From Pelomyxa schiedti (taxonomy: Eukaryota > Protista > Evosea), in NCBI GenBank assembly GCA_020536535.1, contig JAHLWZ010000602.1, forward strand, positions 53,998-117,997: a stretch of DNA of 64,000 nucleotides. The letters run 5' to 3'. This document shows positions 1 to 64,000 of this stretch, in pieces. Below the pieces are notes generated by a model. It was given only the letters and a program-made list of their open reading frames with translations. It did no database searches and had not been told where the DNA came from. The translations under genes were made by a program, and so were the position numbers. The stretch's first letter is position 1; each line of letters opens with the position of its first letter.

Positions 1-8
1 TGGCTGTA

Positions 9-1394
9 ATGGCCGGCACCATGTGGGTTAAATACAAATGCGTCGATGATGATTTCAAAAGGAGTGTTGCACAAAGCATGCTTGACTCCCTCTGTGACCC
101 AAAAAGGGTGGAGGCGCAGAGGTTAGAACTCCAAGCAGGAGCTAAGCACAAGGTGGAGGACTTCATTAGCAAACGCCTGAATGATGTTCGAATACTGTCT
201 GCACAGCGACAAAGAATGAAAAATTATCGTTCCCAGGAAAGTACTGAGTGGGACACTACATATTGGACAGGAATGCGTAGCGATTTTGGAAAGCTATTTG
301 CTGAGACACTTCACATTCAGGACCTGCTGTTGGAAGACCCACCAGTCTTTCCAAGCCCCTCTGCTTCTTCCTCGCCAACTTCAACATTCTCGCCATGTTA
401 TTCTCCTCTGGAAAGATACAGGAAGGACTCATACCCACTGGAAGCCATTTGGAACAACCAAACTGTTTCTGTGAAGGTTGTTGATGTTTCAGAGGGCAGC
501 AAAGACAATCCGGGGAAGTTCTTCGAGGATCTATATCACTGGCATAGAATGGCGCAGTGCTCGCCACATGTGCTGCCGCTGCATATGGTATTCAAGCAGA
601 CGGTATTCCGATGCAACACCCCTCTCTCGGAGAGTAGAGATATGAGGGGAGGAGGGAAGGAGCATACGAGCCAACAATCCGAGGTCTGGTGTGTGGTGTA
701 CCCACAGTTCACATGCACACTCAATGACTTCTTGGAGAGGCACATATCCTCCATGCAGCTGATCGACGCACTGGAGATAGCCAAGACAATCATCACCGCG
801 ATCAGAGACATCCACGAATTCGGGACTGTACACGGAAACCTCAGGCTGGAAGCCGTGGTGGTAAATGCACAAGGCAGCAAAGTGACCGGCGTTGCAGTCG
901 CCGGGTTCAGGACAAAAGCAGGAAGCAGCAATAACTCCACTGATAACCCCAATGACAATGGCGGTCGCAGCAGCAGCAGCAGCACCCGCGATGACGAGAA
1001 CAACACCTCATTCAGTTCCGCGAACCTGCTTTCTCGCGCAATGGACGACAGTTCCGCCGACCGGCTTTTCCACTCCCCGAAAGAACACGTCGACATACTC
1101 TCGTTTGGTAAGATTCTATCCGAGCTTACTCCCAAACCAAAGCTTCTGCGCTGTCACATGATCGGCGGCGATGAGACCACCGCCTGCACAGCGAGAGGTG
1201 GTTCTTCTGTTGTCACTGATGCTACTCTGCATTTGGTCACGGCGCGTGGCACTCCCCCTCAGGTGGTAAAGTTGATTAGCAGGTGTGTGAGCACAGAAGC
1301 CAGTCTTCGCCCTACGGCCCAGAAAGTAGTTAAGCGCCTTACCAACATTTGTGCATCCCCCATTGAGATGCTGGCACTGTTGGAAGAAGATTGA
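9..1394 (+). CDS. Protein kinase-like protein, probably a pseudokinase (5' end may lie outside the window)
   Basis: 461-aa ORF with kinase-fold landmarks: VSVK, HGNL in place of HRDL, AGF in place of DFG, DILSFG, and LISRCVSTEASLRPTA. Confidence 0.7.
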   Translation: MAGTMWVKYKCVDDDFKRSVAQSMLDSLCDPKRVEAQRLELQAGAKHKVEDFISKRLNDVRILSAQRQRMKNYRSQESTEWDTTYWTGMRSDFGKLFAETLHIQDLLLEDPPVFPSPSASSSPTSTFSPCYSPLERYRKDSYPLEAIWNNQTVSVKVVDVSEGSKDNPGKFFEDLYHWHRMAQCSPHVLPLHMVFKQTVFRCNTPLSESRDMRGGGKEHTSQQSEVWCVVYPQFTCTLNDFLERHISSMQLIDALEIAKTIITAIRDIHEFGTVHGNLRLEAVVVNAQGSKVTGVAVAGFRTKAGSSNNSTDNPNDNGGRSSSSSTRDDENNTSFSSANLLSRAMDDSSADRLFHSPKEHVDILSFGKILSELTPKPKLLRCHMIGGDETTACTARGGSSVVTDATLHLVTARGTPPQVVKLISRCVSTEASLRPTAQKVVKRLTNICASPIEMLALLEED

Positions 1395-1493
1395 TTGTCG
1401 GTTACTGTGGGGTGAGGGTTTTCAAAAAAAACTTTCTTGTTCTTGTTTTCCTTCAAATTCCCAGAAGAACGAACTTTGGGTTAGAATCATCCG

Positions 1494-3827
1494 ATGGACC
1501 CGTCAACGTCCCAGAATTCCCACGCGTTGCCAGTGTCATCGTGCGATCAGCAGTGCGCTCGCAGTGAGCACGTGCTGTCGGTGTCGCGGCTCGTCTGGGA
1601 CTGCGTCGTGGTGCCCGGCTGGCTCGGCTCCGCCCCCAGCACCAAATACGAGGAACACGTGGACAGCCTCTACGGCGACGCGTCCTGGAAGAGGCACCTG
1701 CTGCGGCTGCTGCGCCTCGGCGAGGCCCTGTTCCCGCTAGCGGGGCTGTGCTGCCGCCGCGCCGCCGAGGACTGCCGCCGCGTCTGCGTTTCTCGTTACG
1801 CCCTCGTTGCCTTGGCAGCCGTGGCCCCGGCTCCTTCCTGCCTCGCCTGGGTCGTTAGGCACAACAGGAGCGGCGGAAGCGGAGGGAGCGACCGCGCGGG
1901 GGAGCATTATGGGAGGGAGTGGCGCTGGCAAGTGACGGTGAAGGAGGTGGCGTGGGTGATGTGGGGCCTCTGCTCTTCTGGGAACGAGAAGGCCCTGAGT
2001 CGCATGTTTGGTAACGAACACGGCGGCACAGAAGGAACTTTCCCGGCATTATGGGACGGGCGCCGCATCCCGGAATGGGACGATGACATTTCTACTTCTA
2101 GCTCTGCAAGAAGCAAGGCTGTGCTATTGGACCAGGTTTGTGATTACGTGAAGCCTGTATTGGATCAGGCCTGCATGTCTGGGGATTTAAACACTGTGAA
2201 GTGGATCCTGGCTTCTTCGACGTTTGGAATTTCAAGGGACGAAGCACCTTGGAGGCTTCTTGGGCCTGTAAAGTTGGCTTTGACAAGAGGCCACACGGCT
2301 TTGGTGAAGTGGCTCTTTGATGAATATGAGCTTCTTGAAACCTATGAAACTCATTCAGAAGTACTACATGAACTGGCGACGTTATGTGCAGCCGGAGAGA
2401 ACCCAGACTGTGTCAAGTGGGCAATCTTGGACTGGGTACTTCTAGACCCCTCGATTGATATCCTTTCAACAGTGTTGGTGAACGAGCATGCTTCCTTGGA
2501 ACTGTGCCAATGGGTGCAAGAGAAATGGGCAGTAGGTCAGATCGTCAGTTCCTACACAATAGAATGCATCTCGAACCCTGAAATTGCAAAGTGGGCTCTG
2601 ATAACGCTGACTTGTGAATTTACCCACGTGGACTTGAGTGTGATGTGCGCAAGTGTTGGTTTGTCGTCATTTGCAGAATGGCTAATAGCTGAGAGGCAAT
2701 TCGTACCAACCCCATCAACGTTTTTTATGGCGGGCTCTTGCAGAAGTGTAAAAGTTGAATTTCTACAGTGGCTTTCAACCAATGTTGCTCTGTCCCTCAA
2801 AGACCTTATCCACACCCTAATTAACGCTTTGCTTTTGGGGAACACCATAGTTGCAGCTTGGTTGGATCAGAGGTTCCAGGTAATGGGTTCTTGTATCACC
2901 TCGTCACTAGACCCTTCTAAGAGTGTTGCATGTACCTGTCTAGATGAATTATGTTCTACAACCAACACGGAGGGACTGCAGTGGTTCCTCACCAATCTTA
3001 CACCAAAGGCACGATCAACGATCAGTTCGGATTGTGTATGCAAGGCAATTAACACCTCAATTAGTACATGGAATTACCCTGTTACAGAGATGCTACTGAA
3101 AGCCTTCCCACACTTTGTTCCTCAGACTTCAGTTCTAGAAAAGATTTTCATCGCTTTCATGAAATATGGTTTTTCCAAGCTGAAGTGGCTTGTTTCGTTC
3201 ATTGATTACTCATCACTGTTGGCAATACAAGGCTTTGTGGCAAACTGCCTGTGCACCAAGAAATTCTTTCCATATTCAACCAAGGTTGTCAAGTGGATCA
3301 TCACACAGTTCCACGTTGGGCGTTCTAGTATCATGGTTTCTCACGGTCGCCTCCTTTTCCGCATGCTTCATCTACACAAAATGGCTGGTGCCAAGTGGCT
3401 CATAGACACCTTCAAAATCTCATTTGCAGAGGTGGCCTAACTGTTATTCACTATTACTAAAAAATACCAGGTTATGAATATGTTTGACCACATGCTTCCA
3501 TCTGCAGACTACTTCGATATCAACGTGGCAACCTGGAGGATGCTGCTGAACAAGTTCCCAGAAATCGACCTTCATACCATCAACAACCACATGATGCCCA
3601 TTGTGGCCAGGTCACCATTCATAGCAACATTCACAATCAAAAGGTTTTGTAGGGACAGCACTGAGATTACTACTCTGCTTGATGCAGTTCGCCAGTACCA
3701 TACCGACAAACCAGAACCATCACCGACGTGTGAAGTGTTTCTATGGTTGGGAATGCAATTGCGGATCGACATTTCTTCAAACACAACCACGGTACTGTTT
3801 TTTGGCTCAAAACGTGGAACCACATAA
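1494..3827 (+). CDS. Lineage-expanded ankyrin-like helical repeat protein (2 exons)
   Basis: ORFs 1494-3440 and 3474-3827 are in the same frame and are joined by a 39-nt GT-AG intron (3432-3470) that contains the stop. Degenerate ankyrin-like units are present (ACMSGDLNTVKW, ALTRGHTALVKW, ALLLGNTIVAAW). Confidence 0.65.
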
Positions 3828-4012
3828 AGTGGAGCCTTTGAGGTTGTTGAAGCTCTTTGCCTTCCAAATTAGCCTCTGCAAGTGAAACGGGAACCCTTGT
3901 GTTCGATTGGCGGAATGAAATAATCAACAGACCGGAACGCTGTCAATTTCTTCAAAAACTGGCAATCATTCTCGGTTACCAGAACAACAACAGTTTGAAG
4001 AGATTACTTTTG

Positions 4013-5298
4013 ATGGCTGACAATAGTGTGTTTCCACCTTGTTGCCAACCCAAAGAATTATATTTATTTATTATTAATTCAAGGCGGGCTGCACCCACGA
4101 AGCCAGTTACTGCTCCAGGCTCTTTTCATGTTGGAGGAGGGAAGTCTTGACAGTGCAATTCGCCTTGTTTCGGATGCTTTCAAGCATTTTGAGAGCTGTC
4201 GCCTAACCAGTACCTTTGGCCGTAAAACACAGTGTTTTCAATTTACGATTAAAAAAAGGTCCTGATGACGATGTGGATGAAGATGATATGCTGGAATTGT
4301 GTTACCTTCCTGGCTTACTATTTCTTTTTGGTCTGGGTTGTGTCATCAAAGATCACACCGCCCTACATCAACGCCTTCCTTCAACCCTTAAAGTTGCATT
4401 TTCTCGTGCTGTTTCCTGCTCTGGTTCGCTAATGGGAGACCTGTGCAAGGCTGTGATGTTGTCAGCCAAAAGCTTGGTGGAATCTCCCAGAAATGATGAA
4501 AAAGTGCCACCAGTGACTTCCCTCTCTGAAGAGTGGGATGCCCTTTTTGAAGAAGTATCACGTTCCATTCAGGAAGGTGATCACAATATACAACAAAGTT
4601 CATGGGCACGTATGTATTATGTCGCGCTGTGGACAACTTTCTGCTTAGAGAGCAGTGAATGCGAGCGCCACTGGACTACGTTGTCAAGAATGGATGTTCT
4701 ACGGAATTCAACGACCGCCCTTCAGCAGACTGAATGCAGCGAAAACAACTGTGATCAGAGTACAGTGAAAACACCGGAGGAACCAGTAACCCTCTTGCCT
4801 TCTTCCTCTCTGTCATTCCTCGGTTTATGCTACAGATATGGTCTTGGAGGCTTGGACAAGGACCCAAATAAGGCGGTGTCACTATTCCACAGTGCTGCCG
4901 AAGATTCTGGCAATCCCCACGCAACAAATCACCTTGGAATGTGTTACAAAACCGGCGATGGTGTTGACAAGGATGTAAACAAGGCCGTAACACTTTTCAT
5001 GCAGGCTGCTGATTCCGGCAATGTCCCAGCAATGAATAACCTCGGGGTGTGCTACTTCCACACTGGAGAGGGTGTTGAGCAGGACAAGAAAAAGGGCTGG
5101 TCACTTTTCTACAGGGCTGCTGATGCTGGGGATTCCGGGGCAATGCTGAACCTGGCCTTGTTGTATCAGAAGGTGCACAGTGACCCCAGAGAGTCACTTT
5201 TGTTCTTCAGATGGGCCTCTGACAATGGGTCAAGGCTTGCCCGTTTCCAGCTAGAAAGGCTTCTGGATGACCCTCTTTATTGGAAATCCTTGGCTTGA
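4013..5298 (+). CDS. SEL1-like repeat protein
   Basis: Tandem SEL1 repeats (LGLCYRYGLGGLDKDPNKAVSLFHSAA; LGMCYKTGDGVDKDVNKAVTLFMQAA; LGVCYFHTGEGVEQDKKKG). Two short 5' exons are predicted. Confidence 0.85.
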
Positions 5299-5350
5299 GG
5301 TAAACAATAAGAAAAGCAAGAAAACGAAGCTAGTCTCAAAATTTAAAACC

Positions 5351-6360
5351 ATGGCGTCCAAACCCGCGCACGACTCGACTCGTCGCACTTCTGCTGCAAC
5401 GCCCCGCAGTTTGCCCGAGGCACACCAGGCAGATTGTGGGTTCTTCTGTCGAGTGTGCAATTTGGTGGTCGGCGGATGTGGCGGTGCTTGTTGCTCCACA
5501 AATGTCCCTGCGGAGTCGACAAGCAATGCACGTGGCCCACACACCCATAATGGCGACCACCGCTCAACTACAGCCACCACGTCGTCTTCGTCAACAACAA
5601 CAACCGCATGTGATTGTGATAGAGACACTGCCAATGATGTAAATAATTGTACAGAGGACGAGCACGAGCGGTCGGCGGTGCATATGTTTTGCAAGATCTA
5701 CAAGGAAAAACACACGCCGCATCACTTTTATGCTATCACTGAGGCTAACAAGGGTATTAATTACGCTCTCACCGGCGGAGACATATGTTAAAAAGAAATA
5801 ATGCTACTAGTATGTTACACCAAGTAGAAACACATAACAACATTTCCTGCAAAGAAAAAAACTACATACTCAAGTACTACTTACTCACAAACAAATAAAC
5901 AAACCAATAACAAAGAAATCCCAGACATTGTGGTGACACTTTAATGTTTCCCCAGGTTACCAAATGATGGTAAATAGCCTTGGGTGGGATGAGGTGTGCA
6001 CCCTTATCTTCTCTTTTTATAATATACCCACTTACAATTTCACAGGAACGTGGGCTGGGAGCGAACTGCCAAGGGCCCCTGGACCCAGTTGCCACCCAAT
6101 TCCGGCATGACAGGGCCGGGCTGGGGTCAGGTCGTCAGCCCCCTGCCCGAGTCACACACAAGGATGTAAATGATACTGTAGACAAGTTGCGTGCACAACA
6201 ACGGCAGAAACGAAGACAAAAGAAGCAGCCCAGGTTGTCCAAGACCCAAAAGCGGGAACAAGTGGTGAGTTAGGGTTTCAAGCCTTCTTTTTTACTCACT
6301 GTGCCCAAGATACTTGAAAGACAAAGTGAACTAGAATTGAGACGATACCTCTATGACTAG
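5351..6360 (+). CDS. G-patch domain protein (GPANK1-like)
   Basis: The spliced product reads TEANKG-YQMMVNSLGWDE-ERGLGANCQGPLDPVATQFRHDRAGLG, a G-patch motif. It is preceded by CxxC and His residues. Confidence 0.75.
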
Positions 6361-6458
6361 ATGTTTCACTTTAATGTAGGTAAGTGTTGGGAATGGGGAA
6401 AATTTCTTTTCACACAGATTTTTTTCAAAAAGATTTGGAAAGAAGGGTGGATACTCGG

Positions 6459-8319
6459 CTACGTCGTTTTTGCTAGGTCACGCCAAGCTCTGTCCAACAC
6501 AATGAAGAAGTCCTCAAACCAATCAATCCTACAAATAATGTTAGAAAATATGCTTTCCCTGGCTGCTTTTTTTTTAGAAGTAGAATCGTACAAATAGTTC
6601 TTGAAATTGAAGAGCTGGTGCACACAACCATCAAGTGTGAAGAGTAGCAAGGTATTTCCACCAGTTGCAGTGACCTGGAACGTGGTTGGTGCAGTGGGTG
6701 ATGCCCTTGCTGTTGTTGCTCTCCTAAGGGAAACAATACTTCTGAGAGGTATCACAACACGTAATGGAACAATAGTGGGAGTTGGCGCAGCTTTTTGTTG
6801 AATTAAATTAGATATTAGGTACCAAAAATAAAATAGGTAGGGATCATACGTTTTGGCTTAAGAGTCCATGCAAGTATTGAAGAACTGGAACCAGATTCTT
6901 GGGTGCTGACAGGCGGGGGCTTTCCTGTCCCACTGAAGATAAGGAAATTGGTGGTGATTGTCACATATCCCTCAAAGGCATAGGGACCATTCAAAAGAAA
7001 GGAGTGGAAGTCCATGTGAAGAATTTCCTTTGTTGGAAGGCCAAGTTCTCTAAATCTATCATTGCTGCTCTCTTCCACCTAAGAGAAGTTACACCAACAG
7101 AAGTTCTTATAATTAACTACTTTGCTTTGGTATTCCGCAGAAAGTGCTTCAGAACAGCGATCAACAACATTTTTGGCATGGAAAAGGGTATCGTACATTG
7201 TAGCCTGAAGCATGGTTAGTTTGCAACTGAGCCGAATAAGAGGACGGCACCTGTAAACTTCCAAAAAACGAGCCTTGCTTTCTTCTTTGCTCTTGCTGAT
7301 CTTGGAAAGCTTTACCACGCTCGGCATTCATCTGTACCCTATACTGCTTGAGTTTTTCACGGTACTCTTTTGGTGTCTCTTCAGGGATTGGAGCAAGAGG
7401 AAGAGGTGCATTCGAGCTGTACTTGCCTAAAATAGCCAAAAAAAAGTTAGGTCCATCCATTCAATCACTCAAACCCCCTAACCCAGAGCACCACCATCAA
7501 AAAATTTTGATCAAGCATAACAAAGGAGGGGGAGGCAGAAAAAAAAGACTCACCAGGAACGTACGGCCCAAGGAAAAGTGATTGCACCACCTTTGTTTCG
7601 TACTGCTGCTGCTCCAGCGTGTCCAAATGAGCGAAAGACAAGTAATTTGGCTGCGTGACTATCACGGGCTTCTTGGCAGGGCCCCCCGGCGCCGTCCCGT
7701 CCACCGCCGACGCCGTAATCGGCGAGATTCCCGACTCTGAAGCAGCCGCGGCCGAAGCAGAAACGGGCACAACGCCCCCATCGGAGTTGGCACTGGAGCT
7801 GCTACTTGTAGTAGTCGTCGTCGTGGTGGTCGTTGTAGTAGTAGTAGTCGTGGTCGACGAAGAAGCCGCCGAGGCAGAGGTTATTGGAGTGGTTGCCGCC
7901 GCCGCCGCCGTAGTCATTATGGGTGCCGCAGTGGAAACAGCCGCGGCCTCGTCTTGCGCGTCGTCGGCCGCGGCGTCGGCGGCCGATGCGGCACACCGCG
8001 ACGAAGACGACGCCGACGAATCGATGTACTCGTCTGCTGCGGCACCGGTACTGAGACCAGACACAATGGTAGTAGAAGTCGTTGTTGTTGTGGGAGTGGA
8101 TGGGGTGTCGGGGTCGACGGGCGGCATGTAGCTGCTGTTGTTGATGGGGCACAGTGGCATGGTCAGGGACGTGACTTGGGCCTCAGGCTCAGCAGCTGCT
8201 TCTGCTGATGTCGCGGTAGTCGTCGGTTGGTTGCCGTCGGCAGCGGCTGTGTTGTGTTCGACGAGGGGCGTCGTGGCTGGGGCGTCCACGGGCTGTTCCG
8301 GCTCTGAAGCGTCCATCAT
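6459..8319 (-). CDS. GRAM/PH-like domain protein with an Ala/Thr/Ser low-complexity N-terminus
   Basis: Spliced ORFs give FRELGLPTKEILHMDFHSFLLNGPYAFEGYVTITTNFLIF...VIPLRSIVSL, which fits the GRAM pattern. Confidence 0.6.
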
Positions 8320-8471
8320 TTTTGTTCTCTCTTTTTTTTTTCGCGTTGTTCTTTTGGGTTTTCGAATGAACCGTTGTTGCCCGGTGATTGCCTAGGTTTG
8401 ATTGCGAAAAAGAGTGCGGTGTAGATCCATGATGGGAGACTCACCCATCATTCCAAAACTTTCTGTTTCTT

Positions 8472-9745
8472 TCAGGAAGAGGAGGCGAAAAACGTGGTGG
8501 CGTTGATGTGCCCTCGGTGTAGACAAAACCTCACAAAATTTCTGATGAGTAAAGGGGTTGAAACCTGGAAAGGGGAGGAGAAGGATCTCGTAAGTCCAAG
8601 AAAGAGAAGCCAGTGGGGTTGCCCAACCTTGGACTTGTTCACTGGGCTTGTGCCTTGTTTCATAATGGAAACAATTGTATCTGCAAGCCAAATTCCGGTG
8701 CGGTCTGGCGTGTCACATATCACATTCAGAAAGAGTGATGTCAGCCATCTGCTGAGCTTTTTTTTGATGCCGGTACTTGCACTGCTGGAAAAATTGGGAC
8801 CAAAATGTTCGCGTATGGAGGAGGCCACATTGGGTGTGAGTACCATTCCGGGATTTATGGTACATATTCCCGGCACAGTTTGCAAAGGCCTCTTGCACCT
8901 CAAATCATTAAGATGAAGCACCAAAGAATCCGTGAAGAATCGTAGTCCTCGCTTGCAGCTGCCATATAGCAATCCATGTCCCAGGCGGGGTGGCTCGGTA
9001 GTGCCATAGCCCTATAAAAGATTACATTCACTGATCTATAGAAGTACGCATTCCCAGTGACTCACTTCCATAACAAAAACCCAAGGAGATACATCAGCCT
9101 TGCAATCAGTGGAAATGAAATGATGCAGTGCTGTGAGTGAACATAGCATGGGGCCGGTGATCGTACTGCCTGTAATCACTGGTACTTCCTTAATTCTATC
9201 CCAGGGCGGAACACGTTGGTTATCGGCCACAGCGGCATTACAAAACCTACGAAACATTTAATAAGCCGCTAAAGAGCCACTTACAACATACATGACATCA
9301 ACACCACCCATTTTCTTTGCTGCATAATCCCACAGATTATCCACAGATTCCTTAATGGAAACATCGCAAGCTGTTCCAAATAACCCGACTCCCCTTTCTG
9401 TTGCCGCCTTCAGAGCTTTTTCCACCCCACTCTCAGTTCTAAAAATCCAAGAGTTTGTGCCATGTATTAGAAGAAGGAATCCACAAGTAAAACACAGCAC
9501 ACAACCAAACAAAGCACAAAACCAAACCTCCCACATATAGTAACCAAGCAGCGATGTTTCCAAGCCAAAACTACAGCCAGCTCAAATCCGATTCCCCTCG
9601 TGCCACCAGTCACCAACACCCTCAGAGGTCTCGTCCCACAATGTGGTTTCACACGCCACCGAGTCCTCCGTGCCTCTCTGAACAGTGCACCAATCAACTT
9701 GCACGCGAGAAAGCCCAAGAACAAGAACCACACCCAACACGGCAT
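8472..9745 (-). CDS. Short-chain dehydrogenase/reductase, chlorophyll b reductase (NOL/NYC1)-like, with an N-terminal hydrophobic anchor
   Basis: SDR motifs TGGTRGIG, CDVS, NAA, catalytic YGSCK and INPGMVLT are present. The C-terminal FLNVICDTPDRTGIWL resembles the NOL family. Confidence 0.85.
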
Positions 9746-9887
9746 GCCTCTTGATTTTCGACTCGCAGCGAAAATTTATTTGGGTGATAAATAATCAACA
9801 GTTCGATGGGGAGAAAGGAATTAAGGAAGGTAACCTTCTTCATATTACACTACAAATCACTGAGTGTTTTGTTGGGAAGAAATGTAA

Positions 9888-11194
9888 TCAGTGATTACTC
9901 TCTGTATCAGAGGTGATAAACGAGAAGGAGTTTTGTCTCGTGATGGAGGATCCTTGGCAATCCCAGAAGTCCCTCACAAAGCTGCGGCACCCATCATATA
10001 TCCTGTTTGTGCAAGATTCCCAGTGTACGTTGCTCTCTGCTTCCTCATGGTCAACAACGACATACTTGTATTCGACTTGTTTCCCCTTGAGTGGCAACCT
10101 GGCCTTCCACATCCCTCCCTCAGTCCAGTGCATTTTGTTCCCTTCTGTTGCCTTCCACGTTCCAAGTGCATCACTGCTTCCAACGATATGCAAGTCCTGC
10201 CCATACCTTGTCACATAGTGAACGCTGAACTCAACTAGTTTTTCCTCTTCCGCCCTTGTTGAAGTACTGATACTTGCACTTGTTGTCGTCTCTGACGCTG
10301 CCTTAGATGCAAGCCTTCCGGCAATTGCCTTTGCCGAAGATGCAACAGCAGCTTCCGCAGCTCGTTGGCATGCTAAAGTCTTCCCGAAGGCAATAAGCTG
10401 CTGCTTGAAGCCAGAGTTTGGGGATACAATGGGCCTTACGTGCTTGAGGTACCTAAGGGCAGCCCAGAAGCTCATGCCTTTTCGTTGCATTAAGTAGGCA
10501 ATCACTATAGTCGGGCTCCTGCTCATGCCCCACACGCAATGCACAAGAACGCTACCGCGCTGAAGTGCCTGATCGATAAAATCTATCGCACGGTGGAAGT
10601 AACACGTTATGTCGGCTCCCACTTCGTCAGGAAGCCTACGGAACAGTGAGCGGCGATTTAATATTGATGGAAAAGAACGTACGTCATGGCATCCAAGACA
10701 ACCCCACTGGGAAAAGCCCTCACATGCGCCTCCATGTTCGTAATGACAGCAACAGATAAAACATGTGTAATGTTGAATCGCGAAAGAGTCTAGTGTCAAA
10801 TCATTAATCAAACTCAAACACATAGTACAAGCTATTAACAGGAAAACAAAAGCCCAACCTGTCTGTCGTAAGCGTTAATCTGATCACCCAAGTAGAGACC
10901 GGGAATCACCAAGTCAGGGTTCTCTCTATGCTTTGGCACGTACTGTGCCTTCTGCACGTCGAAGTAGAAATGCCTGTTAAACTCCTCGAATGACATCTGG
11001 TCCTCCTGGCCCTCGTTTTCGTTGTCAGTGTCGCTATCGTGGTCATTCTCGTGGCCCTTGTTCACACACTTGGTGACGCCGTTTCCGCGGCTGCTGTCGC
11101 TGTGGTCATCGGTTGTCCTTCCGGTAGCATGGGCGGCATCACCAGTAGATCCAAGATTACTTTTGTTATTATAGGTCGTGCCCAGCGTCGGCAT
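9888..11194 (-). CDS. Dual-specificity phosphatase with a C-terminal CBM20 starch/glycogen-binding module
   Basis: DSP motifs: PDLVIPGLYLGD, VLVHCVWGMSRS, AYLM, VRPIVSPNSGFKQQL. CBM20 follows: FSVHYVTRYGQDLHIVGSSDALGTW...MHWTEGGMW...VEYKYVV...WESCTNR. Confidence 0.9.
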
Positions 11195-11438
11195 TGACAC
11201 ACTAGCAGGGGTTTTGTGTTGGGGGGTTTTTTTTTGTTTTCTGTTTTTTGGGAATGGAAGAAGTTTGGGGATATCCATCAGGCATTAGTGGCGGTTTTCT
11301 TTTTCTTTTTTTTATTTTTTGATTTGTAGTAGCCTTAAAGAGAAGCTGAACTTCAACAAAGAATTTGGTTGAATAGAAGCTGCCCGGGAAAGGGTGGGTC
11401 CTTCCTATTAATCTAATCTATCGGTGATATCAGGTACA

Positions 11439-14400
11439 TTAACACCTTGGCGGGGTGTGTTGCAACGGTAAAATGGCTATGAGAGGCAGGTGCGTGAATC
11501 GCGGTGTATGTTCTAGGATGTATATTGCAGTGTGCATTGTGCATTGTAGTGTCAGTGGTGGGCTGGAGGTGGTGGAGGTGGAGCAGGGCCGGGCAGAATC
11601 TCGCCAGAGGTGGAGAAGTGGTGCTGTACATTGGTGTTCCAGTATTCGTAATTTTCGTGGGTACACTGCATCATTTCGGGCACGGGGCAGGCAAGGTTGA
11701 AAGTGGATAGGAGCGGCTCGGCGATGATGTTGATGAAGTTGGTCTGAAGCTTGGAGAGCTTCGTCAGACCCTCTTGATTGTGAACCAGAAAAAACAGTTA
11801 GGAGCAACCCTGATACATGGAGGGGCAAAGAAATGAAGAACCTGTACGATCAGTAAAAGGACTCAGGGGTATGCCGAGTTGTCTTTCTTGGTCACCTTGA
11901 TTGTAGAATTCTTGGGTGAGTTGCGAAACCCACCGAAGCATAGGTCGGTGCGGACGCATAACCTGGAAGGCCCATGAGAAAGGTAAACTGAATAAACGGT
12001 TTACATTGGAGATATCAGCCGTTTTAATTGCTACGCAGAGTAGTTGAGTTCTGTGCTCTTTATTTTGTCTCAGATCCCTGCTGGGATCTTCCAACACAGT
12101 CTAAACAAGATTAACACACGTGAATGAAAAAATGCAGTAAAGACCTTAAATTTCGAAATTATTTCGAAGTGTTGGGTCATATCAGTTGAGAGTACTAAGC
12201 TGATAATTAAAGCGCGCACTAGATACTGTGAGTACTTGGATTTGTTTTTAGGAGTTAACAATATTTTTTGTCATTTGTCGAGAGCTTCCATTCAGCAGCA
12301 TATTTGGAAGAGATGATCCGAAGGGCTACACTTGAGTGAAAATTTTCTAGTACACTTCGATCTATAGATCATATCAGAAAAAAAAGGTGGTGTCATTCCT
12401 AAACCATTGTATCTAATGGCAAGATCATTCTCAGTCGCGATCAGAAAAGCCTTGTCGTAGGGTCAGAGCATCAGTAAAATGTATTGCAATTCGGCATACA
12501 TTGTTTACCCCTGGGTGACCAACATCGTGTACAATTCCTGACACAATGAGGCCAAATATGTCTAAGTAGTTTGTTGCGCCTATGATATCTCGAAGGCCAC
12601 GAACTAAGAAGTAGTAAAGACACTGAACGACATCGGCTGCGTGTATATAGTTGTGGTAGGCATTTTCCTATCGTTGTGGATCAGTACGGGTCGGAATTTG
12701 GAGGTGTAGTGAACCTGGTACAGTTTTTCAATTTCAGCAACAAAGCTACGAAAAGAGTCGGCTGGAATTGAAAGTGCTGGAAGTAAATCCAAGGAAGAAA
12801 CCACCTTCATTTAAGTGTTATTAGGTGGAAGAGAAAACAATGTAACCTGCATCGAGACTCTTTCAAGAATTCCTTCATGTGGGATTCCAAAAACCTGCGC
12901 TACATTACATCAAACTCAATTGTATGAGGCGTACAAAAAAATCCATAGAACCCAAGTCCAAGTTGTCACTGGTATCAATGACAACAGACGTTGGAATAGC
13001 AATAACACCTGAAGACATTTCAGGGGAGAAGTTGGAAAGTTTACTTGGTGCAATTTCTTCATTTAACCTGCCTGTGGGTGAACATTACACAGATTCAATG
13101 AGGAAATGACCATTTTTGGATATCAGTGTCAAGTAAAGCAGTTTGTTTCTTCAAATCTGGCACGAAAAGGCCACCAGTATGTGTGAGATTTGCCATTATT
13201 TCATCAATGGTTTTTCCTGTCTTCTTCGAGGAATGTTGCTTCAGTACCCGTAGTTTGTCGAGGATCTTGTTTATGCTTAATCATGAAAGGCACCCTAACG
13301 CTTTTACCTTAGTGATACCCGCATCTAAATCGATTTTTGGTTCAGGACAAACAGAATTTCTTTTTTTGTTCAAGGATACAGCAGACAAGATCCTATTTCC
13401 TCGATATCAGGCATGATAATAGTTTTGTTGCCATACCCAATGCCCAGAAGTACAAAAACCAGGGTAGAAGTTATAATTAAAGAGAACCGGGTGCTCAGCT
13501 TAGAAGCTTTGGTGTACTTTCTGTGCGAAGTTATATTTAATCAAAGAAATGGGATTCCAGATACGTAGAAGACAGGGAGATAACAACCAACCATCTGACA
13601 CTTTCAATGGGGTGGTAACGGGCGACTTGTTGATACATATTTGTTGGGGAATAAAAAAAAAAGCCATTTTACCTTCTCTGAACTTCTTGTTAGTTTTTAT
13701 ATTTACAATGGGAAGTATGAGTACAGGAAGTTCGTTCCATGCTCACTGGAGTACGTCAACTGGCATGCTGTACAATTGTAAGAATCTTGATTGCAGTTCT
13801 TTTGTAGAAGTGCCCATGTTGAAACGATCTGTTTGTCAGAACAGTTTCCTGGTGTCGTGGCTCTAAAGAATGGTGATTGGTAAGATATGGGAGGTTAGGG
13901 GGGAAACCCAAGTTCGTCCTCCGCTACACTCACAGAGCCAAGAACTGCTAACAAGTTTCCCCTAGAGTCTATTATATATGAGAAACTGTCTTCACCCATG
14001 TCAATGACTGAAAGTAAATCCGTAAGCTTACAAAGTGCTATTAGATTAGGAATGAAACTGCGGTATTACCATTGGCACTTGCATCCCACTGAAAAGCCAT
14101 GCTACTCTAGTACCTTTTGAGTACAATATCTATGACAATCAAAAAACGGGTAAAAAGTGAAAAATAAACCTTTTCGGCTCCAATGTTAAACATATTGTAC
14201 CCACTGTAACTGTTTAGTACCAGAAATGTACATTTTTTTAAAAAAGGAGATATACAAAAAATTCATGACAACAGGATCAAAAAAAGCATATTCTTGGTCC
14301 AAGGCAGGCCGCAATAGCAGGGGACAGTCAAATATGCTATCAACGCATTGTACTGGTTCATACACTGGGGATGAAAGAGAAACATCACCAAAGCACATTC

Positions 14401-15293
14401 TCCCTGCAGAACTGTTTCCATCCTTGACTCCGACAAATAGATCATCAGTGTTGTTCCACTTGTAAACTGCGGCAAGTGCCTACATAAGTTATTTTCTTGT
14501 GGAGTTACACAATAATCCACACAATATCCAGAGTTGACACAAGGGATGCATCAACCAAAGCGTTAAATGTCTGAGGGTTAGACGGAGCAAGGATCATAGT
14601 AAATTGCGTTTTTTCCTGAGTAAAATTGAATTCATCTATGGCACAGAGTTTTTTGTACATTGACAAGTGATGCAGCTTGAATTGTCCACATTTCTGTGGT
14701 TCTATTCTCACCAAAAAAAATCGGGTTAAAGGATAGAGATAGCTCAAAAAAGTCTATTTGTCTAAACAGAACCTGTTCCTTGGGGTTGAGGTGTTGTAGG
14801 AGAGAGATGGTGATACTTGTACAGTTTCGTTGATCTTACTAAAAATAACTTGGTACAGTGAGAACATATGAAAAGAAAAGAAATGAAAAAAACTGCGCCA
14901 CGCACTTGCAGAAGCATCAGTCATGGAATCTTGGGTCATTAGGTTCGTGACAGATCTTGAAGTGGAGAACCAAACAAGCCAAACAGACATCGCCGTGGCA
15001 ATAACGAGCCCCACTGACGCCATCACAGACCGAAAAACTCCTTTGTCTGTTGCACGCAACACCGCTTTGTACACCTTTTTAATCTTGCTCTTCCCCCTTT
15101 TGTTGGGTCTCTTAACCGTCAAGTCCAGTGTCGAAGTGCCAGGAGTTCCGACATATGAGTGAACAGCGCGAGGTGTCGTGTTTGCGGTAGTGTTTGCTGT
15201 CGTAGTTCCGGTGCGTGTCCCGGGATCTCCACTGTACTCATCTGCCTTGTCGGGATCTGCGTTGCTTCTTGGCGTTGCTGTAGCGGATTTCAT
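11439..15293 (-). CDS. Class I cyclic nucleotide phosphodiesterase with two TM helices flanking an extracellular domain
   Basis: The spliced catalytic domain contains PYHNYIHAADV, HDVGHPGVNNAFL, YNDRSVLENFH, LSTDMTQH, IKTADISN and EFYNQGDQER. TM1 lies at about 14960-15030 and TM2 at about 13440-13490. Confidence 0.9.
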
Positions 15294-15620
15294 CGACCAC
15301 TCTTTTTTATTTTTCTTGTGTGTGCGTAGCTCCTGCATTCAGCAGTTAACGAAAAAAACCTCCCTGGACATGTTCTCGGAAGGAATCCTTTGATTAACGT
15401 GCTTCTGGTCCATCATGCTTCATCAAGAAAGGGGAAGGTTTTTCCAGATCTGAGCAAATGCGGTGAAGCGAAGGGAAAAAGCACCGCGTTTGACCAACGG
15501 TTCTTCCGAAACTAGGAATCCGTGGAGGAAATGTCATTTCCATTGAGAAAACGCAAGTGGAGCATTGTGTTTTTTATTAAAATACCCAACAAACAAAACG
15601 ACCTTTTTGGTTAGTTTCTT

Positions 15621-17141
15621 TTACAACTTCATAGCCTGCAAGGAAGAGTCAACCTAATTCAGGAAAACAAAATGGGGTACATACCCTAAGGGCATGTTCG
15701 ACCTCATGGAGCCTTGTGGAGTCTTGTCCACGGGATGTCATGTCCTCCAGATACTGTGATGTGTGTTAGAGAATTACAAATGATGTGACATGGAATGAGG
15801 AGGAAGTACTTTGCTGAGGGACCTGGCTCCCGACGTTATGGAAATTGCACCAAGCATTACCTGGGATTTTCTCAGTAGCGTGAAAAGTGGTTAGTTGGCA
15901 TACATCAATGCAAGCCTTTGGGTCAGTAAGCTGGAGGATGTGCTCCCCACCAATAACAGAGGTCCACTGATCCATGATTTCAGTTTCTGCTCCCCCGCTG
16001 TATTGCTTGTGAAGGAGGAAAACATGGAACTTGCGGCGTAATTCCTATCAAATTGAATTAGGAAGGGTATTTTCCAATAGTATTAGACTTTGAATATTTG
16101 AGCCGTTTCCACATTTGCAGACTCTGTCACTCCAAGAAGTTGTTGGATTTTCTCTCGGGGAATTTCTTTGTAGAAGCCTTCATCTGTGCCCAGATGAGAA
16201 GTAGGAAAGAAAAGACAACGTTGGACCTCCAGTGAAAAACAAAAACCTACACACAGGTTACTGGGAACACCACGTAGGGGAAGTATACCCTTTTGGTTCT
16301 GCCGGAACATCACAGCACCTACAGAGTGCGTAAAGACAAAGGAGAATGTAAAGTTGTTACCGAGCATAATAATATGCAGCAAAGTCGTAGGATTCAAAGT
16401 GACCAGAGCCGCCACCCTTCTCTAACCAAATTTTCTTTATCCAATCATCAATTGTGGTCCCTTGGGCAAAATCGCAGACTGGAAAGAAACTTCAGGGCAC
16501 GGCACAAGTTTAACAGAGTAAACCTTGCAAAGGTGCTCTGTCAGAGAATATATCACCAACACCCACGAATGAAAGACTTGGATTGGCTAAATAACCTTGA
16601 ACCATGATTTGACCTAGAGGATTAAGTCAGAGGGGAAAAAAAAAGCCAAAGGCATTCACCATAGAACCTGTTCCACAAGAAGTTTGGGATAAAGTGGGAT
16701 TTGAATTAGATACAATTTTTTAGGGGAAGGGAACGTGCATGGGAAGTTTATCATAGATCTTTCGAAAAGTTAACTAACACAAAAGAAGAATGGTTTTACT
16801 ATTCTCGGCCAATCACCCATTGATCCAGTCACATCCACGGCGCACTATCAATAAATGAGCAAGGCCGAAGGGCTAGAATAAACATACCACAATAGGTGTT
16901 CCTGCTGTGCACGTCAACCTCCTATTCAAAGGGTTGCAGTCCTACGGAAAGCAATACGGTGAAACTTATTAGGCAAGGAGAAAAGGGTACAGTGTGCAAA
17001 TTTGTGCTGCCCATAGCCGTCACGCTAGCAGTCGAATAACAAGTACTCGTACTTGGCGTAGACTCGACCTTAAAAAGAGTCAGTGCGATCCCCCAAACCA
17101 CGCAACCCGCTAACCTCTCGTTCATAGTAACCGCCACCCAT
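15621..17141 (-). CDS. vWA-domain protein of prokaryote-like type
   Basis: The spliced product reads MGGGYYERE...PIVCAVDVTGSMGDWPRIIYDKLPMFYGQI...GVGD...DRAPLQ...DEGFY, including the MIDAS-like DxTGS motif. Confidence 0.75.
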
Positions 17142-17336
17142 TGTCTTTGTTTTTTTTTTTTCTTGTTTTCTTCTTGGTTTTTTACGTTTGACGGTTGGTC
17201 CGGGAAATCACACTTGTTTTTCCCTTTTTTTTCTCCGATGTTGAGAGGCCTCCGGCGAATCGCGGCAATTGCTACGCCGTACTCTCGTTGGTGTCGTGGT
17301 GTGGTGTTGAGGGGCCGCAGAACGCGGAACAGGATT

Positions 17337-18422
17337 ATGGGCATACGGCCAGAGGAGGGCAAAAAAACAGACGGGGCTGTTGTTGAGGCCGGTAGCGTTT
17401 TTGATGAAGGGGTGCTGAGGAGTGTGTGTTGGCATTTGAATACATGGAGTGATAGGGTTGCATTTGCTGCTGTTTGTAAGGTACTGTCAAAAAATGGAGG
17501 CACTGCTTATTTTTTTTTTTCCCCCTCTTCCTCTATTACTTGTTTCTGGGATGCAAGGGAATGAATAGCTTACTGTGAAACAACACTCACTAAGAAATGG
17601 AGAACATTAGCAGGGGAGCTGTGGGGAATTGGACGTGATCCCGACTTGGACAAGGAGATACAGAAGCACGTGAAGTGGACCAACCTCTGCTGCGCCGAAT
17701 TCTGGGCGACCCTCTCCCTGGCGCCCGCGTTCGGCCTGCTCCTCGCCGCGGCCCCGCCCCTCCTCCTCGGCCTCGCCCACCTCTCCCTCAGCGTCCTGTC
17801 CCTCGCCACCTGGCTGCTCCTCGCCGGCGGCGGCAGGGGCGGCTGCCGCGCGGAGGCCCCCAGCCTGCTCCTCCTCCTCGCCGCCCACAACCTCGGCTTC
17901 AGCGCCCACCTCGACTCCCTGCTCTGGCCCGCGCCCCCGGCGCCCCCCGCGCTCCCCCTGCGCCTCCCCGCCGCCGCCGTCTCGGGCGTGCACCTCCTCC
18001 TCAGCTCCCTGTGGACCACCTTCGAGGTCGTCAACGTGCGGTGGCGCCAGGGCGTCGCCCTCGTGCTGGGCCTGCGGGCCGCGACGCTGGCCCTCGTCCA
18101 CTTCGCCCCGGCCCCCGCGGTCCTGCTCTGCTCCCTCGCCCTGGCGTCCGTGCCCGCCGCCGCCCTGTGGGTGCACCTCGTCCACGCCACCATCGGCGAA
18201 CACTGGCTCTACCGCAGGGTCCCGACCCGCCTGCCCCACAACGTGCTCATGGTCCGCCACAACTGGCACGTGCTGGCTGCCTTGTTGTCCGCCGCTCTCT
18301 CGCTCGGCTTGCACTCTGCCCCTGCGGCGCTGCTGGGCCTGTCGCGCCCGCTTCTAACGGTGCTGTGTGGGGCTGCTGTTGTGCATGTGATTATCTCTGC
18401 TCTGTTACTCGAGGTGAAGTAG
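17337..18422 (+). CDS. F-box-like N-terminus plus multi-pass membrane protein
   Basis: Exons 1 and 2 give VFDEGVLRSVCWHLNTWSDRVAFAAVCK-KWRTLA (F-box-like). The GC-rich exon 2 encodes many Leu/Ala hydrophobic segments. Confidence 0.55.
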
Positions 18423-18503
18423 AAAGGAAGTCAGGAAGTTGGGTGTGAGGAGAGAAAAGGGCTTACAATAAAAAAAAAAAAAAGAGCAAAAAGGGAACTG
18501 TTT

Positions 18504-21027
18504 TCAGTCTGTGAGGAAAATGATAGTGATAAGGAAAAAGAAGGCAAGGAGGAAACCGGCAGCAAAGTATGCGATGTTGCTGTTTTGTGTGTTGTAAGAA
18601 TAATAAAATGAGGAAATGGAAAGAATACTGTATTCTTGTTGGGCTCCACATAGATGTCTGGCTTGATGTGTCGATTCTAGGTAGAAGTTGCTTTACTTGG
18701 CCCAGCACTGGTGAAGAGGGAGGAAGACTGTTACGCCGTCTGTGAAGAGAAGCTTTGTCGTCTTGAAGGAATTTGACTGTAGCACTGGTGGATGTTGGGG
18801 TCATTGGCGAATTTGTTGTTCCAATAGTTCGGGGAGGTGCGCTGTGTACCAAACTTGTGTTTTGTGGCACTACAGGAGCTTCTTTGTGTATCACAACTGT
18901 GCTGGGAACTTCTTTGTGGAGAACGACAGTACTACTTGAATTGATTGATGTTGGTGGTACTTGTGTGTTGTGTACTACAACAGTGCTGTTCATCTGTGTG
19001 GGCGGTGGTTGAACAGATTCCCTACCAAGTGGGGGAACGTTGGCTTTTGGGCTCTCCTTGTGAACAAGCATGGTATTGCAAGTGCCACCGCTAGTGGAAG
19101 TAGTTGGGGATGTGGAGTGGGTTACAACAGTCCCACTTGAAGGATCACCAGGTGATTTCAGAAGTTCAAGCCAAGAATCGCTTGCCGACGCACTTGATGT
19201 GCTTGAACCACTTGAATCACTTGATAACTTTCCTGTTTGTATTTAGGTATTAAGGCAATTTTGTGATCCAAGTTCAACCCAACCTGTAAGCAACGACATA
19301 AAATCTGTATCAGATGAAGACTTAGTTTTAGCCTCCCTGCGTTTTTTCAGTTTTTTATGAGCACTAGCAAGTAAATCCCGGATCACTTCAGAAGTTTTTG
19401 CTGTTTGAATAAAAGGGTCCTGGACATGTTATTAAGCGAATTTGGGTGATATTCACTCCTTACTTGTAACAATTTAGAACATAGTGGTCTGTCAGTGGGA
19501 GATTTTTTAAGACAGCTTTCCAGGAATGCAAGGAATTCAGTGGACCAATTCTTTGGGTTTTTTACCGTTGGAGGCTTTGTCACTTGATGAATTAAAAACA
19601 TAGCCTAAAGAAAGGAATAAGGTGCCTATCCAGACTAGGGAGGAGGTAAACCCTCAATGGATTCAGATCCGCATTTCTGTTTTAAATAAGTGAAACAGAA
19701 CTGAGGCACTATCTAAATACGGTGGCTCTCCGTCAGCCATCTCAATGATAGTGATTCCTTAGTGGAGTAAATAAGACTCGATCAGAACTTAGTGATTCAT
19801 ACCAAAAGACCAAATATCAGCCTAAAATGTAATTGGACTTTTGAAGAAAAAAATAAACTTACAGTGTAAGTATATGGTTGCTGTGTTGATACTTCAGGGG
19901 CCATCCACAGAGGAGTTCCAACCATCTTTTGGATCATTGAGATTGACTTGGAAAAAAAAAGGGGGAAACCCCAGTATTTGGGAGCCACGTTTTGAGCATT
20001 TCCTGGGAAACTCCAAAATCACCTGAAGAATGTTGAATAAACGAAGACTAGGGATTACATTTGCCCACCAAGTTTTACTTCACCTCGCTCAGTGACAAGA
20101 ATATCTTGTTAGTAAAGGAAATAACTAGAGGGTGATTTTTTGTTGTCTGTTATGTTGGGCTTTTTTGGATACTAGCACACTTAATGTCTCTGTGTATTAT
20201 CTTCTGGCTATGTAGGTACTCAAGTCCTACACAAATAAGTACCCAACATTCTGGAAGCATTTACCCTTCAAGGAAGAGGTGCAAATATACGCAATTTGCT
20301 TCTCTTTCAAAGTGGACTTCTCAACATCCATGATATCACGCAGGGAGCCAAGTGCACAAAAGTCCATTAAAATCCAAAAACTGGTCTCGCAACTGAAACA
20401 ACCATAATAGCACACAATATTAGGGTGTCGGCATTTCTATAGATGAAGTATTCCTGGCTTAAAACAAACATTTCAGAAAGAAGGGTAACCTTAAGGACAT
20501 CAATCTCTATCTTCATCAAGTAAGTGTCAAAGTGACAACAAGAAGAGATAGTATACTTTTATGTCATCCAAATCCTCGTGTTCCAGTGGTATAACCTTAA
20601 TGGCCATTGTCATGGAAGAAGGAGCGTGAACTGCATGAAAGACAACTCCAAAAGCTCTTTTGAAAATGAGCAAAAAAAAAAAAAAAAAACCCCTAAATCT
20701 CAACAATGGTAACGAAACACACCCCTGCCCCAAGACCTCCACCAAATTGAAGGACTTTGAAGGGTTATCCACCCCAGACCAATTGTAGTCTGTGTCAACG
20801 TGCACAGCATGCGTAGTAGATATAGGACCGCTTATTATTACAGACTCCCTCCTGTGCAAAATTGCGCCCTCAGAGGGCGCAGCGGTAGGCACGTTCGTAG
20901 TAGCTAACGCAGAAGATACAGCAACATGAGAACTAGCACTAGATCTCGCAGTCGTTGCCGGAGAAGGAGCCACAACAGGTGGAGGTGTCGCCGATGAACC
21001 CCTCAGTTTGTGCAACAAAGACGTCAT
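18504..21027 (-). CDS. STE20-family Ser/Thr kinase with an N-terminal CRIB motif and a predicted C-terminal TM tail
   Basis: CRIB motif [14 protein letters not shown], then [33 protein letters not shown] and [19 protein letters not shown]. The last exon reads [23 protein letters not shown]. Confidence 0.9.
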
Positions 21028-21205
21028 TAGCTACTACGCCCCGATCTTGAAGAGTTGTAGATCTCGCTCGTTCAACGCTTTGAGTGTTTTTTTTTTCGTT
21101 TTTGTGTTGTTTGACAACTCAAGAATTTTTTTGATTTCCTTTCTGTACTTTTTTTCGGCGATAAACAAACACAACGAAAAAAAAAAGTCCCTGCTTAGAT
21201 CCGAC

Positions 21206-23488
21206 ATGTCTGCGGGTGGTAACGACACTGTGGAGGACAACACGGACGACACGTCTGCCGCAGATTCGTCGCCAATAGCGATTTTAATAGATCAGCTTAA
21301 AAGCGAAGATCTGCAACTCCGATTGAACAGCATCAAACAACTCTCGGCAATTGCGAAAGCTCTGGGACCAGAGAGGACCAGAAACGAATTATTGCCGTTC
21401 CTTACGGGTACATACCGACGCCGTCTCCCACTAATGGATTGCACAATTTTTAATCTTCCTTTCTCCTTTACAGAATGCGTGGATGATGAAGACGATGTGT
21501 TAATAGCACTTGCGGAGGAGCTGGGGAGATTTGGAGAGCACATTGGCGGAAGCGAGCATTCCGCGGCTTTGTTGCCTCCTCTTGAAGCATTGGCTGCCGT
21601 TGAGGAGGTCAACGTGCGCGACAAGGTACTCACTTCCTCCTTCCTTCTTTCCATTGTTTTTAGACTCCCCAATAATTTCTACTTTTTTTTTTTTTACAGG
21701 CAATTGAAGCTCTAGTTGCCATCGCTCCACTTATCCCTCCCCGTGTGTTTATGGAATCTTTCATGGAAATGGTAAAAAGACTAGCATCACGTGAGTGGTT
21801 CACATCACGAGCGTCGGCTGCAACACTCATCCCACATGCATATCCAAATGTACCGGAAGCCGTGAAACAGGACACAAGGGGGTGTGTTTCCTTGTGAAAA
21901 TAGGATGGATCCTGACTTGTCGCAGGCTATTCTTCCAACTTTGCAGGGATGACACCCCCATTGTGCGTAGGGCTTGCATTAGCGCTATTGGGGTATTTTA
22001 CATTCAAGTTCCTGCACAAATTTACTTCATCTCCACTATAAAAAGCCTCTTTCAAAACATCTCGACCCCACAATCATCAAGACGGAGCTGCTTCCCAAAT
22101 TTCAAATTCTTGCTGCAGATGACCAGGTTTGTCAATAATGGTTTCCTCCACTAAACTGCTCGTCAGGATTCTGTACGTTTATTAAGTGTGGATTCCGCTA
22201 CAATGATTTGCAGAAAACTCCCGCCGTCGGATATGAATATCATTATTCCAACCCTTCTGGCTTGTTGCCGTGATAAGTCATGGCGTGTCAGGTACATGGC
22301 TGCCGATCGAATAATAGAGGTTGTTGAGCCACATTATTCTTTACATTAAAGCCACTAGATATGTGAGTCAGTAGGGCCTGCTGTAACACAAAACGAGATT
22401 ATCACAGCCTATGTCACTCTTATCAAAGACTCCGAGGCGGAGGTCAGGACAGCTTCAGTGTCACGTCTTGCCGACTTTGCCAGTCGGATTCCCCAGCCAC
22501 TCGTTGTTTCCAAGATAGTCCCCTGTATCAGAGACCAGGTTTTAACGACAATGGACTCTTCACAGCATGTACGAGGTACCACGTAAGTTCTTATATTAAT
22601 TCTTTTAACATGCGGTGCAGCTGCCCTTGCTGGAGTGATTTCTGGGTTGGCTCCAATTTTAGGAAAGGAAGATACACTCAGATACATGGTTGATGTACTC
22701 CTTGAACTCCTAAAGGATGACTTCTATGAGGTTGTGTACTGACTTTTTGTGCACTTCGTAACTTTGATCCCAGGTTAGACTGCATGTCCTTTCAAAACTT
22801 GAGCCTGTTCATAAAGTCATTGGTGTAGAAATGCTATCTCAAGCTCTTCTTCCTGCAATAGTCAAGCTCGCAGAGGATAGGCAATGGCGCGTGAGACTTT
22901 CCATTATCGAGTTTACACCGCAACTCGCGCAACAATTAGTAAGTACATACCACTTTTATCGTGTCTTAGTCTCCTCAAGGGAAAAGAGTTCTTCAACGAA
23001 AAACTCAACAATCTCTGCCTCACTTGGCTAACGGATTCCGTGTTTGCCATCCGCGAAGCAGCTACACACAACCTCAAGAAACTCACTCAAGCTTTTGGTG
23101 TACAATGGGCCCAACAATACATCATCCCTAAAGTGGTTTCTCTCAACTGCCATCCCAATTATCTACACAGAATGACCACCCTTTTCGCCTTATCCGTATG
23201 TTAGCTCTTCACTCTTACCATATCTGATGAATCGCATAGGAACTGGCTTGTGTAGTCGATGCACAAGTGATTGCAACAACGTTCGTTCCGTTGATAAAGC
23301 GAATGTCGAACGATCCTGTTGCGAACGTGCGCTTCAATGTATGCAAAGCAATGCAAGCAATGATACCTTTTGCCGACCAGGGCACCATTGCTTCAGAAAT
23401 CAAGCCACTACTATTAAAGCTTGAAACGGACACCGACAGGGATGTACAGCATTTTGCCAAACAAGCACTGTCAAAGTGCACTCCCTGA
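21206..23488 (+). CDS. PPP2R1A: Protein phosphatase 2A scaffold (A) subunit
   Basis: [96 protein letters not shown]. Confidence 0.97.
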
Positions 23489-23912
23489 TTTAGTCCATTA
23501 CCTAACCACATCCACAACAACAAAACCCCAAAAGCAAACACCCAACACCCCCACCATTTGCAAATAATTTTTCGCCCACAAACTGCTCAACGGCAGCGCC
23601 GTTCGCTACCGTTACGCAGTAAGACTTTTAATTAGCCCTTTTTTTTAAACTCGCTTACACTTTAGAACACGCCTCAGAGAAAAACCCCATCACCCCACTC
23701 AGAATCCAAAAAAGAAGAAAAGAGGAAAAAAAACTCCAACGAAATTCGCAGCGTGCCGAGTCACGCGACGGTTCAAAAAGACACAAAAAAGAAAAAGGAA
23801 CGACCACAGCACGCATACGAGTCGAGTCAAACAAGCCAACGACCACCAGTAAACACAAAAAAAAAAAAAAAAAAACGAACCGACACTCCCGTATCAACGA
23901 AAACACCAGAGA

Positions 23913-24782
23913 ATGTTGTTTGCGCGAACCAGCACGAGGATGCACGTTATTATATACCTGAGCATATCGGCCACTTCAGGGGTGATGTTGGCCGTTGGCC
24001 TGCTCATGATTTGGTGCGGGGTGTCGCCGACGCTGTCCCATCATTGGGAAACGGCGCTGTTCGTGCTGGCCCAGGTAGTCGTGGTGGCGATTCTGTTCGC
24101 GCCGGTGGTGATGAACCTGGCTACTTTGTTGTGGCTCACGAGGACAAAGGCAGCAATGCCTTGTGTAGTATCCACTGTTATCGAGTGTGCAAGTGTTGGT
24201 GCCCTCATAATGCACACGTATTCTGCTGTATCAGGTTTGTTTGCATGTCATTCTATCTTCCAATATTTTACTTTTTTTTTCCCCTTTTTTTTACATTATT
24301 GGTATTCAATAGCAGTAACCGGAAGTAGTAATAGTAATAAACAAAAAAAAAAAAAAGAGAGTATCGACTGCAGCGGTTCGCTGTGCAACTACGATTACGT
24401 GTTCTGCGCCGGCATAATCATCTCCCTCGTGTGCTGCGCCTCCAACGCCATAGTGTCAGTCATTCTGCTCTCTAAGATACTCTTCCAGCTCGGCGGCGGC
24501 CGGTTGCACGACCGCCATACGCTGGTGTTCTCACGACCGGCACCCAGGCCCATGCCACCCCCATCACCTCGGCCGCTGTACAGTGGCGGCCACGTGCATT
24601 ACTTTGGAGAGGATGAGGACATTCAGGGTGGCGACGACGCTGACAGTGGGAATGGGAATGATGGGAATGGCAACGGGCATGGAACTTGTGGTGGCGATGC
24701 CGGCGACGGCGATGGTGATGCGTATTACAGTGTAGTGAGCGGTGACAATGGCACCACCCAAAGTGACAATGGAGGTGAATGA
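23913..24782 (+). CDS. Multi-pass membrane protein (about 4 TM) with an acidic Gly/Asp tail
   Basis: Four hydrophobic segments. An AT-rich in-frame stretch at about 24235-24360 is a probable intron. Confidence 0.55.
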   Translation: MLFARTSTRMHVIIYLSISATSGVMLAVGLLMIWCGVSPTLSHHWETALFVLAQVVVVAILFAPVVMNLATLLWLTRTKAAMPCVVSTVIECASVGALIMHTYSAVSGLFACHSIFQYFTFFFPFFLHYWYSIAVTGSSNSNKQKKKKESIDCSGSLCNYDYVFCAGIIISLVCCASNAIVSVILLSKILFQLGGGRLHDRHTLVFSRPAPRPMPPPSPRPLYSGGHVHYFGEDEDIQGGDDADSGNGNDGNGNGHGTCGGDAGDGDGDAYYSVVSGDNGTTQSDNGGE

Positions 24783-25039
24783 AGAAGATTGTGTTGAAGG
24801 AAACACCCACTCCCAAGGCCTTGAAAGCCCGTGAATGAATGCCATCCAATCACTGTACCACCTTCCCGTTGTATACACATACACCCACAGAGTGTCACTC
24901 TTTGTATTAACCCTATGCTATCAATCTAAACATTATTTTTGTCCAGTCAACTTGCACCTACAAAACCAGCAAAAGAGCAAAAAAAATGGTCAGTTTCATT
25001 TTTTCGTTTCACGCCCCGGCAAAACACAAAAAAAAAAAA

Positions 25040-26396
25040 ATGCTGGTCGCCAAGTGGGTCGCGGTGGTGTGTTGTTTGTTGTGTGCTTTCGTAGATCTAG
25101 CTGTTGGACAAACGGGAGCACCTGAGGCCACGTGTAATGTGCCTCTCGTTTTGGGCACAATGACCACCGACGCACCGGCCGATTACATGCTCAGAATTGA
25201 GCTAGTGAACGCGATGTACAACTCGCCGACGGTTTATTCTTACACGCTGCAAGTAGTGAGCATGTACTGCCTAATCTAACGTCAGATTTTCTTCCTTTTT
25301 CGTTCTCTTCTTTTTCCTTTACTTTACTTTCTTTTCCTCACCAGTGTTTTCTTTTGGTTTTGTCTAACCATCAAAAGGTCTCCGTACTTCGCCTCTACAT
25401 TTTACACAGTACCGGCGCAGATCCCTTCCAATGTACTAACTGCTGTGGTTCTGGGTACCAGCAGCGTGCTTAACACTACGGGTTACAATAAGTGCCAGTT
25501 TTTGCTACAGTTTTCCATGAAAACAGGTATGGCACTAAAAAATAATTACAGCTCTGTAACGACTTATCCCAGCTTGCACATGTGATGGTGTGTTCTCAGT
25601 GTTGTTCAATATGAGCTGCAACCCAGATAGCACTTTGTACTGTTCGACTACAGAGCTGGCGTCACATAAAACTGTCACAGCAAAGATCCCTGTTTCCACT
25701 CCACAATCAAGTTCGGAGTCCAGCAGTGTGAGTTTGAGTTCAAGTATAAGCTCGAGTGAGAGCTATAGTCAGAGCTCAAGCTATAGCTCAAGTGCAAGTG
25801 AAAGCACGAGCACTAGTGAAAGTAGAAGTTCAAGCACCAGCTACAGCACAAGCAAAAGCTGGAGTGCAAGTACAAGTTTCAGCAACAGCCGAAGCATGAG
25901 TGCAAGCCTAAGCGAAAGTGACAGCACAAGCACTTCTGAAAGCCTCAGTGGCAGCCAAAGACAGTATAGTTCAAGCCTGAGCACAAGTGGCCTGCCCAGT
26001 TCTCAAAGTATTAGTCACAGCACAAGCACAAGTAAAAGCACAAGTCAAAGCACAAGCACAAGCGATAGCGATAGCGATAGTTGGAGCACAAGTGAAAGTA
26101 ACAGCTTGACTAGCACGAGCAAAAGCATAAGTGCGAGTCTCAGTACAAGCATGAGCTTTAGCCACAGTTTCAGCCCAGGGGAAAGTTCCGAAGTGGTAAA
26201 AAGCCACAGTGCCAGTGAGGAAAGTAGTAGTGATGTCAGCCTCGACACCACTACACAAGTTATCATCATAGTGGTTGTTGTGGTGGTGGTGGTGCCTCCT
26301 TTGGTAGTTCTCCTTGGCTTTGTGATACACCTTGCCATTTCCACAGCACGAGGGAACCCCCCCTCGCACTGGAAGGTGGTGCCACTTCATGAATGA
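25040..26396 (+). CDS. Type I surface protein: signal peptide, small Cys-containing domain, Ser-X dipeptide stalk, TM helix
   Basis: Signal peptide MLVAKWVAVVCCLLCAFVDLAVG, about 170 aa of SxSxS repeats, and TM VIIIVVVVVVVVPPLVVLLGFVI. Confidence 0.75.
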
Positions 26397-26561
26397 AAGA
26401 GTACCACTGGAAGCTTAGTCAGCTTCACATGGCTCAATGCAAAACCAGCCGTCACTCACTGGCAACCACCATCACATTTTTGACACTATACAACACCGTT
26501 GTAACATTATGCACAAGGTGACAAACACGAAAAGCAAGGGCTCTTCAGGTGATAAAATTGT

Positions 26562-26721
26562 TATTGGACGTTTCAGTCAAAAACCCGCCACACAAACAAA
26601 AAACGAGAACTCATCAAAATCAAACGAAATGCACTGGGTGCGCCCAGTGGAGAAACTTGTTTTTTGTTGGTTGTTTTTATTTTTCATTCATTATGCCGTT
26701 TTTTGACTGAAACGTCCAATA
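26562..26721. mobile_element. MITE-like inverted-repeat element (160 bp)
   Basis: Perfect 22-bp inverted repeats TATTGGACGTTTCAGTCAAAAA (26562-26583) and TTTTTGACTGAAACGTCCAATA (26700-26721). There is an internal hairpin CACTGGG-TGCG-CCCAGTG. The element is non-coding and intergenic. Confidence 0.6.
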
Positions 26722-26813
26722 CCATAGACATTTCCCCAAGACACAACAGTGAGAAGTTTCATCACCGGCGATTGTTTTCAGCTAAAAAAGTCGGACGAAG
26801 ACAAGGAACGCAA

Positions 26814-27155
26814 CCGTAGAGTGGTGGTTTTAAATTGTCGACGATGCCGGTGGTGTGTCCGCGTAGTTGTGGGAGGAGGACGGAGCAAGTTGGGACCTAC
26901 GTTTTCTTTGGGGCCGTGTTTGGTGTCCCATGCCNNNNNNNNNNNNNNNNNNNNNNNNNNNNNNNNNNNNNNNNNNNNNNNNNNNNNNNNNNNNNNNNNN
27001 NNNNNNNNNNNNNNNNNNNNNNNNNNNNNNNNNNCCGTAGAGTGGTGGTTTTAAATTGTCGACGATGCCGGTGGTGTGTCCGCGTAGTTGTGGGAGGAGG
27101 ACGGAGCAAGTTGGGACCTACGTTTTCTTTGGGGCCGTGTTTGGTGTCCCATGCC
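26814..27155. other. Scaffold gap (100 N) flanked by an identical 121-nt duplication
   Basis: 26814-26934 is identical to 27035-27155. Confidence 0.9.
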
Positions 27156-28089
27156 TGATTGTGCTGGCAGTGATAATACCTCTTACTGAAAATCCGACCG
27201 ATTATTTCGTGCCTGGAATCGCCACAGTGACCAATGACTCCCAGGGTTATTATTTTCTGTTTTTTAAAGATTTTTTTCTTTTTTTTTAAAAATTCCAAGT
27301 TTTGGCTATGTTAAGTTAATTGTAATTGTTTTTTTTTTAATTGGTATTGATTTAAATATATGAAGTTGTTAGGTATACTTCGGGAGGAGTGGACTACTAC
27401 CGCCCGGAGTGGTCTGTTAACATTGTGGATGAGTCTGATAACAAAAATTACACGAAGAAGGCTGCTACGCACACAACCTCGTAGGCCCCCCCCCCTCTTC
27501 CATGATTGTATCCCCTTATCTCTTGTAAGATTACAAGGAGCAACATGTACAATTGAAGAAGCAACTGGTTTGATTCACTCCAACCCACCATATTTGTTCA
27601 CATGTCTTAACAGAATTCCTGCAAAAGTACCTTCCCGGGCAGAAGTACACCGTAATGTTTGCCCCTTGTATGTAAGTTTCCATCCAGTTGTACTTTTTTT
27701 TTTTTGAACTCCATGTTACCTCATTTATTAATATGTCACCTAGCAAAAATTGTTAATTATCCTTACCTGGGTCAACTTTCCAAACCGTCTTCATTGGCAT
27801 TCTTTTACTATGATCCCTCCTACTTTGATCAAGAGCACCACACGACCCTCGTTGAATTGGGGGTACTGGGGGCCATTCTCGGGGCTGCAGCTCTTGGGGT
27901 CACAATTGCCGGCCTGGTCCACCTATTTGTTCTGCGTCCGCAAATGCACAGTATGTATTTCTTCTCCCACTGTCATACCTTGTAGGATAGAATCTCACAC
28001 TTCTTCCAGAACTCAAGAAAATAGTGCGGAAAGCTAGGAACTCTGCCCACACCAACGCTGTTATAGAACCCTCTGAAGACTTCTCTTAA
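27065..28089 (+). CDS. Two-TM membrane protein with an extracellular loop
   Basis: N-terminal TM (YVFFGAVFGVPCLIVLAVIIPL) and C-terminal TM (LGVLGAILGAAALGVTIAGLVHLFVL), split over several short exons. Confidence 0.55.
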
Positions 28090-28754
28090 TGCCTTTGCCG
28101 AACAAACCCCTTTTTTGTTTTTATCAAAAAGATACTTCCGCCAACCCAAACAAATCCAAGATGTTGATTCCCGCGTACACTTTTATAGGTGGTTGATTCT
28201 GGGAGGGGCAGCTTGCCTCAATTGGGGTGGGGGGTAAAAAACATCCGTTACGAAAAGGTGCATTATCACACAAGCACCACGGTCAACGGTCCATTTAAGG
28301 AAAGTAGCTTAAACTTCCGCAATCTCGGCGTACCAAGTAAACGAAAAGCAAGGAACTGACGGAATTAAATAGGAGAAAAAAAGCTGTGCTAAGAAAAATG
28401 GGCCCAGCCGTCAAACAAACAAAAGCGCAAATATCAAAACAGACAAAAAAAAAATACAATAACAAAGACCAGGGCCAAGGACTTGGTCGTTGTGGTTGTG
28501 CGGAAAGACGTTAATCTACGCACACACAGAGAAACACACGGCTATTAAGCATGATGTTGGTGGGGGTGGTGTTGAGGGTTGTTGGAGCTGTGGCGTCAAT
28601 GCCATCACCCGCCATCTTGCGTCATATGAACGGGAAAAATGGACCGTTTGGGAACGCAGACGAAAGGTTATCGACGGGATTTTTTTTCCCTCCTGAAATT
28701 GTTTTATCCTCTTTTACAAGTATTTGGGGTGGCTAAGTCCTCATAGTGAACATA

Positions 28755-30117
28755 TCACCAGCCAGTGAATACAGCAAGGCAAGTTAGGGCTCCTGCCTCA
28801 GAGAGCTCTCTATTTATTGGATTTTGAATTGAATTACGGCACCAGCACTCAAATACAATCATGCCAGCCAATGCATCCAACACGGTTTTGTAGGATGACA
28901 CTGTGACGGCAATCCTTCCAATGTTGTACCCTGCTTGTGCTTCAGAGTCATTGGTCAGGCATCGTGCTGATACATGATTCAGGCACACCCCCACACGGCC
29001 TGTAATACTCGTAGCAGACTGAATCATGGCCTTTGTTATTGATTCTTCACAAGTGCTGTGTAGTATACGGACAACGATCGGCGGACCTTTTGTTATCAGT
29101 TACAATTACTTCAAAACATAAGAGGATCTACCATAACTGGGCGCAACATTAGAGTGCATCCTTGCTTGTATCTGCGGGGTGGTAATACATTGCTGTGGCT
29201 CTGGAGTTATGTTGCATTCATGTGGCGTACAGGCTCTTTTCCGGGGCGATTCAGCCATGCCTATTTGTAACATAGATTGGAAGCTATGGTTGTCATATTT
29301 CTCAGCTGCTTCAACCATTGAAGGGGATGAAGATGAAGATGATATCAAGAATGATGGGGATGTGTGAGAGGGTGGGGAATGTGTGGGTGACTGGGAAGGG
29401 TGGACAAAAATACAAGAAGGGGTTTGTTCATCACTGGAATTTTTCCGTGGCGGCCTCAAGTTGGGAGTACTTTTACACGAATGATTGTCTACTGGCCTTC
29501 TCAGCCTGTAAGAGGATTCTAGGCTTTGAAGTGCACTACCGTTGAACCCAACAGCGGGTTTCTTGTGATAATCGCGGGCTACAAGGCGGAACTTCTTTGT
29601 TGAAGCAATGCTTCCTCCACCAAAGTCTATCAGCAATACTAGTTCACTGGTATTGATATGGGTTCTATTGATTTTTAGTATGTTTCACGCTTGTTGTGTG
29701 GGCAAACTTTGGAGAAGAGCAAAACTGCTTTATTGTGAACTGAAATACTTCCGTTTCTCCGGACGCAGAAGTTACAGGTATGTGCTCTTTTATTAACACG
29801 CGTAACAGTTTACCACCAGGACCTTTGCACAATCCACAAAGTGCTTCTACGCAATGTAAGCCGGAAGTTTTACGTTTACCACGCATACCTTTTTGGGTGT
29901 AGAAGTCACAGCACTTGGCGGATATTACAACTCCAAATATGTCTTGTATACTCATCCTCTTCTCAATTCGCCACCTCTTGTTCACTTCCACACTAAGCTG
30001 TGCAAAATATTATTCATTTGACTACACCAGGTGTTTAATTCCTACATCAGGATAACTCCGAGGCCAAATATCAAATCGCGATAGTCGTACAATGACGTCG
30101 TCACACAGCGTTTCCAT
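28755..30117 (-). CDS. Hypothetical protein with a Cys/His-containing beta-rich N-domain, Ser/Pro linker and C-terminal domain
   Basis: ORFs 29665-29991, 29106-29636 and 28755-29027 can be joined by GT-AG introns. Motif CGLC...FCSSPKTH...LVLLIDF...FRLVAR. Confidence 0.5.
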
Positions 30118-30540
30118 TTTTTACTGACTCTTTGCTTGCCGTGAGGTGTTTTTTTTTTTTAGTTGTTTTTGGTGGTGTGCCCACACAGACAACGGTTTCT
30201 CTGGAATAAAATTCGTCAACACAGACTTTTATCCGCATACGCTTTTAGGGTAATGCCCAAAAGCAGCGAGCACCAAAGACTCTCCAAAGCCCCTCGGCAA
30301 GCAACGAAAACCCAGTTAGCTCGTTACTCTCAATAACGCAGTTCTGCTATTGCCCAGTTCAAAAGTGTTTCTGTTGCACAAAATCAAAAGATAACAATTG
30401 AACGTTCATGTTTCTTACGGAAATGAAAATCCGATAGCAATGAGCTCTGTAAAGTTCAGTGCTATCTTACCTCCTTTCCCACAATGATGAGCGACAGTCC
30501 AAAGTCGGTGCCTACAAAGCCGAGGGGGCACAGAAGGAGA

Positions 30541-30608
30541 GGTCGAGGATGAAATTATTGGACAATTTGCGAATGACCCCATGTGATTCCAATTTTACTT
30601 ACTGAGCC
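30541..30608 (+). ncRNA. Box C/D snoRNA, U16/snR87-like (SSU rRNA 2'-O-methyladenosine guide)
   Basis: C box AGGATGA (30546-52), guide TTGGACAATTTGCG (30558-71), D' box ATGA (30573-76), D box CTGA (30602-05) and a short terminal stem GGT/GCC. The guide is complementary to the conserved SSU segment CGCAAAUU..CCAA. Confidence 0.65.
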
Positions 30609-30732
30609 GGACTTTTTTTTAATCAGCTCTCAGCCTCAGCTTAGTGAACAGATCCAGAGTTGCCATGATTCCAAACCCAAAAAGAAATTCGATCATTCTT
30701 TTTTTAATTTCCTTCGAAGACCCTCGTTCACC

Positions 30733-33700
30733 ATGCAGAGCGGTACCACAAACAAACGCAACAGCACAAACTAAAACAACACAGTGCCTGATAAGATCAA
30801 TTTTGCCAAGGAGGAGCAGAAGACACAGGAGTTCTGGGATCGCGTTGACGTGTTCAATCAGTGCCTCAAGCGCAACGAGGGGCTCCCTCAGTACTCGTTT
30901 TACGACGGCCCTCCTTTCGCCACTGGCACGCCCCATTATGGTCACATTTTGGCCGGTACCATCAAGGTTGTTATGGGACGTTGAGTGGATGGTTTTTGTG
31001 TTTTTTTATGTTTTTTTATTATTATTATTGTTTATTATTATTATAATGAGGGAGTATTGACTCACACTAAATAACCAGGATACTGTTACAAGGTACGCTC
31101 ATCAAACTGGGCATCATGTTATAAGAAGGTTTGGGTGGGATACTCATGGCCTTCCTATCGAGTTTGAGATAGACAAGCTGCTTGGTATTAAGGTATCCGG
31201 TCTCCCTGGTTCCGCCTTTCCCTTCTAAACTCTTGCTAGTGTACTGATGAAGTGCTCAAGTTCGGAATCCCTAAATACAATGCCGAATGCAGAGCCATTG
31301 TCATGAGGTACCAGTTTCCCCTCATTTGCACACACTGAAAAAACCACTCAAAGATACTCTGAGGAATGGAAAGTTGTTGTGAAGCGAATGGGCCGCTGGA
31401 TTGATATGGATCATCCATATAAAACGATGGATCTTTCATTTATGGAAAGTGTATGGTGGGTTTTTTGGAGACTTTGGAAACTTGGTCTTGTCTACCGCGG
31501 ATTTAAAGTGATGCCATTTTCTACAGCATGTGCAACTCCTTTGTCCAACTTTGAGGCCAATATGCAATACAGAGATGTTTCTGACCCTGCAAGTATTCTT
31601 TCCCTAAATAGGATTTCTTTTTGTAAAAAAAATAAAATGTAAAAAAAAAAGTTTACCTCACGATGCCACTGGAATCTGAACCCGAGGTTTCTCTACTTGT
31701 GTGGACAACCACACCTTGGACTTTGCCCAGCAACCTTGGTGTTTGTGTAAATGCCTCGTTTGACTATGTCAAAATCAAGGGTATCTTTTCCTATTTTCAC
31801 TGTGTCAAGTTGATCGCAATGAAGATGAAGAAAGTGGCCAGTTTTACATCGTTGGAGAGCCTCTTCTTCCAAGTCTTCCTTATAAGGCAAGAATGACTGT
31901 CATTGAGAAGTTCAAGGGCTCTACATTAGTTGGCAAATTCTACATTCCACTTTTTGACTATTTCAAATCTGTGAGTCTATTTATTCTCCCATCACGCTCT
32001 TCTAAGATAAATTGTGCAGGAACGTGCCTCTCACAATGCCTTCCGCATTGTTGCAGATCCTTATGTTACAAATGATAGTGGAACTGGTCTTGTCCATATG
32101 GCTCCTGCTTTTGGTGAGGACGATTTCAGAGTGTGCTTGGACAATGGGATCATTTCCAAAGGAGAAACATTAGTGTGCCCAGTGGATAACAATGGAAGAT
32201 TTACTGCAGAAGTAACGGAATTTGCTGGGGTTTATGTGAAAGTAAGTACTGTGAACCTGACCAGGCTTCTTACCTGCAATAAGGATGCAGACAAAGATAT
32301 CATGCATCTGTTGAAGCAGAAAGGACGTGTCTTTTTCCAAGGAACTAAAGTTCACAGTTATCCTTTCTGTTGGCGATCAGATACTCCATTAATTTACAAG
32401 GCCGTTCCTAGCTGGTTTGTGGCTGTAGAAAAGATTAAAGAAAACCTGTTGCTTAACAACAAGAAGACTTATTGGTATTTGTGCTTTCTTTTGGCTCTCA
32501 TAAATTCAACCTTCCCGTTCTATTTTAAAACTCAAAAAGGGTTCCCGAATTTGTCCAAGAGAAGAGATTCCATAATTGGCTCGAATCCGCTCATGACTGG
32601 GCTGTCAGCAGAAATCGCTTTTGGGGTACACCTCTGCCTATCTGGATCAGTGATGACGGACAAGAAGCAAGCCAGTAAATTTACTGTTGACATTGTTTAA
32701 TCCCCATGCAGGTTAGGGTAATCGGTTCAGTAGAAAAACTAAACAGGCTCTCTGGACTTCATATTACTGACTTGCACCGGGAAAAGTACCCGATAATTTT
32801 TTTTTTGCAACGTTAATGCCATTACAGTGTGGATGACGTAAAAATCCCCTCTAAAAAGAACCCAGGAACATTCTTGCACCGTGTTCCAGAAGTATTTGAT
32901 TGCTGGTTCGAAAGTGGCAGGTAGGACACTAACTTTTACTTTTATCTGCTTAGTACTTCAGTATGCCATATGGACAAATGCACTACCCCTTCGAGAATAA
33001 GGAGTTGTTTGAAGCAAGTTTCCCTGCAGACTTCATTGCTGAGGGAATTGATCAAGTAAGCCCTGCGTTCCAAAAGTGAAATATTAATTAGGGACAGACA
33101 AGAGGCTGGTTCTACACTCTGCTGGTATTATCCACTGCTCTTTTCAACAAACCGCCTTTCAAGAACCTCATTGTTAATGGACTCGTTCTTGCCAGGTTTC
33201 GTGAAATTACCTCCATTTTTGGCTCAAATCTAGAAAGTGATGGCAAAAAAATGAGTAAACGCCTGAAGAATTACCCGGATCCAGTTCTTATAGCTGATAG
33301 ATATGGTGCAGATGCATTACGGTAACCTTTGTTTCACTTTTGCCTGATTTAATCTTCTAAGTTTGTACTTGATTAATTCCCCCGTTGTACGGGGTGATTC
33401 TCTGAAATTCCAAGAAAAAGGGGTCAGGGAATTGTTGGCCCAAGTTTTCTTACCCTGGTTCAATGCTTATCGATTCCTTGCCCAAAATTCCACTAATTAC
33501 CAAAAGGTTTTTCCTTTATTTTTTCTTTCCTTCTTAAGCAGCAAGCAGATGTTTTCCGAGTCGTTTTCTCCCGATCTAGAAAGAGTACTTGCCTCTGGTA
33601 ACATCATGGACAAATGGATTCTATCAGAAACACAATCTTTGATAAAATTTGTGAGAGTAGAGATGGAACGTATGCTGTCTCCTCTGCTTGAGCTGGACAT

Positions 33701-35337
33701 CTAAAATAATTGGAAACCCTAGATTACCGGTTGTACACAGTTGTACCCAAATTTGTGGATTTCATCTCTACCCTTACCAATTGGTATGTGAGACTTAATA
33801 GGCAGCGCATCAAGGTAACTACTAGACCACTGAGTTCCCGTACTAACTTCTGGTAGGGGGTATTTGGTAAGGAAGATGCTATACTTTCCATGTCGACACT
33901 TTTCCATGTTTTGGTGACACTTTGCCGAGCTGGGGTTTATTTCTTCCAACACCAGTTGCTTTTGTTTTACACTTGTAGGCACCATTTACACCCTTCTTTG
34001 TGGAATATCTTTATCAGGGACTATGTTACTATATCCCAGCCTCAGAAAGACAAGACTGTTTGTTTCCATTTTTGTTTGTTTGTTCGTTCTTACTTTTTAC
34101 AGCTGTCCATTACTGCTCATTCCCAGAGCCTTTAGAGCGTGCCATTAACCCTGTTATTGAAGGGAAACTGGCCTCAATGATGAACGTGATTAGTCTATGC
34201 CGTATAATAAGGGATAAACGCAACTGCCCTGTGAAGTACCCACTTCAGAGTCTGTCAGTGGTTACCCACAACAAGCAGTTCCTCAATGCCTTGAGTGAAT
34301 TAGAGCCTTACATACAATCTGAGCTCAACATCAAGGAACTCGTACTCACTTCGGATGAGGGAAAATTTGTTCACGTACGAGTTGAGGCAGATAGAGCGAA
34401 GCTTGGGAAACGACTAAGAAAAGACATGGCTAAGGTCCTAGTAGGTCTTGCTGCTCTCAGTACTGAGAGTGTCAGAGAATTCCAGGCCACTGGTTCTATA
34501 GTTATCGAGGGACACAAACTTACCCTTGACGATGTTCAGGTTGGCTTTTAATTCAAATATTACATTTCATTGATAACAACTAGATCTTCCGAGAGTTTAA
34601 GGGTGACACAAAAAAACAAGAGGCAGTTTGGGAGAAAGATGTGCTCCTTGTTCTCAACTTGGAAGTAGATGAATCCATGAAGGCAAAAGGGCTTGCTCGC
34701 GAAGTTACGAACAAAATACAGAAGCTCCGAAAGCGCGTATGTTACGGAACTGCAGAAACCCGAATTCTAACCATTATATTTTACAGTCTGGTGTTGACCC
34801 ACTTGACCCTGTTGACTTGTTTTATGCGGTTTCCCCTGCTGACAGCTGCGTTGCAAACGCTATCTCCAGTGAAATTCAGTTTATCTCTAACAGTAGAATT
34901 GCCATTCCCATTTGTTCATAGTAACCCCCACTAGCTCTTGGTTTTACTCCTCTTCCATTGGAACACAAACCACAATTCTGTCTGGTGATCGGACAAGAAA
35001 CATCCGATGTATACTTCCCTCCGCTCTACTTCTTCTTCCACACCAAAAATTCGCCCCACCACCCACAAACACCCAACAAATTCTAACACATCAACAAACA
35101 AAACAGCTAAAAGGAGAAAACGCAAAGTTGCAGCTTGTTTTGACCTGCCGTCAGTTTGGTCTATCCAAAACAGTTCCAGAGGATGTTGCCATGTGGGTGG
35201 CTTCACGTAATTACTACCAGCTCCGTAACACCCTCAACACCCACGGGTCCTGCTCAATACGCATTGGTGACAACACAAACACCCTCACATTGGGTCAGAA
35301 CATATTCCCCACTGTTAAGGACGCTGTAGGTCACTAA
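30733..35337 (+). CDS. IARS1: Isoleucyl-tRNA synthetase, cytosolic type
   Basis: [103 protein letters not shown]; many introns. Confidence 0.98.
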
Positions 35338-35423
35338 CGTGGGGGGAAAAAATAGCTCCCTCTTCATTCCATTCCGTTCCGTTCTATCTTTCTATTGTTT
35401 AGAAGAAAAAATAAGAAGCCGAA

Positions 35424-35927
35424 ATGACGGATGACTTGCGGACGATGGCATTAGAACTTGAGAGTTTCATGCGGAGTATGTTGTCACTCATCACACGGGA
35501 GCTTCTCATGATGACTTTGTTTTGTGTTGGCGGTTTTTTTTTTTTTTGTTTTGTATTTGTAGTTGTAGTTGTTTGAGGAATTGTTGTTGGTTCCTTACGA
35601 GTTCTGTTGTGACAGTGGGGTGTAGATTTGGACAGCCAGTCACTTGGTGCGTTTTTGGAGGCTGCTAAAAGATTGGAGACTTTCTTGCAAGTTAAACAAC
35701 GCGGTGGTCAAGACACTATGCGTCTTTATGTTAATGATGTATGATACCGACTTGGAGAGTTTATCATATATCTCAATGTTAATATCCTGTTATTCACGTG
35801 AATTAACAAACATTTTCCATTCTGATAGGAAATTGAGTATCTCACAAGACAGGTGAACTCTAGGAAGGCCCTTATATCTAAATACGAGAACCAAGTGCAT
35901 GAATGGCAGACTCAAATCAAGTATTAA
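35424..35927 (+). CDS. Mediator subunit 28-like small coiled-coil protein
   Basis: The three-exon product ...SLGAFLEAAKRLETFLQ...EIEYLTRQVNSRKALISKYENQVHEWQ resembles Med28. Confidence 0.55.
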
Positions 35928-36320
35928 TGCAGATATATGAAGGAGTTCTAATCTCATCAAATAGCAAATCAGTGGAGGAAATTAATTCCCTACTTCGTGC
36001 ACCACACACAGGGGAATAGAATTCTAGTATCTTGACCAAATCCACAGGAAACCAAAGCCCAAATTACACATAGCACTATGGGTTTTCCTTGCCGCCAAAG
36101 TGTGCACCTCGCAACCAAATTCTTCCCTGATAGTGTAACCTAATATTTTTGTTCACCCACTGAGGGTCTCAATAACACTCGCAACAAGTCCATTTCTTTC
36201 AAGACCTTCTCGGAGTCTGTCTCTTTTTTGACCTTTGAAAAGCCGCAGAAAAACCGAAAATTGAAATCAAAAGAAGGGGAAAAGAATAATTTAAAAGCCA
36301 AACGAAAACAAAAAAAAAAG

Positions 36321-38059
36321 ATGGCAGCAACACCTCTACTGGGTTCGTTAGTACTTTTTTTTTTTCGCATGACTGTGTCCATCTCACCACTTTTTTCTCA
36401 CAATTAATACCTTGCTGGTCGTGGCTAACAAATTTTTTTCCCACAAAAAGACGATGATAGGATTTTGAGGAGGATTAGTTCTATACGAGTTGCACTTGAT
36501 TCAGCATCAGCCAAGCCGTTAAAGGTTGTTGCATTTGGGAGCGTATGCACTGACACATTCTGGTATTTTGATAAGGTACCTTTGTTGTCAAATTCCGTTT
36601 TAGTGTCAGTGTATATTTTGTCTTTATTTTCTTTCAAAGTGACTTCACGAGACGAGATATCTTATGTTTTTAAAACAGATTCCAATGGAGACCAAGGGGA
36701 AGGACCAGTTCTTCCGTTTGCAGTTGGGCTCTAAGGTCTGAATCACAAAGTCATTTCCATTGCTGTTAACTTTGCTGGAAAGATTCCTTGCCCTACAATT
36801 GAGGACTCTACTGGAGGCAGTGCTGCCAATATTGCTTCTGGTCTTACAAAGCTTGGTTGCTCCACTACCCTCCTGGCAGCAATTGGTGAAGATAGCGTTG
36901 GAGCAAGTACAAAACCTTCCCCATTCCTCTTTATGGTTCTAACTTTAATCTGTTTCCAGTTGGTGTAAAGGAACTTAAGCACCGAGGAGTAGATGTATCT
37001 GGAATTAGCCGCGTTCCAGGGAGATCTGATATGTCTACCATTGTTAGGATGAAGGGAGTCAATGACCGCACCATCTTCACCTTCAAGGTTGTCTTTACAT
37101 CGCGCATCCTGAAGTAACTATTATAACAGGGGGCTGTTTTAACACCATCAACTGTTAAGGTATAACCTGATAAGCTCATCCTCTTTTCCTTTGGGGTAAT
37201 GTTCTGTGCAGGCGGATCTCATTGTGGGAGCTGATCTATTTATGTGGTGCAGTGTTGCCAATAAGTTGGCAGTTGATGCTATCAAGCGCTGCATTGCTGT
37301 GTGCAAAGCAAACAACATAAAAGTTGCTGCAGCGCCGTCAGAGGCCATGATTCGAACTCACCCTGCTGACATGTTGGAGCTTCTTGGAAGCACACATCTC
37401 TTGTCCCTCAATGACGACGAGATCAAGCTGCTCACAAGTTGGTTTTACCAAGTTCTGTGCTTCCCCTCACGTATCACCAGATACAACCACTGTTCCCTCT
37501 GCCATTGTAAAACTTCTAAGGATGTTCCCACAATTGGAAGTTCTTCAAGTGACTCGAGGAAAGGTAGGCGTACCTGTCTGGGTGTGTATCATTCAAATTT
37601 TCACACAGGATCCTTCGCTCCTTATGTACCGACTTGGACCCGAAACTGTCCGCGTTGTCAAAACCACTCCTCCAGATGTCAAAATTCTGGATAAAACCGG
37701 CGCTGGTGACGCAGCATGTGCAGGTCTTCTCTTTGCCTACTTGAGGCGAGTAGCACCTGAAATGGCCGCCAAGTATTCAGCAACAACTTCAACTTCCAAG
37801 ATCACAGGTTTCACTTCTCCTGTCCCTTTTGTTATTTTCTCTAACAACAACATTTCTTATAAACTACTTCCTTCTATGAACATAACAGCACGAGGAGCCG
37901 CGTAAGTCCCTATTATTTATATTTCCATTTCTTCTAACCATTCCCAGTGCCGGACTTCTCACAGAACCAGGCCTCATGCAAAAAATTGGTGAATATATTT
38001 TCGAGCAGTCTTCTTTCACTTCCTCATTTACCGAGCTTGACCGCATGCCAGACATCTGA
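36321..38059 (+). CDS. PfkB/ribokinase-family carbohydrate kinase
   Basis: GSVCTD, GGSAANIASGLTKLG, AIGEDSVG, LSLNDDE, VTRGKVG and the PfkB signature DKTGAGDAACAG. Confidence 0.9.
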
Positions 38060-38170
38060 AACACCATAAACTACAGCTCTCCCTAAAAAACAGAAGAAAC
38101 ACTTTTCGTTGTCCTTTAGTTTGGAGAAAAGAAAATTTCAACTTCATCTTGCTTTTTTTGGTTGACAATA

Positions 38171-39712
38171 TTACGCGCTAGGCCTCCAAGTTGTAATGTA
38201 TACAACACCTTGTGGTTGATTGACATTTGGGGCAGGTCCGGCTCCAGTAAAGGCACCATGAAGGCCGCGGGCTTCGCACATCAGAGACCAGTGACACAGG
38301 CCGATTCCGGCATCGAGGGATGTCATAAAACTGAGTTGGGAGTGAGTGAGGACAGAAGGAAGAGGATGGGATACTTGGCATCCGTGTAGAAGAAATGGAA
38401 TTCAGTTCCGGTGTACACAATTCTCCAGGCTTGTGTGTTGCGGCTGGAATTGATTTGATGGATGTGTTTGCAATGGGTTTTTTGTTGTGGGAGGGCACTT
38501 ACGAGGAAGGTCCTACTCTCACGGCTTCAAAGCAGGCCTCATATGGTCCAGCTTTCTCACGTGTAAGAGGGGTTGAAAATGTTTGATAGAAGAATAGTGT
38601 ACTCCACTGAAAACGGCTGGTTGCGGATATGCTGGGGAGTATTGATGTTTGTAAGAGTTGCTTATTATTGAGTTGTATATTACCTGCTTAAAGGAAGCTT
38701 TTTCAATTCTTTTTTACCGAAAAAGCCACCAGTGTTGGAAAAGTGATACCCAACAGGTGACACTGCAGGAATAAACTCGGTTGCAGGAAGATTCACCACT
38801 TTTGTCCAACTGTGTGTTTTGTGTGGGTTATCCATAGTAGTCAGATCAAAGCATTAGTCTCTTTTTTGTAAGGAAGGTACTCAACTGGTCTCTGTTGAAT
38901 GTGCCTGCAAGCCATACAGTTCCTAAGTCCATTTGGGCAGCCCTTATCACCAAGTCCTCAAAAACAAATCCCAAGTCAATGAGCCCCCGTGGATCCTTCG
39001 GTGACCCGGGAGCCATCCACTTCAGCAGAAGTCCTTCATCAAATCTCAGTGTTTCCACTGTCTGTAGTCCAGTAGCCACAGAACCAGAAGTTGGACTAGA
39101 AGCAGAACTTGAACTTGTGGTTGAAGTAGAGGTAGAACCAGAGCCAGAAGCTTCAGTTGGAGTTGGAGTTGCAGTTGTTTCAGTTGCACTTGAACCTGAA
39201 GCAGTACTTGTACTTGCAGGGCTGGGACTTGGAATAGCAGCAGTAGAAATGCAAGACCATTCCTTTGGAGCCGTTCCCACAATCCAAACTGAGGAGCCGC
39301 TGCCCTGAGGCCACCAGGACCCCGATTCCACCTTATCCAGTACATGGACCCCCAACTTGCTGCCAAAAACGGGCCCGGGCCTGGCCGACGCCGCAGTTGC
39401 ACGAGCCTGCAGATCTGAGACCTTCTCGGGCTCGATCGGCAACCGCGAGTTGAAACTGCGGACCGACCGCCTGTTCTTTATTGCCGTTTCGACGTCGTCT
39501 AGATGCTTCATGCTCTCGGCCCCATCATCAGATTTGGGTGCCGGCGGGGCTGCACTTTCTGAAGATTCTGAGGCTGTTGTGGTTGCTGCAGCTGATGCTG
39601 TTGCTGTTGATGTTGCAGATGGTGTTGGTGTTGGGGAAGTGGAGGGGTCTGTGGACGAAGTAGTAGTAGGGGCATCGGAATTATGGGACGTGGAGGAAGT
39701 GGAGTCAGACAT
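38171..39712 (-). CDS. Nitroreductase, TM1586-like tandem-domain type, with a Ser/Thr insert
   Basis: AIKNRRSVRSF, DLGFVFEDLVIRAAQMDLGTVWLAGTFNR, IPAVSPVGY, AVRVGPSSRNTQAWR, LDAGIGLCHW. Confidence 0.88.
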
Positions 39713-40008
39713 CGCGGTTTCGGTTTGCTTGTTTTGTTGTTTTGTATTGTCATTTTGTTGACAACAAGATATTATGATAAAATCTGATAATGTTTACCTG
39801 GAGTTCCGAAGCTCGCAATGTTCCAGATGGTTGCAAAGACATCTCACAGGTGGGTACAACCGGATACCTTCGACGCCCTGCAATGCTGATGTTGAAGTTC
39901 CAAAAAAGTTCCCCCAAGCTTGTCCAACTTGCCCCAACTTTTTCCCATCTCCAGCCCCACACAAAGGAACAACTTTTCAAACAAAAAACCCCAACCATCA
40001 AACAACAG

Positions 40009-43000
40009 ATGCAAAACAGCGGTGGTGCCGCTACTCCCACAAGCCCGTCGTCGCAGCAGCCGCCGCGCACCTTCCCGCCCCAGGCCAGCGGGGCGCTGTC
40101 CAGCACGCCCCCCACGTCGCCGCTGACCCCAGCCACCCCCGCTCCCTTCCCCCTCTCCCCCTCCTTCACCTCCCCAGCCACCCCCGCCAGCCCTTTTCTC
40201 TTCCAGTCCCCGCCCCCGGCCCCGTCCTCCTCCCCCTCCCCATCGCCATCGCCGCCCCCTTCTTCGTCTTCGTCTTCGTCTTCGTCCTCGTCCTCGTCCG
40301 CGGCCTCGGCCTCGCTCTCCGCCTCGCCCACGTCGCCCCACACAGGGCGAGGCGCCGCGAGCAGCAGCCCCACCGGGACGGTGACGGCGTCTGGGACGCC
40401 GCTGGGGGGCCGTCGGCCGCGGACGCCGCCGCTGGGGCCCCTGCACAGCCCCCACAACACCGGGCTGCTGGAGCCTGCCTTCCAGTCGTCCGGCTTCGCG
40501 GCGCACAGCACGCCGTGCTCCGTCCCCCACGTCTCTGTCTCGCCGACTCGCCCTGTGCTCTCCACGCCGAATGCAAATGCAAATTCAAATGCAACTGCGG
40601 TGACGGGGAGCCCAAGGGAATACATTTGCTATGTATGCGGAAAGAAGGACCACCTTTATGGGAAGTGTGAGGGGTTGACTCCCATTGGCGACGTATTGGA
40701 AGAGTTGAGGCAGAATTTATGCTGTAAAACTCTACCTGAGTCGTTTCTCAAGGTATTATTTTTACTTGTCTCCCTTTGCTTTTCCATCCTCTGTATCTTC
40801 CATCCTCATCCTTTTTTTCCACAGAAATTGCGCTCTTTGTGTGAGAATCCTGGCAACATTGACTATTGCCATCAAATTGTGGAGCATCTTCTTCACAACA
40901 AACTACCAAGAGAGAAACTTGCAGCTGAGGTGGATATCATCAACAAAGCACCCAGGGAGAAACTTGCCGCAGAAGTGGATGCCATCAACCAAGTACACAG
41001 GGAGAAACTTGCAGTTGAAGTGGGTGTCTGTCTCCAGCCAACCAGTTCTCAATTTTCAGAATCGTTTCTGACGTACCAAAGGAGAGTGGCACTTAATCAG
41101 TCTTTTTTAATGACGCTTCCCCTGTGGATTCAATTCAATATTGAGGCATGTGGTCTGTCCACACAATTGCAGTCCTTGATAGAGACAAATGACAGCAAAG
41201 CCTTAGAAAGGCTGTTCAGGCCCAGGACGACGAACCTGGACACGGGGCATCTTGGATATTCTGGCATATATGGCTCACTTTCGGCATTACTCTCGGCGAA
41301 GATAACTGAATCAAAGGATAACCCCCCTACCTTGAGTTTGAACCGAGTAAATTGGCGCCATGGAAGCAGGCTAGATCGCAAAATTAAGCCAGAAAGCTGT
41401 TTGCACATTTCCGGAAAAATTTCAGCTGCACTTGGAGAGAAACTAATAATGGCGCCATGTTCTGTGGAGATTCTTGGGCACAAGTATTCATTTCTATGTG
41501 CAAAACAAGGAAAGAAGAGCAATGAGATATCTTTGATTTTCATTTGTGAACAAGATGCACGAATGACTTGTGACGAAGTTGAAATATCAGTTTCATCTTC
41601 TCTTTGTAATTTTTTTTATAGATACGAGAATGGCATATACCCAATGAATTTAATAACACTATGGCGCTTTCAAAGTGGTGCTCCCGTTTTCAGCTGATGC
41701 TATCTTCAACTACACCTTTTGAAATTAAGGACCCAGTGGCCGTACGATTAAGTTCGGCTAAGAAAAACTTACAGTTTATGCAGCACATTTCCATTGGTAA
41801 CGATATCTGCGCAAGGAATGATTCCAAGGCTCTCTTAACTGATGGCATTAGTCCAGGACCTGAATGGTTGTTTAGACAAGTCCAAACTTCGCTCGGATTC
41901 TCTAGGACACCTTTCGTTTTGCAGTTCAGACTGGGATCAGCTAAGGGTTGCCTCTACTTAGATAAAAAGCAGCCCAATATTTGTATGTAATTTTACAGCG
42001 AAAGGTTTATAAAACTTACATTACTTAGGTTTGGTGCCCTCACAAGTGAAATATCACTACTCCAATGACCCAAAAACTTGGGCTTTTCCTTGCTGTGGTC
42101 CTATTGACTTTGAACTGTGATACGAACAAGAACACCAATAATATTGCTGAACTTAATTGTAGATGTAACTATTCTCGTGATAGCGGACCTGGACATCTAA
42201 ACCAAGAAAGTATCATGGCCCTGGAGGCACAGGGCGTCCCATTTGAGGCACTTGTATCATTGCTGCAGGAGGTAAGCTAGTGAACTTGTTTTACTTTCTT
42301 AATTGGTGCAGGAGGAAGATGACATTGCAGGATTACCGTTTTTAGATGCCCACCAACTAATGCGGAAGTACCGCTATTTACGTGACGATCCATTTAATAG
42401 TGATGCATCAAAACTGTATCATATGCTTGATGCGGGTTTTGATATTGATCATCCCATTGTTCGGTTTTTTATTAAAGCACTGCAAGAGGTGATGTAGTCA
42501 AACTGACATTTACATAAACTAACTTGGCCTAGGGTGAAGTCACTTTCCTTAAAGAAAAACACAATATTACCGTTAAAAAATCAAGGCATCTCATGGCAGT
42601 GGCTGATCCCACCCGCACATTACCACCCAACTGCATATACTGCTCCATTACTGGGTACGAAGGCTCGCAAGCCGATTTGCCTATTGGGGAGCTCTCTGGC
42701 CCAGTTCTCATCTCAAGGTTAGTTGCATAAAGAGGATCCACAACGGTTCTTAAAATTGAGAAAAAGGTCTCCCTTAAATGTGCCTCAAGACATGAAGATT
42801 TTTCAAGCCACGTCAAATGAGGAGCTCAAAGCATTAGGTGCCATGGATTGTGTCATATTTTCGACACATGCTGATTGCCATTGCTCGCCCATTTCTGAAC
42901 TTTCTGGTTCTCTCTCTTCCCCTTTTCCTAGCTAAAACCTAAGCAGGAGGGGACTATGATGGTGACGCAGGTCAGTGGCTTTTCCAAAAAAATCGGTCAC

Positions 43001-44430
43001 TGACACAGTAATAGTATTCATATCCTGGGACACGCGTTTGCTTGAACATTTTGCCCCTTGTCCAAACCATCACCCAGCAGGAGATATCCCACTTGAACCC
43101 ACCTTCACGGCAATGATCAAGGAGTTCCAACACTCACAAGCAATGTGTGTCTGGCTTCAAGCAATAGAAAGATCTGATCTTGGGAGGATAGCTTTTTACC
43201 AAGTACATCATCTTGTAGTTCTCTTACTATTAGTTAACACCTGACCAAGTATTGTGTTGCTGATGAAAAAGGCTTTGGACATCCAGATTCTTTGCAGCTG
43301 GGGTTCTGGCGATCTAAGGCGGTTGACGCCCCTAAGCAGGTTCAAATCTGAACTTTGTGAGTGACTGGGATCACCAACGAGAAAAAAAGGGTTATAGAAT
43401 TCCAAAGATCACCATGAAAGATGTCCGTCCCCCAGATTGGTACAACAGAATTCATGATAAAAGTACATCCCAGGCGAGAGTCTCAGATAGTTACAATGGC
43501 AGGGTTGCAAATTACTTGAAGGCCATTGACCCAGAGACCTTCACTTCCCCCAAGTTCCCCGAAATCCCCTTTGGGCAACAGGATCCTGATACAGCATTGG
43601 ATCTATTTGTGCCCGATCCCGCTATTCGTCAGGTTCTAGAGTGTGAAGTCCGTACAATTTTGTCAGAAATAAACCATAAGGTGCTTCTTCATTTTCATAT
43701 TGCTTAAAGTCATGTCATGCAGTTTGCCCGAGCAATTGACGCCAAGGCAGACCCCAAAGTAAAAAGTGATATTTCCACCGAGCTGAACCAAAGAATTTTG
43801 CAATTAATGGACTCTAAGAGCCCAAAAGGGCCTGCCTGCTGGGACCTTGGATGGGACATGGCCGTTGGAGCGGCCCTTCTTACAGTTAATGAGAAAATGT
43901 GCGCACAGAGACAAAAGCTGCAAAAAGCAGTATGGTTGGCTTTTCCTGAACTACTGTGTGCCGTCAAAGCGTACGGTGTGGTCAGGCGGATGCAACAGAG
44001 TTCAGCATATACTGGAAATATACTCCGTGTACCTTTTATGAGAATTCCCCGTCACTTACAGACAAGAAAACTAGCACCAGCAAGGCCTCCCCGCTCTAGC
44101 ACTACAATCACCAGCCCAACAACTACAACTGTAACATCCTCCCCCACCGCGATCACACCAACACCCTCAGTTGATTCCGGTGTGAATTCTACAACAAGTG
44201 CCGAATCAAGCCCAACAACACTCCAAAGAAGTACCCATGAAATACAGACGCAACCACCACAATCTGCACCTGCAGCCCAGAACTCACTTCCAAATACCAT
44301 TCCAACACCAAATGTAGAAAGTGTGACACCAACGCAACAAGCAACCCAAAATGCAAATCCTTCCGCACATGCTTCTGTTGTGACCTTCAGACCTGAGGCC
44401 ACAACTCAGCAACTTCCTCAAAACATGTGA
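40009..44430 (+). CDS. Eukaryotic (RNAi-type) RNA-dependent RNA polymerase with an N-terminal CCHC zinc knuckle
   Basis: KWCSRFQLMLSST, TDG, QFRLGSAKG, LNQESIMALEAQGVP, LMAVADPT, ISRSPLNVPQD, DCVIFS, LSGGDYDGDAVFISWD, AVDAPKQG. Zinc knuckle CYVCGKKDHLYGKC at 40627-40668. Confidence 0.92.
40906..41022 (+). repeat. About 2.6 copies of a 45-nt coding tandem repeat (PREKLAAEVDxINxx)
   Basis: The unit GAGAAACTTGC recurs at 45-nt spacing. Confidence 0.8.
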
Positions 44431-44720
44431 TACTAATGGAAAAGAAAACTTTTTTCTAATTTTGCAACAAATTCCTGTGTCGACACCCTGCCCGTTTCCC
44501 CACCAAGTCATTGGGAAGACTCAACTTAGTTTTAACCCACCAGGAATGAAACTAAGCTTAGTATACTAGTTCCGTGTACGAAATTCGGCACCCAAATACT
44601 GAAAATAGAAAGAAACTTTCTGGCTATGTCAACCGGTGAATAACAAAACACGAGAGGTGCCAGGCAAAACACCCAAACAAAACCACAAAAAATACAATCG
44701 ACTGCCTGTAAGAGTTAGAG

Positions 44721-45493
44721 ATGGAAATCGATTTGTTTGCTGAAGAAGTTCGTGTTTCGAGTTGTAGAAATGAATTAGCTTTTGTGACAGGAACACACCC
44801 TCGTTGTGGCTCTAACAGGTAGAAAACTGTAAAAATTTTTGGTTTTTCATTATTTTTTGTTACTATTATTTCTTTTTTTTCCCTTTTTTCCTTTTACGTG
44901 TCGACTAATTGCAACTACGCAGTCATGTTAAACTGCTCTCTGTGTATATTTTGCAGTGGATTGTGGAGTACACGACTGCCCCTAGCATGAGGGGATGCAT
45001 GCGTGCATGTACTGATTCTTTACTGCTTTCTTTCATATTTTTCTGAACAAACCAAAACAATCAATCAAACAAAAGTACATAGGGGACAGCTTGGATACTT
45101 CCACTGTCAGATAAATAACAGAGGACATGCCGCACTTGTTAGCATAGGCCCGTTGGGCGCTACATGGGAGGACTTTGTTAAATCACTTCCTCCGACTCAG
45201 TGCCTATTGTCTCTGGCAAACATGACATTATCACGGAGTGTTCAGAGAATGTACTATGTATCCTGGACCCCAGATGATGCACCAGTGAGGCAAAAGGTGT
45301 CGTGTGCAGCACTTACCAACGCATTCATTCGCGGACTGGTCTGTGGCGGATACCTACCAAAGCAGGTACAAGCCTCATCAGCCCAACAGTTAGTAGACCT
45401 TTTCCAGTCGGAAACTGTGCTATATGAGGTTCTTTTCCTCCCTACAAGCTTTCCAAATGTTCTGATAAACATCTTCAGAAGAGACGGAGAGAT
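44721..45493 (+). CDS. ADF/cofilin-like domain protein
   Basis: ATWEDFVKSLPPTQC...YYVSWTPDDAPVRQKVSCAA matches the ADF-H pattern. Confidence 0.7.
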
Positions 45494-45986
45494 GAAGGCC
45501 TACTATGAAACAACACACAATATTTTGGCAATTGTAAAAAAAAAAAAGAACAAACCTGTATGGACAATTTTTTTTTTGGTTTGGCATTGACACTGGCATT
45601 TGCATTTACATTTACTGGCTGCCGCTGAGTACTGTGCTACCAGCCAGCTGCACATGGTTCCTATACGTCCGGGTGCACCCCAAGGCCCTTCGGAGATCTG
45701 CGTTCACTTCAAATAACGAACGTGCATCTTCTATTTTGTTTTGTTCATGGGTTCATTTTTCTTTTTTTTTCTTCTTATCGCTAACACGACCCCGTCGCAG
45801 GTAACGCATGTCACATCAATTAAATTAATTGACAACAAAACCCGTTGTTGAACAATTAAACCACAATTCAAAACAAACAACCAGACCAAACAGCACGCCC
45901 ACGCACAGCCACTTAAGATCCATCCTTTTTTTGTTTTTTCCCTTATTCCCAACAACAAACAAAGTCGATCTACAATCACCACTACG

Positions 45987-46789
45987 ATGGCTGTATTGTG
46001 CAGGGATGAAATCTTGAGGGCGCTCGAAGCTGGGTGCGTTCTAACGCTCCTTTCAAATCTTTGAAACATTTAATATTTTCGTAATACACAAAAAAAAAGC
46101 TCCACTCACACCATATCTTGTATATCTCAGGGACATTGCTATCTCGCCTTTTGATCCAGCTAATGTTGGACCCGCAAGGTCTAATTCTTATTTTCTCCCT
46201 TCCATTGCACTTAATTGCTGCAGTATCGATCTCACTCTGGGTACGGAGTTCCGATACTTCAACAGGGCTCCTACAGTGATAAAAGTGCGAGAGGAAACAA
46301 ATTACAAAGATTTCTCAGAGAAGGTCGCACTTAGCACGAACACTACACGTAACTAATTTTTTTTGCTAATAGGTAACCATCCCAGAAGATGGGGTTTTCC
46401 TACTACTGCCAGGACAATCCTGTCTTGCTATTACGAAGGAAAGTATTAAACTTTCTCCTTCTATTTGTGGGTTATTAGGTACATTCTCTGTGCTTTTAAC
46501 CCTTTAGTGACCTTGTAAGAGGGTAGATCACGATTTGCCAGACTAGGACTGTTTGTTCATATTACTGCCTCTTTTATTAATCCCGGAATTGCCAACAGAC
46601 AAGTGTTAGAAATCTACAACTCCTCCAGTGTAAGACCCACACAATCAACACGTGGTAGTAATATCAAACAAATACAATTCACAGCTGGCTATGGAACTGT
46701 ACCCAGGCACCAAAATCTGCCAGTTTGTGTTCCTTCTTATGAAAGGTGCTGCCACTTACTCAGGAATCTTCCGCGAGAATTCACTCTAG
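45987..46789 (+). CDS. dcd: dCTP deaminase
   Basis: The spliced product reads MAVLCRDEIL...IAISPFDPANVGPASIDLTLG...LLPGQSCLAITKESIKL...LLEGRSRFARLGLFVHITASFINPG...QVLEIYN...LYPGTKICQFVF. The exons were missed by the ORF track. Confidence 0.92.
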
Positions 46790-46856
46790 ACTTTCATCCC
46801 TCCAGTCAAGAACATTTGAGAAAAAAAATGCGATTCATTTTATTCATTTATTCTTA

Positions 46857-48190
46857 TCACAACATCACCAATGCGAGGCTCAATATAATCGGCATAACAA
46901 ATAACAACAACAGGAAATTGTGGCGTGATATCCCTTGCCCTTGGATGTCAGCCTGAAGCACAATAGCTCTGTAAGTTTTCATCTTTTGAAAGGTGAAACG
47001 ATTAGTGCATGCATTTTTAGCCTGTTTGTGCTTACCAAGTAGACACCACAAAAGCCACCTAATAAAAAGCAAGAGATCAACATGATAGCAGTTGAACTGG
47101 TCAGCATGCTTATAAGTGTACAAACAACAACTCTTCTCTGTGTCAGTGAGAGCATTTTGTTTTTGTAGACACCTACGGTACAAAGACATAAGAGCAGTAG
47201 GCAAATGAGTCTAGCATGGAAACTGGTAATGAAAGAAAGTAGTTGCACGCCATCATTACAAACACTTCTAGTACTAGTAAAACCAATCCTTTGCTTGCCG
47301 TGAGGCCAATTGCTTCTGGAGTGAATCTTTGCTCATGTTAAGGGAGTTATGGTTGCAGGGAGGACAAGAGTACTTGTTACTTGTACCAAGCTTGAAACAT
47401 ACAAGGAGAACCCAGGATATGAATCCCATCATCGGAATATACAAGTCAGGAGCATTTAAATCGTCTAGAACTAATTAGAAGGCTCAACTTGTACTCTTGA
47501 AGAGAACCTCGGGGTAAATACCAAGATTGAGTTGTATTTGTGCATTGTGCTTGCCTGTGCCAACCACCCTATTATTTGTAAGAATATAACTACGAAGTTG
47601 ACAAATGAATTTATTAATTGCATGTTGTGGAAATGTACCTCATGGAAGAAAGGAAAGAGAATGAGCCGTATTTTTTGCATCACGTAAGAGTTGTTAACTT
47701 GGAAGTATGATTTGAGTAAGTTTGTAATCCATCCCTGTTTAACAGCATAAGCAAAGGCGAGAAGCAGCGTACAGTGAGACTCTCAAATAACAACAACTTT
47801 ACCATGACAGGGGAAAAAAGAAAAGAAAAGAAAAAAAAAGAGGGGACGAGAGAAAGGAGGAGGTACAAAATACGGCCGAATAGTTGACGTGATTGCGGGC
47901 TTCACGAAATTCGAAGCCAAAACGCCACTAGGCAGCGCCCACTGCGCGGCGCCCAAACTCGTAGGCAAACTCCACGCTCCCCCGCCGCCGCCACCTCCTT
48001 CGCCATCAGCGCCGCCTCCGCCGCTGCCACCAAGCCCCCCAAACGAGAATCCAAATCCTCCCATTCCCCCGCCGCCGCCGCCGGGCGTGGTGCCTCTGCC
48101 GTTGCCGTTGGAGTTGGTGCCGCCGTTGACCCCTCCGCCTTCTACAAACGCGGGCAGGCTGAGAAGTGAATCCTCGCCACGGTATGTCAT
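46857..48190 (-). CDS. YIF1: YIF1 ER-Golgi trafficking membrane protein
   Basis: KSYFQVNNSYVMQKIRLILFPF and DDLNAPDLYIPMMGFISWVLL are Yif1 signatures; multiple TM segments. Confidence 0.9.
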
Positions 48191-48612
48191 GCTGGTTTGT
48201 TGAATGTCGAGTGAGTGTGTGTGTGTGTGGGGTGTGCACCCAGACAACCGCACTTTACAATGGTGCTGTGCTTGCTGTTTGTGTTGTTCTCTTTGTCGTA
48301 ATGTATGACCCGCCGGCCCCAAGTGTGACTCAGATCTTTGATTTTTTCCTGTTCTTTGAGATCTGCATCTATCTCTGAAAAGTGGCTCTCACCTCAGAGG
48401 CCAGCCACGACCCTTTCCTGCAGTTGCAATTGGTTTTCCAGATACCTTTGGATGAAGTATCTGCAGAGAGACTCCAAGTCCTACCAATTTGTTTCCTTCA
48501 ATTCACCTGAACGGTGAGACTCACAACGCTGAAAACCGACGAAAAAACCAGTAGCATAGGCGGTTTTTCTCTTTCTTCTTTTATACTCAACAACACAAAA
48601 CAAACGTTGGTA

Positions 48613-50258
48613 ATGGACAACAAGTCACACGTTAAAGTAATTGCGTGCTATGGTGGTGAGGAACGAACTTTGTACCTTGCTTGTAATTACTGGCTGCTGC
48701 CTCTGAAGCAGTTGCTTGCTTCTCTGTTCCCACCCCCTTGCGCCTCATCCACTGCAGTAGTATCGGTGCCGAGTTCTGACACTTCTTCTGGTTCTGATTC
48801 ATGTTCGGCTACTGCTTCTACTTCTTCTTCCTCGGCATCACTACCTGAACCCTCTGGAACGGCTGTTGCTTGTGCTACTAAATCACCAGGTGTTGATAAA
48901 AGGGACCCGGTCTTGCCCACACTGAGTGCGGAGTTGCCTGGGGGCGAGTTGTGTACAATAGACAATAGTGCGGCTCTGAGGAAAGTACTGAAGCTTGCTG
49001 TGTGGGCAACTAGACCGCTTTACATCAGGGTAGCATTCCCCACTCCTACTTGTGCAGTTTCAAGAGGTGTGGATTCTGCCGCGGATGCCACCTCGGGAAT
49101 AATTCAAGTTCCAGCCAGAGTTCTCAACTGCATGGAGTGTGTGTCCCTTGGATTCGGCGGCAGTGTTCCGTCAGCAACTCTTCCAACTGTAGTTGTTATC
49201 GGCGGAGTGCATGGGAATGAAGTAATGGGCATTGAAGGAGTCCAGAGGCTGAAGAGCTTCTTGACAACTAAACCAGCGCACCCGTTTGCCCTTCGACTTC
49301 TTGCCACTGCGCGGGTATGATTCTGCGCTCTGCCGTCCGTCTAACTCTGTTAGATTGTCGTCGTTCCTTGTATAAATCCCATTGGATACCTGGCTCGAGC
49401 TAGATGCTGTCCTGTTGCATCAGAAAACTGTTCAGTAAATTACAACACGAATACTGGGGAGATAGTAGTTCAAGATACACAAAGAGGATCCATCAGCCCA
49501 CCACCTGTTTGTTGTACTTCTTACTTTACGGGAGGGCTGACTCTTTCCAGGGATGGAAGGACCCAAATAGAGGATGGGCTGCAAATGACACCCTGGTTCT
49601 TATCTTTTTTTGTTCCTTAAAATCAGTTGATTCTCAAGTTGAAACCTACAGGTCAAGCACAACCTCAAATCTCTTCTCGATTCTGTCAATCCTAGTGTAC
49701 TTATATTCAACCATGACTGGGCTGCTCCACAGGCCAAACTTGTATTTTACGGCGAATCTCCAATAGATGTTAAGGGGATTTCTCGGCTTCTTTCCAAATT
49801 CTATCCTTGCTGTACACCGTATGCACTTTTTGATGTAAACTGCTTGATTAAAAGAGATCTCACTAACAGGTTTGGCAAACCGTGGCAGTTTGTGGAGCCC
49901 GGCCAAATGGCCGAGGAGCCCGAAGAAGTGACTCTATCTTGGTACCTAAGAGCAGAATTAGGCATCTCAAGCTGTAATTATCCATTCCATTATAATGCCC
50001 TAAAACTTTCTTTAAACTTTGAGAATTCTCAACACCGCACATACTCCTAGGAACAAAAAACACCTCAAAATAACCCAACGACTTGCCATTTAATAACCAC
50101 TCCACAAAGATGTGTGTGAGACTTACATGAAGATGGCGCATTCTGCCGCTGTTCATTTTGCCGTGTGCTTGTTCCTCATCTCCAAGTACGCCAGATTGGA
50201 CATGCCAGAACCAGACCTCATCAAGGCCATATCTGCAATTTGTTTCGCCAAGACCTGA
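48613..50258 (+). CDS. M14-like zinc hydrolase (AstE/AspA-like) with an N-terminal PB1/ubiquitin-like region
   Basis: VVVIGGVHGNE, VVPCINPIG, DPNRGW, IFNHD and a C-terminal ETY. Confidence 0.75.
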
Positions 50259-50438
50259 TCGGAATCGGAGACAATTAAAACCCCTGCCCCCGAACCGACA
50301 CCCCCGCTTTCATTAATTTTTTTCCCCCTTCCTACCACTGCACAGTGCAACCCCTAGGACCAAATTGTAACAAAGTTGATAAACAAGCCCGAACATCTCA
50401 TTATTCATTTAAAAAAATAAAAAACAAACAACTTCATC

Positions 50439-51844
50439 ATGGCAGCAGCCACGAACGGATTGGACGCGTTGAAACACCTCACTGTTGTAGTGAGTGGCTA
50501 CAACCTTTTTTTTTTTGTTTTCCCCTCTGCGGATGTTTGAGTGGTAATTTTGTGATGGCAGGTTGCTGACTCTGGCGACTACGAGGAGTTCAAAGACTTG
50601 GGAACACGCGATGCCACAACTAACCCTTCTCTTATCTATTTGGCTGCACAGAAACCAAAATACAAGTTCCTCTTAGGTGTGTAATATTGTAGTGGCTTCT
50701 TACAAAAAAAAATCTTACTTTTGCAGATAAAATCGTCACCGAAGCTAAGGCTCTGACAGCGGCAACCATCGACCAAAAAGTAACCTATGCCATGGACCAC
50801 TTGAATGTTGCATATGGTGTTGAGATTCTGAAGCTGGTTCCTGGAAGAGTAAGCACTGAGGTTGATGCTAGACTCTCCTTTGACGTTGCTGGAACTATCG
50901 CCAAAGCAAGAGAAATTATCGGCATCTATGAGTGTGTCCTCTTTTTGTTCGTTTATTCGTAACAGCATTGCCAGGAGAGCTGGCATTCCCAAGGATAGAA
51001 TTTTGGTTAAACTTGCATGCACATGGGAAGGGTGCCAGGTGTGACTTTTTTCAAAAATCCCATAAACACCCATACTTAAACCAAATTTAGGCTGCAAAAG
51101 TCCTCGAGGCGGAAGGAATTCATTGCAATATGACTTTGATTTTTTCTCTCACCCAGGCACCTTATTCTTGTGATGAATTTACCGCTATTATTTATTTTTC
51201 CCCCCTCTATCAAATAGGCTATTGCTTGCGCCGAAGTTGGTGCCACTCTCATCAGCCCTTTTGTCGGCAGAATCACAGACTATTTCAAGCAACGTGACCA
51301 CAAGGACTTTCTCCCTGCTGCCGATCCTGGTAAGGAATTCTCTGCTCCTCAACCACCATCTTAATCCATTCCAAGGTGTAATCTCAGTGTCGGAGATATT
51401 TGGGTACTACAAGGCTTATGGATATCGCACCGAAGTCATGGGGGCCAGTTTCAGGAGCAAGGAGCAGGTCCTGCAACTTGCCGGGTGTGACTTGCTCACA
51501 GTTGCCCCCAAGGTATGAACACATAGAAAGGGGAAAGTATTGAAGCCCACTCTAATGCCTGGTAGCTTCTTGAGGAGATCAAGCTACTACCAGCCGATGC
51601 GGTGTCACCTAAATTGATTGTCTCGAGTGCCACTGCACCATGCCCCAAGGTGTCCCTTGACGAGAAGGCTTTCAGATGGGCAATGAACGAGGTGTGATTT
51701 ATCCCACCCCACTGATCTTTGTTTAGTCTTGCTAACTTGAAATAGAACGAAATGGCCACCATAAAACTGGCGGACGGAATCAGAAGGTTTGGGGTTGACA
51801 TCATGAAACTGGAAGCCGACATCAAACATCTCCTGTTGTCTTGA
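50439..51844 (+). CDS. TALDO1: Transaldolase
   Basis: [83 protein letters not shown]. Confidence 0.98.
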
Positions 51845-52021
51845 CGCTTTTTCCTTGATGTTTGTGTCTAGTTTTTAAAATCGATGGTTCATGGGTGCGT
51901 ACCACTTTTCGTAACAGAACCCAAGAGATGCTGAACATCGCGTTGGCGTTGCCAGCCTCCACAGAGTTGAAAAAGCTATCACAGTCCCGGAAAAGCCAAA
52001 GGGCGCTCTTTTTTGGGACGC

Positions 52022-53670
52022 ATGTTTCGGCGGTTAGTGAGTGGCCTGGAGCAGTTCTTCCTCCAAAACGAGGTGTTTGTGGAAGTTGCGTTCGTGTTTT
52101 CGCCCTCGTTGTCCCTGCCAGAGTGCAACGACAAGTTACGTGCCCTCCAGGTACCCAAGCCGCCCCCAAAACCCCCACGTTTGACCGCCGTAACGCAGGC
52201 TGTCACGCCACTTCTAAGAACGCAGCTGAATGCATCCAGGACGGAACTGTGTGTCTTACCACTTGGTAGTGGTGGATTGGCTGCCCCTGCGGCCGAATGT
52301 GCTGATTCGTGTGTCGCCGCCACCAATCGCAATTCGCTTGGAAGAAGAAGAGGTGTTACTCGAACTGAGGCGCACGAAGCTATGGTTCGACACCTGTCTG
52401 CGCCATTCGAGCGGGACCTCGACAACTCTGCGTCCCGTTGTCTGGCTATCGCCGAGTGGCGATTCATAGAGTGTGTTGCTGTCCCTGTCAGCTCTGTTGG
52501 TTCTTCTGGCTCTAGCTGCGGTGGTGACGTGGAGGGGGAGGAGTCATGGCTGCTGATGAAGGCTTCTCATGCGTTCTTGGATGGGAGATATGTTGGAAAG
52601 TTGGCGGATTACTTCAATGGCATGGGGGAAGGTTTACAATCAGTGGATGAAATGGCCGACTTCACGAAATGGTTGCAACCATTAACCAGCTTTGACAAAG
52701 TTCCATCTAGTTCTCGTACCCAATCAAAAATCCTCTTTCCTACTGAGTATCGGGATAAATAGATACCCAAGAAATTCCATATAAGCCACTCCCTCTCCGT
52801 GGTCCTGCTTCAGGAGAACCGGGTGTGGTTAGTGGCCGATTTCCTCTCCCATCTGCTCTTCATCAGTCTTGCAAGTCTCAGGGATTGACAATCCATGCTG
52901 CCATTCAAGTAATACAGAATACTCCATCAATCCGAAGGTGTTCCGTAAACTCTTCAACTAGGCGTCAGTGGCATTTAGTGTTACTCAGCAGTACCATTTC
53001 CCACATCCAGTACGAATTTCCAATGGTATATCTAAATGGGATATTTCTTTTAATGACACTGCTAAGTTGTTGACCTCAGACCGTGGATGACAATTCCAAG
53101 CACCCAAAGCAACTCTGTTTTACTCTCTGTTTCAGGTGTGGATACAGTCGCCGATTGCCGAGGAGAAATGAATCCAGAAAACCTTCTCACTCTGGCCCGG
53201 AGTGTACACATACAACTATCTCAGTCTCTCTCACGTGGAGAGCGTATCCCAAAACAATTCCCGAAACTCTAACATCCGAATACGCCACAAAAAAAAAAAA
53301 CCTTAACCAATCCTTCTCAGATATCCTTCCATATCTCCACGAATCACGTGGGGACGACGGGGCCATGAGCAGCATTATTACCTCCGACGACCAGGGACCA
53401 AACAAAGGCCTTATTGAAATAAGCAACATGGGAGTACTCCTACGCAACACCAACCACACCAACAACCCCGTGAAGTCACTTTGGATCATGAACACAGGCA
53501 AAGGACTTGGCCACGTTCTGGACTTCCTGTTCCACACAGAATCCACCACAGAAGGCACAGAGTTCCTGTCATACTCTGTGTGTTTTGACAAGGGGTGCTG
53601 GGACATTGAAGCGGTGAAAGCAATTGCAGAGAAATTAACTACTGCCTTGCCCTTGTGTGCAAGGTGGTGA
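52022..53670 (+). CDS. CoA-dependent acyltransferase (condensation / PapA5 / alcohol acetyltransferase-like)
   Basis: HxxxDG motif SHAFLDG, CKSQGLTIHAAIQ, VVDLRP and EISNMG. Confidence 0.65.
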
Positions 53671-53710
53671 GGCAAAAAAGAGAGAAAGAAGAATAAAGGG
53701 ATAAAACTGG

Positions 53711-55477
53711 TCAATCTCTGTTACTATGAGCACTGGGATAAAGAGGTGATGACGTGGGTACGAGGGTATTTGTGAATTGGACTGGGGGAATGCTTACTAG
53801 AGGTGGGTAACTGAGTTGTGTGGTATTGGATTCTAGAGAAGAGGGGGGAGGTACGAACTGATGCGGCTGCAGTGTCAGTGATGACAGGGGAGCATATATA
53901 TATTGTGGGGGTGGCTCGGTTTCTGGTGGTTTCCGATAAAGGAACTTGGGATTTCGAATTTTCTTCCATACAACCTCTATGATGAGGTCCACCAATTCTG
54001 TCCGGTGATATGTTGGGTATTCCTCCTTCACAAGGTAGTAGCCTATCCAAGGCTCTGAGTTAGGAGCCACTTTTTTGAGTGTGGCAGTTCCTACCCACAC
54101 GTCAGAGGTTGCATCTCGGTACCCAATTCGATGGTGATAAATTGAGTGTATCTTCTCCCCGTTTGGACCTCTACATAACGTAAGGGAAAAAGTATAAGTA
54201 CTTAGTAGAGATTACAATGTGCACTCATTGATAGTTAGGGTTTGGAGGGTTGCTTCAGTTTTCGAACCCCGTAGGAGCATAAAAGAAGCTCCGTCTTTGG
54301 ACTGGTCTGCCAGAGCTGCTTCTCGCAGGATCTGTTCTGCTTGACTCCTGTCAACGTCTGTGGTGTACCTGATTGAAAAGCATAAATTTAACAATTTCGA
54401 GGGGGGTGAAGATACTCAATAAACTCCCACTGGTCTTTGGCTTGCTCTTCTCCTTCTAGTAATGAGTAAGGGAAAGCAGGTACTGGTGGAAGGGGCTGGG
54501 AGGAAACTGGCCCCGTATTTTGGGGGACAAGAGTGGTGTTAACCATAGGGGGAGGGTGTGGGAGAGAGTCCATAATCGGAGTTACGGAGGGAAAAGGAGA
54601 AATCAATGGTGGCTGGGCTCCAATGAGTGGTTTACCGGGGAACGCGGCGTTTGGTGTTCCAGACACCTTCGGTACGGCCTTGGTTCCTGTAAAGCGGGTT
54701 ACTATCCTTTCAGAAACAATGGAAAAGTACGAAGAACAATATTGGTTGCAATCCATTTGTCGTCCTTCTTTACTATGACACGTAAATTCAATGAACCACT
54801 GAATTTAGTGGTGTTGCCTTTGCCCTTTTTCTTTCCTGATGCCTGTGGTGTGGCAGCAGTTGCCGTTTTAGCAGGCGTTTCATTGACCAAACGAATATCA
54901 GAGTAATCTGGCTTCTGGTTCCCTTGGAAGGAGGTTAATAGAAAGTACAAAAACCGGCATAAAGCGGAGAGCACTTTGTTGGACGAGGAAACATCCGCCC
55001 TTGAGTCTCACTTTTTCTTCAAAAAACATCGTGTTGTCAGGTAGATCCATGTTCTTCTGTCCCGAGAATACAGCAAATTGATATGCCTTGTTTGGCGAAT
55101 ACGAGGTTACGTAGCTCAATGTCGCGCCCGGATCAAGTGCAGAGATCGTAACGCACGGTAGTACATTGATAGGAACAGGAACGAAAACGCCAGTGGTTGG
55201 ATGTCGCGAGAATGCTGGCAAGTCGTACGTACCCCGCTCGCATGTGATGTGAGATCTTGAGACCACGAAGAGTCTCTCTAGTACTTTGGTTATTCCTTCA
55301 TATTTGACGCCGACTCGGCTTCGTTTGGCACTGCGCAGGGGAATACAGTCAAAATTATATGCGGGGGAAAAAAAGAAAAAATAAATTGAAGGGGGAAGTT
55401 TGTGGCGACTGAGTTGGTTTCGGGGTTTTTTTTTTCTTTATTGTTTGGTACGGGGATGTCACGCACTTCGGCTGCAT
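53711..55477 (-). CDS. SH2-like domain protein with a beta-rich N-domain and Pro-rich linkers
   Basis: C-terminal YTTDVDRSQAEQIL...FMLLRGS...TLT...IYHHRI fits the SH2 pattern. Confidence 0.5.
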
Positions 55478-55809
55478 TCGTGTTTCGCGTTTTCTTGCTT
55501 TTCTGACCTTTTGATGAAGAGGAAAATAAATGTGCAAAAATAGTCTTCTGCGACCAAGTTGTGGGCCCATGTTTCTCGTCCCTTCTGGAAGCAAAAGTCC
55601 CGAGAGACGGTTCCTATCTCCAGTATGTACAGTATGAAGACTGTCCTGAGTGACACTTCCCAGACAGTGCTGTGTTGTCATCTAATCTCTTACCTTTGTC
55701 TGTCCAGCGGTTTCGTTGCACGAAGGCGGCCGGTGGGTGCTACATTTGTCGTAGATCCGGGTGTGTTGCTTGTTGTTGGAGTGGGAGTAGAGGACACGGT
55801 AGCGCATAA

Positions 55810-58190
55810 ATGAAGATCAATGCTAGGGTGGGGTGGATAATCGTGTTTGGGTTGGTCGTGCTGGCGTCGTGCGTGGTGATCCTGGCCACTCTCATTGTTG
55901 CCATTGTAGACGCCGTAAATGCGAACGACGACATGAAGTCGCCTGACAACGATGTTCTTGATGCCATTACGACCAGTGGCGTGAGTGAATTTTGTTGCTG
56001 TTTCCAGCTTTTTTTTTTTTTTTTTTTCTTTTCCTTTTCTTGTACCCTCTTCCTTTTGTCACTTATATGAACACAGCTTAATGCACACTGGAAATATTTC
56101 TCCTCGGAGTTGTTGGAAGGTCGATATACTGGCAGTAGAGGAGAGAGTTCTGCGGGACTGTATGCGGAGTCACAATTCACACTTTGGGGACTGGACCCAG
56201 CTGGTGATAACGGAACATATTATCAATATGTCCCCCTTCAGGTTGGTAAGTATGTGTAGTATTTTAATTTATGTGCATGCAGGACGTCACTCCTNNNNNN
56301 NNNNNNNNNNNNNNNNNNNNNNNNNNNNNNNNNNNNNNNNNNNNNNNNNNNNNNNNNNNNNNNNNNNNNNNNNNNNNNNNNNNNNNNNNNNNNNAATTCA
56401 CACTTTGGGGACTGGACCCAGCTGGTGATAACGGAACATATTATCAATATGTCCCCCTTCAGGTTGGTAAGTATGTGTAGTATTTTAATTTATGTGCATG
56501 CAGGACGTCACTCCTATAGATGAAAGTGTGATGACTTTGCAAGGTACCTCAGGGACTTTAAGCCTCTCGTGGTATTCTGATTATGTAACAACTTCTCCGT
56601 ACCCTCTTTCGTCGCTCCAGACCATAGAGTTAGCAAATGAAGGCATGCTGTCAAAATGCAGGGAAACATACTTACTTTGCTTGTCTAGAACTCGTTTTTG
56701 TTGGTTATGGGATCAACGCTCCAGATCTTGGATGGAATGACTACAAGGTTAATGTCACAGGAAAAGTGGTCATTTGCTTTGTTGGGCAGCCCAAGAGTGG
56801 TGTATGGGCTGATCAACCATACAGGTGGTATTCTCGCTGGGTGTACAAGTATGAATACAACTCCTTACCCCCTTCTTTACAATCAAAACAGATACGAAGA
56901 AGCTTCCCGACAAGGAGCTAAAGCAATTTTTCTTGTCCACACACCCACCTCAGCTGGGTATGAGTGGTCTGTTGTGCAGACGGGCTGGGGATATGCCAAG
57001 GCAAGGCAGGAAGCCACAACCACAGCTGTACCCCTGCTTACTGGCTGGGTGATTTCTTTCATATTGCAGAGTTATATAGTTTTGACTCCTTCTAGGTTAC
57101 CCAGTATTATGGAGAGGAAATCGCAGCCTCTTGTAATTCAACTCTTGAGCAGTGGTTTAATGAAGCAGAGCTTGCTGAGTTTACCCCTCAACCTATTCCA
57201 CTGGACCTCTCTGTTAGCGTGACGTTCAGTAAATCCACTGCGATTTCGCTTATAGCTAATATCCATTTCCTAGCATGTGTGGACTTCTCTGGTACAAATA
57301 CCCTTGCCATGAAAAAGGGAAGCACAAGTGAAGCTGTTGTTATACTTGGACACATTGATGGCGTTGGTATTAAAAATGGAACTATCTATCCTGGTGCCAT
57401 TGATAATGCTGCCGGATCAAGTGTTGTGATGGAAATAGCTTATGCTTGGTCACAAATGATGTAATGAGTATTCCCAGAGTGAAAAAAGAGAAGATAGGAG
57501 AGGGGTGGAAGTCAAAACACTCAAACACAAATAACGGTACTGCACACCACTAACAACAAGAAGATTGGACGATCCACTTGAACGAAGTATCATTTTCTTG
57601 CTGGCAACTGCTGAAGAAGCTGGACTTTTTGGCTCTGACTATTTTGTGAACCATTTACCAACGACACTTGAGCAAGGAACAAAACTCGTAGCCGGAATTA
57701 ATTTCGACTGTCCTAACACTTGGGGTGCAACGTACGACATGGGGGGTGAGGGAGCAGACAAGTCTACCCTAGGGGCACTAGAAGAGTAAGTACCTGGCAC
57801 CTCTCGTTCATTAATTATGCAAAGATGGGCAGCTGAGAAAGAAGACATAACCTTCATTGCTGGGGTTTCCGGGTCTGGGTACTTCCGCGGCGATCAATGG
57901 TCACTGTCAAAGCAAGGCATACCTGCAATCTGGCCCGGCCGAGGTTAAGCTTCACCATTTTTTGAGCCAACCCAACATACCTCAGGTACCAATTTCATTG
58001 ACAAACCGGAGCACTACATCGAAGATGTTGTGATACCATTTGAATCCGCGTGCTACCATCAGCCCTGTGATGCCTATCGGGAAAACTCCGACTTGTCCGG
58101 CATGGTTCAAGGGGCAAGGGTGGGTCTGCGCATGGCCTATGCCCTAGCCACAGGCTCCAACACTCCTGAATGCATTAATAACTGTCAGTA
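55810..58190 (+). CDS. M28 family peptidase with a PA domain and N-terminal TM anchor (interrupted by an assembly gap)
   Basis: LEGRYTGS, VFVGYGINAP...WNDY, YKYEEA, ILGHIDG, PGAIDNAAG, ATAEEAGLFGS, INFD, RGDQ, YHQPCD. Confidence 0.92.
56174..56515. other. Scaffold gap (100 N) flanked by an identical 121-nt duplication
   Basis: 56174-56294 is identical to 56395-56515. Confidence 0.9.
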
Positions 58191-58250
58191 GTTGTGTAGT
58201 AGAAGCTTCAAGTTAATAAACGCTTTTTTTATTTTTTGAGTTTTCCAAAA

Positions 58251-60744
58251 CTAGGGGAGCACAATGATGAACACTGTGTGAACGGACACAGAGAGGGAAG
58301 GTTGTAGTTGTGTGCTGTGCATTGTGGCTTTGAATATGTGGGACACTTCATAGGAATGCCCCTGGGCGTGCATTTCAGCGGAACCATCAACGCAGCACAC
58401 TGGGTTGTCGGGATGGTCAGGATGGTGGATGACGGCCACGAAACAAACGTGGATTTGATGCACGGTTTCGCTGAGGTTGTTGGGAACGATGGAGATTCTA
58501 ATGTGGAGGTCCAGGTCATTGTGAAGGTCTGTGTTGGGTAAGGCAACAGTGATCTCTTCCAGTGTGCTGATGGTTGAGGGATGTTGCCCTTGGGAGAGGA
58601 AAAAGCTGCAAGAAGCGGAATATGGATTCTCCCGAAATGGAAAACATAAAGCTCCTTGGCAAGAAAAGAGAGACAGATTTACGGCATGTGTTTCGCGCAC
58701 AAACGGCAAGTACCTGCTTGATGCTTCAGTATATACGATTTGGTGTAGAACTGGAAGTTCTTTCTCCAGCAAAAGATAAGGAAGTTTTAGGGGATCAGTC
58801 CTGTAAAAGATGTTGATTGAAAAGAAAGGAGTGGATGAATCAAACCATGGAATGGAATTGGGCTTCTCTGTAAGTAGTTTCGGCAGATCCCACACCTTTA
58901 GAGGTGTTATATTCAAAAGAGTGCAAAAAGAACCTTACAGACATGAAGTGTCGTGGGAGACTTTTCAGCCATACTTTGTGTTTCAGGAAGAGGGCTCCAG
59001 TGTTGTGAGCTGAAAAGGAAGGAAGATAAAGGCCAGGGTATCCTGGTAGAACAGGTGTGCATAATCTTACCAAAGTGAGTAATGTGCATGTAGCACGCAG
59101 TTTACCCGTAGAATGGTATTGGGAGCCGCTGTAAAACTGTGTCAGCATTTGCGGGATATCTTGTGGCCACTGGCTGGAGGTATCTGTGAATCCTTTGAAG
59201 CTGAACCTGGAATAAAGTTGGGCTTGAAACGCGTGTTCCTTACATTGCTCAGCAAGCGAACTGGACTGCTCATTCCGAGTCGATTGTGCGAACCACAGGC
59301 GAGTGCCACCATACATCGATTTTTGGAGTAATAGAATATGAACCCATACCTGTGTTGGTGAAAAAGAAGAATGAAACAGGGCAATTACTGATAGGGCTGG
59401 TAGACTGTTCGACACGGAGTAAGAATGTCAGACAGAGCAGGAGAAATGTGGGAAAAAATTAATTCCTAAAAAAAAGCAAATGAGATCAGATTTAGTAAAT
59501 TATTCATACTTGCTTTGGTAGTCCATACAACACAGCAGAGTCGTGGCACACATTTGTAAATAGGTAACAAGGTTTCACTGTTCGAAAGCCTCTTGAGGCA
59601 TACTTTCTTTGTGGGTTTTAGTGGGGTGATGTCATGTATTTCTTACCTTGCACGAGACATACTAAAAGTCAAACAATGAGCGTCAATGACATTACATCCC
59701 GTCTCAAGAGAACGAACAGCTCGTTCTACCCCATAGACTTGCGAGCCATTAAATAGGAGAGCACAACAATCGATATCAAAGGCGGATATAATCTGCATTC
59801 CAGTTTTTTAGAAGAACTAAAATATGGACAAGGATACCTCTCCAGGACATTTGTAAGAATGAATCATCAATTGAACGTTTCGGTAAGGAAATCCTCGTGC
59901 CCAAGTCTAGGTTACTTGTGTAATTAGTTACGTTTGATAGAAAATTCACTAATTCATTAAGACGTACGAGAGTGTTTGTAGTTCTCACAACCAAGTTGTG
60001 GTTTGACACAGAAATGTCATGCACAGCCTCCCCTAGTAAATTGTGAATAGCAATGACTTTGCTCGTAGCATCCTACAAGGAAAAGGTCAAGGGAGAATGC
60101 AGAATGACGGCAATTAACCGCTGAGGTGAGCCCATAAAGGAAGATGTCTACATCAGAATCTGGGTGAGCGTGAAACTGCTCGTAAAACGCGATGTCCACT
60201 CTGCTTCCAAACTTGGAACTCAGTTTATTCCGGTTGCTGATTGCACCAGATACATCTTGCAAACAGGCAAGCACGCTCCCTCCAGCCACTACGACATTAT
60301 TCCAATCAAATGAGCGGAATTGCCCACATCTATGCTTTTCAAGAAGCAGAGCAAAGAATTCAGTAAGGTAAGGTAAGCGAAATGGACTATACGGAACTGC
60401 CTACGATAGAGAGTCGAAATTGTCAATAAACTCCTTCAGCGTGGTCACCCACGGCCAAACTGTGCGCTCGTTTGGAGTGGCGAGCCTAACTTCCTCGTGC
60501 GGTTGTGGTGGTGTGATTGTATCTCTGTGTAAAGACAGAACGTACTTGTCGGCACCGTGTTGGCAACCGGTCGACGCCTAAAACCAACAGTAAAAAAATG
60601 AGGTGTATTCCTCGTCGGATCTCTGGGGCAGCCTCAAAAGAAACGCACGTGGCACACAGAGCACCGGAACAGGGGAACCAACAACGAGTCGTATGCGCCA
60701 CCGCTCACCTTGCACAAGATCTCACGCGTCCGTTCCGCCCACAT
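58251..60744 (-). CDS. Uncharacterised Pol-beta-superfamily nucleotidyltransferase-like protein
   Basis: The spliced product reads EFIDNFDSLSCGQFRSFDWNNVVVAGGSVLACL...SDVDIFLYGL...VVRTTNT...FDIDCCALLFNG...NVID...RARKYASRGF. The 3' extent is uncertain. Confidence 0.7.
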
Positions 60745-60965
60745 TTCTTTTTATTTTTCTGCGACGGCCATCGAATGACCCCGAAAAGTTGGACTTGGAG
60801 GAACAAGAAGATAAAAAAAAAAGGTACAAACAACAGGGGCTTTGCTTGTTGGGCATTTGGTTGGCTCATTGCCTTGGGGAACAAAGTGGCTCCTGGGGGC
60901 ATCAGTGGCAGAGAGAACAGCCAAAACCACAGCACGGATTGACGCAACACTGTGGAACACGAACA

Positions 60966-63752
60966 TTACGTGATCATGATGGCGTTGGCTGATCGGTGAT
61001 GGTGGTGGTGGTGATGATGTGTTGCTGCCTGGAAAGCCACAGCGCATCCTCCCCAGGCCCACTGGCCCACCCCCTGTGAGTCGGCAACAGGGGAGCACCA
61101 GGGTGCAGGCAAGGGAACCGAGTGGGCTCCCGGAACCTCTGCCCGCAACCCCGGGTCCCCACGGCCTACTGACACAAAGGGTGGGCTGGGGAGGAGTGCT
61201 GTGACCAACCAAACAGCCAAACACACACCACCACACCACCAAAGGTGCTCCACAGACAGTGCCAAACGGTTTGAATTGCCGCCGCAGAGGCCCAGCAGCA
61301 AAAGAGAGAGAGCCACACATTCAACCACGTGCACACGACGGCACAGTGTCACTGCGGTCCTGCAAAGCCAACGATAAAGCCAGTGCCACCAAGTGAAGCA
61401 AAGCAAAGCCGTCAGAGCACCGGGACGGGGACCCGCAACAGGGGGATAATCGTCATCATCTTTAGTTGGCGCCACCGCCACCGCCACCAGCAACAGCAAC
61501 AGTGGCATCAAGGGCTTCGTTGATCGGCTTGCCATCCTGAAAATATGTGTAAGTGCAACAAGAAGTGAAAGGATGACAAGGCATCATTACCAGTTTTTGG
61601 ACTTGCCGTACTGTCTGTGGAATTGTACTTTCCAAAGGCTTAGGAACCAACAACGGTGTTGTAGAACTCGCACTCGTGCTCGTGCTCGTTCGAGGTGCAA
61701 GGGTGGCGGCTGATGTGGTTTGTATTGGGGTCCCTTGCGGAGCTGCTGGTCGTGATACGAAATGGATTATTCTCCTAACCCTCTTGTTGGCTGGGGGTGC
61801 TGCTGATGGTGGTGGTGGTTCCACTGCCGCCGCTCGAACAGGTGCTCCTGGTGTAGTTGTTGCTGTTGGGGGGGTTGTTGATGATGCCACCGATGGGGGA
61901 AACAGGGGTGCTGTGGGTGATTTCGGTGGAATCGGTTGGAGTGCTGGGTGTGCTGGTGTCGTTGTTGTGGGTGCCGGTGCTCCCAATGATGTCTTCTTGT
62001 CTTCGGGTCTGATTGGGGTTGTTGGCATTCCGGCCCTTGAGGTCGAAATGGGTGAGACTTTGGGCGGAATTACTGCTGCACCACAGGCTTGAATGTTGGA
62101 TGTGCTGGTGGTTGGCGCGGGTGCCGGCGACGGCGTTGTGCCGGCTCCTGTAACCACCGTCACTCCTCCAACTGATGGTGACGACTGTGCTGAAGATGAC
62201 ACCTGTTGCACATTGCTGGCGCTGATTGCTGTTGGCGTTGGCGTTGCCCTTGCTGCAGCTGGAACCGGTGTTGTCAGCTGTGTTGATGTAGATGGGGATG
62301 GGGACGAAAACGATGAGGGCGAGGGCGAGGGCGAGGGCGAGGAACGACAATTCACGCCACTGTTATGTGCGCCAGCAGCAGATCTGCGCCTGTTTGACCC
62401 GAATCTAGAGGCAGGCAGTGAGAATTCATCACAAAACAGTGCATGACGCCTCCTCCAGTCGAATACCGAAGCAGCCATTGCTATTTCCACGCGAAACAGC
62501 AGCACGTGACTTCCCTCGGGTGTTGTTGGTGGAGATGGTTCATCGGGATTGTATGGGGGTATTATAAGATGGTCTTGGTCTCGGTCTTGCTGATGAGGAT
62601 GATGGTAACTTCTCTCGGAAGATGATGACCGTTGAAATGGAATCAGAGCCAGTTGGTGGTGCTGTTGTTCATCGGGATTATTGTGGAGAGGTCGAAGGAC
62701 TGAAAGGAAATGTTGGATAACCGCGGCAGCCATGCGCCCAATGCAATGGAACTTGAAGAACCAGGAAGAGGTCATCGTGTGCATTGCAGCGCCCACGTCC
62801 GCTCGTACATCCAACGCATTGGACTTCCGCACATCGGAGCAAACAGAAGAAATCCACGATGATAGCAGCGAAATATAAGCTCGTCCAAGGTGGTACATAT
62901 CCACAAGCTCCATTGCCGCGAGATACACGACGTATCCCGTGCCGACGATCAGAAGGAAGGTCACCAAGAAAGCACAAGGAACAAGAAGAGTCAGGCATGT
63001 GACCAGCGACTCAACCATGCGCCCAACGTCCCACAATACCTCCTTCAGGTCAAACCACCGCCAAGAGCATCGTGACCACCACCGTGACGATGATGCCGAT
63101 GAGTCGTTGCTGTAGTAAGTGGAGGTACTATGCCAGTTCTCGTCAGCAAGCCCCAAGTGGCTGAGTGCGTTCTGTAGCAACGTCTCCCAAATTTCCGTGC
63201 GCCACTCTTCGAAGTCGGCGCTGTCTTCCCTCCCAACTGCAATTTGTGACATTGCAAGTGTTGAGGAGTGGGCGGACCTGGTCAACTCCTCGACAAACAT
63301 GGCCCAGTCCTGTGTTTGTTGTTAGCTGTGTAATGAGGTGTATCCATTTTCCATGATAGACCAAAATCAAAACAACAACACGCAAGACCACAAGATAGAG
63401 GAAGAAGAAATCCAAGTTGTTTACTTATTAGTAGAAACACACAAACAAAAAAACGCAAGAAGAAATTTAATACCGCAACGGCCGAGTGACTCCTTCTGAA
63501 GAAGGGCAGATCAACCGCAGGCCTCATGGATTTAATGACTCCGAACCGACTGTGTGGTGTCGAAAAAAAAATCGTAAGAAAAAAAGAACAAATGGGCACT
63601 ACGACAAACCTTGCGGCTCCGAAGACGAGGAACATCGAGGCCATCACAACCCACCACGACACCGCGTAAATTGCAAGTTTCAACGCCACGTAAACGGCGA
63701 CTCGTAAAACCGCCTCGTTCAACAACCACTGCATCATTGCTGTTGTTTGCAT
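60966..63752 (-). CDS. Hypothetical membrane protein with a long Pro/Thr/Ser-rich region
   Basis: 612-aa ORF 61462-63300 plus flanking hydrophobic exons (63282-63752 and 60966-61535). Confidence 0.55.
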
Positions 63753-64000
63753 GTGAAGGCGATGATATTGTTTATTGACTGTTGTATTGTTGCGATCTCA
63801 CGCGAACCAAAATGTAGAAAAAAATGAGCGAAATGCCAAACCGCAGGCTTATTAACACAGAAAATACAATTCGTACGAATTTTGCAACTGGACCGTTGTT
63901 TACGTCACTCCCCTGCACAGTTGTAAGGTGGAATGAAATTTCACAAAATCTAAAGATCTAAATAAGCTCAAACACAAAAAGAGATTGGAAGGAGCCAAAC

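What the first reader, a model, noticed from the sequence alone, without database searches (positions are those of the whole stretch)
40009..44430. QDE-1-like RNA-dependent RNA polymerase fused to a CCHC zinc knuckle and disordered Ser/Pro arms
Seen: all cellular RdRP motifs are present in order after splicing. A perfect C-x2-C-x4-H-x4-C knuckle follows about 200 aa of Ser/Pro low complexity, and there is a Thr/Pro-rich tail. Known: the motifs GGDYDGD and RSPxxxPxD resemble Neurospora QDE-1 rather than DLDGD-type RDRs, and cellular RdRPs usually carry an RRM or helicase appendage rather than a zinc knuckle. The usual DGxGxIS is changed to DGISPGP. Inference: this is a divergent small-RNA amplification enzyme with a built-in single-stranded nucleic acid reader, implying an RNA-silencing pathway in this amoeba.
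Basis: partly seen in the sequence, partly recalled or inferred. Interest (0 to 1): 0.8.

Follow-up and report, generated by a model that had tools for sequence, protein, structure and literature searches.

The report
Amoeba RdRP with probable zinc-knuckle head
This is a real, spliced and transcribed RNA-dependent RNA polymerase gene of the anaerobic amoeba Pelomyxa schiedti, already annotated publicly in a shorter form; its reading frame very probably extends upstream into a Ser/Pro-rich arm and one CCHC zinc-knuckle motif found in no related polymerase, but no RNA read proves that join.

Summary
A 14-exon gene on the + strand (40009 or 39790 to 44430) encodes a cellular RdRP: PF05183 scores 292.7 bits and the catalytic DYDGD sits on a 24-nt micro-exon. 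RNA contigs confirm six GT..AG introns in the 3' half. The organism is Pelomyxa schiedti.

GenBank already lists the gene as 'rna-dependent rna polymerase 1', 928 aa, starting at ATG 41110. That model omits the Ser/Pro arm and the knuckle (CYVCGKKDHLYGKC, 40627-40668).

The upstream part is very probably coding and in frame:
- There is no stop from 39781 to 41694, and no in-frame ATG between 40009 and 41110.
- Only 2 of 5000 shuffles of 40594-41109 stay stop-free.
- Codon usage is exon-like in the RdRP frame only.

No RNA covers the 5' half, annotated exons included. The knuckle is below Pfam cut-offs (PF13696 18 bits; PF00098 no hit) and absent from all 186 relatives examined.

'QDE-1-like' holds only for the motif. 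The protein pairs with a Mastigamoeba RdRP that carries an MBD, and lies outside the fungal QDE-1 clade.

An RNAi kit is present: four PAZ+Piwi loci, two RNase III loci and a second RdRP fused to a nucleotidyltransferase.

Verdict: a known enzyme with a plausible, unproven new appendage. Interest is moderate to low.

The parts
39790..40008 (+). Possible further 5' coding extension. The first in-frame ATG is at 39790; the true start is uncertain between 39790 and 40009.
   Evidence: Same stop-free frame. In-frame ATGs lie at 39790, 39883, 39889 and 40009. Codon score is 0.178 per codon in the RdRP frame, the best of six frames but by a small margin.
40009..40626 (+). Ser/Pro-rich low-complexity N-terminal arm (206 aa, GC about 0.74).
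   Evidence: Composition and GC. All frames are open here and codon scoring is ambiguous. Its inclusion follows only from the lack of any in-frame ATG between 40009 and 41110.
40627..40668 (+). CCHC zinc-knuckle motif CYVCGKKDHLYGKC.
   Evidence: Exact C-x2-C-x4-H-x4-C, unique in the six-frame window. PF13696 gives 18.2 bits, E 0.0022, below the cut-off of 27; PF00098 is not reported. The segment has no paralogue in the genome.
40753..40824 (+). Putative 72-nt intron. It is in frame, so the frame holds whether it is spliced or retained.
   Evidence: GT..AG borders, pyrimidine-rich, GC 0.38 like the other introns. Its codon score is not exon-like. No RNA evidence.
40825..41109 (+). Part of exon 2 upstream of the annotated ATG (95 codons). 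It includes a 45-nt x 2.8 tandem repeat at 40896-41023 that encodes 15-aa units.
   Evidence: Codon score 0.183 per codon in the RdRP frame, best of six, with independent training. Only 2 of 5000 shuffles of 40594-41109 are stop-free. The repeat has period 45; copies 1 and 2 differ by 5 synonymous and 2 non-synonymous codons.
41110..44430 (+). Publicly annotated CDS (P0001, 928 aa) in 13 exons: 41110-41577, 41622-41741, 41784-41982, 42029-42116, 42163-42271, 42312-42488, 42533-42717, 42767-42906, 42947-42970, 43015-43202, 43250-43339, 43390-43680, 43723-44427, plus the stop at 44428-44430.
   Evidence: An exon-by-exon check reproduces P0001 exactly. PF05183 scores 292.7 bits.
41841..41861 (+). 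DGISPGP, where relatives have TDGCGxIS.
   Evidence: Relatives vary here as well (TDGCGLIS, TDGCSFIS, TDGCAPVG).
42716..42791 (+). RSPLNVPQD motif, split by the RNA-confirmed intron 42718-42766.
   Evidence: The ending PQD occurs once among 180 RdRP domains; DYDGD types mostly have P[ST]D and DLDGD types PGD.
42947..42970 (+). 24-nt micro-exon encoding the catalytic loop GGDYDGDA.
   Evidence: AG and GT borders. It is present in the public model. The 5-residue spacing to the conserved WD fits relatives only with the 43015 acceptor. No RNA contig covers it.
42272..43722 (+). Span holding the six RNA-confirmed introns: 42272-42311, 42489-42532, 42718-42766, 43203-43249, 43340-43389, 43681-43722.
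   Evidence: Joints in RNA contigs of runs X1 and X2, all GT..AG.
44065..44427 (+). Thr/Pro/Ser-rich C-terminal tail (121 aa).
   Evidence: Composition. RNA contigs cover 43723-44236 and 44257-44438. Codon score 0.217 in frame.

Best explanation
The locus is an expressed, multi-exon gene for a cellular (eukaryotic, double-psi beta-barrel type) RNA-dependent RNA polymerase of Pelomyxa schiedti. It has an intact DYDGD catalytic loop.

Shown: the gene, its 13 annotated exons, transcription and splicing of the 3' half, and family membership.

Inferred, about 0.7: the real protein is about 1271-1344 aa and not the annotated 928 aa. It would begin at ATG 40009 or 39790 and carry, ahead of the polymerase, a Ser/Pro-rich disordered arm, one CCHC knuckle motif and a short 15-aa repeat region.

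Inferred from what the family is known to do: the enzyme copies single-stranded RNA into dsRNA or short antisense RNAs. These feed the amoeba's Argonautes, with or without its RNase III enzymes.

Speculative, about 0.4: the knuckle binds zinc and single-stranded nucleic acid and helps recruit templates.

The appendage looks like one more case of changeable N-terminal modules in this group of RdRPs. The nearest relative has an MBD; others among the 40 nearest have a chromodomain, an RRM or a helicase.
For: RdRP identity:
- PF05183 scores 292.7 bits on P0001 and hits exon pieces by reference.
- DYDGD is present.
- 1905 relatives at E<=0.001 in the exhaustive search.
- Solved RdRPs are matched at E 1e-15 to 2e-22.

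Expression: six GT..AG joints in RNA contigs, with RNA running to just past the stop codon.

Extension:
- One stop-free frame runs 39781-41694. It holds both the knuckle and the start of the RdRP domain.
- There is no in-frame ATG between 40009 and 41110.
- 2 of 5000 dinucleotide shuffles of 40594-41109 stay open.
- With codon usage trained on 15 other open frames of the window, the knuckle segment (0.054) and 40825-41109 (0.183) score best in the RdRP frame. So do all 11 annotated exon segments. Introns and the 3' flank are negative in every frame.
- A 45-nt (15-codon) tandem repeat has mostly synonymous differences between copies 1 and 2.
- Relatives have 327-569 aa ahead of the Pfam domain, against about 75 in the public model.

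Knuckle:
- Exact spacing, unique in 127,996 six-frame codons.
- Sub-threshold hit to zf-CCHC_2, E 0.0022.
- Tyr after the first Cys and Gly after the second, as in canonical knuckles (read from the sequence; the comparison is from my own knowledge).

Variable modules: MBD in Mastigamoeba P0045, chromodomain in P0044/P0188, and RRM or helicase in others.
Against: - No RNA contig covers anything 5' of 42191. This says little either way, because annotated exons 41110-42190 are uncovered too.
- The public annotation starts at 41110, and no database protein contains the knuckle.
- PF00098 gives no hit and PF13696 is below its cut-off. The motif is not among the 100 best PF00098 matches of the genome.
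- No relative has a knuckle, and nothing upstream of P0001 residue 85 is alignable to the Mastigamoeba protein.
- Codon scoring of the Ser/Pro arm is ambiguous. Its GC (0.74) is unlike the rest of the gene.
- The protein sits on a long branch (1.5 changes per site) with unusual motif variants (PQD, DGISPGP), so altered or reduced activity cannot be excluded.
Confidence: 0.68

Rival explanations
1. The public 928-aa model is right. Translation starts at 41110, and the upstream open frame (Ser/Pro arm, knuckle, repeats) is 5' UTR or untranslated sequence, so there is no fusion.
For: The GenBank model P0001 starts at 41110. No RNA or database protein covers the knuckle. No relative conserves it. 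The GC-rich arm has all frames open and an ambiguous codon score.
Against: A 172-codon stop-free run in frame with the CDS occurs in 2 of 5000 shuffles. Codon usage is exon-like in that frame only, for both non-repetitive upstream segments. A 15-codon repeat shows mostly synonymous differences. A 1.1-kb 5' UTR would be odd beside a divergent neighbour gene whose ATG is at 39712. Gene predictors tend to skip atypical GC-rich low complexity (inference).
Confidence: 0.25
2. The extension is translated, but the CCHC pattern is a chance or degenerate motif, or a protein-contact element, and does not read nucleic acid. The Ser/Pro and Thr/Pro arms are the generic low-complexity insertions of this genome.
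For: Below the Pfam cut-offs. It is a single knuckle and is not conserved. GC-rich low-complexity open frames recur in the window, and the neighbouring nitroreductase-like gene carries similar Ser/Thr-rich stretches.
Against: The exact pattern is the only one in 127,996 six-frame codons. It also has the canonical Tyr and Gly positions. The genome uses real knuckles widely (at least 100 PF00098 matches), including in an XRN exonuclease.
Confidence: 0.3
3. The gene is a decaying or catalytically altered paralogue, and the canonical DLDGD RdRP on contig C351 does the real work.
For: Long branch; at most 35% identity to anything among 1.84 billion representatives; unique PQD and DGISPGP variants. 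The paralogue scores 537 bits to PF05183 against 293 here.
Against: 13 exons with intact frames and splice sites, an intact DYDGD, spliced transcripts and exon-like codon usage throughout. The Mastigamoeba sister is also intact.
Confidence: 0.07

Closest known systems
Neurospora crassa QDE-1 and its fungal orthologues (DYDGD-type cellular RdRPs; PDB 2j7n, 5fsw)
   Same: PF05183 domain. Catalytic DYDGD (PMC4861493 gives DYDGD for QDE-1). A poorly conserved, non-catalytic N-terminal part. An R-x-P-x3-P-x-D motif ahead of the catalytic loop.
   Different: Only the catalytic segment aligns, at 66-70 bits. The fungal QDE-1-type clade (99% support) excludes this protein. QDE-1 types have P[ST]D where this one has PQD. 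No QDE-1 relative examined has a knuckle.
Mastigamoeba balamuthi RdRP (EukProt EP00727 P009064; P0045, 1475 aa)
   Same: Nearest named relative and sister in both trees (97-98% support). It is an archamoeba, is DYDGD type, and has a long N-terminal region ahead of the domain.
   Different: 31% identity. Its N-terminus carries an MBD (23.2 bits, just over the cut-off) and no knuckle. There is no detectable similarity upstream of the polymerase.
Plant-type DLDGD RdRPs (RDR2; PDB 7w84/7w82, 7eu0, 7roz)
   Same: Best whole-domain match among solved structures (82.6 bits over query 124-599). Same order of motifs.
   Different: DLDGD and NPxxHPGD in place of DYDGD and SPxxxPQD. An RRM-type N-terminus (my knowledge) in place of a knuckle. 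The genome's other RdRP (C351) is the true member of this group, at 366 bits.
CCHC zinc knuckles of RNA-binding proteins (Pfam PF00098 and PF13696; for example Lin28, CNBP, retroviral nucleocapsid)
   Same: Exact C-x2-C-x4-H-x4-C spacing, with an aromatic residue after the first Cys and Gly after the second. The Asp-His pair also occurs in the first Lin28 knuckle (my recollection, not tested here).
   Different: Scores below both Pfam cut-offs. It is a single copy where most such proteins have arrays. Zinc and RNA binding are untested.
RDRC-type assemblies (S. pombe Rdp1-Hrr1-Cid12; Tetrahymena Rdr1 with Rdn nucleotidyltransferases)
   Same: An RdRP working with accessory RNA-handling modules. 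In this genome the other RdRP is fused to a PAP/TUTase-like nucleotidyltransferase.
   Different: The gene studied here has no helicase or nucleotidyltransferase. Its only candidate accessory module is the knuckle.

Membership tests
Eukaryotic cellular RdRP (Pfam PF05183) | Profile match above the curated cut-off (23.8 bits) | tested here: met
   292.7 bits on P0001, profile positions 65-573. Exon pieces reach 50.5 and 35.2 bits by reference.
Eukaryotic cellular RdRP (Pfam PF05183) | Catalytic D-x-D-G-D loop with three aspartates | tested here: met
   GGDYDGD on micro-exon 42947-42970. These columns are invariant in the alignment of 40 relatives.
Eukaryotic cellular RdRP (Pfam PF05183) | Double-psi beta-barrel catalytic fold | not tested
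   No structure was predicted. The fold is inferred from sequence matches to solved RdRPs.
Eukaryotic cellular RdRP (Pfam PF05183) | RNA-templated RNA synthesis | not testable with these tools
   Needs an enzyme assay.
QDE-1 (fungal DYDGD/gamma-type) clade | DYDGD variant of the catalytic loop | tested here: met
   PMC4861493 gives the QDE-1 motif.
QDE-1 (fungal DYDGD/gamma-type) clade | Placement inside the clade of QDE-1 orthologues | tested here: not met
   IQ-TREE (LG+C20, 51 rows): the 20 fungal QDE-1-type rows form a 99% clade without it. It pairs with Mastigamoeba in an unresolved set of protist DYDGD lineages. FastTree on 180 rows agrees.
QDE-1 (fungal DYDGD/gamma-type) clade | Closer to QDE-1 than to DLDGD RdRPs in overall sequence | tested here: not met
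   PDB search: 82.6 bits to a DLDGD chain (7w84) against 66-70 bits to QDE-1 chains, which align only over query 360-539.
CCHC zinc knuckle (PF00098 / PF13696) | C-x2-C-x4-H-x4-C ligand spacing | tested here: met
   40627-40668, the only instance in the six-frame window.
CCHC zinc knuckle (PF00098 / PF13696) | Profile score above the curated cut-off | tested here: not met
   PF00098 is not reported even at E<=10. PF13696 reaches 14.8-18.2 bits against a cut-off of 27. The motif is absent from the genome's 100 best PF00098 matches.
CCHC zinc knuckle (PF00098 / PF13696) | Part of the expressed protein | tested here: inconclusive
   Frame continuity, shuffles and codon usage support it. There is no RNA cover and it is not in the public model.
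CCHC zinc knuckle (PF00098 / PF13696) | Zinc and single-stranded nucleic-acid binding | not testable with these tools
   Needs biochemistry.

The most novel reading that the evidence does not exclude
Pelomyxa schiedti makes a cellular RdRP whose N-terminus carries a working CCHC knuckle on a disordered arm. This would be the first RdRP with a built-in single-strand reader. It would also be one instance of a wider habit in protist DYDGD-type RdRPs of swapping N-terminal targeting modules: MBD in Mastigamoeba and a chromodomain in an uncultured relative. That habit would wire the amplifier directly to RNA or to chromatin marks.
Probability: 0.33. Interest if true: 0.55.

Novelty: new variant of a known kind. 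Interest (0 to 1): 0.35.

Why it matters
If the knuckle is really part of the enzyme, it would be a new way of coupling template recognition to RNA-silencing amplification. It would also correct a truncated public gene model. Together with the MBD- and chromodomain-bearing relatives, it suggests that these little-studied protist RdRPs are targeted by interchangeable N-terminal readers. That could be tested in Mastigamoeba or Entamoeba-type systems. If the knuckle is not translated, the locus is simply an already annotated, divergent RdRP in an amoeba whose relatives are known to have RNAi.

Tried and rejected
- **Separate upstream gene holding the knuckle.** Two word searches sized for 351-1116 aa and 136-434 aa products found no database protein containing it. 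There is also no stop between the knuckle and the RdRP domain.
- **Knuckle as a captured retroelement Gag fragment or a repeated module.** The 53-aa segment has no paralogue in the 52-Mb genome. Its one weak match (C347, E 0.011, with an internal stop) shows no knuckle in the open frames there. Real Gag knuckles do exist elsewhere (C1656).
- **Conservation of the extension.** There is no similarity to the Mastigamoeba N-terminus. I read the contig of the best-scoring relative (P0040, locus L017); its RdRP N-terminal open frame is Asn/Gln-rich and has no CCHC.
- **Membership of the QDE-1 clade.** Rejected by the trees.
- **My first acceptor for the exon after the micro-exon (43009).** Rejected in favour of 43015, which restores the conserved 5-residue spacing and matches the public model.
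- **Literature.** No paper in the library links a cellular RdRP to a zinc knuckle, and none combines Mastigamoeba, RdRP and Argonaute. The P. schiedti genome paper does not mention RNAi.
- **The look-up of encoding contigs for P0001.** It returned nothing.
- **Not attempted.** Structure prediction and complex prediction, because there is no homologue depth for the extension.
Full report
**What is there.** The + strand between about 39790 and 44430 carries one intron-rich gene.

- Stop-to-stop translation shows a 638-codon open frame (39781-41694), followed by a chain of shorter open pieces in changing frames.
- Pfam finds the cellular RdRP family PF05183 in four of those pieces when each is given by reference.
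- A word search with the first open frame returned one protein, P0001. It is named 'rna-dependent rna polymerase 1 [Pelomyxa schiedti]', is 928 aa long and is 99% identical.
- The genome size and scaffold count of the window's assembly (52,367,397 bases, 5337 contigs) match the published P. schiedti single-cell assembly (52.4 Mb, 5337 scaffolds; PMC8887013).
- That paper reports 7.43 introns per gene. It does not discuss RNAi.

**Gene model.** I mapped 13 exons from 41110 to 44427 that reproduce P0001 exactly. All have AG/GT borders.

- The introns are 40-50 nt long.
- The catalytic loop GGDYDGDA lies alone on a 24-nt micro-exon (42947-42970).
- The acceptor after the micro-exon is 43015 and not 43009. 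Only that choice gives the five-residue spacing to the conserved WD seen in relatives.
- P0001 as a whole scores 292.7 bits to PF05183.

**Transcription.** One study holds two single-cell RNA runs and two runs that contain the whole stretch. Laid on 39700-44600, the RNA contigs cover 42191-42791 and 43143-44438.

- They carry six GT..AG joints: 42272-42311, 42489-42532, 42718-42766, 43203-43249, 43340-43389 and 43681-43722.
- So the gene is transcribed and spliced as modelled in its 3' half, and the Thr/Pro tail is in the mRNA.
- Nothing 5' of 42191 is covered. That gap includes five annotated exons as well as the knuckle, so the silence there is uninformative.
- The micro-exon is also uncovered.

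The knuckle CYVCGKKDHLYGKC (40627-40668) and the 206-aa arm before it (25% Ser, 21% Pro) lie upstream of the public start codon, in the same frame, with no stop between. Several tests bear on whether they are coding.

- In-frame ATGs exist only at 39790, 39883, 39889, 40009 and 41110. If anything upstream of 41110 is translated, the arm and the knuckle come with it.
- Only 2 of 5000 dinucleotide shuffles of 40594-41109 stay stop-free.
- I trained codon usage on 15 long open frames elsewhere in the window (4944 codons).
  - All 11 annotated exon segments score best in their true frame (0.03-0.22 per codon).
  - Introns (-0.37 to -0.54) and the 3' flank are negative in every frame.
  - The two ordinary-composition upstream segments behave like exons: 40825-41109 scores 0.183 and the knuckle segment 0.054, each the best of six frames.
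- A putative 72-nt intron (40753-40824, GT..AG, pyrimidine-rich) is a multiple of three, so the frame survives with or without it.
- A 45-nt tandem repeat (40896-41023) equals 15 codons. Copies 1 and 2 differ at five synonymous and two non-synonymous codons.
- The GC-rich arm itself cannot be judged. Every frame is open and the scores are ambiguous.
- Relatives have 327-569 aa before the Pfam domain, against about 75 in P0001.

I put the probability that the knuckle is part of the protein at about 0.7.

**How good is the knuckle?**

- The exact spacing is the only one in 127,996 six-frame codons of the window.
- It has the usual aromatic residue after the first Cys and Gly after the second.
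- PF00098 does not report it at all. PF13696 reaches only 14.8-18.2 bits against a cut-off of 27.
- It is not among the genome's 100 best PF00098 matches.
- It has no paralogue in the genome.

**Relatives.**

- The exhaustive search found 1905 relatives at E<=0.001 but only eight at E<=1e-30. The best is 35% identical.
- None of the 186 proteins collected has C-x2-C-x4-H-x4-C or a near variant.
- A Pfam scan of the 40 nearest shows only sporadic extras and no zinc knuckle: helicase in 2, and chromodomain, RRM and MBD in 1 each.
- The nearest named relative is a Mastigamoeba balamuthi protein. It is sister in both trees at 97-98% support. It carries an MBD ahead of the polymerase (23.2 bits).
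- P0044/P0188, from an uncultured eukaryote, carry a chromodomain.
- The extension has no similarity to the Mastigamoeba N-terminus.
- The contig of the top-scoring relative shows no knuckle upstream.

**Is it QDE-1-like?**

- The motif is DYDGD, as in QDE-1 (PMC4861493).
- In the mixture-model tree, the 20 fungal QDE-1-type sequences form a 99% clade that excludes this protein. It sits with Mastigamoeba among unresolved protist DYDGD lineages, between that clade and the DLDGD group.
- Among solved structures, a DLDGD plant-type chain scores highest (82.6 bits). QDE-1 chains score 66-70 bits and align only around the catalytic loop.
- RSPLNVPQD ends in PQD, unique among 180 domains. DGISPGP replaces a motif that is itself variable in this group.

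**RNA-silencing context.**

- Four loci have PAZ about 1 kb upstream of Piwi on the same strand (C803, C877, C848, C249).
- Two loci have RNase III domains. One of them also has a weak PAZ and a dsRBD.
- A second RdRP on C351 is a canonical DLDGD type: 537 bits to PF05183 and 366 bits to plant RDR2-type chains. It is fused at its C-terminus to a PAP/TUTase-like nucleotidyltransferase.
- Earlier notes of this scan already describe that paralogue as helicase-RdRP-nucleotidyltransferase (s1-377891, s1-386712). Other notes report CCHC knuckles added to several other nucleic-acid enzymes of this genome; I did not test those. I did see a knuckle in an XRN exonuclease and in a Ty3-like element.
- GC-rich low-complexity open frames recur in the window, and the neighbouring nitroreductase-like gene has similar Ser/Thr-rich runs. 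The 'arms' therefore look like a feature of the genome and not of RNAi.

**Mechanism.** By family, the enzyme should copy single-stranded RNA into dsRNA or short antisense RNAs for the Argonautes. That is inference from the family, not shown here. A template-recruiting role for the knuckle is possible (about 0.4) but untested.

**Limits.**

- Whole-protein searches used the stored public product P0001, and the extension was searched exon by exon by reference.

**Verdict.** This is a real but already annotated RdRP with a probable, unproven and lineage-specific zinc-knuckle head. It is a new variant of a known kind, of moderate to low interest until a transcript shows the join.

Noticed in passing
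G000:C351:50183-54766 (L001, open frame 691-4533): The genome's second RdRP is a canonical DLDGD type (PF05183 534 bits). It is fused at its C-terminus to a PAP/TUTase-like nucleotidyltransferase (PF22600 31.5 bits; matches GLD-2 and Trf4-type solved chains). Earlier scan notes describe it with a helicase as well. A metagenomic protein (P0148, 2070 aa) has helicase + RdRP + the same nucleotidyltransferase.
   Followed up: partly
P0045 (Mastigamoeba balamuthi, EukProt) residues 150-196; P0044 residues 324-372 and P0188 residues 424-472 (ENA contigs): The nearest relatives of this RdRP carry chromatin-reader domains ahead of the polymerase. Mastigamoeba has an MBD (23.2 bits, just above the cut-off) and an uncultured eukaryote has a chromodomain (33-37 bits). 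RdRPs fused directly to readers of chromatin marks may deserve their own look.
   Followed up: partly
window 40896-41023: A 45-nt tandem repeat (2.8 copies, 81% matches) encoding 15-aa units (NKLPREKLAAEVDII-like) lies just upstream of the annotated start codon. Copies 1 and 2 differ mostly at synonymous sites.
   Followed up: yes
window 44081: An RNA contig of run X1 reads A where the genome and both DNA-type runs read C. This changes Ala to Glu in the Thr/Pro tail. It may be strain or allele variation, since the RNA runs are from a later year.
   Followed up: no
window 41742-41783: The public model removes a 42-nt in-frame intron here (GT..AG). No RNA contig covers it, and retention would add 14 residues without breaking the frame. 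The putative 72-nt intron at 40753-40824 has the same property.
   Followed up: partly
window 38849-39712 (- strand): The divergently oriented neighbour is a nitroreductase-like gene (PF14512 32.7 bits). It has a Ser/Thr/Pro-rich N-terminus and a Ser/Thr-rich insertion inside the domain. Its ATG lies only 77 nt from the first possible ATG of the RdRP gene.
   Followed up: partly
window 1481-2070, 7601-8330, 17601-18420, 24421-24660, 47871-48220, 60971-61270: GC-rich islands (0.61-0.71 against 0.46 overall) recur through the window. Several coincide with long low-complexity open frames (Ala/Thr/Ser/Pro-, Gly- or Pro-rich), so such stretches are a feature of the genome.
   Followed up: partly
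G000:C803, C877, C848, C249; G000:C275 (L010), C866 (L011): Four loci have PAZ followed by Piwi (Argonaute candidates). Two loci have RNase III domains; the one on C866 also has a weak PAZ and a dsRBD (Dicer-like candidate).
   Followed up: partly
G000:C843:57000-64500 (L016, 1906-4107 -) and G000:C1656 (L015): An XRN-type 5'-3' exonuclease has a CCHC knuckle between its two conserved parts. A Ty3/gypsy-like gag-pol open frame of 1245 aa with Gag knuckles fills a 4-kb contig.
   Followed up: partly
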